64,000 bases of DNA from Dendrobates tinctorius (lineage: Eukaryota), in NCBI RefSeq assembly GCF_039654945.1, contig NW_027361725.1, positions 17,856,001-17,920,000 on the forward strand. The letters run 5' to 3'. Shown here one piece after another: positions 1-64,000 of the stretch (position 1 is its first letter; the number at the start of each line of letters is the position of its first letter). The notes under the pieces were generated by a model. That model searched no databases. It was not told where the DNA came from and saw only the letters and a list, made by a program, of their open reading frames with translations. A program made the position numbers and the translations under genes.

Positions 1-312
1 AAATCGCATGCGCGCAAAAAGCGCTGACGTGCGCACGACCACACGCACGCCAGCGACCCCATAGACTGAAATGTTATTTTTTTGTGTATTCCGTGGGTAC
101 GCGTGTGCATGCGATTTTTTTACGTGGTTGGGCGGAACAAAAAATGCAACATGTAGCGTCTGGCGCGTCTGGGCGCACACCTGGAAAATGCACAGCGCAC
201 GAGAAAGCTGATGAGTGCGTGCAATCGCTAGACACTGTGCCCGCCATTTTAAAGATTGGTGACCAATAGCGCATGATGCGCTGCGCGATAAAACGCTAGT
301 GTGAAACCAGCC
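1..312. mobile_element. Right part of a palindromic non-autonomous MITE (PIF/Harbinger-like end)
   Basis: CpG-rich, self-complementary motifs ending CGCTAGTGTGAAACCAGCC followed by TAA (313-315); left end lies outside the window. Confidence 0.55.
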
Positions 313-1089
313 TAAGAGGGACTCAGTTAAACCCTGTATTAGACATAAAGGGGGCCTCATACACATTTTGTTTAAATTGTCATGTAGTGGTACTCCTAGA
401 CTAATAAAGTCTATGCACTAAGTGCAAGGCCTGCCAAAAATTACAAGCAGGGTTACTCATACACCCTTGAAGGCACCAACTGTAGTATCTCATTCAAATA
501 TTGTGAACAAAGTGTAGTTGTGGGACTCCCACACTCATAAAGGCTCTGCACACAGTACAAAGCCAGGAAAAAATTATAAGCAGGCTCATCTATACTCCCT
601 TGAAGGCAACAATTGGAGGGCCTCATTAAAATAATAAGAAAGTAAAGTTGATGTGCTCTTACACTCATAAAGGCTCTGAACAAAGTGCTAAGCCTTGAAA
701 AATTCTAAGGAGGGTAATACCGTCATCCAAAGGCAACAAATGGAGGGCCTCATTAAAAGGCAGCGGTACATAAAGTCGGTCATATGTACCAAGTCCCTAC
801 TGCCAACACTTCCCTATATCACTAAGCACACACATCCCTGTGAGTAATTGATTCCAGAATTTTTTCAATGCTTTTTTAGAGTGTTATATACACTACTAAA
901 ATGTACCACAAAGCACATAATTCTCTATTGATAAGTAATTGAATCCAGAAAAAAATTACAATGCTTTTTAAAAGTGTTATATACCACTAAAATATACACA
1001 GTAAATGGAGGGCACCACCAGAAAAATTTATATGTAAGAGCAAGAGGTCTCACCAGGGTATGCAAGTAGACATGTAATAGAGCAAGAAA

Positions 1090-1885
1090 AAGTCAAACCC
1101 ATAAAAGGGAGCAGCTCAGTTGCATAAGAAATATATATATACCAAATATATGTGTAATACAAAATTTGAATTTTTATTATTCACCAAAAGAATACATACA
1201 GAGAAAGAACAAAACACATATAGTATAAAAACAGTTAAAATTGCATCTGTGTGCAAAGGAGACTCAAGACCAAATGCCACACCTCAGTATAAAGGCAATG
1301 GCAAACCACAGCAGGCTCCCATAAAAGGCGCTGAATGAATAAATATAACTGGCTTTAGAAATGTATGCCTACAAATATACAAGCATGTATCACAAAAAAC
1401 TTATATAAATATAATATGTGCAAAAAAATTGCATATATAGAGAGTGACAAATTACAACATTTAACAATTAGTATACAATACCAAAAGAGGATCCAACAGC
1501 ATTTGTGATCAAAAATTGGTTTGAAAAAATATCCAGTTGCTAATATGAAACAATGGTAACCCCTCAAAGGGGGAATTTTATCACTAAGTCAAATGTGAAG
1601 GACATATAACGAAGAGAAATGTCCAAGAGATGGTAAGACTGAATAAGTGTGTAAAAACACACTAAGGTGCAGAGAAGCTGAGAATCAGGGCAATGATGCT
1701 ATTTTTCCCTGAGGAAGCCACCTCTTGTGTGGCGATATGTGTGGGATCTCATCCCACACACTTGCTCCCCTTATCTCTGGTGGCGATGCTGGCTTTTCTT
1801 CATGTTTGTGGGACATACCATTGTCCCTTTAAGATGACCGGCCCTGTACCGAGTATCCCACGGCCTCTGGGGCGCGGCAGTTGCA
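1090..1885. mobile_element. Penelope-like terminal-repeat relic (reverse AT-rich tail plus forward hammerhead-containing segment)
   Basis: AT-rich tail with a minus-strand AATAAA, followed by a hammerhead-like motif at 1706-1746 resembling the one in the Penelope element at 40385. Confidence 0.45.
1706..1746 (+). ncRNA. Degenerate minimal hammerhead ribozyme motif
   Basis: TCC-CTGAGGA-A-GCCAC...GTGGC-GATA-TGTGT-GGGA: CUGANGA core, 5-bp stem II, GATA in place of GAAA, flanks able to pair as stem I. Confidence 0.5.
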
Positions 1886-3106
1886 TACCACCGATTTGTA
1901 CCACAGAGCATGTAATAATGTGTGGATGAGTAATTAAATCTATAAAAAAGGGAACGCTTTTTTAAAGTGTTTTATAAAGGAGAAATATACAACAAAGCAT
2001 GTTATACCGTATGGATGAGTAATTAAATCCAGAAAAAAACTTCAACTTTTTTGGAGTATTATATAACACAGAAATGCACCACATAGCACATAATACTGGA
2101 TGAGTAATTAAATCCTGAAAAAATTGACAATGCTTTTTTATAGTGTTTTATACCATGGAAATGTACAGCTGTGCTTAAATGTTTACGTAAATTTCAACTT
2201 TTTTGGAGTGTTAGATACCATGGAAATGTACCTCAGAACATATAATACTGTATGGATGAGTAATTGAATCCAGAAAAAAATTACAGTGCTTTTTTGTAGT
2301 GTTTTATACCATGGAAATGTACAGCTGTGCTCAAATATTTACATAAATTTCATCTTTTTTTGGAGTGTTATATACCATGGAAATGTACCACAGAGCATTT
2401 AATACTGTATGGATGAGTAAGTGAATCCATAAAATAATTTCAATGTTTTTTGGAGTGTTATATAATGCAGAAATGCACCACAAAGCATGCAATATTTTAT
2501 GGATGAGTAATTGAATCCAGAAAAAAAATTCAACATTGTTTTGGAGTGATATATAACACAGAAATGTACCACATAAATCTGGATGAATAATTAAATCCTG
2601 AAAAAGTTTTCAATGCTTTTTTGTAGTGTTTTATACCAGGATAATGTACCACAGAGCATATACTACTGCATGGATGAGTAATTGAATCCATTAAAGAATA
2701 TCAAAGCTTTTTGGGAGTGTTATATAACACAGAAATGCACCACAATGCATGTAATACTTTATGGATGAGTATTTGAATCCAGAAAAAATTCAACACTGTT
2801 TTGGAGTATTATATAACAATGTTACATACCACCGAATTGTACCACAGAGCACGTAATAATGTATGGATGAGTAATTAAATCTATAAAAAGGTAAACACTT
2901 TTTAAAAAGTGTTATATAACACAGACATACAACAAAGCATGTAATACTGTATGGATGAGTAATTAAATCCAGAAAAATATGTCAACTTTTTTTAGAGTGT
3001 TATATAACACAGAAATGTACCACAAACCACATCATACTGTATAAGTTGTTAAATCCTGAAAAAATTTACATTGCTTATTTGTAGTGTTTTATGCCATGGA
3101 ACTATA

Positions 3107-3670
3107 CAGATGTGCTCAAAAGTTTACATAACCCTACAGAATTTTTGCTTTCTTGGCCTTTTTCAGAGAATATGAATAATAATGCCAAAACTCTTTATCC
3201 ATTCATGGTTACTGGTTGGGTGAAGCCATTTAATATCAAATTACTGTGTTTTCTCTTTTTAAATCATAATGACAACCTAAAACATCTAAATGACCATGAT
3301 CAAAAGTTCACAAGCCCTGGTGATTTTGGCCTGATAACATGCACTGAAGTTGACACAAATAGGTTTTAATGGCTATTTAAGGTAACATCCACCTCACCTG
3401 TGACCTGTTTCCTTGTAATCAGTGTATGTGCATAAAAGCTGAGTGAGTTTCTGGGATCCGGACGGACCTTTGCATCTTTCATTCAGCCACTGACATTTAT
3501 GGATTGTGAGTCATGGAGAAAGCAAAAGAATTGCCAACAAATCTATGAGAAAAGGTAGTTGAACTGTATAAAACAGGAAAGGGATACAAAAAGATAGTTA
3601 AGGAATTGATAATGCCAGTCAGCATTGTTCAAACTGTTATTAACAAATAGAAAATCAGGGACTCTGTAGA
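3107..3670 (+). mobile_element. Tc1/mariner transposon, 5' fragment
   Basis: TA + CAGATGTGCTCAAAAGTTTACATA end; decayed transposase N-terminus from 3513 (MEKAKEL...EKVVELYKTGKGYKKI); truncated by CR1. Confidence 0.8.
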
Positions 3671-3702
3671 AAAATGATGAAGAAATACATCAGGATAAGA
3701 CT

Positions 3703-4287
3703 TTGCCAACAAACAGCAACCTTGTACGCCTTCAGAGTCCTCCTGGATGGAGAAAGAAAAATGTTGTGAAGAAGAAACGGAGAGTGGTGGTCATGGGGGA
3801 TTCCCTGTTGAGAGGAACAGAGGCCGCTATCTGCAGACCGGATATAACTTCAAGAGAAATGTGCTGTCTTCCAGGTGCAAAAATTAAAGATGTGTCTGAC
3901 AGGATATCAGGACTCTTCAGACCTACAGATGACTACCCATTCCTGCTACTACATGTGGGGACAAATGACACAGCAAGAAACGACCTGGAAACCATCTGCA
4001 GAGACTTTGAAGACTTAGGCAAGAAAGTGAAAGAACTGGGAGCGCAGGTGGTCTTCTCTTCCATCCTCCCAGTGGATGGCCATGGAACAAGGAGGTGGAA
4101 TAAGATTCTGCAGGTGAACAACTGGCTACGTCGATGGTGCCGTCAGCAACGATTTGGATTTCTGGATCACGGAGTGAACTACTTATACGATGGACTACTT
4201 GCTAGAGATGGGGTGCACCTTACGAAGACTGGAAAGCATGTATTTGGAAGTCGCCTTGCTACACTTGTAAGGAGAGCTTTAAACTAG
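3703..4287 (+). CDS. CR1 ORF1 C-terminal SGNH/GDSL esterase domain
   Basis: VMGDSLLRG, PGA, HVGTND and DGVHL blocks. Confidence 0.9.
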   Translation: MPTNSNLVRLQSPPGWRKKNVVKKKRRVVVMGDSLLRGTEAAICRPDITSREMCCLPGAKIKDVSDRISGLFRPTDDYPFLLLHVGTNDTARNDLETICRDFEDLGKKVKELGAQVVFSSILPVDGHGTRRWNKILQVNNWLRRWCRQQRFGFLDHGVNYLYDGLLARDGVHLTKTGKHVFGSRLATLVRRALN

Positions 4288-4466
4288 AACAACATGGGAA
4301 GGGAAGCAAAAGACCAGAAAAAGCCATACACCTGACAAATGCTATTGAGAACTCTGCTAATAGAAGTGGAAAGGAAGAACAAAGACGAAAGAATCTAATT
4401 AATAAAAATATTGGAGAAAGAGAAACCAATCACAAACTAAAATGTTTCTATACTAATGCACAAAGC

Positions 4467-7190
4467 ATGGGCAACAAACAAGGAGAATTGGAACTACTAA
4501 CACAGGAAAAGAAATATGATGTCATTGGAATCACTGAAACTTGGTGGGACGATACACATGATTGGAATACAAGACTAGAAGGATACAACTTATTTGCAAG
4601 AAACAGACTTGATAAACGAGGAGGGGGTGTTGCATTGTATGTTAGAAACGCATATATCTGCACAGAGATTGAAGCTTCAGAGACTGGGAGTTCTGTGGAA
4701 ACTGTTTGGGTAAGAATACAAGGACAGAACAATGGAAAGGACACCATTGTAGGCATTTACTACAGGCCGCCTGTGCAAGCTGAAGATATGGATGAACTCT
4801 TTATGCATCAAATGGCCAAGTTCTCCAAAAAATATGACATAGTTGTCATGGGAGATTTCAACTATCCAGACATTTGTTGGGAATCTCTCTCAGGCAAAAC
4901 TAACAGGTCAAGGAAATTCTTATCCTCTCTTGCTGACAACTTTATCTTCCAAAAGGTAGGGGAGAAAACAAGGGGAACTGCTACCTTGGATCTAATCCTT
5001 ATAAACAGGGAGGAAATGGTTGAGGAGGTAAAAGTGGCTGGAACCCTAGGAGGTAGCGACCATGCTATTTTAGAATTTTGGATAACTAGAGGCGGAAGAC
5101 CTGTGAAGACTCAGACGTCAAGGTTAGATTTCAGAAAGGCAGATTTTAAGGGATTCAGAAAGATAATTGGAGGAATCCAATGGCTGGATATCCTTAAAGA
5201 CAAAAATGTCCAGGAAGGATGGGAAATCTTGAAAAATGAAATTCTCAAAGCACAGTTGTTAACAATTCCGAAAAGAGGGAAGAATAGGAAGCATTTAAGG
5301 AAACCAGGATGGGTGAACACAGAACTTAAGCACATGCTAAAAAGGAAGAAAAAAATGTTTATAAAATGGAAAGAGGGAGGCATATCTAAAGAAGAATATA
5401 ATGCTGTCTGCAGAATCTGCAGGGCACAAATCAGATTAGCTAAAGCTGAAAATGAATTGAGGCTTGCAAGAGATGTCAAAAGCAATAATAAAGGATTTTG
5501 GGGATATGTCAAAAGTAAAAGAAAAGTCAAAGATGCTATAGGATTTTTACAGGATGAAAATGATGAAATGGTAAGACAGGATGTTGAGAAGGCTGAACTT
5601 TTAAATTCCTATTTTGCATCTGTTTTCTCTCAGAAAGGAAATGTAACACCAACTGTTATTCACTGTCCTATTAAGGGAATAGAAGAATCCAGGATATCTA
5701 TAAACAGAAAGATAGTGAGGAAACACTTAGCTAACCTGAATGAATTCAAGTCTCCAGGTCCAGATGAATTACACCCCAGAGTACTGAAGGAGATAGCAGA
5801 AGAAATTTCTGAACCACTCTCCATAATCTTTAAAAATTCTTGGAGAACAGGAGAAGTGCCAGAAGACTGGAGAAGAGCAAATGTTGTTCCTATCTTCAAA
5901 AAGGGGAAGAAGGTGGACCCAGGCAACTATAGGCCGGTGAGTCTGACTTCTATACCAGGAAAGATCTTTGAACAAATTATTAAACAACATGTAAGTCAAT
6001 ACCTGGATAAGAATGAAGTGATCAAACAGAGTCAGCATGGGTTTGTAACTAATAAGTCATGTCAGACTAACTTAATTTCCTTCTATGACGGTATCACTGA
6101 TTGGGTGGATCAAGGAAATGCTGTAGATATAGTATATCTTGACTTCAGCAAAGCATTTGACAAAGTCTCTCATACAATCCTTATTGAAAAAATGACTAAG
6201 TATGGAATGGACAAGGCAACTGTTAGGTGGATTCATAGCTGGCTTAGTGATCGGACCCAAAGAGTGGTCGTAAATGGCTGCACATCCAGTTGGAAGAATG
6301 TCTCAAGTGGGGTACCACAGGGCTCTGTCCTGGGCCCTGTATTGTTCAACATCTTTATCAACGATTTAGATGAAGGAATTGAGGGTAAACTGATTAAATT
6401 TGCTGATGACACAAAGCTAGGAGGGATAGCTAATACTAGAGAAGAGAGAGAGAGGATTCAAAAAGATTTAAATAAACTGGAGAAGTGGGCAGTAACTAAC
6501 AGAATGGTTTTAACAGGGAGAAATGCAAAGTACTACATCTGGGCAATAAAAATGAAAAAAGCATATATAGAATGGGAGGAATAGGGCTAAGTGACAGCAC
6601 ATGTGAAAAAGACTTGGGTATACTAATAGATCACAGACTGAATATGAGTCAACAGTGTGATGCAGCAGCAAAAAAGGCAAATGCAGTTCTAGGATGTATT
6701 AACAGAAGCATACAGTCTAGATCACGTGAAGTCATTATTTCCCTCTACTCCTCTTTGGTCAGACCTCATCTGGAATATTGTGTCCAGTTTTGGGCACCAC
6801 ATTTTAAAAAAGACATCAACAAACTGGAGCAAGTTCAGAAAAGAGCGACCAGAATGGTGACCGGTCTGCAAACCCTGTCTTATGAGGAAAGGTTGCAGGA
6901 TTTGGGAATGTTTAGTTTGCAAAAGAGAAGACTGAGAGGAGACTTAATTGCTGTCTACAAATATCTAAAGGGCTGTCACATTGTAGAACTTTATTCTCAT
7001 TTGCACAAGGAAGGACTAGAAGCAATGGGATGAAACTGAATGGGAGGAGACACAGATTAGATATTAGAAAAAACTTTTTGACAGTTAGAGTGATCAATGA
7101 GTGGAACAGGCTGCCACGAGAAGTGGTGAGTTCTCCTTCAATGGAAGTCTTCAAACAGAGGCTGGACAGACATCTGACTGGGATGATTTA
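4467..7190 (+). pseudogene. CR1 ORF2 (APE endonuclease + reverse transcriptase), frameshifted
   Basis: GITETWW, GDFN, GGSDH, QGSVLGP and FADD motifs; relative to copy 2, a 1-bp deletion at ~6510 and a 7-bp deletion at ~6988 break the frame. Confidence 0.93.
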
Positions 7191-7979
7191 GCGAATCCTG
7201 CTTTGATCTCGTCTCCTGAGCTCTCACTCTGCACATGCGCCGCCTCCGGCGACCATTTTCCTGAAGGTCAACTCAGCATTACAAAAATGGAAGTGCGGGG
7301 GGCTCTGGCCTTTCACAAAAGGCCGGCGGAGCCCCTGCACCGCCGATCACCTGCAAAAGTGCCGCACCAGCCCGGGTTGGATGTGTGGCTCCGGGATTTC
7401 CACCAATGCTGGCGGAGCCCCGCAGCACCAATCATCTGCCAATCCGCCGCCCATCAGCCTCGGATGTGTCTCCTGGTAAGTGCATCTGCACCATAAGCCT
7501 ACGTTTGATATGATGTTTAGATTGCACTTGGCCGCAAGTCATTTAGGCCGTGGAAAATATCGCACTGCACTCAGATGACATCTAAGTGCAGTCTGACTTC
7601 TACGGACTGACAGAATGGAGAAGACACTCTGATCAGTGTGATTAGCAAAATTGATCACATCCTCTTGTATGAGAGATTACACGCTCATCTACACCTGTCC
7701 CAAAAGAAAGCTATTTATAATATTTTGGATGTATCATTTTGTGCACTATAATTCAGTGAAATCAGCATATGCACCGAGATAGCGTTGAACCCATGTTATT
7801 TCAGATTCAGACTGGATTCAGCTGCGATAATTTTAACAAGTCTTATTTATATACATCCAAAAAAAGATGCAAAGGTGAAATAGGCATGTTATGTACGGTA
7901 AGGTGATCCTTTTAAGGAATTATGATTACATATGACATAAATAATCTTAAATATATGTTGGTTAATAATGGATATGATT

Positions 7980-9560
7980 CATGGGCGTATCCAGGATCAA
8001 AACTGGGGGGAGGGCAAGCCATGGTCGGTCAGGTTATAAAATTTTAGAGCGAAAAAGGTGAATGAAACGAAAATTTTAAGAAAATTATATGTAATTATAG
8101 CAGTGCTTTATTAGTTATTACAATTATTTGCTTGCAAAAAAATTTAGATTTTTATTCTAATTACATGTCATATACTATTATCATTTTTCTTGGGTTTGAA
8201 GAAAACTTGTTCAAAACTTTTGTTTCAATCCAGTCCTTATTTTCCTTGAAGAATTTCCGATGGACGCTCATCAAAAACAACCCAGTCAGTCTGTCCTCTC
8301 CCATTGTGCTTCTGAGCCAGGTCTTTACCCTTCGAAGGGTACTGAAAGATCGTTCAACAGTAGCTGTGGTGGACGGGAAAGCACTTAAAATGAAGAGTGT
8401 GTGCCTTGTTGCAGGGAAAAAAATATTAGCCTCCTCCAAAAGTGCAACCACTTCAATGTACTTTAATTTGTCTTCTGCTAAACCCTTCTTTTTCCACAGT
8501 TTATACCACAAATCTAATTCTGCAGAGATATCACCCAACCCATAAAACTCCATGAAAGAATTTGCATTTTTTTTCCAAATCTTTTGAAGCTATTTTTAGC
8601 ATGTATGAAGGATGAAGATAGGATAAGGCAAAAGCAGGTGTATTTTCGTGTGAGAAGCTAACATTCAAAGATAAAGTTAGGGAGTCAAGATAAAGGATGA
8701 TCAACGACCGTCTCCAGTATTCAGTCGGAGTCTCAGATGGTGGATTACTTCTGTGTATTTGCTTTTGAGCAATTCGTGGTACCGATAACTCAACCCCGAC
8801 TTTCTCTGCGATATCATGTGATTTTTAAGTAATTCATCAGAAACATGCTCAATTTCTTGTCGATCCTTCATGATATACAGCCCCCCATCAGACTCCCATC
8901 TCATATACAGCACCCCCACAGGGCTCTAATATCATATACAGCTCCCCATAGGGTTCCCATATCATATACAGCCTCCGATAGGGCTCCCATATCATATACA
9001 GCCCCCCATATGGCTCCCATAATATTCAGCCCCCCCATAAGGTTACCATATCATGTACAACCCCCATAGGGCTCCCATATCATATACAGCCCCCCATAGG
9101 GCTCCCATTATGGGAGCCCTATGGGGGGCTGTATATGATATGAGAGCCCTATGGGGCTGTATATGATACTGGAGTCTATCTCATATGCAGCCCCCCATAG
9201 GGCTCCCATACAGCCCCCCATAGGGCTCCCAGTCCCATTTCATATACAACAGCTCTCCACATTATCTCCCATCAGGTCACTGTCTGATTTAACAAGTATT
9301 TACATTTTTTTTTTACTTTGTCTTCACTCCTCCTTGCAGTTCCAGCAGTCTCTCCAGGTTGTCTGCCAGCATCACACTGCAGGACTCGGGGCACTCAGTG
9401 ATGATGTCATCACTGACTCCAGTCCCCACCATGCTGATCTGCAGTGCAGAGTGGCTGGCAGACACTGAGGTCAGGATTAAAGCTCCTTCTAGTGGCTGTG
9501 GGTGCCCTCCGCTCCGCTGATGCATCATGCCACCCTGGCGCCCTGCACTCTGCTTACTGC
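7980..9560 (-). mobile_element. hAT-family relic with C-terminal dimerisation domain and internal minisatellite
   Basis: ORF 8161-8553 contains PSTTATVERSFSTLRRVKTWLRSTMGEDRLTGL; CATGGGCGTA terminus at 7980; right boundary uncertain. Confidence 0.75.
8870..9260. repeat. 30-bp minisatellite with an internal inversion
   Basis: Unit GGGCTCCCATATCATATACAGCCCCCCATA at 8921, 8951, 8981 and 9011; reverse-complement units at ~9110-9168. Confidence 0.9.
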
Positions 9561-9579
9561 CGGCAGAGAAAAAATATAC

Positions 9580-11967
9580 CAGCATGGATTCACGAATGAC
9601 ATGTCATGTGTAACCAACATGTTTGGTTTCTATGAGAAGACAAATGCAAATCTGGATGTTGGTAATGTGGCTGATGTGATGCAAAACTATTTGATACTGT
9701 ATCCCATAACAGCCTTATACTGAGGTTCCAGGAGCAAGGATGGGGAAACTATATGCAGATGGGTGAAAAATTGTGTAATAGACAGGAAACAAAGATTTGT
9801 TGTAAATGGTACATTGTTTAAATGGGATAAAGTAAGCAGTGGGGACCACAATGATCAGCAGTAGGGACCACAAGGATCAGCAGTGGGAACCACAAGGATC
9901 AGCAGTGGGGACCACAGAGATCTAGGACCCATTCTTTTTATTCTCTTTATTAATAACCTTGTGGATGGAATTGAGAATAAAGTGTCAGACTTTACGGATG
10001 ACAACAAACTATGTGGGATAGTAAAAATTGAGCTTGACAGTGTAATATTATAGAACCATCTGGATAAGATGTCTGCATGGGCAAACACATGGCATGTGAA
10101 GTTTAATGTTGATAAATGTAGAGTAATGCACAACGGCTAGAGAAATTCTATTGCTGCATATACATTAAATGCAAATAATCTCGGGACTATAGAACAGGAG
10201 AAGAACTCTGGTATTGTGGTTACAAGTAAGCTGAGCTGCAGCACCCAATATCAGGCTGCAGCTGCAAAAGCAAACAAGATTTTAGGATTTATAAAAATAT
10301 ATACAAAATCCTGTGATCCCAATGCTTTATTACTACTCTGTAAATCGCATATAAGGACACATTTAGAATACGGGATCCAATTTTCATTTTCCACAGTTTT
10401 AAAGGATATAGGAAAGCTAGAGCCAGTTTAAAGGTAAGAAACTATAGGATGGAGGGTTTCTCCTGCAATGGTAGGTTACAAAAGTTGAGCATCTTTAGCT
10501 TTCAAGAATATGCCTCAGAGGTGACCTAATTTACAAATAAAGATATAGGAAACTGTCAAATGAGTTATCCATTCCAAAGACCTTAAATAAACAGGGCTCA
10601 TGCTTTACATGTAAAGTAAAAGCAATTCCGGCATCTAAATTGGAAATGGTTCCTTACAGACAGAGGAGTCAGACTGGGGTATTCTCTTACACAAGAGGTA
10701 GTAAAGGCAGATCAGAATTTAAGAAAGGGCTGAATGACCTTCTTACAACAAACAGCACTGGAAATTATAAATAATTTAGCGATCGATATATACCTTATTT
10801 TCCGCTTTGTAAGACGCACTTTTTTCCCCCCAAACTTGGGGGGAAAATGGGGGTGCGTCTTACAAAGAGGATATACATTACCGAGTGTAGGCCGCAGGGG
10901 TGTCCGGCTGTCCGTCCGCACTGTGGGTGTCTCCGGGTGCCCAGCCGTGTCTCCACATGTCCAGCGGTGTCTCCGGTTCCAATCACGGGGCTCTGGCAAC
11001 ATTTTGCGACAGGCCAGAGCCCCCGGGGCTCCCCCTCGGTTCCCTCTGTTTTGGCTCCGGCAATATGGCGGCCGCCGCCGGGGGCAGCGCATGCGCTGAT
11101 GGTGATCTCGGGACAGATCTCGCTGAAATCTCATCTCTCGAGATCTCAGTCCCGAGATCACCATCAGCGCATGCGCCGCCATATTGCCGGAGCCCAAAAC
11201 AAAGGGAACCGAGAGGGAGCCCTGGGGCTCTGGCCTGTCGCAAAATGTCGCCAGAGCCCCGGGATTGAAACCGGAGACACCGCTGGGCACATGGAGACAT
11301 GGCTAGGCACCCGGAGACACCCACAGCGCCGATGGACACCCGGTAAATGTGGGCAGAGCCCCGGGCTGCTGCACAGACCCCCCTGGCAGCAGCGCAAGCC
11401 CCCTGGTAGCAGCATGAGCCCCCCTGGCAGCAGTACAGCCCCCCTGGCAGCAGCGCAAGCCCCCCCGGTAGCAGCATGAGCCCCCCTGGTAGCAGCACAA
11501 GCCCCCCTGGCAGCAGTACAGCCCCCCTGCCAGCAGCATGAGCCCCCCCTGGCAGCAGCACAGACCCCCCTGGTAGTAGTACAGCCCCCTGGTAGCAGCA
11601 CGAGCCCCCCTGGTAGCAGCACGAGCCCCCCTGATAGCAGCACGAGCCCCCCTGGCAGTGCGCTGCACATCGGAGCACCCTCTCATCCCTTCCTGCGGCC
11701 TGCAGTATCACCCCACTCCTGCCTCCTCCAGCAGCGACCCTGGGACCCCACTTCACCGCAGCCACCACCCCCGGTAAGCAATAAGACACCTGGATTATAA
11801 GAGGCACCCCATTTTATTAAAAAAATGTTTTTTCCTATTTTTCTCCTCAAAATTTGTGGTGCGTCTTATAATCCGAAAAATACGGTATATCAATTATAAT
11901 TTGTCAAGAAAGGTTAAAGTTTATGGACTTATTGTATGTTTTTGTTTTCAAAACTTATGCAACTATG
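9580..11967 (+). mobile_element. Old degraded CR1 ORF2 and 3' end, interrupted by a MITE
   Basis: FTDDNKLCG, QYQAAAAKANKILGFI and HLEYGIQF remnants; 21-bp tandem expansion at ~9836-9915; AACTATG tail remnant near 11960. Confidence 0.75.
10793..11885. mobile_element. Tc1/mariner-superfamily (pogo/Tc2-like) MITE with long internal palindrome and minisatellite
   Basis: TA-CCTTATTTTCCGCTTTGTAAGACGCAC ... GTGCGTCTTATAATCCGAAAAATACGG-TA TIRs; inverted arms at 10898-11341; 20-21-bp repeats at 11370-11660. Confidence 0.85.
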
Positions 11968-11999
11968 AGGAAATATATAATCAATGATCTTACAGAAGC

Positions 12000-12740
12000 A
12001 ATTATTCTGGCACATCAGTCTGAAAATGGATTAAAAAGCCATTTCTAAATAATTGGGAGTCCATAATTTTACAGGAAGAGAGGTTATTTAGTAGCAGAAA
12101 ACATTCAAAATAGTTGACAATTTTCCTAGGAGTAGATAACCCACAAAATTCCCCCATAAAGTCAGACCATATAATGCTCAGAGAAATTGGAAAAAAAACT
12201 AAAGAGCTAAAGCTCATATTCTTAAGGCCTCACAAAACATGTTAAATGTTCAAGTTCATGACAGCATAATTAGATAAAGACTGAATATGTCTGGATTGCT
12301 TGAAATGGTTGTCAGGAGACTGTATCGTCTTTCTAAAAAAAAAACATGACAGCAGTTCTAAAGTTTGAAAAATTGCATCTGAGCAAACCACAAGACTTCT
12401 GGAAAAAATGAGACAAAAGAGGAGATGTTTATCCAAAATGCTCTGAAACATGTTTGGCAAAAATATCTCGTACCAATAGTCAAGCATGGTGATGGAGGAG
12501 TGATGATTTGGGCTTTTTTGTAGCCACCTTGCAGCCATTGAGTTTACCATGAAGTTGTCTGCATACAAAAGTATTGCAAATTCAAATGTGAGGTCTGCTA
12601 TCCAAAAGCTAAATCTTTGATGATATTGGGTCATGCAACAGGATAGCTCTCCCAAACACATCAGCAAAAGTACATCAAATTGACAGAAAAAGAAGAATCA
12701 AGGTACAGGAATGACCCAAATTTCAAACCTCAAACCTAAT
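12000..12740 (+). mobile_element. Degenerate Tc1 transposase relic
   Basis: Remnants of KAISK, VKHGDGGVMIW and WVMQQDSSPKHISKST. Confidence 0.7.
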
Positions 12741-12758
12741 TACAAAGAAGTAGCAGTC

Positions 12759-13900
12759 TTAAAGGGGGGTCTGAAACCAAAAAATATATATTTTAACCTT
12801 AAATGCATAATTGCCTATCTATTGAATGTCAATCTAAACTCTTTTCTAATATACTTTAATTAAAAAGTTCCTACCATTTTCTCACCACTCTATTTTATTT
12901 ATTTATTTCTATTACTGCTTCGTCTTTGATGATGCTTATGTTTAGAATCCCACTGGATGCTGGGATAATCCAACGAGAAGAACACTGGGTCTACCAATCA
13001 AAAAAATATGTAGGAAAGCAAGGTAGATGTGCACATCTACCTTGCTTTCTTACAGATAGTCCAACGAGTGATGTCACTTGCAGGGGTAGCACAAGTCCCT
13101 GCTTTTCCTACACATTGGGTATTCTTCTTACAATGTGAACTGACAGTGCGCTCTTTTGCCAGCTTATTGCTTCTGATCAGAGCCGGCAAGCGAGCACACT
13201 GTCACTGCGCATATTGCACAGTGTCAAGAACCTACTGAGGATTTGATAACAGATGCATGCTTAGTAGAATAGGGACTAGCGCAATGCCTGAAATGGAGGA
13301 CACTGATGATGCTTCGTCTCAGGATGAGGGCAGAGGCAGTAACAGTGAGCACAGCCTCTGCTCCTGATGACAACTCGCTTGAATGCTCCAGCATGCACTG
13401 GTATTCGCAAATGAAGCATCAGGACAGGAAGTAGTAGGCAAAAAAATAAAGCAGTTATATAGATTAGATTAACCGTTGTTTTAATTTATATTTCACAAAT
13501 CAATAGAACACATGAAAATAAGCAACTTTGTAACATATTTTATGAGAAAAATCTACTTCTTTCTCGAGATGGATTTCATTTTACTTTCAATTCCTGTGTT
13601 TTATGCATATTTAGTGAAGACAGATTTTCCCATTACTGAGAAAAATAGCAATTGATGCTTATAAAATTCTATGGAGGGAGGACACAGACATTATATTGTA
13701 CATTCTCCAGAAATGACAGTTACAATTCTCCATAGAACTTTACTAGCACCAAATGCCATCTCCTATGAGAAAATCTGCATTCAATGCAGACAGATTTTAC
13801 CTGTGAATTGAAAATTTTGAGAATGAAAGATCAGTTCAAGAGGAGAAAGAAGTGGATTTGTCTAATAATATATATTACAAGTATACTATTGATTTATGTA
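12759..13900. mobile_element. Degraded Kolobok/T2-type MITE fragments
   Basis: TTAA-AGGGG start; inverted similarity between ~13530-13640 and ~13770-13880. Confidence 0.45.
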
Positions 13901-13959
13901 ATAAAAATACAAATAAATATTGTTCTCTAGAAGAGTTGGTAAAAATTCCTTCAAAATAA

Positions 13960-14455
13960 TGTGAGACAACACAAATAATATAAAATTGCTCAATAAATGC
14001 AAAATGGGTATCTGAAACATACTTTCTGGTCAATTAGACTGACCAGAACCCCCCTATGATTCCAACTCAAGTTTCGCTTTGGTGTCCTTGAGAAAGCCAA
14101 TGGAGATACAAATGTTGGAGTCATAGAGGGTTCCTGGTCAGTCTATTTAATCAGACGGTATGTTTACATTGATAGTGCTGTTATTTCTCTCTGTTATACT
14201 GTAAATTTGTGTTTTTATTGAAACTTTCCTTCACTATATTCATGTATGTTGCAAATTTATATGGTTCCATAGGTTATTATTGGTATCAATGTATACGTCC
14301 AGTTAATCGATACTAAACATTGGCCTCTTTATTTGATACTTTTTTTTCTCAAGAACGGTGTTTTGCGCCCCATGCATTTTACATTTTTACATGCTGAATT
14401 CTCTAATAAAATTATACTTTTTATATTAATACTTGAGTGGCTATTCTATTCTTTC
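13960..14455. mobile_element. Penelope-like inverted terminal-repeat pair with hammerhead remnant
   Basis: Inverted repeat 14022-14066 vs 14113-14164; centre CTTGAGAAAGCC..GGAGATAC..GTTGGA; AATAAA-containing tail near 14405. Confidence 0.45.
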
Positions 14456-15210
14456 TAGGTTTCGCCTCCTCCTGAAAAGTGCCTTACTACCTCATCCCAG
14501 TTCTGAAATTGCCTCTCAAGCCATTTCATTGCCAGGAGATATATACCGCTTGTAGTAAAAATCTGACATTACCCTTAGTCCTCCCTCATTTGTCGCTAAA
14601 ATTGGGATGGCAATGGTATGGGAATCATAACAGGTGATAAAAGGATGAGAGGTCACCTCACCCAAGGGGCTCCTTCAGAATACAAGGTCTACATTGGCCA
14701 TACATATTGCTTTTATGGTGTATATAGCTTCACACTACACATGGATAATGGAGTAGTAGATTGTCTGCTAGAAGCAAAATTGCCAGATGGCTCTGGCTGC
14801 AGCAATGCATTACGAGAGCCAGAGGCAGTGAAAGGGTTTCCTCTTCTAAAAGCCTTAAAAAAATCATGTGAAATCCTCCGGATTTAACTGAGGCAGCACA
14901 ATTTTGGAGCCATATCCTCAGACATCACTCTGTTTTATGACGTCTCCATCAGCCTCTCTGCAGCTCGCTCTGTGAGCAGCTGTCATTAACCTTCATATTT
15001 ATGGCTCCTCCAAATGATGCTCTATTGGCTGAAACCATACAGCATGGGGACATGGCGAAGATGGACATCATCTGCAGATTAGAGATACCGAAGGATGAGA
15101 AACAAGGGAGGGGGGAAGTGATGGCAGTTGGGTGAAGGTGAAATAAGAGGTATATTCCAGGAAAATGGAGACTGAAAATGGTTAAATAAATCAGAGCAGT
15201 CCAAGACACA

Positions 15211-15333
15211 TGGGTTTTTTTTGCCTTCCTCTGGATCAACATGTTAGGGCAGGTTAGGACAGGATATGGGTTGAACTAGATGGACTTAAAGTCTCCCTTC
15301 AACCTTAATAACTATGTTACTATGTTACTATGT
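15211..15333 (+). mobile_element. Short 3' fragment of a second CR1 family with (TTACTATG)n tail
   Basis: GCCTTCCTCTGGATCAAC...GGTTGAACTAGATGGAC...TTCAACC followed by AACTATGTTACTATGTTACTATGT; AAGACA lies near both sides. Confidence 0.75.
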
Positions 15334-16091
15334 AAGACATCCTCAAGTGAGATACCGGGAGGTCTGAATAGAGGAAAAGCATAGGTAAAATATTCAATTC
15401 TATATTATTTTCAAAAAGTGTGTATAGGTTGAAAGTTTTGTTCTCTTTGCAATGAATGCTCATTTTATTTTTACTCCACTAGGTGGATACTGCAAGTTAT
15501 TGTATTTCCTTTTGATTTCTTTGTGCAAAATAATTTTTTTAAAAATTATTATCTTTTGCTGTTTAATAAATGCATCCTGCTGGCTTGCAAGCATTTAATG
15601 CACATTTTAAAATAGAAAAAAGTCAAATAAACTACTCTGAAATACCTGCTGTATCACACAAGTTGACATGCAGTGAATGTAATTTATTGATCGCTGTTAT
15701 TATAGATAGGGCAAATAGAGGCAATTAGCCAGCAGTCTACTCCACGACCCCTCTCCTTACAATCCTTCTAAGGTTTCAGCAAGACATGAGATAAAGCATA
15801 AATGGAATAAATTAACAGCACAAATGACTACGGGCAGTTTTACAACTTCTACTAATTCTTATTAGAAACGGGCAAGGCTCAAAATCGATAAAAAAAATAT
15901 TATTTGTTGGATAATAACATAATAAAAAGAATAAAAATAGATATTTAAAAGCCAGACATAAAAAATACTAAAGGTAGGTAAGTGACAATAACAAAACTTC
16001 AACACAGTGGCATGGAGTACACTTTACCTATTACAGAAAATGTGCCTGATGCGCGTTTTTCATCAAGCTGTGTCAGGGGGTTGATGAGAAA

Positions 16092-16124
16092 CTTGACGAA
16101 GCTTGATGCGAAACGCGTGTCAGG
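16092..16124 (+). ncRNA. Minimal hammerhead ribozyme motif (mirror copy at 16045-16077, minus strand)
   Basis: CTTGACGAA-GC-TTGAT-GC-GAAA-CGCGT-GTC-AGG; mirror reads CCTGACACAGCTTGATGAAAAACGCGCATCAGG. Confidence 0.6.
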
Positions 16125-16269
16125 TGCATTTTCTTTGACAGGCAAGGTGCACTCCATGCCACTGTGCCTTCCTACCATTATGTGAACATTTATGTGCTAT
16201 CTCTCTTTCCCTGTTTATCTCTATGTACCTTATTGACCCAGTACTGGCTATTTTGGCTTTTGAGTGTCC

Positions 16270-18658
16270 ATAGAATCATAGAATCATAGAATCATAGAAT
16301 CATAGAATCATAGAATCGTAGAGTTGGAAGGGACCTCCTGGGCCATCTGGTCCAACCCCCTGCTCAAAGCAGGATTCGCTAAATCATCCCAGTCAGATGT
16401 CTGTCCAGCCTCTGTTTGAAGACTTCCATTGAAGGAGAACTCACCACTTCTCGTGGCAGCCTGTTCCACTCATTGATCACTCTAACTGTCAAAAAGTTTT
16501 TTCTAATATCTAATCTGTGTCTCCTCCCATTCAGTTTCATCCCATTGCTTCTAGTCTTTCCTTGTGCAAATGAGAATAAAGTTGATCCTTCTACAATGTG
16601 ACAGCCCTTTAGATATTTGTAGACAGCTATTAAGTCTCCTCTCAGTCTTCTCTTTTGCAAACTAAACATTCCCAAATCCTGCAACCTTTCCTCATAAGAC
16701 AGGGTTTGCAGACCGGTCACCATTCTGGTCGCTCTTTTCTGAACTTGCTCCAGTTTGTTGATGTCTTTTTTAAAATGTGGTGCCCAAAACTGGACACAAT
16801 ATTCCAGATGAGGTCTGACCAAAGAGGAGTAGAGGGAAATAATGACTTCACGTGATCTAGACTGTATGCTTCTGTTAATACATCCTAGAATTGCATTTGC
16901 CTTTTTTGCTGCTGCATCACACTGTTGACTCATATTCAGTCTGTGATCTATTAGTATACCCAAGTCTTTTTCACATGTGCTGTCACTTAGCCCTATTCCT
17001 CCCATTCTATATATGCTTTTTTCATTTTTATTGCCCAGATGTAGTACTTTGCATTTCTCCCTGTTAAAAACCATTCTGTTAGTTGCTGCCCACTTCTCCA
17101 GTTTATTTAAATCTTTTTGAATCCTCTCTCTCTCTTCTCTAGTATTAGCTATCCCTCCTAGCTTTGTGTCATCAGCAAATTTAATCAGTTTACCCTCAAT
17201 TCCTTCATCTAAATCATTGATAAAGATGTTGAACAATACAGGGCCCAGGACAGAGCCCTGTGGTACCCCACTTGAGACATTCTTCCAACTGGATGTGCAG
17301 CCATTTACGACCACTCTTTGGGTCCGATCACTAAGCCAGTTATGAATCCACCTAACAGTTGCCTTGTCCATTCCATACTTAGTCATTTTTTCAATAAGAA
17401 TTGTATGAGAGACTTTGTCAAATGCTTTGCTGAAGTCAAGATATACTATATCTACAGCATTTCCTTGATCCACCCAATCAGTGATACCGTCATAGAAGGA
17501 AATTAAGTTAGTCTGACATGACTTATTAGTTACAAACCCATGCTGACTCTGTTTAATCACTTCATTCTTATCCAGGTATTGACATACATGTTGTTTAATA
17601 ATTTGTTCAAAGATCTTTCCTGGTATAGAAGTCAGACTCACCGGCCTATAGTTGCCTGGGTCCACCTTCTTCCCCTTTTTGAAGATAGGAACAACATTTG
17701 CTCTTCTCCAGTCTTCTGGCACTTCTCCTGTTCTCCAAGAATTTTCAAAGATTATGGAGAGGGGTTCAAAAATTTCTTCTGCTATCTCCTTCAGTACTCT
17801 GGGGTGTAATTCATCTGGACCTGGAGACTTGAATTCATTTAGGTTAGCTAAGTGTTTCCTCACTATCTTTCTGTTTATAGATATCCTGGATTCTTCTATT
17901 CCCTTAATAGGACAGTGAATAACAGTTGATGTTACATTTCCTTTCTGAGAGAAAACAGATGCAAAATAGGAATTTAAAAGTTCAGCCTTCTCAACATCCT
18001 GTCTTACCATTTCATCATTTTCATCCTGTAAAAATCCTATAGCATCTTTTACTTTTCTTTTACTTTTGACATATCCCCAAAATCCTTTATTATTGCTTTT
18101 GACATCTCTTGCAAGCCTCAATTCATTTTCAGCTTTAGATAATCTGATTTGTGCCCTGCAGGTTCTGCAGACAGCATTATATTCTTCTTTAGATATGCCT
18201 CCCTCTTTCCATTTTATAAACATTTTTTTCTTCCTTTTTAGCATGTGCTTAAGTTCTGTGTTCATCCATCCTGGTTTCCTTAAATGCTTCCTATTCTTCC
18301 CTCTTTTCGGAATTGTTAACAACTGTGCTTTGAGAATTTCATTTTTCAAGATTTCCCATCCCTCCTGGACATTTTTGTCTTTTAGGATATCCAGCCATTG
18401 GATCCCTCCAATTCTCTTTCTGAATCCCTTAAAATCTGCCTTTCTGAAATCTAACCTTGACGTCTGAGTCTTCACAGGTCTTCCGCCTCTAGTTATCCAA
18501 AATTCTAAAATAGCATGGTCGCTACCTCCTAGGGTCCCAGCCACTTTTACCTCCTCAACCATTTCCTCCCTGTTTATAAGGATTAGATCCAAGGTAGCAG
18601 TTCCCCTTGTTTTCTCCCTTACCTTTTGGAAGATAAAGTTGTCAGCAAGAGAGGATAA
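16270..18658 (-). mobile_element. CR1 LINE, copy 2, 5' truncated, intact 3' end
   Basis: (GATTCTAT)n tail at 16270-16320; identity to copy 1 ends at 18658. Confidence 0.95.
16379..18592 (-). CDS. CR1 ORF2 reverse transcriptase; uninterrupted, but most of the endonuclease is missing
   Basis: 737-aa open frame with QGSVLGP, FADD and the CR1 C-terminus (WNRLPREVV). Confidence 0.9.
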   Translation of the reverse strand: MDLILINREEMVEEVKVAGTLGGSDHAILEFWITRGGRPVKTQTSRLDFRKADFKGFRKRIGGIQWLDILKDKNVQEGWEILKNEILKAQLLTIPKRGKNRKHLRKPGWMNTELKHMLKRKKKMFIKWKEGGISKEEYNAVCRTCRAQIRLSKAENELRLARDVKSNNKGFWGYVKSKRKVKDAIGFLQDENDEMVRQDVEKAELLNSYFASVFSQKGNVTSTVIHCPIKGIEESRISINRKIVRKHLANLNEFKSPGPDELHPRVLKEIAEEIFEPLSIIFENSWRTGEVPEDWRRANVVPIFKKGKKVDPGNYRPVSLTSIPGKIFEQIIKQHVCQYLDKNEVIKQSQHGFVTNKSCQTNLISFYDGITDWVDQGNAVDIVYLDFSKAFDKVSHTILIEKMTKYGMDKATVRWIHNWLSDRTQRVVVNGCTSSWKNVSSGVPQGSVLGPVLFNIFINDLDEGIEGKLIKFADDTKLGGIANTREERERIQKDLNKLEKWAATNRMVFNREKCKVLHLGNKNEKSIYRMGGIGLSDSTCEKDLGILIDHRLNMSQQCDAAAKKANAILGCINRSIQSRSREVIISLYSSLVRPHLEYCVQFWAPHFKKDINKLEQVQKRATRMVTGLQTLSYEERLQDLGMFSLQKRRLRGDLIAVYKYLKGCHIVEGSTLFSFAQGKTRSNGMKLNGRRHRLDIRKNFLTVRVINEWNRLPREVVSSPSMEVFKQRLDRHLTGMI

Positions 18659-19589
18659 TTGATACTCTGCATATAATACAACTCCGTATTATTTTGTAGC
18701 ATTCACACAAGGGCATTTTGTTCTTACCACTTACCTACATTTAGTATTTTATATGTCTGACTTTTGTATGTGTATTTTTATGCTTTTAATTATTTTGCTA
18801 TCTAATAAAGAATGCATTTTTTCAATTGCTGTTGAGCCTTGCGCATTTCTATATTGGTATTCTGGAATTTATTGGTGCATTTTGACCATTTATACGAAGC
18901 TCCTTATACTCACATAGTTGTTTTATCACTCTCATTTGGGTCGGAGCTCCATTCTTAAGCTTGGCACTGTTAATTAAAGGTCACATACGCTTGTTTATAG
19001 GCTGATAGATCGGACAAATGTTTTATTGCCCAGCAGTGAAGCAGTTACAGCCAGTGCTGCAAGAACGTCACGTAACATTGCATATGGTCTTTACATACTC
19101 TCCGTTTTATGCCAAAGAACTTTCCAGGCTCCATTTATTCTCGCTGAGCACTCACATATATTGCAAGCATCCCACAGGCTATTATTAAATGACATGAAAG
19201 TGATTACAGCTCTTCAAGCAGCCGACCAGAATATTGCCTTTCCCCCTCACCTCCTTGCAATTTGTTTAAATAAACCCTTTCCGTGAATTACGGACATTGA
19301 AAGGGCACAGGATGATCCAGAACGTTTCCCCCACCCCCCCATCTTACTCAATGTATCTCACATTTTACTAATTGATGATAACTAAGCAAATGAATTGTGA
19401 GGTCTTATTTAATCTTGACAAAAGGATGGCAAATTGAATTGTTAATAACTATTCACAAGTAATGTCACATCATTTGCATCTTATTTTATACTATAGCGGT
19501 ATAGTATGGAAAAGGCACACATTTTACTTTATTTTTTTTATAGTTTTATTTATTTTAGATATCTGAAAAAAAATCCCAGGGCAGAGAAA

Positions 19590-21056
19590 AGAGAACTCTG
19601 GGAAACAAGTAATATAGGTTGTTCTTCCTTTTTTATGTTATATTTGTAACTAAGCTTTATAGGGGAAACAAAAAAATTATACTTGGTATCACCCCATACA
19701 AAATGGTCCAAACTAATCAAATCATAAATCATAATATCAATCAAATCAAATAAAATCATAATATTTCTCTCATACGGTGAACGCCGCAAGTAGGATCGAA
19801 ATATAGGATTTTTAATCTCGGCCCCTGCCAAAAAAAAAATTAAATAAAAATGCATAATATATAATAAGTACCGTGTATGCCCCAAAAATTGTTACAAAAA
19901 ATAAACACGCTTTTCACACAATTCTGCCTAAAATTAAAAAAAAAATAGCACTCAGAATATGGTGACATAAATCAATAAAAAACTACACGTTTTGCATCAC
20001 CATAGCAATACTAATCTGTAGAAAAAAATGTAACACGTCATTTTTACCATCTCCCCATAAGGATATACCGTACTTTACTCAATCAATAAAATAATACTAA
20101 GACTTCTAAAATAGGGGCTTCAACACATAAAATATGAAGAAAACCAAAAACAAATATCCTAAAATAAAAAAGTAAAAAATAAATTGCAAAAATTGCATGA
20201 ATGTAGTAATGATAATAAGGGTATTTAATAAACATAATTTTGATCAAAAGAATGTACAAGCCATCCCGCCAAGCCATAAAATATGAAGCAGAAAATAAAA
20301 AAAATAAATATATATTTTTGAGGATATTACTCAGATAAAAAATATATATACATATATAGATAAATAGATAATAGATAGATATATATGGTATAGATATATA
20401 ATAAAGAGATAATGATAAGGAACAACTACACTAACTAATACAGGAGTATAAAACTCACTGAATAGTAGAAAGCATTTAATAATGCAAAAGGACCTAATGG
20501 AAATAAAAACAATAAATGCACATGGGGCGGAGAAGAAATGTACCCATACGATACAATTTCAATAATTAATTGAATAAACTTACCATAATTAAACACTGCG
20601 CTCAATGTCTCCAATTACCCTAAAGTCTTATTTATATTAACTTACCAAAATTCACCAAATAATCTCGTACCCTCGCCACCCTTCTTTAAATTTTTAGTAA
20701 ATAAATGGAAATGTGTATATTTTAGTGGATACTTCTGCTTCATATTGGATGTGTTTCGTCTGTCATTTTTACTGCCAGTTGAACTTTCTTAAAAAACATA
20801 ACCCCCCCTCCCAAAAATGGCAGAATTGCTGTTTGTTTTCGATTTCATACCGCATGCAATTTTTGTTCCTGTTCTTCAGTAGATTATAAAGTAAAGCGAA
20901 AGGTGACATTAAAACCTACAACTTGTTCTGCAAAAATAAAAAACAAGCACTTGCAGGAATAAATTGACTGAAACATAAAAACAATTATGACTCTTGGAAG
21001 GCGAAAAGGAAAAAGCCAAAGGGGAAAAAATGAAAAATGGCTGCCTTTTCAAGGGG
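19590..21056. mobile_element. Degraded AT-rich non-autonomous TTAA-type (piggyBac-like) DNA transposon
   Basis: Ends ...CAAGGGG-TTAA (21057-21060); left boundary approximate. Confidence 0.45.
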
Positions 21057-21190
21057 TTAAAGGTGTGATTAAAAGAAAACATTTCTAAAAAAAAAACACT
21101 TAATATAAATCTTTCATTGACGATAATAATATATTCACTTTTATAGCGTATGTACAGTGCTAACTAGGAAACACTAAGGAAAAATATTAC

Positions 21191-21245
21191 CTGCGTTTTT
21201 CCACCATCGTTTGTGGTACAATAACTTCTAATAACAGTCAAAGAT
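21191..21245 (-). CDS. Candidate internal coding exon of an unidentified host gene
   Basis: Minus strand TCTTGTATTTTTTCAG|ATCTTTG...ACGCAG|GTAATA; only one frame is open: SLTVIRSYCTTNDGGKTQ. Confidence 0.55.
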
Positions 21246-22156
21246 CTGAAAAAATACAAGATGGCAATTTAGACATTTTAAGAATTTGCTAGTCATTTGT
21301 TTCCTTTTGCAATCTATAGGTAAATGTCCGAAATATGTCTCCGCCTGTTGTCATGTTGCTGTGGAGCTTTAATATTTTTTAATAATTATTCCTGTAGCTG
21401 GATTTTGCTGATATGAGCAGTGATGTTTTCATCCTCTCCTCCTGATAGAGAAAACTTTTTTAATTTTGTTCTAAGCTGCCATATATGGGTTTGTTTTGGT
21501 AGGACAAGTTGTATTTTCATGACATAATATAAACTATTGTTAACTTTTACTAACTCTTACTGGAGAGAATGTAAAATAAGCAGAAATTCAGCGTTTTAGA
21601 CGGCAATTACTGTGCAATACAAATGGCAGTTTAACCTTATTTTCCAGCAGGTCAATATGATTATAGGCCGTCGATACAAAATGTTCATGTTTTATCACAT
21701 TTGCACTATTAATCCTCCAAATCATTTGCTTTTCAGGTTGCCATAGTGTGAGAACCATAAATGTAACAAGGATACTAATTGAGGACTTGTTTTTTTACAG
21801 AATGAACAGCAGTTTTAATTATAGAGAAGTGCAAACCGATATGTTGTAAATAGAAACCATGTTGAATTTTATGAAATTCGCAGGGCCCAGGAAATTCCAA
21901 CAATTTGCAATTCAATTTGCATGAATCGACAAAAAAATGCCCGTTTATATATTTAGTTCATGTGTTTTCGCACTTCTCCATAGTTGTCATTCAGCCAGTT
22001 ACACTGACTGGCAGCCGGCTCTAATGCTGACCTATGGTCATTCTGTGCCAAGGGCAGTGTTACAGATACCACTCTCTATGCACAGAGCAATGGCTGAAAC
22101 CCTTCCAGAGCCACCCACGTCTGCAGGTTAATAGAGTTTTTTACATGACAGGTTCC

Positions 22157-23026
22157 TGTTATGAATGGGTCACCAAGTAGGATGGCAGGAACAGGCTAAG
22201 CCACCAGAAAACCAGAGAGGTTGATAACTAAGCAGATTGCAGACCCCTGATCCTATCAACACAACTAGTAGTAACCGTGGAGCATTCCTGTGATGCCCTA
22301 GACGCCTCGGCACAGCCGGAGAACTAACTAAGCCTAATGCCAGAAAGGTGAACTCTAAACTGCCCCGGAGCAGATCCCAAAGGAATTGACAGCCCCAAAC
22401 ATATAATGTCAGTGAGACAAGATGAGACACAAACACAGGCAGAGAACAGACTGAGCAAACGGTGGGGCCCAAGCTGTCTAGACAGGACCGGACAGAAAAG
22501 ATACTGTCTGCAATCACACTCTAAAAAAATCCAACACATCTGATATACAAAAAACCTGAGGCCACACGACCTCACCCCCGCTAGATCAGCACTCTGTTAT
22601 GAACTGGAAGCAAGGCAAAAGATGCTAACATAACAGGGGACTGAACAAACTGACACAAGTTGTAACATATGAGCGGGGCCCAGCGCTGCCAACAGCAGGG
22701 AGTACGCTGAACCCTAGCAACAAAGCAGAAAGCAAATAAAGGCACAACCAGATTAGATGCAAAGAATTAGCAAAAGAATCACTTAACTGAACCATGCAGA
22801 TCAGGCAGGAGACAAAAGAACTACAAATGCACAAGGAGGAAATCACCAGCAACCACCAAGGGAAGCCTGCTCAATTATATGCTCCCAGCCAGTAATCCCA
22901 GATTTCCAATTATCATCGTCAGGTGGCAAACTTCCATCAACCTGGCCAGCTCCACTACTCACAGTAACCACCAGAGGGAGCAGAGGGAGCTCTGGCTCAG
23001 AATTCCGAGCAAGGGAATTCACAACA
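22157..23026 (-). mobile_element. Solo LTR of the chromovirus family
   Basis: TGTTATGAATG...TTCACAACA; TSD GGTTCC (22151-22156 / 23027-23032); homologous to the LTRs at 53943 and 58950; inserted in a TGACAGGTTCCCT-TTAA MITE end. Confidence 0.9.
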
Positions 23027-24553
23027 GGTTCCCTTTAACCAACCTACATGTACTGTATTTCTCTTAGTGCCATTACTATCATTTTATGCTTTGTAATATG
23101 GTGATTGCAATATATTAAGAGGATGAAAATTCTGATGGGAGGAGGAAGAGTGCTTCTTTAATGCTGGGTCATGAGTTTATTCTTATTTAGATACACTGAT
23201 GAGAAAAAGGGTAACTAAGTTTTAACTTTGACTTTCAGGCTCCATATATCACAATCCACTACTGCTTCCAATGTGAGGCTACCATCACTTTATAGACAAT
23301 CATCTTGACTATCTCATTCATAAATATGATTTGCAACTATTAAGCATATGATTTGTTCTGCAGATTTTTGCCATGTCACTGCATTGTTACTATTTAGCTC
23401 CTGGTGGTGGAAAAATATTTTTCTTCCTGTATACTACAAAACACAACCTGTTCTTAAATTCCCTAGTAGCTCATTGTGTTTTTAGACTGATTCCCAAGTG
23501 AAAGGTCACTGGTTAGAATCGAGGAACAACCAAAAAGAAGGTTTTCTAAGAAAAGAGAAACCGCATCATCCAGCTCATCAATAGTGGTCTCTTGGCCAAA
23601 AAAATTGCCAAACTGCATTATGTGAGTGCCGTGACAGTTGAAAGAATACAAAATGAAGTCCATCCATCCATTCAGAAGGCAAAATATCAGAGTCAACAAA
23701 GTCCGCTCATCACAAGGTCTATCAGTTCTGGCACAACAAACATGGCAGTGAAGGTGGCTTGTATGCTTCATAATACTGAGCTCACATAACTTCATGGAAG
23801 CACTGTGCAATGCACATTACATAAGTCTAGAATGGTGGCCTGAAAAAAGGTAAAGAAGCCTCGTCTTCAATATTGTCATGTGAAGCGTGAAGCTTGAATT
23901 TTTAAAAAAGTATGAAAAGTGGACAATGGGTGATTTGAAGCAGTGAGATAAAAGACAATAGACTAGGCTCAGATAGGTGCAAGTGGGTCTGAAAAACAAG
24001 GGAAAAAAGGGCTAGTGGATAGAGAAATTGAAGGAACTGTCAAGTTCGGTGGAAGACTGATGATATAGGGTTGTTTCAAAGGCATTGGATACTTGACCAG
24101 GATCGAAGGTGGTCTCAATGTTGAGCTATATGTGAGTATCCTAGAAGATGAGTTACTTCTTATTCTCGATTACTATAGGTATGAAAAAGATGACATAGTG
24201 TTCCAGCAGAAAACAGACACAAAACATTCATTGAGACTGGCAAGTACTGTAAATGTGTAAGGATTCCAGATTTTCCATTGAGTCTGTTTGCCCTTGTCCA
24301 AGATGGAGTCAAGGATCTTGCCTAGTCCTGGAACTTCCTGTCTTTTCTGCTATTTAAGTCCGGGTTGGGTGTTCCTCCTTGCCTGAGAATTTTGTTGCTG
24401 TTGGCGCCTGAGCTTCTGCCTGTTTGCTTCTAAACTCCCTGCTGCTGCTTGTTACTCAGTGCTCTACCTCTCCACGTTCAGCTGCTTTCAATCCTCTGTG
24501 CGGCTTCTTCATCCTGACCTGGGTTACAATAGTCCAGGACTTCTAGTGAGGAG

Positions 24554-27500
24554 TATTATGAACTCATTTTCGGCTCCACCAGTTGAGAGTTCCCCTTCCG
24601 TTCTCCCTCTGGTGGTGACAGGAGGTAGTGAGGTTGGTTTAATTGGTAGTGATCTGCCACCTGATGAGGAAGATAACGATTGGATCTCTGGAGTATGAGA
24701 CTAGATATGACAGCCGACGCCCTATCCGGGTGCTGGTGATTCAGTCTGCTTCTCAGGTCCTGGACTTCAGCTCTCTTCCAGTCTTCTCAAGTTAAGTTTG
24801 TTTTTTGCTAATGTTCACACTTGCGCTTGTTGGTCAATTCAGTTTCTTGTGTAATCAGCCTGCCCCTGCTGGGGCTATGCTGAATTTTCACTCCTATTTA
24901 TCAGTATTTGCCAATCTGTTTTTTGTCCCTTATTAGATTGGCCTCTTTTTGCTCTGTCTCAGAATATTTCAGAGTGCTGATATAGGTGTTGAAGTCTAGT
25001 GGCTTCAGGGTTAATTTTGGTATCAGAAGTGTTGGACAATATTTTTGTAGGTTCCTTTCCTGTCCTTTTTAGTAAGCCGGGCCCCATCGTTTGCTCAGCC
25101 TATTTTCCTGCCTTTGTTTGTATTTTCATCTTGCTTCACCGTCAATACTTGTGGGGGGCTGTCTTTCCTTTGGGGTCTGCTCTGGGGCAGTTAGTTTTCC
25201 TCTTTTCCTGCTTTAGGCTTATGTAGCTCTCCGGTTGTGACGAGGCGTCTAGGACCATCGTAGGAACGCTCCACGACTGCTGCTAGTTGCGCGGTTAAGA
25301 TCAGGGATCTGCATTCTGCATAGTTACCAACTTCTCTGGTTTTCTGAGACTTAGCTTGTTGTCTTTTTTTTTCCCTCCTCGGTGACCCATTCATAACATA
25401 ATCACCAGCCATACAGCAGATTCTAGGGTACTCAAAAGCAGGAAGGAATTGTTAAAGAAAAAAGAAAAAAAAAGTGTCAGAATTTTTATTTTTTTTTTAT
25501 TTTTTTATGTATTTTTTCCTCTTTTTCTCTGGGGCCGCAGGAGGATTTTTTTTTCCTAATGGAGATTAAGCAACTGTCTGATCGTGTGGAGCAGCTTGCT
25601 GCTGAAGTACAGGGAATTTCCACCTACCATATTCAGTCACATGCTGCTGAACCCAAGATTCCTACTCCTGATGTGTTTTCTGGGGATCGGTCTAAATTTC
25701 TTAATTTTAAGAATAATTGTAAATTATTTCATGCTTTGAATCCTAACTCATTGGGGAGCTCTGTGCAGCAGGTTAAAATTGTCATCTCCTTGCTGCGCGG
25801 CGATCCCCAAGATTGGGCTTTTTCTCTGACACCTGAAAATCTTATTTTGACTAATGTGGATGCATTTTTTCAGGCCTTGGGGCTGTTGTATGATGAACCT
25901 AATGCCGTTGATCAAGCTGAGAGAACCCTGTTGGCATTAAACCAGGGTCAGGATCCTGCAGAGTTGTACTGTCAAAGATTCCGAAAGTGGGCGGTCCTTA
26001 CTACATGGAATGATAGTGCATTGGCAGCTCTCTTTCGGAAACGTTTGTCAGAGACTGTAAAAGATGTTATGGTGGGATTTCCTGTTCCCTCTGGTCTGGA
26101 CGTCTCTATGTCATTAGCCATTCAAGTTGATCGGCGTTTACATGAATGTAAAACTACACGGGAGGTGCTGCCACCTTTTGAACAAATGTCTGAACCTATG
26201 CAATGTGATGGGGTTTTGTCTAGGGCGCAACGTCGGGAGTTTAGAAGGCGCAATAAGCTGTGTTTTTTCTGTGGAGGCGCCTCGCATACTATTTCTGTCT
26301 GCCCTAAACGAGAGAAACGTTTTGCACACACATTTGCTGTGGGCAGTATACAACCTAAGTTCCTTTTGGCAATTACTCTGATCTGCTCCTTGTCCACATT
26401 TTCCACTAAGGCTTTTGTGGATTCAGGAGCAGCTCTGAATCTGATGGATTTAGACTTTGCTAAACATTGTGGTTTGTCCATGACACCTCTGCAGATGCCT
26501 ATTCCTTTGAGGGGTATTGATGCCACTCCTTTGGCGGAGAATAAACCTCAGTTTTGGACCCAGGTGATAATGCGAGTTGCCCCAGACCACCAAGAAAATT
26601 GTAAATTTTTGGTGCTGCATAATTTGCATGATACTATTGTTCTGGGGTTCCCCTGGTTGCAAACTCATAACCCAGTTTTGGATTGGAAATCTGTGTCTGT
26701 GGTGAGTTGGGGTTGTCAGTGTGTTCTTAGGGACGCTCCTGTTTTCTCCACCTCTCCTCAGTCTCATGATATTCCTGATTATCTTGCTGATTTATCTGAT
26801 GTTTTTACTGAGAGTAAGTCTGCGTCTTTGCCTCCTCATAGGAGTTAGGACTGTGCAATTGAGTTGATGCCTGGGTGTAAATTTCCCAAGGGTCGGCTTT
26901 TCAACTTATCTGTCCCCGAACATGATGCTATGCGATCCTATATTAAGGAGTCATTGGAGAAGGGTCATATTAGACCATCCTCGTCACCTTTAGGCGCTGG
27001 TTTTCTTTTTGTGGCCAAGAAAGATGGTTCATTAAGACCGTGTATTGATTATCGTTCCCTTATCAAGATGACAGTTAAATATCAGTACCCGTTACCTCTG
27101 ATGTCTGATTTATTCTCCAGAGTTAAGAATGCCTGCTGGTTTACTAAGCTTGACCTCAGGTGGGCGTATAATCTTATTCGCATCAAGCACGGGGATGAAT
27201 GGAAGATGGCGTTTAATACTCCGGAGGGACATTTTGAGTACCTGGTGATGCCTTTTGGGCTCTCTAATGCCCCTTCTATCTTCCAGTGCTTTATGAATGA
27301 TATTTTCCGAGACTTTGTGGATAAGTTTTTGATCATCTATATGGATGATATTTTGATCTTCCCTAGTGATTGGGATTCCCATGTGGAACATGTCTGGACT
27401 GTGTTCCGGATTTTGAGGGAGAATTCCCTGTTTATTAAGGGATCGAAGTGCCTCTTTGGTGTACAGAGGATTTCATTTTTGGGATTTATCTTGTCTCCAT

Positions 27501-30473
27501 CGACTATTGAAATGGACCCAGCCAAGGTACAGGCCATTTATGATGGGGTTCAGCCTACTTCTTTGAAGGCTCTCCAGAAGTTTTTGGGTTTTTCTAATTT
27601 CTATCGTAAAATTTCTAGGTAATTTTCTAGTATTATCAAACCACTGACTGATCTGACCAAGAAGGGAGCTGATGTGCTGAATTGGTCTCCTGAGGCTGTC
27701 TCAGCATTTCAGGAGCTTATGCGGGGATTTACTTCAGCTCCAGTTTTACGGCAACCTGATGTCTCACTTCCATTTCAAGTGGAGGTGGACGCTTCTGAGA
27801 TTGGTGCAGGAGCTGTTTTGTCCCAAAAAGACCCTGTGACTTCTAAGATGAATCCCTGTGCCTTCTTTTCTCGAAAGTTTTCCCCATCTGAACGCAACTA
27901 TGACGTGGGGAATCGGGAATTATTGGCCATGAAATGGGCATTTGAGGAGTGGAGACATTGGTTGGAGGGAGCTAGACATCAATTTGTGATCCTCACCGAT
28001 CACAAGAATCTGATTTATCTGGAGTCGGCCAAACGCTTGAATCCTAGACAGGCTAGATGGGCCTTGTTTTTCACGCGTTTTAATTTTTTGGTCTCTTTTC
28101 TTCCGGGCACTAAGAATGTTAAGGCAGATGCCTTTTCTAGGAGTTTCTTTGCTGATTCTCTTAATGTGACCGAGCCTACTACTATCCTAGGTGAGGGGGT
28201 AGTTCTTTCTGCCATTCCGCCCGATTTGAGACGCACCCTGGAGGAATTTCAGGAGGATAAACCTGAGCGTTGCCCTACAGGAAGATTGCATGTTCCTGAC
28301 CAGTGGAGAAAGAGAGTGATGTCTGAAGTCCATTGCTCCGCATTGGCTGGTCATCCGGGTATTTTTGGTACCAGAGATTTGGTGAGTCGGTCGTTTTGGT
28401 GGCCTGCCTTATCTCGTGATGTCAGGAATTTTGTACAGTCCTGTGGGACTTGTTCTCGGTCTAAACCCTGTTCTCGTTCTAGTGGGTTGCTGATGCCCCT
28501 GCCGGTGCCCAAGAGGCCATGGACCCATATCTCAATGGATTTTATTTCTGATCTTCCTGTCTCTCAGAGAATGACTGTTATCTGGGTGATTTGTGATAGG
28601 TTTTCGAAGATGGTCCATCTTGTACCACTCCCAAAGTTTCCATCTTCCGCTGAGTTGGTGCCCTTGTTTTTACAACAGGTGTTTCGGTTACACGGGATTC
28701 CTGAGAACATTGTGTCCGATAGAGGGGTCCAGTTTGTCTCCGGATTCTGGAAAGCCTTTTGCTCCAATCTGGGAATTCAGTTATCCTTCTCCTCCGCGTT
28801 TCATCCCCAGACCAATGGGCAGACTGAAAGAACAAACCACACACTGGAGTCTTATTTAAGATGTTTAATATCTGCTGATCAAGATGATTGGGTCTCATTT
28901 TTGCCCTTGGCCGAATTTGCGCTGAACAGTAGAGCTAGTTCTGCCACTCTGATGTCACCCTTTTTCTGTAATTTTGGGTTTCATCCTCGATTCTCTTCAG
29001 GGCAAGTGGAATCTTCGTCCTGCCCAGGTGTGGATAATGCAGCAGATATGGGACCAAGTGGTGGATAAGTTGTCACTCTCTCAGGAAAAGGCCCTGCGTT
29101 TTTCCAACCGGCGTAGGACCATTGGTCCCCGGTTTAAAGTGGGTGATATGGTTTGGTTGTCGTCTAAGAATATTCCTATGAAGGTTGCATCTCCAAAATT
29201 TAAGCCAAGATTTATTGGACCTTATAATATTTTGGAGATTCTTAATCCTGTTTCTTTTCGATTGGCTCTTCCAGTTACGTTCAAAATCCATAACGTATTT
29301 CACAAGTCACTGTTGAAGAGGTTTGTTGAGCCAGTAGTTCCTGTGGCGGCACCTCCTGATCCTGTATTGGTTAAAGGCAATGTGGAATATGAGGTAGAGA
29401 AAATATTGGATTCTCGTTTGGTTGGACGGAGACTCCAGTATTTGGTCAAATGGAAGGGTTATGGCCAGGAGGATAATTCTTGGGTCTCTGCCTCTGATAT
29501 TCATGCCAATAAATTGGTTCGTGATTTTCACCGGGCCCATCCTGATCGGCCTGGTGGCATGGATGAGGGTTCGGTGACCCCTCCTCAAGGGGGGGTACTT
29601 TTATGAACTCATTTTTGGCTCCACCAGTTGAGAGTTCCCCTTCTGTTCTCTCTCTGGTGGTGACAGGAGGTAGTGAGGTTGGTTTAAGTGGTAGTGATCT
29701 GCCACCTGATGAGGAAGATAACGATTGGATCTCTGGAGTGTCAGACTGGATATAAGACAGCCGACACCCTATCCGGGTGCTGGTGATTCAGTCTGCTTTT
29801 CAGGTCCTGGCCTTCAGCTTTCTTCCAGTCTTCTCAAGTTAAGTTTGCTTTTTGCTAATGTTCACACTTGCGCTTGTTGGTCAATTCAGTTTCTTGTGTA
29901 ATCAGCCTGCCCCTGCTGGGGCTATGCTGAATTTTCACTCCTATTTATCAGTATTTGCCAATCTGCTTTTTGTCCCTTATTAGATTGGCCTCTTTTTGCT
30001 CTGTCTCAGAATATTTCAGAGTGCTGATATAGGTGTTGGAAGTCTAGTGACTTCAGGGTTAATTTTGGTATCAGAAGTGTTGGACAATATTTTTGTAGGT
30101 TTTTTTGGCAGATTGCAGACAGTGTCTTTCCTTTCCTGTCCTTTTTAGTTAGCCGGGCCACATCGTTTGCTCAGCCTATTTTCCTGCCTTTGTTTGTATT
30201 TTCATCTTGCTTTACCGTCAATACATGTGGGGGGCTGTCTTTCCTTTGGGGTCTGCTCTGGGGCAGTTAGTTTTCCTCTTTTCCTGCTTTAGGCTTATGT
30301 AGCTCTCCGGTTGTGACGAGGCGTCTAGGACCATTGTAGGAACGCTCCACTACTGCTGCTAGTTGCGCGGTTAAGATCAGGGATCTGCATTCTGCATAGT
30401 TACCAACTTCTCTGGTTTTCTGAGACTTAGCTTGTTGTCTTTTTTTCCCCTCCTTGGTGACCCATTCATAACA
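24554..30473 (+). mobile_element. Full-length Ty3/Gypsy chromovirus (Tf1/sushi-like), element 1
   Basis: LTRs 24554-25398 and 29599-30473; TSD GAGGAG; PPT AAGGGGGGG near 29587-29595; gag-PR-RT-RH-IN-chromo order. Confidence 0.95.
25559..29606 (+). pseudogene. gag-pol polyprotein of element 1, disrupted
   Basis: CFFCGGASHTISVC knuckle, FVDSGA protease, YMDD RT, VDAS RNase H, HHCC/DDE integrase, GPY motif, chromodomain YEVEKILDSR..YLVKWKGY; stops at ~26846 and ~27620, frameshift near 29035. Confidence 0.93.
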
Positions 30474-31539
30474 GAGGAGCTACTCGGCTCTGAACTGCTG
30501 TGGTCAGTATGAATTTCTGACATCATTATCTCTTCTTGGACTGTGTCTGTTGGGCTGCGAAGCTGGACTTGTGCAGGACTTTTCAGCTTAAAAGGTACAT
30601 ATAGAGACCTTCCCCTATTAATGCTCCACCTGTGTATTTCTGGACTTCCACGATAAAGTGCCGGGCGCACTTGTGATCATATTCTTGCTAGACTCCCACA
30701 TTTAAGTACTGTGTGCATTTTCACTATGTTATGGCTGAACTCCCACGTTTAAGTACTGTGTGCATTCTCACTAATATTATTTCTGGTCTTCCACGTTTAA
30801 GTGCTGTGTGCACTCCTGTGTCATATTACTGCTGGACTGGTTCATATTAGTGGTCTCTCCCTGCTATTCAGTTTGCTGATTATTTATATATTGTGCTGAG
30901 CACTTCGTTACTATTGCAGGAAGATCTCTGTTAGATTCTGTTCAATTTCTTACTTTGTTAACTACACTTGTTTTCCTCAGCTTTGGTCTCAGTTCCGATT
31001 TATCTCACACAACAGATTCCATATTACCCACATAATTGTTACAAAATGGTTCAATGACAATGAAGTAGAGTTGCTGGATTATCCCCCACAGTACCCAGAC
31101 CTCAACCCAATCGAACATTTGTGGGTAAAGTTGAATATAGAACTGTATGCATACCCAAGTGAATTGAACAGTGTGGGAACGTGTAGAAAAGATCTGGGAT
31201 CAGATTTTGTCCGAGACATGCTTGAATTTGATTGAGAACATGCAAGGATGGATTCAGACAGTGTTGAAAGCCAAACACAAAATACTAACGAAATAAAAAA
31301 ATTTAATTTAGATTTTTAGGAGCAAAAGAGTAATAATACAGTAACATGACAAGAATCAGCATAACATATCATATTCTAAATAGTTTCAAGTCAAATTTAT
31401 ATATGAGTAAAACAAGATGGTTTTCTGTAAAATTATGGTAGTCTCATGGTCGAAGCAGTAGTGAATGGTGAGATATGAAGCCTGAAAGTCAAAAGTTCAA
31501 AACATTGTTACCCTTTTGCTCGTCAGTGTACTTTAGGAT

Positions 31540-32250
31540 AGAAACTCTAGTGGAAAATATGCGTAATGAGGTTAACAACTGGCTCAGAGATAGGTAACAA
31601 AAGGTGGTTATTAATGAACATGTGGCTGAGGAATTAAAATGTATTTTTAAATGGTGAAACTGTCACTGAAAAAACTTGGGCGTATGGGTGGACAGAAAAC
31701 TCTGTTTTGGTGACCAATTCCATGCAGCTTCTGCCAAGAAAAGTAAAATAAATAACAGTATACATTAAAAGAGCCATAGACACTCATGACAACAACACAG
31801 TTTTCCCTCCATACAAGACACTATTGTGGCCACATTTAGAATACTGTGAACAATTTTGTGCTTCAATGTATAAAAAGTTCAAAACTGAACTAGAGTGGGT
31901 GCAGAGAAGACCGACCAAGGTTATTAAAAGAATAAACTGCAGTTCCAAGACAGGTTATCAAATCTAGGGTTATTTTGGATGGAAAAATGAAGTGGAGATT
32001 TTACAAAATGATCAATTATATGACTGGACACTAACATGATCTTTCTAATGATTTTTCTACATCTAGGCATGCAACACTGACAAGGCGGAATCTGCTAAAT
32101 GTATAGAAAAAAAGGTTTAATCATCAACACAAATTCAGATTTTTTTACTGTATGAACAGTGAAATTATGGAACTATCTCCCACATGATGTCGCAATGGTT
32201 GATTCACTACAAAAAAGTTGAAAGGGAGCTTAGATGCCTTTATTGAGATA
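31540..32250 (+). mobile_element. Old degraded CR1 ORF2 3' fragment
   Basis: NWLRDR*QKVVIN, YKTLLWPHLEYCEQF and VQRRPTKVIK remnants. Confidence 0.7.
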
Positions 32251-32252
32251 TA

Positions 32253-32991
32253 CAGTTGTGTAAAAAAGTGTTTTTCCCTTTCCTAATTTTCTATACTTTT
32301 GCATGCTTGTCACACTTAAATTTTACAGATCACAAACAAATTTAAATATTAGACAAAGAGAACACAAGTAAACACCAAATGCAGTTTTTAAATGCAGGTC
32401 TTTATTACTAAGGGAAAAATAAATCCAAACCTACAGGGCCCTGTGTGAAAAAGTGTTGGCAGCGGATTATTCAGGATACTTTGCAAGTGTGTGACAACAG
32501 AGCTTCTTTATTCAGGAACAAACAGGAACAATATATGATAAACTTAATAGATCAAGAATAAATCATTTGTGTGTCTCTATCTGTGCAGTATCTACAGCAG
32601 ACTGCTTCTCTCATAGTCAGACACAGGAAAAACAAGAAATACAGTCACATGCTCTCCCTGTGTGAGCTTCTGGGAGTTTTTTTTTTCTAAGTTTATAAAC
32701 AGCATACAAATCCATTAACTAAACACTCATAGACAGGAATGGAGTTGTTGCACCAAACATATTCCAACAAAAAGTGATTGCCCCCTAAACCTAATAACTG
32801 GTTGAGTCACCCTTAGCAGCAACAACAGCAATCAAATATTTGAGAAAACTGACAATGAGTCTTTTAGAAATCTCTGGAGGTATTTTGGCCCACTCATCTT
32901 TGCAGAATTGTTGTAATTCAGCCATATTGGAGGGTTTCCGACCATGAACCGCCTTTTTAAGGTTAAGCCACAGCATCTCATTGGAATTAAG
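32253..32991 (-). mobile_element. Tc1 element 3' part (long TIR + transposase C-terminus)
   Basis: TA-CAGTTGTG..AAAAGTG terminus; EMLWLNLKKAVHGRKPSNMAELQQFCKDEWAKIPP...AAKGDSTSY. Confidence 0.85.
32454..32769. mobile_element. 316-bp solo LTR (Copia-like termini)
   Basis: TGTTGG...CCAACA with 5-bp TSD AAAAG (32449-32453 / 32770-32774). Confidence 0.8.
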
Positions 32992-33259
32992 AGCCTTTCG
33001 TGCCCTTAATAGTAACACGGAGGACAGTAAAGACTAAGAACTGATAAGGAAAAGAAGGATCCTCCAAACACAAAAAAGTGTCTAAAAAGTATTGATTTTT
33101 AATAAACAATTATTTAAAAAAAAGGACATAAATAAAACAAAAGAGATGGTAACACATACTAACAGAAAATGAAAAATACACTATGCAGAGGTAATAGTAA
33201 GAATCACTTCATTAATAAGGGTTTATACATATTGAGCCTGTAAACTAGTAAGTACCTAA
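32868..33259. repeat. 392-bp direct repeat, copy A
   Basis: Colinear with 34843-35234 at offset 1975; about 7 substitutions by eye. Confidence 0.97.
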
Positions 33260-34413
33260 CAAAGCACAATACAGGCGAAGCAGGGCACTGGCTTTGACTA
33301 CGTGCTCCTCTTAGAGTCCACAATAGACAGGTCCTCCAAGGTCAATGTCTCCACACTTTGATATCTGTGGTTTTTTCTCAGTTGGAAGGATGCTCATTAA
33401 CTCAGAGAGGAGCTCTGCCTCATTTGCCACAGAACCGAGCTGCTGTTTTCTCGTCTTCTCAGTTGACCATTGCGAATAAAGGTGCCAAACCAGGTCCTAA
33501 CTTTTGCATTGGTCCCAAGGAGTAGCCCGCTTACAAAGCACACCATGTTGCTCACACCACCATCACCAGCCTCATTTTTGGTATGGTCCAAGGTCAAAGC
33601 TACACCAAGCCCTGGAAGGTGACATTCCTCTACCACCATGCCTCAAACTTTCAGGGCTTGTGATGGATTCATCTTGCACAGTTGTCGGAGAGCTTCAGTT
33701 CTGCGCCTCCCTCCAGTACTTTCTTCATCTTGACGTTCTCCATTTTTTATCAAGCTCCTACAAACTTCATTAAAGCTGTCTGGAACATTGGCGACCAGCA
33801 AACAAAGGAACCAAGCTCCATTGCGAACATGAAGGAGAGCTTCAGCCATGTCCGTGATAGGCAGCAGTGTGTGCAGCTCAGCTTGTAAAATGCAGAGTAC
33901 ATCCACAGCTTCCTCTATGTGCACAGGACTTTCAAAGAGCTCTGATGACTTCAGGAAATATTCACCATTAGAATCGGCCACCTTATTGATTATTGCCAGT
34001 AGCTCACTGAGCACTAGTTGTAATCGACGAGGAGAATCGCTGTGCTCAAACTCCAAAGTCAAGCCATGCTGAAGTTGGGACACAAGGATACTTTCTCCCG
34101 TACCTCCCCCAAGCTTATGTCTAAGTTGTTGTTCTTTGTTGGCATCCTGCTCTAATGCATGGAAATCTACAGAGAGCAAGGCCACAATGGAATTAACAGC
34201 CTCTACTCCTGACAGTAGCCGGAGAAGCAACTTTTTGTCCTGAGCCCAACTTTGGCTCTGGTCAGCAGGGGCACACAAGGCCATGCGGACCAGACATGGT
34301 AGTAGCAGTCTCAGCTCGGGATCACTCAAGGCAGCCAACCGTACTACATCCACTTTCTGCATTGCTTCAAATGCATAAGGGCTGACATACTGAAGACATG
34401 AACTCTCACCCAT
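33260..34413 (-). pseudogene. INTS2: Processed (intronless) pseudogene of Integrator complex subunit 2, N-terminal ~385 codons
   Basis: AFEAMQKVDVVRLAALSDPELRLLLPCLVRMALCAPADQSQSWAQDKK...VVEECHLPGLGVALTLDH...EEHVVKASALLRLYCAL; stops at 33643 and 33311, frameshift near 33415; no introns, no poly(A). Confidence 0.93.
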
Positions 34414-34842
34414 TGTACTTACTCATGATCAATTCAGCCACACAAACGTGTTCTCTAAGCAGGAGTGCTGAAGTCGCTGCCGGCACCTTTGGTAGGGGCT
34501 TATCTGGAACGCCTTTCCTTATAAGAGTATGTGCACACAACGTCCTTTTCTGGTAGGTGCAGAACGGAACACTCCTGATACGTCCAGGGGCCCTGGGAGG
34601 CCGGTGTGTGTGTGTCCGGTGCTCCCCCCCGGAGACGGGACACGCACTCAGTGCGCTTGCACTACAGCCCAGGGCAGTGCAGCGCTCGGGTGCTGGATAG
34701 AATGAGCGCAGCTACGGGACACATCACGTGTTCTATCAGTATGGTCACTATTGGATCACTGTGGTAATACAGTGCCCGGAACATAGGACCTAGGGTGAAT
34801 GTGCGCCAAGGGACCGGAAGTAGGTAGCAGTCGCAGCGGTGC
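34414..34842 (-). promoter_or_regulatory. Putative INTS2 5' leader / promoter-proximal CpG-rich segment with an ETS motif
   Basis: Contiguous with the INTS2 ATG; GC/CpG-rich; ACCGGAAGT at 34813-34821, 21 bp from the insert boundary. Confidence 0.5.
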
Positions 34843-35234
34843 AAATCTCTGAAGGTATTTTGGCCCACTCATCTTTGCAGAATTGTTGGAATTCAGCCAT
34901 ATTGGAGGGTTTCCGACCATGAACCGCCTTTTTAAGGTTAAGCCACAGCATCTCATTGGAATTAAGAGCCTTTCGTGCCCTTAATAGTAACTCGGAGGAC
35001 AGTAAAGACGAAGAACTGATAAGGAAAAGAAGGATCCTCCAAACACAAAATAGTGTCTAAAAAGTATTGATTTTTAATAAACAATTATTTAAAAAAAAGG
35101 ACATAAATAAAACAAAAGAGATGGTAACACATACTAACAGAAAATGAAAAATACACTATGCCGAGGTAATAGTAAGAATCACTTCATTAATAAGGGTTTA
35201 TGCATATTGAGCCTGTAAACTAGTAAGTACCTAA
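34843..35234. repeat. 392-bp direct repeat, copy B
   Basis: Matches 32868-33259. Confidence 0.97.
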
Positions 35235-35605
35235 TATTGATGATGGAAATATATGCTGCAGTTCTAATCACACTAGCATAATGAAGATACAAGACAGTAA
35301 GGGTTAATATGCAATAAACAAAGTGCTGAGTATTTAATACATGTATATGATGCTGGAAGATGCTGGAGACTGTCCCAGGTGAGTGGTGCAAACCAGACAG
35401 ATTGGATATTAAAAATAAGGCTATAATAGCATGATTCCAAACTATCTGGTAGCAGACAGACCAGGGGCAGTGAAACAAATATGGTTTACTAAGAAGATAT
35501 CTAAGCAACACTCACTATAGGCATACAGACAGGCATATTTACCAGAGCTACAACCCGCAACAGTGGACCACCTTAACACATGTTTTGGCAGTTCTTCCTC
35601 AGATG
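34967..35605 (-). mobile_element. Penelope-like terminal-repeat relic
   Basis: Minus strand begins CTGAGGAAG-AACTGCC-AAAA-CATGTGT (decayed hammerhead-like, 35574-35602), followed by an AT-rich tail that abuts the Tc1 sequence. Confidence 0.45.
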
Positions 35606-36500
35606 CAGCTCTCCCAAAGTTCTCCTTGGAGAGGAGAATGTGTCAGTACCCTTTCGTTAGGTTCAGGATGGTTATGTATTTGGCTGACCTTAGCCTCTCA
35701 ATGAGTTCATCAACACAGGGCATCGGCTATGTGTCAAATTTGGACACTTCATTGAGTTTTAATAGTCATTACAGAAACAACATTTTCCATCAGGCTTTGG
35801 CACAAGGACAGTTGGGTTGGATAAGCCTCTCTTTGACTCCTGGAATGATTCCCAGGCTCAACATCCTGCTCACCTCCTTTGAAATCACCTCGCGGTGTGC
35901 TTTGGGGATTCCATACGACACATGTGGTTACATCAGGATTCCATGCTCCACAACCTGTACCTGTCCTAGCCACTCGGGAAACAGGTCCCTCAGTTGAATG
36001 AATGATGAGATCCCGTTGGGGCCTGTGGAACTTCCCTAATAGCGAACTAGACGTATGGGAGTAGGCAATCTCAACCATCCTTTTCCATGACCTTCTTAAG
36101 CATGGACTTCAAGATCTTATTGAACCTCTCCAGCAGACTATGTGTGTGCAGATGATACACCTGAGTTGTGTAATCTGGAGAAACTTATATAACACCCTCA
36201 TTACCTTGGACATGAATGGCATGGTTGGTCCATCAGGATCTCCTTTGGCAGGTCTGTTTGAGAGAAAATATGAACTACCTCTTGGGCTATACTCCTGGCC
36301 GAGGAGTTTCTCAGTGGTATCGCACAATGTATATATAGAAGGGAGCACTATTGTCAAACCGCAATATCTAATGGAGTACAATACCTAGCCTAAGAGGGGA
36401 TCCAAAAACCCTGAAAAGAAGAGTAAACCATTACAGGGGTCGTTCCTCCCCATATCAGCACACATACCAGACCAGATGGAAATAAATATGGAGACCATAT

Positions 36501-38803
36501 GTGGTCCTATTGAGTGTGACGCCTAGATGCCATCTTCAGGTGATCAATCTTTCAGAATATGTGTTATCTTCCACAGAGTTATCCATATTACAAAGGGGCT
36601 TGACTTTTGTTCCTACTCACAAATTGGACAAATTTGCCTTAATTAAAGATCTATATCTTTTTTGTAGGAAGCTTACGTTTCAGGTCATTTACAAAAAAAC
36701 GGACCTGATGCGCTCCTTTCCCTCTGATGAGCGTCAAGCCTTTCAAGATTTACTGGATTTATTGGAAGAAAATGAGCCTGTCACCCATAGGAGGAAATTT
36801 CCATATAGGAACAAATCCTCCAGGACTCCCTCTTTCTCCTTGGTACCCGCTATCAAGATCTTCTTTGAACTAGTCAAACGTGATATTACCTTGATGTCTC
36901 CTCAGGTAGATACTGTGCCTAATTTAACTCCATTAGAGAGACGTGCTCTGGCTGATCTGAAGAACAACAAAGAAATAATAATTAAGGAGGCCGACAAAGG
37001 GAGAAATGTCATCTTGTGGCCCATACATCTATACACAGAAGAAGCATATAGGCCACTTAATAATTCTCGTTTTATCAGAGACTCCCTTCTGACCCTACAC
37101 AGGTTTTTCTCTCTAAGTACCAGGCATTGCTCTGCAAAGCCAATGGCTATGGCATCATCACCAATAGTGAAAAGAGATACCTTTGGGCTGACAATCCTGT
37201 GATGGCAACTTTTTATATGCTGCCAAAGGTACACTGGGACGACAAAAAAACCCTGGTTGGCCGATTATCTCTAGTATAGCGAGTCTTTGTGAAAAGGCTG
37301 GAGATAATTTAGATTTTTTTCTTACAGCCTATTGTACTTTCTTTGTCTTCATTTGTCAGAGACTCTGCTCATTTCATTGAAATCTGTTGCCGTATTTCTC
37401 TGCCTACTGAATTTTTTCTAGTGACTTGTGACGTAGAGTCACTTTACTCTAACATCAGCCATGAGAATGCCTTTTTACTAGAACTCCTGAAATTTGTCCT
37501 TTATCATAATTTTTTTCTTTTTGATAGAACATTTTTTCTGCAAACATCTGGAGTGGCGATGGGGGCGAAATGCGCGCCAGCCTATGCTAACATCTTTTTA
37601 GGCTGGTGGGAGGAGAATGTTGTATACCCCCTGGAGACCTTTCAATCTCAGGTCTGTCATTGGCATTGTTACATCGATGACCTATTCTTTGTTTGGAGGG
37701 GTACCGAGGGGGACTGTATACAGTTCTTAAACAGTCTAAATATCAATTCCTACAACATCTTCTTGACCCACTGTATTTCCAACAGTTCCGTCACATTTTT
37801 GGATTTGTCAATAGAGGTCGAGGGTCAGCATTTGGTTACTAATCTCTTTCGCAAACCAACGGCAACCAACTCCTTATTGGAATTTAACAGCTTCCACCCA
37901 ATGCTCACCAAGGTGGGTGTACCTGTTGGTCAATTTTTGCGGGTGAGATGTAATTGTACTCGTGACTGTGACTTCTTGTTACAGGCTCGCCACCTCACTG
38001 ACAGATTCCGGCAAAGAGGCTACTCTAGAAGGATTATATCTAAGGCCTTTCAACGTGCAAGGGGACAAAATCTGGTGTCACTCTTATCCCCTTAGAGACG
38101 TGATCAGGACACACAGACTAGATTCATCACAGACTTTAATAGCAGCTGGCATCAGGTAAGATCTTTCTTATCTCGACATTGGCCCATTTTGAGGACTGAT
38201 GCTCAGACTGCGGCGGTCATTTCGGATAGACCACTGCTCACTTTAAGGAGGGCCCCCAATTTGCCTGATTTGCTCACTCAGAGTCACTTCTCTAGGCCAA
38301 CTACCCGACTTAACAGAGGCATTATACTCAAGGGGTCGTTCCCCTGTGGGGATTGTAATGTCTGCCCTTTTATGCCACCTACAAGGGATCTGTTTATAGA
38401 TCCTGTTAACTCCAAGAGACTTCCGTTGAGGACGTATGTGAACTGTAAAATGAGGGATGTGATTTATGCCATCGCTTGCCCTTGCAATAAAGTATATGTT
38501 GGGCAAACATCACAAGAATTAAGAAAAAGGGCCCAAAAGCATATATCTACCATACAATTGGCAGCAACTGATCGAGAAAAGGGTAAACTGCTCACTCCCA
38601 TAGCTGCCCACTTCTTGGAGACCCATGGGGGTTCACCCAGGAATTTGAAGATTGTTGGGCTACAAAAAGTTTTCCTGGGTGCCAGGGGGGGGAGTTCACA
38701 CAAGCTATTACTACACATAGAATCCCGGTGGATTTATGCGCTAAATTCGGTGGCGCCAATAGGGCTTAATGAAGAATTACTCTTCACCGGCTTCTTGGGA
38801 TGA
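36501..38803 (+). pseudogene. Penelope RT and GIY-YIG endonuclease, disrupted
   Basis: VINLS..LQRGLTFVP, KEADKG, DVESLYSNI, GVAMGAKCAPAYAN, YIDD, CGDCNVC, VIYAIACPCNKVYVGQT..R...H, P.GLN. Confidence 0.92.
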
Positions 38804-40384
38804 ATTCTTTCTCCCCTTTCTTGTGTGAGTACATCTCCCCTTTATTCTGTATCCATTTCTTGTTCACAGGTGCCGTGATGCTTGGTTTGGAGATGCTGCT
38901 ATATTGCATAAATGGGCCTGGCTATTATTCCGGCCCACGGAGGGGAATATTTTTTGTCTCTCACGGATATTGGATGGTTCAATCTAATCACTGGAGTCCC
39001 TGTTATGGATTATGTGGCTTTTTGGGCAATTCTTCATTATAGACTATGTGGCCTTTTTGGCATCAGTTCTGGGATATGGATTGGATCTGGACGGGGCTTC
39101 CTTGGAGGAATTATAATATCTTCTGGACACTCAACATATTATGGATTGGCGTCTTCTTTCCTTATGGAGTCCAGGGTAATGACACTTGGACATGAATTGC
39201 ATCTGGACTGGACCTTACAGATGAATTGTAGCATTTTTCGGATATCTAGTTCATGATACATCGATATGCTCAATTGATGAACATTACTTATATGCATACT
39301 TGCTGTGCGCATATTGGGTTCACATTAGTTGTTTGTTAATACATGTGTCATTTTTGAGGGTGGGATTATACTGGGCTCTTTATACCAACATAGTGGTCTT
39401 GGGTTATTACTCTGCATAAGGCATTTATATGTCATGTAACCTCATATTGTTTAATTATTTGCCTTGTACTCTGGCCTTTTCTGGACCTTTGTCTAAAATC
39501 ACTTGCTACCCCTTTTTTTTCTTGATTCTTTATGGACCCATTTTTTATTCCCCTATATTATTCATTAAATTATATTTGGTTGTGTATATATGTCTTTGCT
39601 TCATATATATGTGTTTATTCGTATAAATATAAACACTGTTCACACACATTTTTTATTCATTTTTTTAGTGCTGGAACCAGTGCGCGCGCGCGCTCTTTTG
39701 CAGGTGACACCTACTGATGATACATTCTAATACATGCTGCTTTTCTGCTTTATAGGGCCATTGTGGTTCTTATTTCCATCTTTTTAATAATAAGGCTTGC
39801 TATGCATGGTATTATGCATGCATCTGTTAATATGGTGGTAATTACCACCTTTTGTGATCTTTTGATGCGCACACCCGGTTGTCACTATGACCGCGCGTTT
39901 GTTTTCATGGTGTCAGTATGGACTCCTTGGGTTCTCAGATGCGCATGCGCGGTTATCACCATGACCGCGCACCACTTAGTGAGCACGCACGCCTGTTACC
40001 TTGGTGGCAGCAATAACATCCTGTGCTTCCTAAAGTGCATTCGCGGATACCTTTTGGACTGCAAATACCTCTTTCGGTATCATGACTGGATAGTCGCTGC
40101 ATTTATTCCTATCAGGTGTGCTTTTCGGAGTTTCTCTCCCCTTTTTTCATGACTACACATTGTTTAGTGCGCATGCTCGCTGATTACCTTTGTCACAGCA
40201 ATAACATCTTGTGCTACCCAATGCACACGAGCGGATACCATCTGGACCATGATTATCACTTCCGGCACCTGGGTTGGGAAGTTGCTGCATTCATCCGTAC
40301 CAGGTGTGTTTCTGGGCATTCCCTTCCTTTTGTGACTATTGGTAAGGATATTTAAACCAATTTTATTTTGCTTTAGATCAACTT

Positions 40385-40425
40385 CCCCTGACAAAGCTGC
40401 CTTTGCAGCGGCGATATGCGTGGGG
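40385..40425 (+). ncRNA. Minimal hammerhead ribozyme motif in the Penelope 3' repeat
   Basis: CCC-CTGACAA-A-GCTGC..GCGGC-GATA-TGCGT-GGGG; position expected for a PLE hammerhead. Confidence 0.6.
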
Positions 40426-42149
40426 CCTTTCCCACCTTCCTCCTTATCCCCACTGGGACTTTGCTGCCCCTGTCCAGGTCTGGCTATTCCCCTGGAGATC
40501 ATGGTTTGACAGCACATTCTGTGCTTCTTAGCTATTATGCATTTTCATACAGGTCATTTCCTGCATTGGTGATTTCCTTGAGGCCATGTGCACATTTGAG
40601 GCTAGATAGGAGAATTTATCTCTTAATATTAAATAAACATCAATTTTATTATGCTTACATGATTATTTTGCTTATATTGTATAATCATATTCTGGCAATT
40701 TATTGTTGCATTATGCTTTGTTTGTATTGTTGGACAGGGGTTTCTTTATTGCCCATTGTGGGTGGGATATAGTGTCCATGGGGCGTTTTGGAGATGTTGG
40801 GTTATTGGTTCATGTATGTATTTTAAGTGTTTTTAATCTTATTCGTGTCCATTGTGAAATAAAGGTTTTTGCATTTTTTATATATGGATGTGCATACTAT
40901 TATTAGCCTAGTCTTTCTCTCTTGTCTTTCTCAGTAGTATCGCCTCCAGGCACGCTGTGGCAAGTCCATGATCGCCACGATAGTCCATAACCACCAGGAT
41001 ATATTGGTGCCCTCTGGCAGACTTAACTAGGGCCTTGACATAGGTAACGGCACTAGTGTACTGCAGAAGTGGAAGCCTGAAGCAGTAAGCTGATAGGTAG
41101 GACAGGTCTGGCAATAATTAACAATCTCTTGGTGACACCCGGGCTAGTAGAACTTTTGAAGTACCCACTCTTGGGTTTTGTCTATGCCCAGATGCCCACC
41201 CAAGACATGAGAATGGGCTAGTTCCCTATGCCTATAGGGTCCCGGCACTAACAGCTGCTCTAATAATTCCTTTCTTAGTATAGTTACCTGATATAGCAAA
41301 TTCTCATTTACTGCTGAATATGGAAACCTGGTGTCTGCACTTGAGCGACCCTATTTATCACAGTAACATTGTTCCATGCCCCTTTTAATGTAAGGTTCTC
41401 CATTTGAGCAGTCCCAAAATTCCCCCCAGAAACCCCCAACTCTCGGCCTCATGTGTCCTCATCTCGTCCTCATTACCAGCAGGGACACACAGAAAAAACT
41501 CATCTGCTTCTGACATTGATGGAGATTCTGCATGGTTGAACCAGCTTCTATCAGAGTAACTTGGAGCTCCAGCCTTTTGCCTTAAGTCCAAGAACAAGCT
41601 AAAGTCCTGCCCCATTATTACTGGATGTAGCAGGTTTTTTTTATCTACTCTGACCTCATGGGATTTAGTGCCACAGTTAATTTTTATAGACACTATTGCA
41701 ATGGGGCAGTCCTTGACATCACCATGAATACAGCAGATGCCCACAAGTTTTCCAGGGATTAACTTATGGGGGAGATTGGCCTTTACCAGGGTCACTAAAC
41801 TCCCTGAGTCCAAGAGTCAAGACACTAGTACCCCATTTATTGCCATGGGACATGCCTGTGGCCCCTCACTGGGCTAATAATCCACACTGCAAAACGATTA
41901 ACCCCTCTCATCACTTAGTGTGCTGGAGCATTTTTCTAGGTTCATAGCACTGAAGCTAGTAACCTCAGTGATTCATATATCCCTCCAATGACTTTGTCAC
42001 AACAGATATACATACACAGTTATGTGCAAAACAATAGCAGACTAAGATTACTATTGTGTTTATTTACTGTTTTTGTTAGAAAATATCAAACAACATGGTA
42101 AAAAATCATGACTATGGGTAGGCGAGTAATGGGCGACCAATAGAATCAA

Positions 42150-42390
42150 CAGTGAGCTGCTAATTGGGTGTAATTGACTAATTTAATGAAAGGGGGTGTT
42201 CTAATTAATAGTAGTGTGGAGTTCAGTTATTTAGATAATTCATTCTTTGAAGAAACAGGTGTCATTTATGGCCCTTATTTAAAGGAGGGCAGCAAATGTA
42301 CCTGCTGGTTGTAGCTTTTGCTCAGTGAGTAAAATGGTTCATTCAAGACATTATTCTGAAGTCAAAAGAACTTTGATAAAGAAGTAAATG
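42150..42390 (+). mobile_element. Tc1 5' relic
   Basis: MVHSRHYSEVKRTLIKK-like transposase start preceded by a Tc1-type leader. Confidence 0.5.
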
Positions 42391-42429
42391 TTTGCCTTTT
42401 TCTGGATCATCATTTTAATTTATAGTTTG

Positions 42430-43670
42430 TAGTTTATAGTTTGAACTCGATAGACTTATTTCTACTTTCAAACTTAAAACCAATGAAAGTACAAAAGCAT
42501 TGCTGAGCAGTTTTACAACTTGAGAGCATGGGTGACAAAGGCCATAAAGTGGGAGAATTACTGCTGTCCATCAAGCAGAAAATCTCACACTGGATGCTTA
42601 AACTGCAACTGGACGTTGTCATTAGCATGCCAGGAACATTGTGGCTGCCTTACATTTGGGCGAACTAGCTCATGCATTCTGCATAGTGTAAACCCTGAAC
42701 TTAATCTTGCAAAAGTTCTTAAAGAAATATACTTGCATGAGGAAGGTGGTGATCATGGTCATTTTAATTATTCTTACATGGTTGAGCATCATCTCCGGGC
42801 TTTGTAAAAATAGAAAGCTCTTCCTTAGCCTTGCAATGTTGAAACCTGTTAAAATTCAAAGCTGCATATTTTTAGAGTGGCTATAAAAGCAGCTTAAAGC
42901 TGTGAAAATTATATCGAGCAGCAGGCAAATGGGACCTTAGGTTACTTTAGCAGCTGAAGATGGGCCCATATTGCTTACTGAAGCTTTTTGAAGATGCTAC
43001 TAAATTATTTAGTGGGGAGATCTGTGGTATCAGTTATGTAATTCCACTCATGTTTATCCTTTTAAATATGCTCACATGGAGGCAATAGAGAATGAAGGAA
43101 GACAGGCAATATATACATGTATTGGGGACCTTCAAGCTCAATGTTGCATGCAGCATGATGTGTAGAAGAAGCAGCACGTGGATGTGGTTGGGGACATTGA
43201 ATTATTCTAGGCACAGACAAGTGATGAGTCTGACAGAAGTCTGACAGAGTGATATTGATGTTGACATCTCTGGCCATGATGAACAACCGCAGTTGGGTGA
43301 GGAAAGCTAACAACAGGTCATGGCAAGCTGAATGCTCAATTGTTTCTAGAAGGTGCGTTGTTAGCATTAAGTAAAGGAAATACTATTAGACAGTTGTGCA
43401 TTTTGACCATTGCTATAAAAGTTAAATGGGAAAATTATTTCCTGCTTTTTAAAGGGGGTCAAAATTTGTGCGTTATCAGAATAAGTTGTTGTATATGCTT
43501 GGCAACACTTTCAATGAGAAGACACCTGTCAACTGGAGTAATAGTGCTAGAATAAGTGAACAAGGCAGCCATAGCGATTATGATTTATTCAGATAAAACA
43601 TGATGGACCAGATGTTACATCTGCCAACTATTCCAATTCAGCAAACAGAGATGTATCTTCAGAATAACCA
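42430..43670 (+). mobile_element. Highly degraded hAT/ZBED-like transposase
   Basis: HILHSVNPELN and LLKLFEDATKLF..CGISYVIPL remnants. Confidence 0.45.
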
Positions 43671-43686
43671 GACTCTCACATACATG

Positions 43687-45001
43687 TGGAGCGCCCTCCC
43701 AGGGCTAGCGGGGTACTCGGTACCGGGCCGTTGATCTCAATGGGAGTTGTCACGGAAGCTGTGACCCGGTCCGTGGCCCTGAGGCTCCATGGCAAAAGGG
43801 GATGAATGAACAATGAAATAGAGTTTATGAATAGATCGTGATGCCACCTGTGGTGTTCGGCAAGTGAGATGTTAGGCCGACGCTGCATGCAGATCCTCTG
43901 GGACTGGTGGTGTGTTGCAGCCGAGATGGTGAAGCTCCCCACAGGCGGAGCTGTAGTCCCATGGCAGTGTGGATGTAGTAATGGAGGGGAGACGCAGGCA
44001 GGGGTAGAAGCTGGTACCCAGATGTAGCAGTGCAGAGTGTATTGGTGCAGGAATAAGTGGAGGACACCGGGGCATGTAGTTCCAAAGCTTTACTCACAGT
44101 CTGTAGTACACACTGGTGCCTGCCTCCGTGTCGTGTCCTCCACGTCAGGGTCTCAGTCAACCTCCAGGCAAGATTGGATGCTCCCTTCCAACACTCCGCC
44201 AACATGTGCCTTTCTGAACGTCTCCTCTATAGCGCCTTTAAGTGAAGTACTCCTAGTACTGAGTTACACTGGAGTTCCTCCTGACAGATGTTCCCATGAA
44301 CTCTACTTGTACGGCAGACAGCTGTAGCCTGCTTCGGGGACTCCTTACTCCTGAGTCCCGGCTCACTATCCAAGTTGCTGTTGTGCCCCCAAGTCTTGGG
44401 TGGGAGTAGTGCATTTACAGCCCACTACTCCTCCGGTGTCTGCTGCAGGACCATAAGTGTCTGTACAACCTCGGGGACCAGGCCCCGGCCTTGCGCTTAG
44501 AACTTCTTGGCAGGGTTCTCTCCTAACCCACGTCCTCTGTTCCCTTTTACTCCTACATTCCGTACTAGTTTTTCCTTCTTATGAAAGATCAGGCTTCTGT
44601 TCAATGTCTTTCTCCTTCTTTCCTTTCCTGTGCCAGCTGGCTCAGATCACTGAGGCAGCTGCAGCACTCCTTCCTCCAGCCCTCTCTCCGGGATCTTCTC
44701 TCCTCACTCTCACTGACTGACTGCACAACTGACCTGAAATCCTAAACCTTCCCACTCTTTTATGTATTCTAAACTCCACCCACCTCCCAGCACATTTCAT
44801 GTTCCAAGCAGGGAACCACCAAAGGTGCTCTGCTACACTCTAAGCAGGGACCACAATGTGGCTTTGCTACACTTCTTTGTGGTGAGGGGTGCAGGTGTTG
44901 GAGGGTGGTTAGGAGTTCCCACCTTACCTGGATCGTGGGGCACTACACCTCAGGAGGAGTTGCAGTACCTCTGTAGCGACTGAACCCTCAGGAGCGCCAC
45001 A
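43687..45001. mobile_element. Probable solo LTR (~1.3 kb)
   Basis: TGGAGCGCCC...GGAGCGCCACA imperfect inverted termini; GC-rich block in AT-rich flanks; TSD not clean. Confidence 0.55.
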
Positions 45002-46049
45002 TTTGTACTGTGTGTTTTCCAAAGTTCATGTACTTTTCTTAGTCCTGTCCACAGACACAGACATATTCTTGTCTGCACCTTGTTATTCTATACTGTGTTG
45101 TTTCTGCCACTGCCACTAGACAGTCCTACATCTACTTCCTGTCCACTTTGTTTTGTAGCTATACTGTATTGCTGCTGCCGGGAAACCCGGAGTTGGCCCT
45201 ACTTTGCCATATATCTTCTTGCCTGTCCCATCATGTGCTATACTCTGAGATTGCTGCCACGGCCAATAAATGCCCACACACACCTCCCTCTTGTCTATTG
45301 TATTGTATATCTTTAGCATGGTACATTGTGCTGGCAACTCTGTCCTATTCAGTTTAAATAAACATTACTCTGCTTCCACAAAAAAAAACTTTTACACAGG
45401 TTGCTGAGAGGCTATTTTTACGTGACTTTTAAAACAGCAAGCCTGTTACTGTCTCCTAAATAATGGGTTAATTTTTGCATGGCTTAATAAAAAGCAATTG
45501 TTTCTTCATTTTGAAAACAGAACACCTGTTGCTAATCCAAAAATATGAATAATTTTTGGGCTGCTTGTGAACAGCAATAGATTTTTAACCCCTTAAAGGG
45601 AACCTGTCACCCCCCATGGCGTTTTTAAGTAAAAGAGCCACCTTCAGCAGCACTAAGGCTGCACTCTGTGAAGGTGGCTCTTCTGTTTCTGATCCCTAGT
45701 AATGCCGAAATATTGACTTATATAAATTGTTCCCCATACCTGTGTTGAGTAGTGTTGAGCGATACCATCCGATATTGAGAAATATCGGATCGGATTGGAT
45801 CGGCCGATATCCAAAAAGTATCGGGTATTGCCGATTCCGATACCGGAAGTCCCATTCAAGTCAATGGGACAGAAATATCAGAATTAAAAAACCCCTTTCT
45901 TTCCATGTAGGTTAATTCTACCTAAAGAAAAACAGCTAAGAATAATGTAGAATGTATTGGGGGAGGTGGAGGAGACATTAAAGGCATAGAGGTTTAGCCC
46001 AATCAAATGGAAGAGCAGGAATAAAAAAATTTTTTAAAGACGTTCGGAG

Positions 46050-48800
46050 TTACAAAGATATTGACAATGTTAACCTTTTTTATATTTTGTCAGATATGTA
46101 TGTTTCACTACTTCCATGCTCTTCACCTTCTTTTTTACTTCTCCCACACTTTCTACTTCATGATCCTCTGCAGCAGCATCTTTTTCATCAACTTTTTCTT
46201 CACCTTATTCATCTTCTTCTTTACCTTCTTCCTATTATTCTTTTTTTTTACATTATTCATATTCTTCATATTCAACTATTATTCTTCTTCATATTCTACT
46301 TCTTCATTTCTTCATCTTCTTCCTATTCTTCTTCTTCATCATAGGTATTCCTGTAGTTGTTATCTATAAAAGTTTGAAGATTACACCTTTCTTTCTGCCT
46401 GTCACAAAAGATTTACAACAGGATTTGTCCGCATTCAGTTTGGCCTGCAGCAGCAGGCATTTTCCAGGGGCACCATGAGGAGGAACGGACTCACCCCCAT
46501 ACACTGCTTAGTCTTCTTCTGCTTATACTTTAGATAATATCTTTTGCTCTGATTTTTAGTCTTATGCTTAATGTTCTGCTTTTTGTTCTGCAGCTTCTTG
46601 GTCTTCTGCTTCTTGGTCTTCTGTCTCTTGTTGTTCTGCATCTTGGTGGTTGTCTTTATGTTCTTTGTCCTCTTGGTCATCTTCTTCAGGGTCATCTTTT
46701 TGGTCTTCTTCGGGGTGGTGTTCCGGGTCGTCGTCTTCAGGGTCATCGTTTTCATGGTTGTCATCTTCTTCGGGGTGGTCTTCAGGGTTGTCGTCTTCAG
46801 GGTTGTCGTCAGGGAGATCCAGAGTGATAATAAACAAAAACCATTTCCAAAAGCTTGAACTTGGAAATGTAGCAGAAGGTACAAGAAGGCTGAGGAACTG
46901 CCAAGAACCAGCTGACGGTGCTGGAACCCAGATGGGTAGCCGAAGCTGCAAGAGCCAATGGAACTAGCGAGGACCAGCTGATGGTGCTGGAACCCAGAGG
47001 GGCAGCAGAAGGAACAAGAGCCAATGGCACTACCGAGGACCAGCTGACGGTACTGGAACCCAGTAACTAAGCAGGAGGTACCTGTGCTAGAAAGCACTAC
47101 CAAGGACCAGCAGACATTGCTGGAACTTGGATACCGAGAAGGAGGCACCTCAGCCAAAGGCACTGCCGAGAACCAGCTGACAGTGCTGGAACCCAGATGG
47201 GTAGCAGAAGCAGCAAGATCTAATGGAACTAGCGAGGACCAGCTGAGGGTGCTGGAACCTGGAGGGGCAGCAGAAGGAACAAGAGACAATGGCACAACCG
47301 AGGACCAGCTGACGGTGCTGAAACACGGTTACTAAGCAGGAGGTACCTGTGCTAGAAAACACTACCAAGGACCAGCAGACATTGCTGGAACTCGGATACG
47401 GAGAAGGAGGCACCTCAGCCAAAGGCACTGCCGAGAACCAGCTGACGGTACTGGAACCCAGATGGGTAGCAGAAGGTACCCATGAAAAACAAAGTTGCAA
47501 GGCCGCGAGTCGGCCACAGTTACCGAAACCCACAGTCCTTACAGGGTGTGCTTGTCCTATTGGCACTACGGAACCAGCCTTTATTACCAGAACCCGCAGC
47601 CCACATAGGAAGCACCTAAACTGCTGGCACCATAGACTCAGCTAACCCGACCGCAACACGACAGGACAATGTATTGGTGGCAAAGTGACGTTGACACTAC
47701 CCGGAAACAGCAGGCGTGCTGGAACCAGGCTGGGCAGGAGGGAGTACCCATGCCAAAGACACTTCTGAGCAGCAATTGGCGATGTTGGAGCCCAGGGTCA
47801 ATCTGGGTGTAGGCTGAGGCCTAATTTCATCAAGTTTTATATCTGTTGTAGACTACTACTGATTTTAACTGTGCTCCAATTAGGCCTCTGGCTCCACTGT
47901 CTCTAGTATTTACCCTGTCCTCCAACACCGGCAGTTGCTGCTCAGAAGTGCCGTCTGCACAATCAACACTTGTTCCTGTGTTACTGGGGCTCAGTAACAT
48001 CAGTTGATCCCCTGATGTGTGTCAGGCAATGTCTCCTGCTCTGTCCAGGCAGCAGGAGACATTGCGGGACACACAGCAGGGGAGCAGCTGGCATTACTGA
48101 ACCCCACTAAAACAGGAGCTAGTGTTTTTTCCTGTGTGGACGGCACTTCTGAGCAACAACTGGCTGTATTGAAGCCCAGGATCAATCATGGAGCAGGCTG
48201 CAGCCTACTTGGAGCAAGTGTAAAATCGGAGGTAGTTTGAATGTGGAGGCAGCAGGAGACTTTGCCGTACACACAGCAGGGGGGCACCTGGCGCTACTGA
48301 ACTCCACTAACACAGGAGCTAGTGTTTTTTTCTGTGCGGACGGCACTTCTGAGCAACAACTGGCTGTGTTGAAGCCCAGGGTCAATTATGGTGTAGGCTG
48401 AGGCCTAATTTTCATCAAGTTTAATATCTCTTGTAGACTACTACTGATTTTAAACGTGCTCCAATTAGGCCTCTGGCTCCACTCTGTCTCCAGTATTTCC
48501 CCTGGAAGACGGCACTTCTGAGCAGCAACTGGCGGTGTTGGAGGCCAGGGGAAATACTAGAGACAGAGTGGAGCCAGAGGCCTAAATGGAGCAAGTTTGA
48601 AATCAGTAGTAATGTGAATGTGGAGGCAGCAGTAGACATTGCCGGACACACAGCAGGGAAGCAGCTAGCGTTACTGAACCCCACTAACATTGGAGCATGT
48701 GTTTTTCTCTGTGCAGATGGCACTTCTGAGCAACAACTGGTGGTGTTGGAGCCCAGGGATTACAGTTCAGATGGTAGAAACATGAACATAGCAGGAGACC
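46050..48800. repeat. Low-complexity and tandem repeat blocks inside the hAT element
   Basis: (CTT)-rich tracts; ~65-bp GACCAGCTGACGGTGCTGGAACC units with a 265-bp higher-order repeat (47038 vs 47303); ~200-bp units at 47750-48760 in both orientations. Confidence 0.85.
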
Positions 48801-48860
48801 TGGATACTATTGCCAACCAATTATTTATTCTGGAAGAGGACTGGCAAATTCTGGCGAGAT

Positions 48861-51800
48861 TCAGGCCTTGTTCATTTTCAGAAAAGTAAGCCGGTCAACG
48901 TTATCGGAGGATAGTCGCGTGCGACGGTCTGTTAGTACACCACCTGCGGCACTAAAGACGCGTTCCGATAATACACTGGCAGTAGGGCAAGCCAGCACCT
49001 CCAATGCATACTGGCTAAGCTCTGGCCATGTATCCAGCTTAGAGACCCAAAACTTGAAGGGGGAAGAGCCGTCTGGGTGTACACTGACAGGGCAAGACAT
49101 GTAGTCTGTCACCATCTGACGGAAACGTTGCCTCCTGCTGACTGGAGCCGTCTGTGGCGGTCTAGACATTTATGGCGGGCACACAAAACTTTGGCACATT
49201 TGGGCCATACTGGTCATGCCTTGTGCTGAGGCGCTGCCTCTGCTTCCTCTTTGTGTAGAGCTTCCTCCACTGCCTCGACGCACAGAGCTGCTTTGTAAAG
49301 CACTAGCAGCACTGCTCTCGGGTGGAATGGAGAACATGATGGACTGCACCAGTGTTTCTTGGTACTCCCGCATTTTACGCTCCATGTTCAACCTTGTTAT
49401 GAGGATTTGTAAGTTGTCATGGTAGTGAGGATCTAGGAGGGTGTACACCCAATAATCAGCCGTGTTGAGAATGTGGGCGATGCGGCGGTCGTTTCTCAAG
49501 CACTGCAGCATGAAATCAACCATGTGCTACAGACTCCCAACTGCCAAAGAAACGCTGTCCCCTGCTTGAGGCGTCATCTCTGCCTGCTCTGCATCAACCC
49601 ACCCTCGCTGTACATACTGACTAGAGCATTGTGTATCTCCTTCCTCTGGAGAGATGTCTTCCTCCTCCATTGACTCCTCCTCATCCTCCTCACAAAGTAT
49701 CCCATGCCTAGGCCTTTGTAAGGAACCACGTAGTGCAGACTGTCCAGAAGCAGATGGCATTTGTGACACCTCATCCTCCAACTCTTCCAAAACCTCCTCC
49801 CTTAGTGCTTGCAGTGTTTTTGTGAAGCAGGCAGATAAGGGGGACAGTCATGCTGACTAGTGCATCATCTGCACTCGCCATCCGAGTGGAATCATCGAAG
49901 GCACGCAAAACGAGGCAGATGTCCTTCATAGAGGCCCACTCAGTGGTGCTGAAGTGTGACCGGCGTACAATGCGACTTGTTTGCACCTGATGCAGCTGGT
50001 ACTCCATTACTGCTGCCTGCTGCTCACACAACCGCTCCAACATATGTAACATTGAATTCCACCTGGTGGGTAGGTCACATATGATGCGATGTTCCAGAAG
50101 GCGTAATCGGCGCTGCAGAGCTGCAATGCGCGATCTTGCCATGCTGGAACGCCGCAAGTGAGCGCGCTCTATGCGGACCTTGTGCAGCAGTCCATCAAGA
50201 TCCGGATAGTCCCTCAGGAAGCTCTGCACGACCAAGTTGAGCACATGTGCGTGACATGGGATGTGATTGAGGTTGCCTAGACCCAGAGCTGCCACCAGAT
50301 TTCGGCCATTGTCACACACTACCAAGCCTGGCTGGAGATTCGCTGGCACAAACCACTCGCTCTCCTTCTTGATGGCATTCCAGAGCTCCTGCGCTATGTG
50401 GCTTCGATTCCCCAAAGAAATTAATTTCAGTAGGGCCTGTTGACGTTTGGCCACGGCTGTGCTCATATCGGTCGTAACAGGCTCCTGCAGTGTTGATTCT
50501 GAGGAACTGGAGTTTGCGAAGGAGTCAATGTGCACAGACTGGATTCCTGCAATCCTTGGAGTTGGCAGAACACGTACAATGCCACTCTCAAGATCTGTAC
50601 CTGGCTCCACAACATTGACCCAATGCGCAGTGAGGGAAAGGTATCGTCCCTGTCCATGGTTACTGGTCCACGCATCGGTGGTCAGGTGGACCTTGCTACT
50701 GTCGGCGTTTAGTAGCACATGTTTAATTTTTCCCTCCACATGCTTATGCAGGGCAGGGATGGCTTGCCTGCTGAAATAAAAGTGGCTGGGCACGGTGTAT
50801 TGTGGGACTGCCAATGCCATGAAGTTCCGGAAGGTGTCTGTCTCCACCAGCCTGAATGAGAGCATTTCAAGGGCTAGTAGTTTGGCAATGCCAGCATTCA
50901 GAGCCTGTGTTCGGGGATGGTTTGCCGAATATGGCCGCCTTTTCTCCCATTCCTGTGCTACCGATGGCTGTAGAGTGGCCTCGGAGTGTGAGGATGAACG
51001 GGAACGTGGTGCTGTGGGTGGAATGTCACTGGGTCTCTGGACAACAGTGCCAGAGGTTCTTCCATGGTGATCCTGTGAGGAAGCCGAACCAGCTGTGTGT
51101 GAGCTGGAGGAAGAGGCTACAACACGGGCTGAAGAGGTGGTAGGTGGTGCTGTAGGTTGGCCTACGTCTTCAGTGTGTCTTTGTAACTCCACCACGTGCT
51201 TGGTCCGCACATGTTTCCACATATTTGTGGTATTGAGGTTGCTGACACTTTTCCCTCTTTTGACATTCTGGTGACACAGCTTGCATTTGACAAAGCAAAT
51301 GTCACCTGCAACTGTGTCAAAAAAGGACCATGCACTGCAAGTCTTGGGAGCGCCCGTTTTGGCTTTTGGAAGAGGAATGCTCCTAACGGGTGCCGAAGTG
51401 GAGGCTACAGGCAACCAAGTCTGCCCCCTCCCTCTCCCTCCTGTTTTGGCTGTTCGGGGAATCTTTTCCTCAGAGCTGCTCCCACCACCTTCCTGTTCCT
51501 CACGCCATGATGGGTCAAGGACCTCATCATCTACACTCCCCTCTTCAAACACCTGCTTCTCCTGGGTAGTCTCGCCAGCACCGTACGCACCAGAAAGTGG
51601 CACCTGAGTCTCATCATCTGATGTGTACTGAGGTGTGCTGACCATAGGCACTGGCCCACCCGCCTCTTCAGATTCAGAGGGACAAAGCAGTTGCTCATCA
51701 CTGCATACTCCCTCTTCTTCACATTCTTGAATGCTGCTTGGCTGGCCCCCTCTTTCCAAGCCAACAGATTCAGAGAACAGAAGTAGAGACTGAGATGGCT

Positions 51801-52188
51801 CCTGTCCAGGGCTCTCTGACTGCCTGGGCAATTTGGCAGGTGGTGAAGAGACAGATGGTTGCTCTTCAGTGCTCTGGCCCTGAGAGGATGTGGAAGTCAT
51901 TGAAGTCGATGTGTTAGCTGCCATCCATCCGACAACGGCTTCAATTTGTTTGTCCCGCAGCAGTAGGGTACGTCGAGGTCTTACAAAGCTGCGCATAAAG
52001 GACTGTTGCCTGGTAAAACTGGGGGATGCTGACTCACTGGTGCCCGCAGCAGGCACAGTATCCCCACGTCCTCTCCCTGCTGAATCCCCATGTCCTCTCC
52101 CTGCTGCAACTCCATGCCCACGACCACGTGCCTTACTCCCTGCCTTCTTCATCTTGGTAGACTGATAAAGATAGGCAGAAAAGTACAA
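48861..52188 (-). pseudogene. hAT transposase (BED zinc finger, DDE, dimerisation domain), frameshifted in the 3' third
   Basis: WSFF..CKLC..TTNMWKHVRTKH, LTTDAWTS, CDNGRN, CHAHVLNL, TRWNS, LDPHY, ASVLSERVFSAAG..RTRLS. Confidence 0.92.
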
Positions 52189-53942
52189 AGTGGGGGCTTA
52201 GTGTGCTTATTCCTGAACAGCTGCTAACAGGTATAAGAAATACTAATTTTATAAAGTGTGTGGACTACACTTTAATATGAGCTAATGTGGCCTACACCAC
52301 TGCCTAGTGGAGTGTTTGGTGAACTTTATTTTGTTTCTTTTTTTAAAAAAAACAAAAAGGATGTGTCCCAAGATGTGAAAGCGATAGTGTCACAAACTTT
52401 TTGGAGCTATTACAATGCAGGAAGGTAACCTACAATGCAATAGATGAGGCTCCAAAAAATAGGGTAATACTAATCTGGCTGTGGCTGCAGGGCACAAGCC
52501 AGAAATAAAGCTCCTCTATTTAATCCTATATAGTGTTTGCATCCAACCAATGTATATGGATATGGATGGATGCACACTAAAAGGAGAATTAATGAAAAAT
52601 GAGCTGCAATAAAAGAAAAATATGTGTGAGGCAGTGACGCACGTTGAGCGGCCTACAACCAGACGTGGCTGCAGGACACACTACAGCGTGAGCTGCACTC
52701 ACACACAGAGACCTCTCAGACAGCCGTGATCAGTGCAGATAAGTTGGCACTAGCACTGAAAGGCTGCAGAAAGGCTCCGCTGTCTACTCCTATAGTGTTT
52801 GCAACCAATGTATATGGATACGCTTGGATGCACACTAATAGGAGAATTAATTAAAAATTTGCAGCAGTGATGCACGCTGAGCGGCCTACAACCAGATGTG
52901 GCTGCAGGACACACTACACAGCATGATCTGCACTCACACAGACCTTGCAGACAGCTTTGAACTGTGCTGCAAGGCAAAAGAAAGCTACACTGATTGATAA
53001 TGTTGCCTGGGTAAAGCACAATATTATTTAGAAAATCGCTATCTCTAACTGTCCCTCATAGTCTTGAACAGCAGTCTGTCCCTAACTGAATTCACAGCAG
53101 AGTGAACCCGATATTTGCGGTATCGGAATGCTCAACACTAGTGTTGAGTCCTATAGGTATGGTGTGTCCCCCTGTATCAGGCGCCTCCCAGCCGTTCATC
53201 ATCCCCGTTGCATCTGTGCGCTGCCTCCTCGTAGGTTGTTGTTACATGCCGGAGCCTGCACTGCGCCAACATTTCTTGGACATGCGCAGCGCGCGCTGCC
53301 CGGGAACTGACATCAGGCTAGCATGCCTACGTGTTGTGGAGGCCTCAGATCCCGCCCCGCAGTGTGTTATGATGTAATCACACCGCGGGGCTGGAAATCT
53401 GGTGCCTACGCAGTGAGCAACTATAGCTGTGCCTGCCCCATCTCCCTCCTCTTCTTTATCTTTCCTCCCACAGCAGTGTCTGATGAGCTGACCTGCCAGC
53501 TGAGCTCCCCACATGCAGTTCACTATAGCTGGGGACAGGCGACCCTGATTTGACAATCGCCGTTATTAACCATATAACGGCGACCGCAAAAAAAGTCCGA
53601 TGTGTCAATTAATTTATCTATCCTCTGATGTGACCGCACATCAGGGGAGAGAGAAATAGGGTCCCCGATCCCCCCCCGGTACGTCCCTGTGCTCCTCGGC
53701 ACGCATGCTTCCGCTCCTTGGGTCCTTGGGTGCCGCCATCTTCTTCAGGGAATATTTCATTCATTCATTCAAGGTACATTTTGATCACTGTGATAAACCC
53801 TATAACAGTGATCAAAATAAAAAAAATAGTAAATAAACCCTCCTTTTATTACCCCCTTAGTAAGGGAAAAATAATGAAATAAAGAAAATATATTTATTTT
53901 CAATTTTCCGTTAGGGTTAAAGTTAGGCTAGTTAGGGTTAGG

Positions 53943-56900
53943 TGTTATGAATGAGTCACCGGAGGAGGAAAAAGCAAAAATGCAAGATAAGTCCAGAAAA
54001 CCGGAGAGGTTGGTAGCTAATGGATTGCAGACCCCTGATCCTATTCACACAACTTACAGTAGCCGTGGAGTGTTCCTACGGTGATCCTAGACACCTCGTC
54101 ACAGCCGGAGAACTACATAAGCCTAAAGAAAGAAAGGGGAAATCTAAACTGCCCCAGAGCAGACCCCAAAGCAATAGACAGCCCCCAACATGTATTGTCG
54201 GTGAAAACAGATGAAAACACAAACACAGACAGAAAGACAGGCAGAGCAAACGATGGGGCCCAACTAACTAGATAGGAAAGGACAGAAAAGATGCTAGCTG
54301 CAATCTGCAAAAACCCTACCAAAAAAGTCCCAACACGTCTGATAAGAAAAACGGCCCTGAAGTCACTAGACTTCAAAATCCCTATATCAGCACTCCGATA
54401 TATTCTGAAGACAGAGCAAAAGAGATTTAACCGATCAGGGACAAAATGGAAATTCAGCAAAGCCCCAGCCGGGGCTTGCTGAACACAAAACTAAGCAAAT
54501 CAGACAAAATCTCATGGAGCAATAACAGAGCAAAACTTAGCTTTCAGAAGACAGGAACTGAACTGGAGGCCAGAGCTCAGAGCAGAGAAATCACCAGCAA
54601 CCTTACAAGGGCGTCGGCAGCCTTATATCCACTCAGAGATTACGGATGTCCAATCGCAATCCACCTGTTCAGATGACAGGTTTCTCCCATCCAAATCAGT
54701 TTCACCACCTCCTTTCACCAGCAAAGGGAGTTCATCGGAGGATATCAAAGGTGAACGAGAAAATGAGCTCACAACAGTACCTCCCCCTTGAGGAGGGGTC
54801 ACCGAACCCTCATCCACGCCACCAGGCCGATCAGGATGGGCCCTATAAAAAAAACGAACCAATCTTTCGGCATGAATATCAGATGCAGAGACCCAATAAT
54901 TATCCTCCTGGCCATAACCCTTCCACTTAACCAAATACTGGAGTCTCCGTCTAGCCAGATGAGAATCCAGTATCTTCTCAACCTCATATTCCACATTACC
55001 TTCCACCAATACAGGGTCAGGAGGTGCCACCACAGGAACTACTGGCTCAACAAACCTCTTCAACAGAGACTTATGAAACACGTTATGGATCTTAAATGTA
55101 AGAGGAAGAGCCAATCGAAAAGAGACCAGATTAAGAATCTCCAAAATCTTGTAAGGTCCAATAAATCTAGGTTTAAACTTTGGAGAAGCCACCCTCATAG
55201 AGATATTCTTTGCTGACAACCAAACCATATCACCCACCTTAATCCGGGGACCAATGGTCCTATGCCGGTTGGAAAACCGCTGGGCCTTTTCCTGGGAGAG
55301 AGACAACTTATCCACCACTTGGTCCCAAATCTGGTGCATTCTCTCCACCACAGTGTCAACACCTGGGCAGGCAGAAGATTCAACCTGCCCTGAAGAGAAT
55401 CGAGGATGAAACCCAAAGTTACAAAAAAAAGGTGACATCAAAGTGGCAGAACTAGCTCTATTATTTAAAGCAAATTCGGCCAAGGGCAAAAATGGGACCC
55501 AATCATCCTGATCAGCAGAGATAAAACATCTCAAATAAGACTCCAAAGTCTGGTTTGTTCTCTCCGTCTGCCCATTGGTCTGAGGGTGAAACGCAGAGGA
55601 GAAGGACAACTGAATTCCCAGTTTGGAACAAAAAGTCCTCCAAAATCTAGAGACAAACTGGACTCCTCTGTCAGATACAATGTTCTCAGGAATCCCATGC
55701 AAGCGAACCACCTGTTGCAAAAACAAGGGCACCAACTCTGAGGAAGATGGCAACTTAGGGAGTGGTACAAGATGGACCATCTTCGAGAATCTATCACAAA
55801 TCACCCAGATAACAGTAATTCTCTGAGAGACAGGCAGATCAGAAATAAAATCCATTGAAATATGGGTCCATGGCCTCCTGGGCATCGGCAAAGGCATCAA
55901 CAACCCACTAGAGCGAGAACAAGGTTTAGACCAGGAGCAAGTCCCACAGGACTGCACAAAATTCCTGACATCACGAGACTAGGCGGGCCACCAAAAAGAC
56001 CGACTCACCAAATCTCTAGTACCAAAAATACCTGGATGACCAGCCAATGCGGAGCATTGAACTTCAGATATTACTCTCTTTCTCCACTGGTCAGGAACAT
56101 ACAATTTTCCAATGGGACAACGCTCAGGTTTGTCCTCCTGAAACTCTTCCAGAGCACGTCTCAAATCGGGCGAGATGGCAGAAAAAACTACCCCCTCACC
56201 TAAGATGGTAGCAGGCTTGGTCACAATAGGAGAATCAGCAAAGAAACTCCTAGAGAGGGCGTCTGCCTTGACATTCTTAGTGCCCGGAAGAAAAGAGACC
56301 ACAAAATCAAAACGTGTGAAAAACAAGGCACACCTAGCCTGTCTAGGATTCAAGCGTTTGGCCGACTCAAGGTAAATCAAATTCTTGTGGTCAGTGAGGA
56401 CCACGACTTGATGTCTAGCTCCCTCCAACCAATGTTTCCACTCCTCAAATGCCCATTTCATGGCTAACAGTTCCCGATTCCCCACATCATAGTTGCGTTC
56501 GGATGGGGAGAACTTTCGGGAAAAGAAAGCACAGGGATTTATTTTAGATGTCACCGGATCTTTTTGGGACAAAACAGCTCCTGCACCAATCTCAGAAGTG
56601 TCCACCTCCACCTGAAACGGGAGTGAGACATCAGGTTGCCGCAAAACTGGAGCAGAAGTGAACCTCCGCTTCAGCTCCTGAAAGGAAGAAACAGCCTCTG
56701 GAGACCAATTCAGCACATCAGCACCCTTCTTAGTCAAATCAGTCAATGGTTTGGCAATACCAGAAAAATTCGCTATAAATTTACGATAAAAATTATCAAA
56801 ACCCAAAACTTCTGAAGGGCCCTCAAAGAAGTGGGCTGAACCCAATCATAAATGGCCTGTACCTTGGCCGGGTCCATTTCAATAGTTGACGGAGACAAAA

Positions 56901-59780
56901 TAAATCCCAAAAATGAAATCCTCTGTACACCAAAAAGGCATTTCGATCCCTTAACATACAGGGAATTCTCCCTCAAGATCCGGAACACAGTCCGAACATG
57001 TTCCACATGAGAGTCCCAATCCCTGGAAAAGATCAAAATATCATCCAGATAGATGACCAAAAACTTATCCACAAAGTCCCGGAAAATATCATTCATGAAG
57101 CACTGGAAGACAGAAGGGGCATTAGTGAGCCCAAAAGGGCTCCGGAGTATTAAACGCCATCTTCCCTTCATCCCCATGCTTAATGTAAATAAGTTTATAC
57201 GCCCCCCAGAGGTCAAGCTTGGTAAACCAGCAAGCACCTTTAACTCTGGAGAATAGATCAGAAATCAGGGGTAACAGATACTGATATTTAACAGTAATTT
57301 TGTTGAGGGAACGATAGTCAATACAAGGCCTTAATGGACCATCTTTCTTGGCCACGAAAAAAAAAAAACAGCACCCAAGGGTGAAGAGGATGGTCTAATA
57401 TGACCCTTCTCCAACCACTCCTTAATATAAGATCGCATAGCCTCGTGCTCGGGTACAGATAAATTGAAAAGTTGACCCTTGGGAAATTTACACCCAGGGC
57501 TCAGCTTAATTGCACAGTCATAACTCCTATGAGGAGGCAAAGATGCAGACTTATTCTCACTAAATACATCATAAAAATCAGCCAAATAGTCAGGAACATC
57601 ATGCGACTGGGGAGAGGTGGAGAAAACAGGAGCGTCACTAAGAGCACACCGACAACCCCAAATCACCACAGACACAGATTTCCAATCCAAAACTGGATTA
57701 TGGATTTGCAACCAGGGAAACCCCAGAACAATGGTATCATGCAGATTATGCAACACCAAAAATCTGCAATTTTCTTGATGGTCTGGGGCGACCCGCATTA
57801 CCACATGGGTCCAAAACTGAGGTTTATTCTTCACCAAAGGAGTAGCATCAATACCCCGCAAAGGGATAGGCGTCTGCAGAGGTGTCATAGGAAACCCACA
57901 ACATTTAGCAAAATCCAAATCCATCAGGTTCAGAGCCGCTCCTGAATCCACAAAAGCCTTAGTGGAAAATGTGGAGAGGGAGCAGATCAGAGTAATTACC
58001 AGAAGAAACTTAGGTTGTACACCACCCACAGCAAATGTGTGTGCAAAACGTTTCTCTCGTTTATGGCAGATAGAAATAATATGAGAGGCATCTCCACAGA
58101 AAAAACACAGCTTATTACGCCTTCTGAACTCCTGACGTTGCGCCCTAGAAAAAACTCTATCACATTGCATAGGTTCAGACATTTGTTCAACAGGTGGCAA
58201 CATTTCTCGTGTAATTTTACGTTCACGTAAACGCCGATCAACCTGAATGGCTAATGACATAGAATCGTCAAGACCAGAGGGAACAGGAAATCCCACCATA
58301 GTATCTTTTACAGTTTCTGACAAACCCTTCCGAAAGAGAGCTGCCAATGCACCATCATTCCAGGTAGTAAGAACCGCCCTCTTTCGGAATTTTTGACAGT
58401 ACAACTCTGCAGAATCCTGACCCTGGCTCAAAGCCAACAGTGCTTTTTCAGCTTGATCAATAGCATTAGGTTCATCATAAAACAACCCCAAGGCTTGAAA
58501 AAATGCATCCACATTAGTTAGAATAGGATCATCAGATGTCAAAGAAAACGCCCCATCCTGGGGATCGCCGCGCAGCAAAGAGATGACAATTTTAACCTGC
58601 TGCGCAGAGCTCCCCGATGAGCTAGGCTTCAAGGCAAGAAATAATTTACAATTTTTCTTAAAATTCAAAAATTTAGACCGATCCCCAAAAAACACATCAG
58701 GAATAGGAATCTTTGGTTCAGCAGCATGTGAATGAGCAAGATAGGCGGAAATTCCCCGCACTTCTGCAGTAAGCTGCTCCACACGATCAGACAATTGTTT
58801 AATCTCCATTAAGAAAAAATTCCTCCTACGGCCCCAGAGAAAAAGAGGAAAAAATATACATGAAAAAAAAAAATTCTGACAATTTTTTTTTTTTTACAAT
58901 TCTTTCCTGCTATTGAGTACCCTAGAATCTGCGCTATGGCTGGTGTTTCTGTTATGAATGAGTCCCCGGAGGAGGAAAAAACAAAAATGCAAGCTAAGTC
59001 CAGAAAACCGGAGAGGTTGGTAGCTAACAGATTGCAGACCCATGATCCTATTCACACAACTAACAGTAGCCGTGGAGTGTTCCTACAGTGATCCTAGACA
59101 CCTCGTCACAGCCGGAGAACTACATAAGCCTAAAGAAAGAAAGGGGAAATCTAAACTGCCCCAGAGCAGACCCCAAAGCTATAGACAGCCCCCAACATGT
59201 ATTGTTGGTGAAAACAGATGAAAACACAAACACAGACAGAAAGACAGGCAGAGCAAATGATGGGGCCCAACTAACTAGATAGGAAAGGACAGAAAAGATG
59301 CTAGCTGCAATCTGCAAAAACCCTACCAAAAAAGTCCCAACATGTCTGATAAGAAAAACGGCCCTGAAGTCACTAGACTTCAAAATCCCTATATCAGCAC
59401 TCCGATATATTCTGAAAACAGAGCATAAGAGATTTAACCGATCAGGGACAAAATAGAAATTCAGCAAAGCCCCAGCCGGGGCTTGCTGAACACAAAACTA
59501 AGCAAATCAGACAAAATCTCATGGAACAATAACAGAGCCAAAGTTAGCTTTCAGAAGACAGGAACTGAACTGGAGGCCAGAGCTCAGAGCAGAGAAATCA
59601 CCAGCAACCTTACAAGGGCATCGGCAGCTTTATATCCACTCAGAGATTCCGGATGTCCAATCGCAATCCACCTGTTCAGATGACAGGTTTCTCCCATCCA
59701 AATCAGTTTCACCACCTCCTTTCACCAGCAGAGGGAGTTCATCGGACATCAAAGGTGAACGAGAAAATGAGCTCACAACA
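53943..59780 (-). mobile_element. Full-length Ty3/Gypsy chromovirus, element 2
   Basis: LTRs 58950-59780 (5') and 53943-54776 (3'); TSD GTTAGG; PPT near 54781-54790. Confidence 0.95.
54623..58809 (-). pseudogene. gag-pol polyprotein of element 2, disrupted
   Basis: CFFCGDASHIISIC, FVDSGA, YLDD, RNase H, integrase, GPY and chromodomain motifs; several frameshifts and stops. Confidence 0.93.
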
Positions 59781-62289
59781 GTTAGGGTTGGAATTAGGGT
59801 TACGGTTAGGATTGGACTTAGGATTAGGGTTGGAATTAGGGTTAGGATTGGAATTAGGGTTAGGGTTGGGATTAAGGATAGGGATGTGTTGGGGTGAGGT
59901 TTGTGGTTAGGGTTAAGGTTAGGATTAGGGTTAGGGTTGTGGTTAGGGTTACGGTTATGGTTAGGGTTTGATTAGGGTTAGGGGTGTTTTGGTGTTAGTT
60001 TTGTGGTTAGAGTTATGGTTAGGATTAGGGTTATGGGTGTGTTGGGGTCAGGGTTGAGTTAGAATTGAGGGGTTTTCACTTTTTAGACACATCAGGGGGT
60101 CTCCAAACGTGACATGGCGCCACCATTGATTCCAGTCAATTTTGCGTTCAAAAAATCAAATGGTGCTCCCTCCCGAGCCCTGACGTGTGCCCAAACAGTG
60201 GTTTACCCCAATATATGAGGCATCAACATACTTTGGACAACTTGCACACTAATTTTGGGGGTCTAATTTCTCCTGTTGCCCTTGGGAAAATAAAAAATTG
60301 GGGGCTAAAAAATCATTTTTGTGGAAAAAAAATGATTTTTTTATTTTCACGGCTCTGCGTTATAAACTTCTGTGAAGCACTTAGGGGTTCAAAGTGCTCA
60401 CCACACATCTAGATAAGTTCCTTAAGGGGTCTAATTTCCAAAATGGTGTCACTTGTTGGGAGTTTCCACTGTTTAGGCACATCAGGGGTTCTCCAAACGC
60501 GACATGGCATCCGATTTCAATTCCAGCCAATTTTGCATTGAGAAAGTCAAACAGCGCTACTTCTGTTCCAAGCTCCTTGGGGGTCTAGTTTCCAAAATGG
60601 GGTCACTTGTGGGGGATTTCTACTGTTTAGGCACATCAAAGGCTCTGCAAATGCAACATGACACCTTGCAGACCATTCCATCAAAGTCTGCATTCCAAAA
60701 CGGCACTCCTTCCCTTCTGAGCTCTGCCATGCGCCCAAACGGTGGTTCCCCCCACATATGGGGTATCAGCGTTCTCAGGACAAGTTGGACAACAACTTTT
60801 GTGGTCCTATTTCTCCTGTTACCCTTGTGAAAATAACAAATAGCGGGCTCAAAAATCATTTTTGAGGGAAAAAAATGATTTTTTTATTTTCACAGCTCTG
60901 CATTATAAAGTTCTGTGAAGCACTTTGGAGTTTAAAGTGCTCACCACACATCTAGATAAGTTCCTTAAGGGGTCTAGTTTCCAAAATGGTGTCACTTGCT
61001 GGGAGTTTCCACTGTTTAGGCACATCAGGGGCTCTCCAAATAAGACATGGCGTCCGATCTCAATTCCAGCCAATTGTGCATTGAAAAAGTCAAACTGCGC
61101 TCCTTCTGTTCCAAGCCCTGCTGTGTGCCAAAACAGTGGTTTACCCCCACATATGTGGTATCGAGGTATTCAGGAAATAATTTTGTGGTTCATTTTCTCT
61201 TTTTACACTTAAAAAAATTGGTTCTGAAGTAAAATGCTTGTAAAAAAAAGTTAAAAGTTAATTTTTTCCTTCCACATTGCTTCAGTTCCTGTGAAGCACG
61301 TAAAGGGATAATAAACTTCTTGAATGTGGTGTTCAGCACCTTGAGAGGTGCAGTTTTTAGAATGGTGTCACTTTTGGGTATTTTCTGTCATATTGACCCC
61401 TCAAAGTGACTTCAAATGTGATGTGGTTCCTAAAAAAATGGTTTTGTAAATTTTGTTGTAAAAAGTGAGAAATTACTGGTCAACTTTTAACCCTTATAAA
61501 TTCCTAACAAAACAAATTTGTTTACAAAATTGTGCTGATGTAAAGTAGACATGTGTGAAATGTAATTTAGTAAGTGTTTTTATGACATATATCTCTGATT
61601 TAAGGGCATAAAAATTATAAGTTTGAAAATTGCAAAATGTTAACATTTTTTGCCATATTTCCATTTTTTTCATAAATAAACGCAAGTCATATCGAAGAAA
61701 TTTTACCACTAGCATGAGGCAAAATATGTCACAAAAAAATCAACCTCAGAATCAGCGGGATCCGTTAAAGCATTCCAGAGTTATAACCTCATAAAGTGAC
61801 AGTGGTCAGAATTGTAAACATTGGCCTGGTCATTAAGCTGCAAATTGGCCCCATCACTAAGGGGTTAATTTAGCCAACAAACTTTTGCCATTTATCATAG
61901 CGGGATAACTTTTGCACCACCCTTTTTGAAAAGCCATGGCTTCTTTTCAGTGCATTGTATAAACATTAGACCCTCCCCCCCAAAAAAAATATTTTGAAAC
62001 ATTTTTACAATTTAGAAAGGCTAAAGAGTCTTTTAGTACATTGTGTTGTTAAACAGCTGTTGCATATCACTGCTTACTATCATTTTATCCATAGCCGGAT
62101 ATATTGAGGTTACTCTGACATCTCTAAGGTTGTGCTGACGTTAATAAGCTTGAAATGGTCTTAATATGGTGCTAGTAGACTCCACTGTTATATATTTTCT
62201 TGGCAATTATAGGGTTAGCAGTACTTCAAATCAAAGTTTTGGGGAAAAATGACAAAACTGGCAAATTTAAGTTTCTGAAGATTCTCAGC

Positions 62290-63868
62290 TATCGGGGGTA
62301 CCTGAGACCCAAGAGAACATGATTCGGGTCAGTTTTTACCGTCCCCAGTCACGTGATCACTGTCATTCACTGAATAAGGGCGATCACAAAAAACATCAGC
62401 TTTTCCATTCATTTCTCTCTCCTCTGATATGATTTAGCATACCAGAGGAGAGAGAAATGGAGTCCCCCATATCATCCGGTACCTCCGCCATCCCAGGACT
62501 CTCCTGCTCCATTCCCCGGCCCTCCACATCATTTTCCTGGAATAAAATGGTGAACTTGTGCGCAGTGCACCCACCGAGATCTGTCGGCTGGCACCTGGCA
62601 ACAAAAGGAGATTTTTCCTATTGGTTCACTTTGATCACTGTGATCACAGTAATCAAAATAAAAAAAAATAGTAAACCAAACCCTCCTTTGTCACCCCCTT
62701 AGTTAGATAAAAATAATAAAAATATGTTTTTATTTATTCCATTCTTTGAGGTTAGCGTTGGCACTAGGGTTAGGGTTGAGGTTAAAACAGTGGTTAGGGT
62801 TGTTTATGGTTAGGGTTGGGGCTAGGGATGAGTTGAGGTTAGGGTTGTGTCAGGGTTAGGGTTGTGGTGTTGGGGTTACAGTTGTGGTGTTGGTGTCAGG
62901 GTAGTGAATGGTTGGAGTTAGGGTTGGGGTTAGGGTTATGGTTATAGTTGGGATTAGAGTTAGGGGTGTGTTGAGGTTGGGGTTAGGACTGTGTTAGGGT
63001 TGGAGATAGAATTGTTTAGGCACATCAGGGGGTCTCCAAATGTGACATGGTGCCCGCAATCAATTCCAGGAAATTTTGCGTTAAAAAAGTCAAACAGTGG
63101 TCCCAACCTTCTAAGCTCTGCTGTGCACCCAAACAGTGGCTTTCCCCGACATTTGGGGTATTGTGTTCTTTTGTATTTTGTAGTCCATTTTATCCTGATA
63201 CCCTTGCAAAAATTAAAAAGTTTAAGTCTGAAGTACATTTTTTGTGAAAAAAGTTAAATGTTAATTTTTCCTTCCACATTGCTTTAGTTCTAGAAAAACA
63301 CCTGAATGGTTATTAATCTTCTTGAATGTAGTTTTGCGCACCTTGAGGGGCCCAGTTTTTATAATGGTGTCACTTTTGGGTATTTTCTGTCGTATAGACC
63401 CCTCAAAGTCACTTCAAATGTGATGTAGTCCCTAAAATAAAATTGTTTGTCAATTTTGTTGGAAAAATGAGAAATAGCTGGTCAACTTTTAAAACTTATA
63501 ATGTCCTAACAAAAAAAAATTATGTTTCCAAAATTGTGCTAATGTAAAGTTTACATGTGGGAAATGTCATTTATTAACTATTTTGTGTGACATGCCTCTC
63601 TGATTTAAAGGCACAAAAATTAAGTTTGAAAATTGCTAAATTTTTAAAATTTTTGCCTATTTTCCGTTTTTTTTTTTATAAATAAACGCAAGTCATATCG
63701 AAGAAATTTTACCACTAACATGAAGTACAATATGTCACAAAATGCAATCTCAGAATCAGTGGGATCCATTGAAGTGTTCCAGAGCTTTAACATCATAAAG
63801 TGATAGTGGTCGGAATTGTAAAAAGTGACCCGGTCATTAAGGTCAAAATTGGCTCTGTCACTAAGGGG
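62290..63868 (+). mobile_element. Second, shorter copy of the TTAGGG-containing non-autonomous transposon
   Basis: Colinear with 53545-53940 + 59781-61864; TTAGGG-like tract at 62750-63005; ends CACTAAGGGG-TTAA. Confidence 0.8.
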
Positions 63869-64000
63869 TTAATTGGTTCCATTCTGTGAGTTGTGGAATT
63901 AATAAAAAAAGCTACAAATCTTGGCCTTTTCTTGTCATTTTTTTATAGAGATAACTGTGTGGTATAAACTACTAAACTACATGTTAACTTTATTCTTGGA

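Follow-up and report, generated by a model that had tools for sequence, protein, structure and literature searches.

How did a piece of a host gene that keeps its leader, yet breaks off inside its reading frame, come to lie between two long direct repeats in the genome of a poison frog? The locus belongs to a stretch of 64,000 nucleotides of Dendrobates tinctorius DNA, analysed as a whole and called the window here, and its central part, 33260-34842, is a dead copy of the first third of the spliced INTS2 mRNA. The copy, its lesions and the repeats that bracket it are composed as follows.

32700-32985, minus strand: C-terminal fragment of a Tc1/mariner transposase, the last 118 bp of which (32868-32985) lie within R1
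32868-33259, no strand assigned: R1, left copy of the target duplication, with a Tc1 part and an AT-rich part (alignment to R2)
33260-34413, minus strand: INTS2 coding part of the retrocopy (Pfam PF14750, RNA contigs)
33311-33313, minus strand: stop TAA at codon 368, AAA (Lys) in the parent
33414-33415, minus strand: 1-nt deletion causing a frameshift at codon 334; the mRNAs of both species have an extra G
33643-33645, minus strand: stop TGA at codon 257, CGA (Arg) in the parent, a CpG transition
34414-34842, minus strand: INTS2 5'-UTR in the retrocopy, 429 nt, with 34414-34809 backed by RNA contigs
34843-35234, no strand assigned: R2, right copy of the target duplication (DNA contigs identical to R2 alleles, ending at 35234)

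The INTS2 reading frame opens with an ATG at 34413 and comprises codons 1-385, its last residues (...YCAL) being encoded at 33260, 21 nt short of the exon end, and the insert matches the Pfam INTS2 family with E=6e-101 and 4e-21. Same-species RNA-type contigs are colinear with the insert over 33260-34809 and depart from it exactly at 33260, where they continue ...YCAL|MGIAGLKP, one of them entering an intron; the continuation into ...YCAL-MG that the preliminary description had assigned to INTS2 can thus be read directly. Likewise, the upstream leader of about 430 bp reported there proves to be the true INTS2 5'-UTR in its RNA-backed portion, which is covered up to 34763 by a contig of run X9 and up to 34809 by a contig of run X7 that then passes into Illumina adapter. 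The 33 nt beyond this coverage (34810-34842) are GC-rich and include a ACTTCCGG motif.

The intron loss proposed earlier is supported by the colinearity with spliced mRNA, by the size of the parent (an 84 kb gene for 1174 aa) and by the presence of GT-AG introns in another vertebrate (locus L002) at points matching 34121|34120 and 33982|33981; additionally, one DNA contig stops at 33980, where exons 2 and 3 are joined. The parental alleles are those of Dendrobates tinctorius INTS2, and the insert differs from the spliced same-species mRNA by 16 substitutions and 1 indel over 1504 nt. Same-species exon-1 fragments in the protein collection match at 94-96% at best, none of them being identical. 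Eight lesions are private to the copy (7 substitutions and 1 deletion), and among these substitutions six are non-synonymous and four are CpG transitions. The insert is therefore a retrocopy by its RNA origin, its identified parent and its private changes, one that was never functional and is now decayed. At its 3' junction there is no A-run, codon 385 directly abutting R1 at 33259|33260. Collectively, these observations support a cDNA with a retained 5' end, an internal 3' cut in the coding sequence and no poly(A), surrounded by a 392-bp target duplication, and they uphold the earlier statement that the copy differs in three respects from a canonical L1-type processed pseudogene (5' end kept, poly(A) missing, long duplication).

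The repeats themselves are 392 bp each, and the 1583-bp insert fills the space between them exactly, adjoining the last base of R1 on one side and the first base of R2 on the other. The outer edges of both repeats are colinear with the flanking DNA. Their alignment gives 7 substitutions and no indels, in agreement with the roughly seven differences noted beforehand. Each repeat spans an older Tc1/AT-rich boundary, as had been described, and the junction can be placed at 32985/32986. On its Tc1 side, the open reading frame at 32791-33018 (minus strand) matches the C-terminus of Sleeping Beauty SB100X (E=1.9e-12), and the fragment is of very high copy, with a depth in the thousands in the DNA run; its reading frame runs uninterrupted across the left edge of R1 and is colinear further left. 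The AT-rich part of the repeats has 30% GC. R1 and R2 are target DNA made up of the tail of a Tc1 transposase and low-copy AT-rich sequence, and not the termini of an element. A reading of R1 and R2 as parts of an LTR retrotransposon was rejected because the repeat starts inside the colinear Tc1 reading frame.

Three further features lie to the right of R2, two of them neighbours outside the event.

35235-35600, no strand assigned: AT-rich low-copy continuation, contiguous with the repeat unit before the insertion, unclassified
35600-36400, minus strand: decayed Gypsy-like pol fragment (three-frame translation)
36501-38803, plus strand: decayed Penelope-like element with reverse transcriptase (RT) and GIY-YIG domains (Pfam)

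The continuation at 35235-35600 carries on from R2 at a depth about 6 times the single-copy level, and has no Pfam match and no second copy in the window; the open reading frames of 35.2-36.4 kb likewise lack Pfam matches. Within 35600-36400 the integrase lies ahead of the RT, a Gmr1-like order, the family name being our own presumptive reading. The Penelope-like element is recognizable by RVT_1 (E=6e-6) and GIY-YIG (E=1.5e-4). Young LINE copies that encode APE and RT and share 97% mutual identity are present in the same window.

The age of the copy can be approached from two sides. Private divergence amounts to 0.6-0.7% in the INTS2 copy, and R1 and R2 diverge by 1.8% pairwise; from 7 private substitutions in 1165 nt, 4.7 repeat differences would be expected against the 7 observed (P=0.2). 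As the private divergence of the insert fits that of the repeats, insert and duplication represent one event. At codon 358, in turn, the sister species and other frogs have GAG, the retrocopy has GAC and the present-day gene has TAC, a series which places the copy after the split from the sister species. The retrocopy thereby preserves an intermediate allele of its parent (Glu to Asp to Tyr, with Asp in the copy), and its single age and lineage point to one germline event on the branch leading to Dendrobates tinctorius.

By what mechanism the cDNA entered the target must be read from the junctions. Both are blunt, and neither displays microhomology. Priming by microhomology at the 3' junction, previously suggested from the similarity of ...LG in the repeat to ...MG in the mRNA, is not supported by the sequence at this point, since the first base is mismatched and the likeness comprises 3 of 6 nt (P=0.17). 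Two outcomes, a very long staggered duplication and a retro-insertion bridging two breaks, are viable, and we consider it probable that reverse transcription was primed at a break or nick, began inside the mRNA and ended with the joining of its far end 392 bp upstream. Given a sense mRNA as template, sequence logic dictates that only the plus-strand end at 33259 could have acted as primer. Accordingly worded as a model, the process would start with a free 3'-OH on the plus strand at 33259, where ...CCTAA met TATTG... before the insertion, provided by a nick or break in transposon-derived DNA. An RT would then extend this end on the spliced INTS2 mRNA, starting after codon 385 and stopping at the mRNA 5' end or at most 33 nt short of it. 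The far cDNA end would be joined to a second break 392 bp upstream, which could be either a distant second-strand nick or a sister-chromatid break; fill-in would copy the 392 bp between the breaks twice, and both joins would be made by blunt end-joining. We infer both this order of steps and the enzyme, most likely an RT of LINE origin acting on a foreign template and not on its own RNA, for which the young APE- and RT-encoding LINE copies of the window provide circumstantial evidence.

Several observations weigh against this break- or nick-primed scheme. No endonuclease-type target motif is evident, the primer strand ending in CCTAA, and the primer would have lacked terminal base pairing. CR1/L2-type LINE enzymes normally require their own 3' tail, and L1 requires poly(A), which leaves an internal start in INTS2 unexplained. 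The RNA support for the leader stops at 34809, 33 nt before the insert end, so that arrival at the cap is putative. Moreover, endonuclease-independent insertions and class 2 templated insertions normally come without target duplication (PMC5110952).

An alternative that dispenses with target priming is break repair, in which a break was patched either with a ready-made cDNA fragment or by a repair polymerase that used the RNA as template, and the duplication arose when the broken end re-invaded the sister chromatid upstream of the break through synthesis-dependent or microhomology-mediated template switching. The blunt junctions and the lack of poly(A) and of an endonuclease motif would all be compatible with such a patch, and RNA-derived break patches have been documented in human cells and populations (PMC5110952). 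However, the class 2 patches described there are usually short and have no target duplications, the re-invasion point lacks microhomology, and a fragment reaching to within 33 nt or less of the mRNA 5' end fits run-off reverse transcription better than a random fragment. We therefore regard break repair of this kind as unlikely.

Less probable still is an origin from Penelope-like machinery (RT plus GIY-YIG nuclease), which would have acted by internal priming or template switching and left the repeats as a by-product of its habit of forming partial tandem copies. In its favor, a decayed Penelope-like element lies 1.3 kb from the insert, and Penelope enzymes can mobilize host genes in trans in a rotifer (PMC3846280). 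Yet this element is on the strand opposite to INTS2, and the repeats are duplicated target, i.e., Tc1 and unrelated DNA, and not pseudo-LTRs. The "Penelope-like tail" of the preliminary description corresponds to the AT-rich stretch, which is similar to nothing else in the window: the pre-insertion sequence resembles no other part of it, including the Penelope element and its tail, and no repeat is common to 32.8-36.5 kb and 36501-38803. The decayed hammerhead-like motif reported in the repeats could not be recovered either. Rfam at the gathering threshold over the whole window gave no hammerhead in the repeats, Rfam at E<=10 gave no match in 31-40 kb (9 kb) or in 32900-33270 (371 bp), and a scan for the core CUGANGA...GAAA found it absent from R1 and R2, a scan that a copy decayed past recognition could escape. 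Furthermore, in documented Penelope captures the host genes retain introns and lie between pseudo-LTRs, with duplications of 8-10 bp (PMC3846280), three features that are all missing here. In sum, the INTS2 insert is a one-off event for which no tie to Penelope elements was found; of the non-L1 capture route put forward earlier, the Penelope part is not supported and the very long staggered duplication stands as viable. It is similarly doubtful that poison frogs harbor a recurrent L1-independent route, in which a resident RT, possibly of Penelope type, would start inside host mRNAs, run to the cap and generate long target duplications; if such a route existed, the genome would be dotted with 5'-end copies of genes that include promoter-proximal leaders.

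An origin in two steps, in which a 392-bp tandem duplication already existed and a cDNA later landed exactly at its junction, is highly improbable, as the insert abuts the end of R1 and the start of R2 to the base and the repeats have diverged to a degree that agrees with the insert. An assembly artefact, in which INTS2 mRNA or gene reads were joined to the repeat, deserves next to no credence: no listed short-read contig spans either junction by at least 31 nt and the best DNA run is possibly the assembly's own sample, but DNA contigs match the copy at 100% identity across its private lesions, the deletion and the two stops among them, the ends of the De Bruijn contigs from the DNA run fall at 33260, 33980, 34843 and 35234, as expected of graph branches, the R1 and R2 alleles are both present, separately, in that run, and 8 private mutations with a pseudogene spectrum are unexpected from an artefact. 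An exact look-up of independent contigs with the junction ORFs or with the 256-aa retro-ORF found none on record. The R1-INTS2-R2 locus is confirmed as a genuine insertion.

The locus thus offers a resolved natural case of a host mRNA entering a vertebrate germline outside the L1 poly(A) route. Its two junctions are known, and so are the parent allele, the age and the lineage. In a retroelement-rich frog genome, retrocopies can be 3'-truncated, tail-less and bracketed by hundreds of duplicated target bases, and pipelines that require poly(A) and short duplications will overlook copies of this sort. No biological function is evident for this lone dead copy, which would gain greater weight only if such events recur genome-wide.

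Compared with known types of insertion, the INTS2 copy shares with the canonical L1-type processed pseudogene the copying of a spliced host mRNA into the genome and its subsequent neutral decay. Unlike such pseudogenes, it has no poly(A) tail and no duplication of about 7-20 bp at a TTTT/AA-like site, and it is truncated at the 3' and not at the 5' end. Penelope-mediated mobilization in Adineta vaga (PMC3846280) also leaves host coding sequence between direct repeats in a Penelope-bearing genome; there, the repeats are pseudo-LTRs, introns are kept and the duplication is 8 bp, whereas in the frog the repeats are target DNA without a hammerhead in a terminal repeat, introns are lost and the duplication is 392 bp.

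Closer parallels are found among insertions that arise at breaks. Class 2 templated sequence insertions are RNA-derived patches (PMC5110952), and endonuclease-independent L1 insertions, as cited in the PCAWG L1 study (PMC7058536), are 3'-truncated. Both resemble the frog insert in being RNA-derived and 3'-truncated, in lacking poly(A) and an endonuclease motif and in their end-joining-type junctions, but the absence of a target duplication is part of their definition and small deletions are frequent among them, whereas the frog insert has its 392-bp duplication and blunt joins without filler. Conversely, long duplications are on record for LINEs: of 25 insertions of the fish L2-clade element ZfL2-2 in DT40 cells, 1 came with a target duplication of 1228 bp (PMC2666801), and L1 cDNA bridges tandem duplications via a second break, with lengths up to megabases (PMC7058536). 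In these cases, as in the frog, a reverse-transcribed insert lies exactly between direct target copies of more than 20 bp, far above the usual 7-20 bp. The frog insert differs from them in that it derives from a host mRNA and not from LINE RNA, has neither poly(A) nor a LINE tail, starts inside a coding sequence, and represents a germline event fixed in the assembly of an amphibian. The INTS2 event is thus best regarded as an uncommon form of the LINE-type or endonuclease-independent insertions already known.

The INTS2 (Integrator subunit 2) copy is bounded by two direct repeats, R1 and R2, which align over 392 bp with 7 substitutions and 0 indels and flank the insert exactly, as the preliminary description had stated:

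32868-33259: R1, left copy of the 392-bp direct repeat, from its alignment to R2
33260-34842, minus strand: INTS2 insert, 1583 bp between R1 and R2
34843-35234: R2, right copy of the 392-bp direct repeat, from its alignment to R1

On the minus strand, the insert consists of a 429-nt leader, an ATG at 34413 and 385 INTS2 codons, and its two longest open pieces match Pfam PF14750 (E=6e-101 and 4e-21). When contigs (not raw reads) of four public sequencing runs were placed on 32700-35400, two transcriptome-type runs of D. tinctorius itself gave contigs colinear with 33260-34763 and 33417-34809, the latter of which runs out into Illumina adapter, so that the leader is genuine INTS2 5'UTR. Given this RNA contig coverage up to 34809, the copy falls short of the mRNA 5' end by 33 nt at most. 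In a sister species, one run covers 33260-34424 of the insert. All three runs diverge from the window at exactly 33260, continuing ...YCAL-MGIAGLKP, and one of them enters intron sequence (GTAAAT) after another 21 nt; the 3' cut of the copy therefore lies inside an exon, at neither a splice site nor a poly(A) site. No A-run is found at the insert 3' end, where codon 385 (...YCAL) adjoins R1 directly. At 34621, the window has G as opposed to C in all DNA contigs of run X1 at the site and in both same-species RNA runs, a mismatch due either to polymorphism or to an assembly base error.

The proposed absence of introns is likewise borne out. The D. tinctorius mRNA shows nine protein differences from the copy, at exactly the positions where the NCBI INTS2 of this species differs from it, and the INTS2 gene spans 84 kb in the D. 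tinctorius assembly and 80 kb in that of Phyllobates terribilis. Within the reach of the tools, intron loss is established, because a Logan contig of another vertebrate carries canonical GT-AG introns at points matching 34121/34120, 33982/33981 and ~33880, exon-sized INTS2 protein fragments from many genomes end at common residues (...QQLR and ...NKV), and a D. tinctorius DNA contig ends at 33980, which corresponds to the exon 2/3 join plus two letters (GT) common to the intron and exon 3. Separately, P0014, a 194-aa ORF of another organism with 75% identity to the INTS2 N-terminus, has no intron at the exon 2/3 join that it crosses and appears to be a retrocopy of INTS2 formed independently, again with the 5' end retained.

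Support for the junctions comes from contig ends at 33260, 34843 and 35234, which coincide exactly with predicted graph branches, and from the presence of both R1 and R2 allele sets among the DNA contigs. None of the listed contigs spans a junction with at least 31 nt, and the best DNA run possibly derives from the sample used for the assembly. Both the R1/insert and insert/R2 joins are blunt, and neither terminal microhomology nor filler was found at either. The microhomology priming suggested for the 3' join (YCAL-LG against YCAL-MG) amounts to a match at 3/6 nt that does not include the first base (P=0.17) and is not upheld.

Counting as private those sites where the copy departs from a state shared by the two species' mRNAs, eight changes were found (7 substitutions and a 1-nt deletion at codon 334). 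The substitutions are two stops (Arg257, CGA to TGA, and Lys368), R132Q, A170V, D285G, R333Q and one silent change, i.e., 6/7 alter the protein, and 4/7 are CpG transitions; most private changes in the functional INTS2 of the sister species, by contrast, are silent. The copy is a dead pseudogene, and none of its private alleles was found in RNA contigs of the same runs, giving no sign of expression. Since 7 private substitutions in 1165 nt (0.6%) predict 4.7 R1/R2 differences against the 7 observed (P=0.2), the insert and the duplication are of the same age. Codon 358 is GAG (Glu) in the sister species, Phyllobates, Ranitomeya, Anomaloglossus and Hyla. The copy has GAC (Asp) at this codon and present-day D. 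tinctorius INTS2 has TAC (Tyr), so the copy arose on the D. tinctorius line, later than the split from the sister species, and holds an intermediate allele of its parent. At codon 357, the copy has Ile versus Thr in the present-day gene (codons 357-358 occupy 33341-33346), and one run shows a third variant at 33346.

As had also been noted, each repeat contains a junction between a Tc1 fragment and AT-rich sequence. The left 118 bp of both R1 and R2 encode a Tc1-type transposase C-terminal end (match to the Sleeping Beauty SB100X C-terminus, E=1.9e-12), and AT-rich sequence (30% GC) makes up the other 274 bp. The Tc1 reading frame of R1 runs unbroken into the left flank, and to the right of R2 the AT-rich sequence extends into 35235-35600, with an unchanged, several-fold depth in the DNA run. 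Thus, the repeat unit is a pre-existing target across an old Tc1/AT-rich junction, copied twice, and not a mobile-element terminus. The AT-rich sequence belongs to a low-copy repeat family, as 34975-35400 (the AT-rich part of R2 and its right flank) is covered by the DNA run at ~4-8x the single-copy depth, against single-copy depth over the corresponding part of R1.

The preliminary description proposed, as one option, that Penelope machinery made the insertion, and the window does hold a decayed genuine Penelope element, listed here with its neighbor and the remaining elements:

35600-36400, minus strand: decayed Gypsy-like pol fragment, integrase core end directly before RT start
36501-38803, strand opposite INTS2: decayed Penelope element (RVT_1 + GIY-YIG)
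25559-29606, plus strand: Gypsy-type element (gag, protease, RT, integrase, chromodomain-like tail)
54623-58809, minus strand: Gypsy-type element with the same components
49771-52188, minus strand: 805-aa open frame with a BED zinc finger in a GC-rich stretch, which looks like a hAT-type transposase
4467-7033, plus strand: LINE copy (APE endonuclease + RT, long open frames)
16379-18592, minus strand: LINE copy (APE endonuclease + RT, long open frames)

The Penelope route seems improbable, and nothing at the locus supports it. The element lies on the opposite strand, with an unclassified stretch and the pol fragment between it and R2, and has no direct or inverted repeat in common with the INTS2 region. 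For the decayed hammerhead-like motif claimed for the repeats, Rfam gave no match at E<=10, either across 31-40 kb or in a separate search of 371 bp, and the CUGANGA...GAAA core is absent from both repeats. The pre-insertion sequence, as reconstructed, has no match elsewhere in the window. Documented Penelope captures show pseudo-LTR frames, retained introns and 8-10-bp duplications (PMC3846280), none of which occurs at INTS2. Behind the Penelope ORFs, 39860-40320 carries internal direct repeats of ~74 and ~180 nt and may be the tail or pseudo-LTR region of that element. The domain order of the pol fragment is Gmr1-like (copia-type); the two Gypsy-type elements are related, oppositely oriented and very similar in their proteins.

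The lack of poly(A), the 3' cut inside an exon and the 392-bp duplication support the non-L1-type retro-insertion originally inferred, and the target offers no T-run able to pair with poly(A). Only a single geometry permits in-place copying of the sense mRNA, with the plus-strand 3' end at 33259 as primer. Extended rightwards on INTS2 mRNA, this end would yield first-strand cDNA, whose other end (34842) would be joined to a minus-strand end at the 32868 position, 392 bp upstream; fill-in would then duplicate the DNA between the two ends, giving the repeats. Our interpretation is that INTS2 mRNA was reverse-transcribed in a one-off event primed at a break or nick, and that the far end of the cDNA was captured 392 bp away, the breaks being either spontaneous or made by an element nuclease. 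The two LINE copies, which belong to one family and are 97% identical in protein, represent a young, possibly active RT source and are a plausible candidate for the enzyme.

Published precedents exist for each unusual feature of the locus. Of 25 insertions made by a fish L2-clade LINE, one came with a target duplication of 1228 bp (PMC2666801). Tandem duplications can result when L1 cDNA bridges to a second break, on the sister chromatid, and L1 insertions made independently of the endonuclease also show 3' truncation (PMC7058536). RNA-derived patches at breaks in human germlines lack poly(A), as does the INTS2 copy, but have no duplications (PMC5110952), whereas that at INTS2 measures 392 bp. 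The INTS2 locus combines known outcomes in an unusual way and most likely reflects a single accident.
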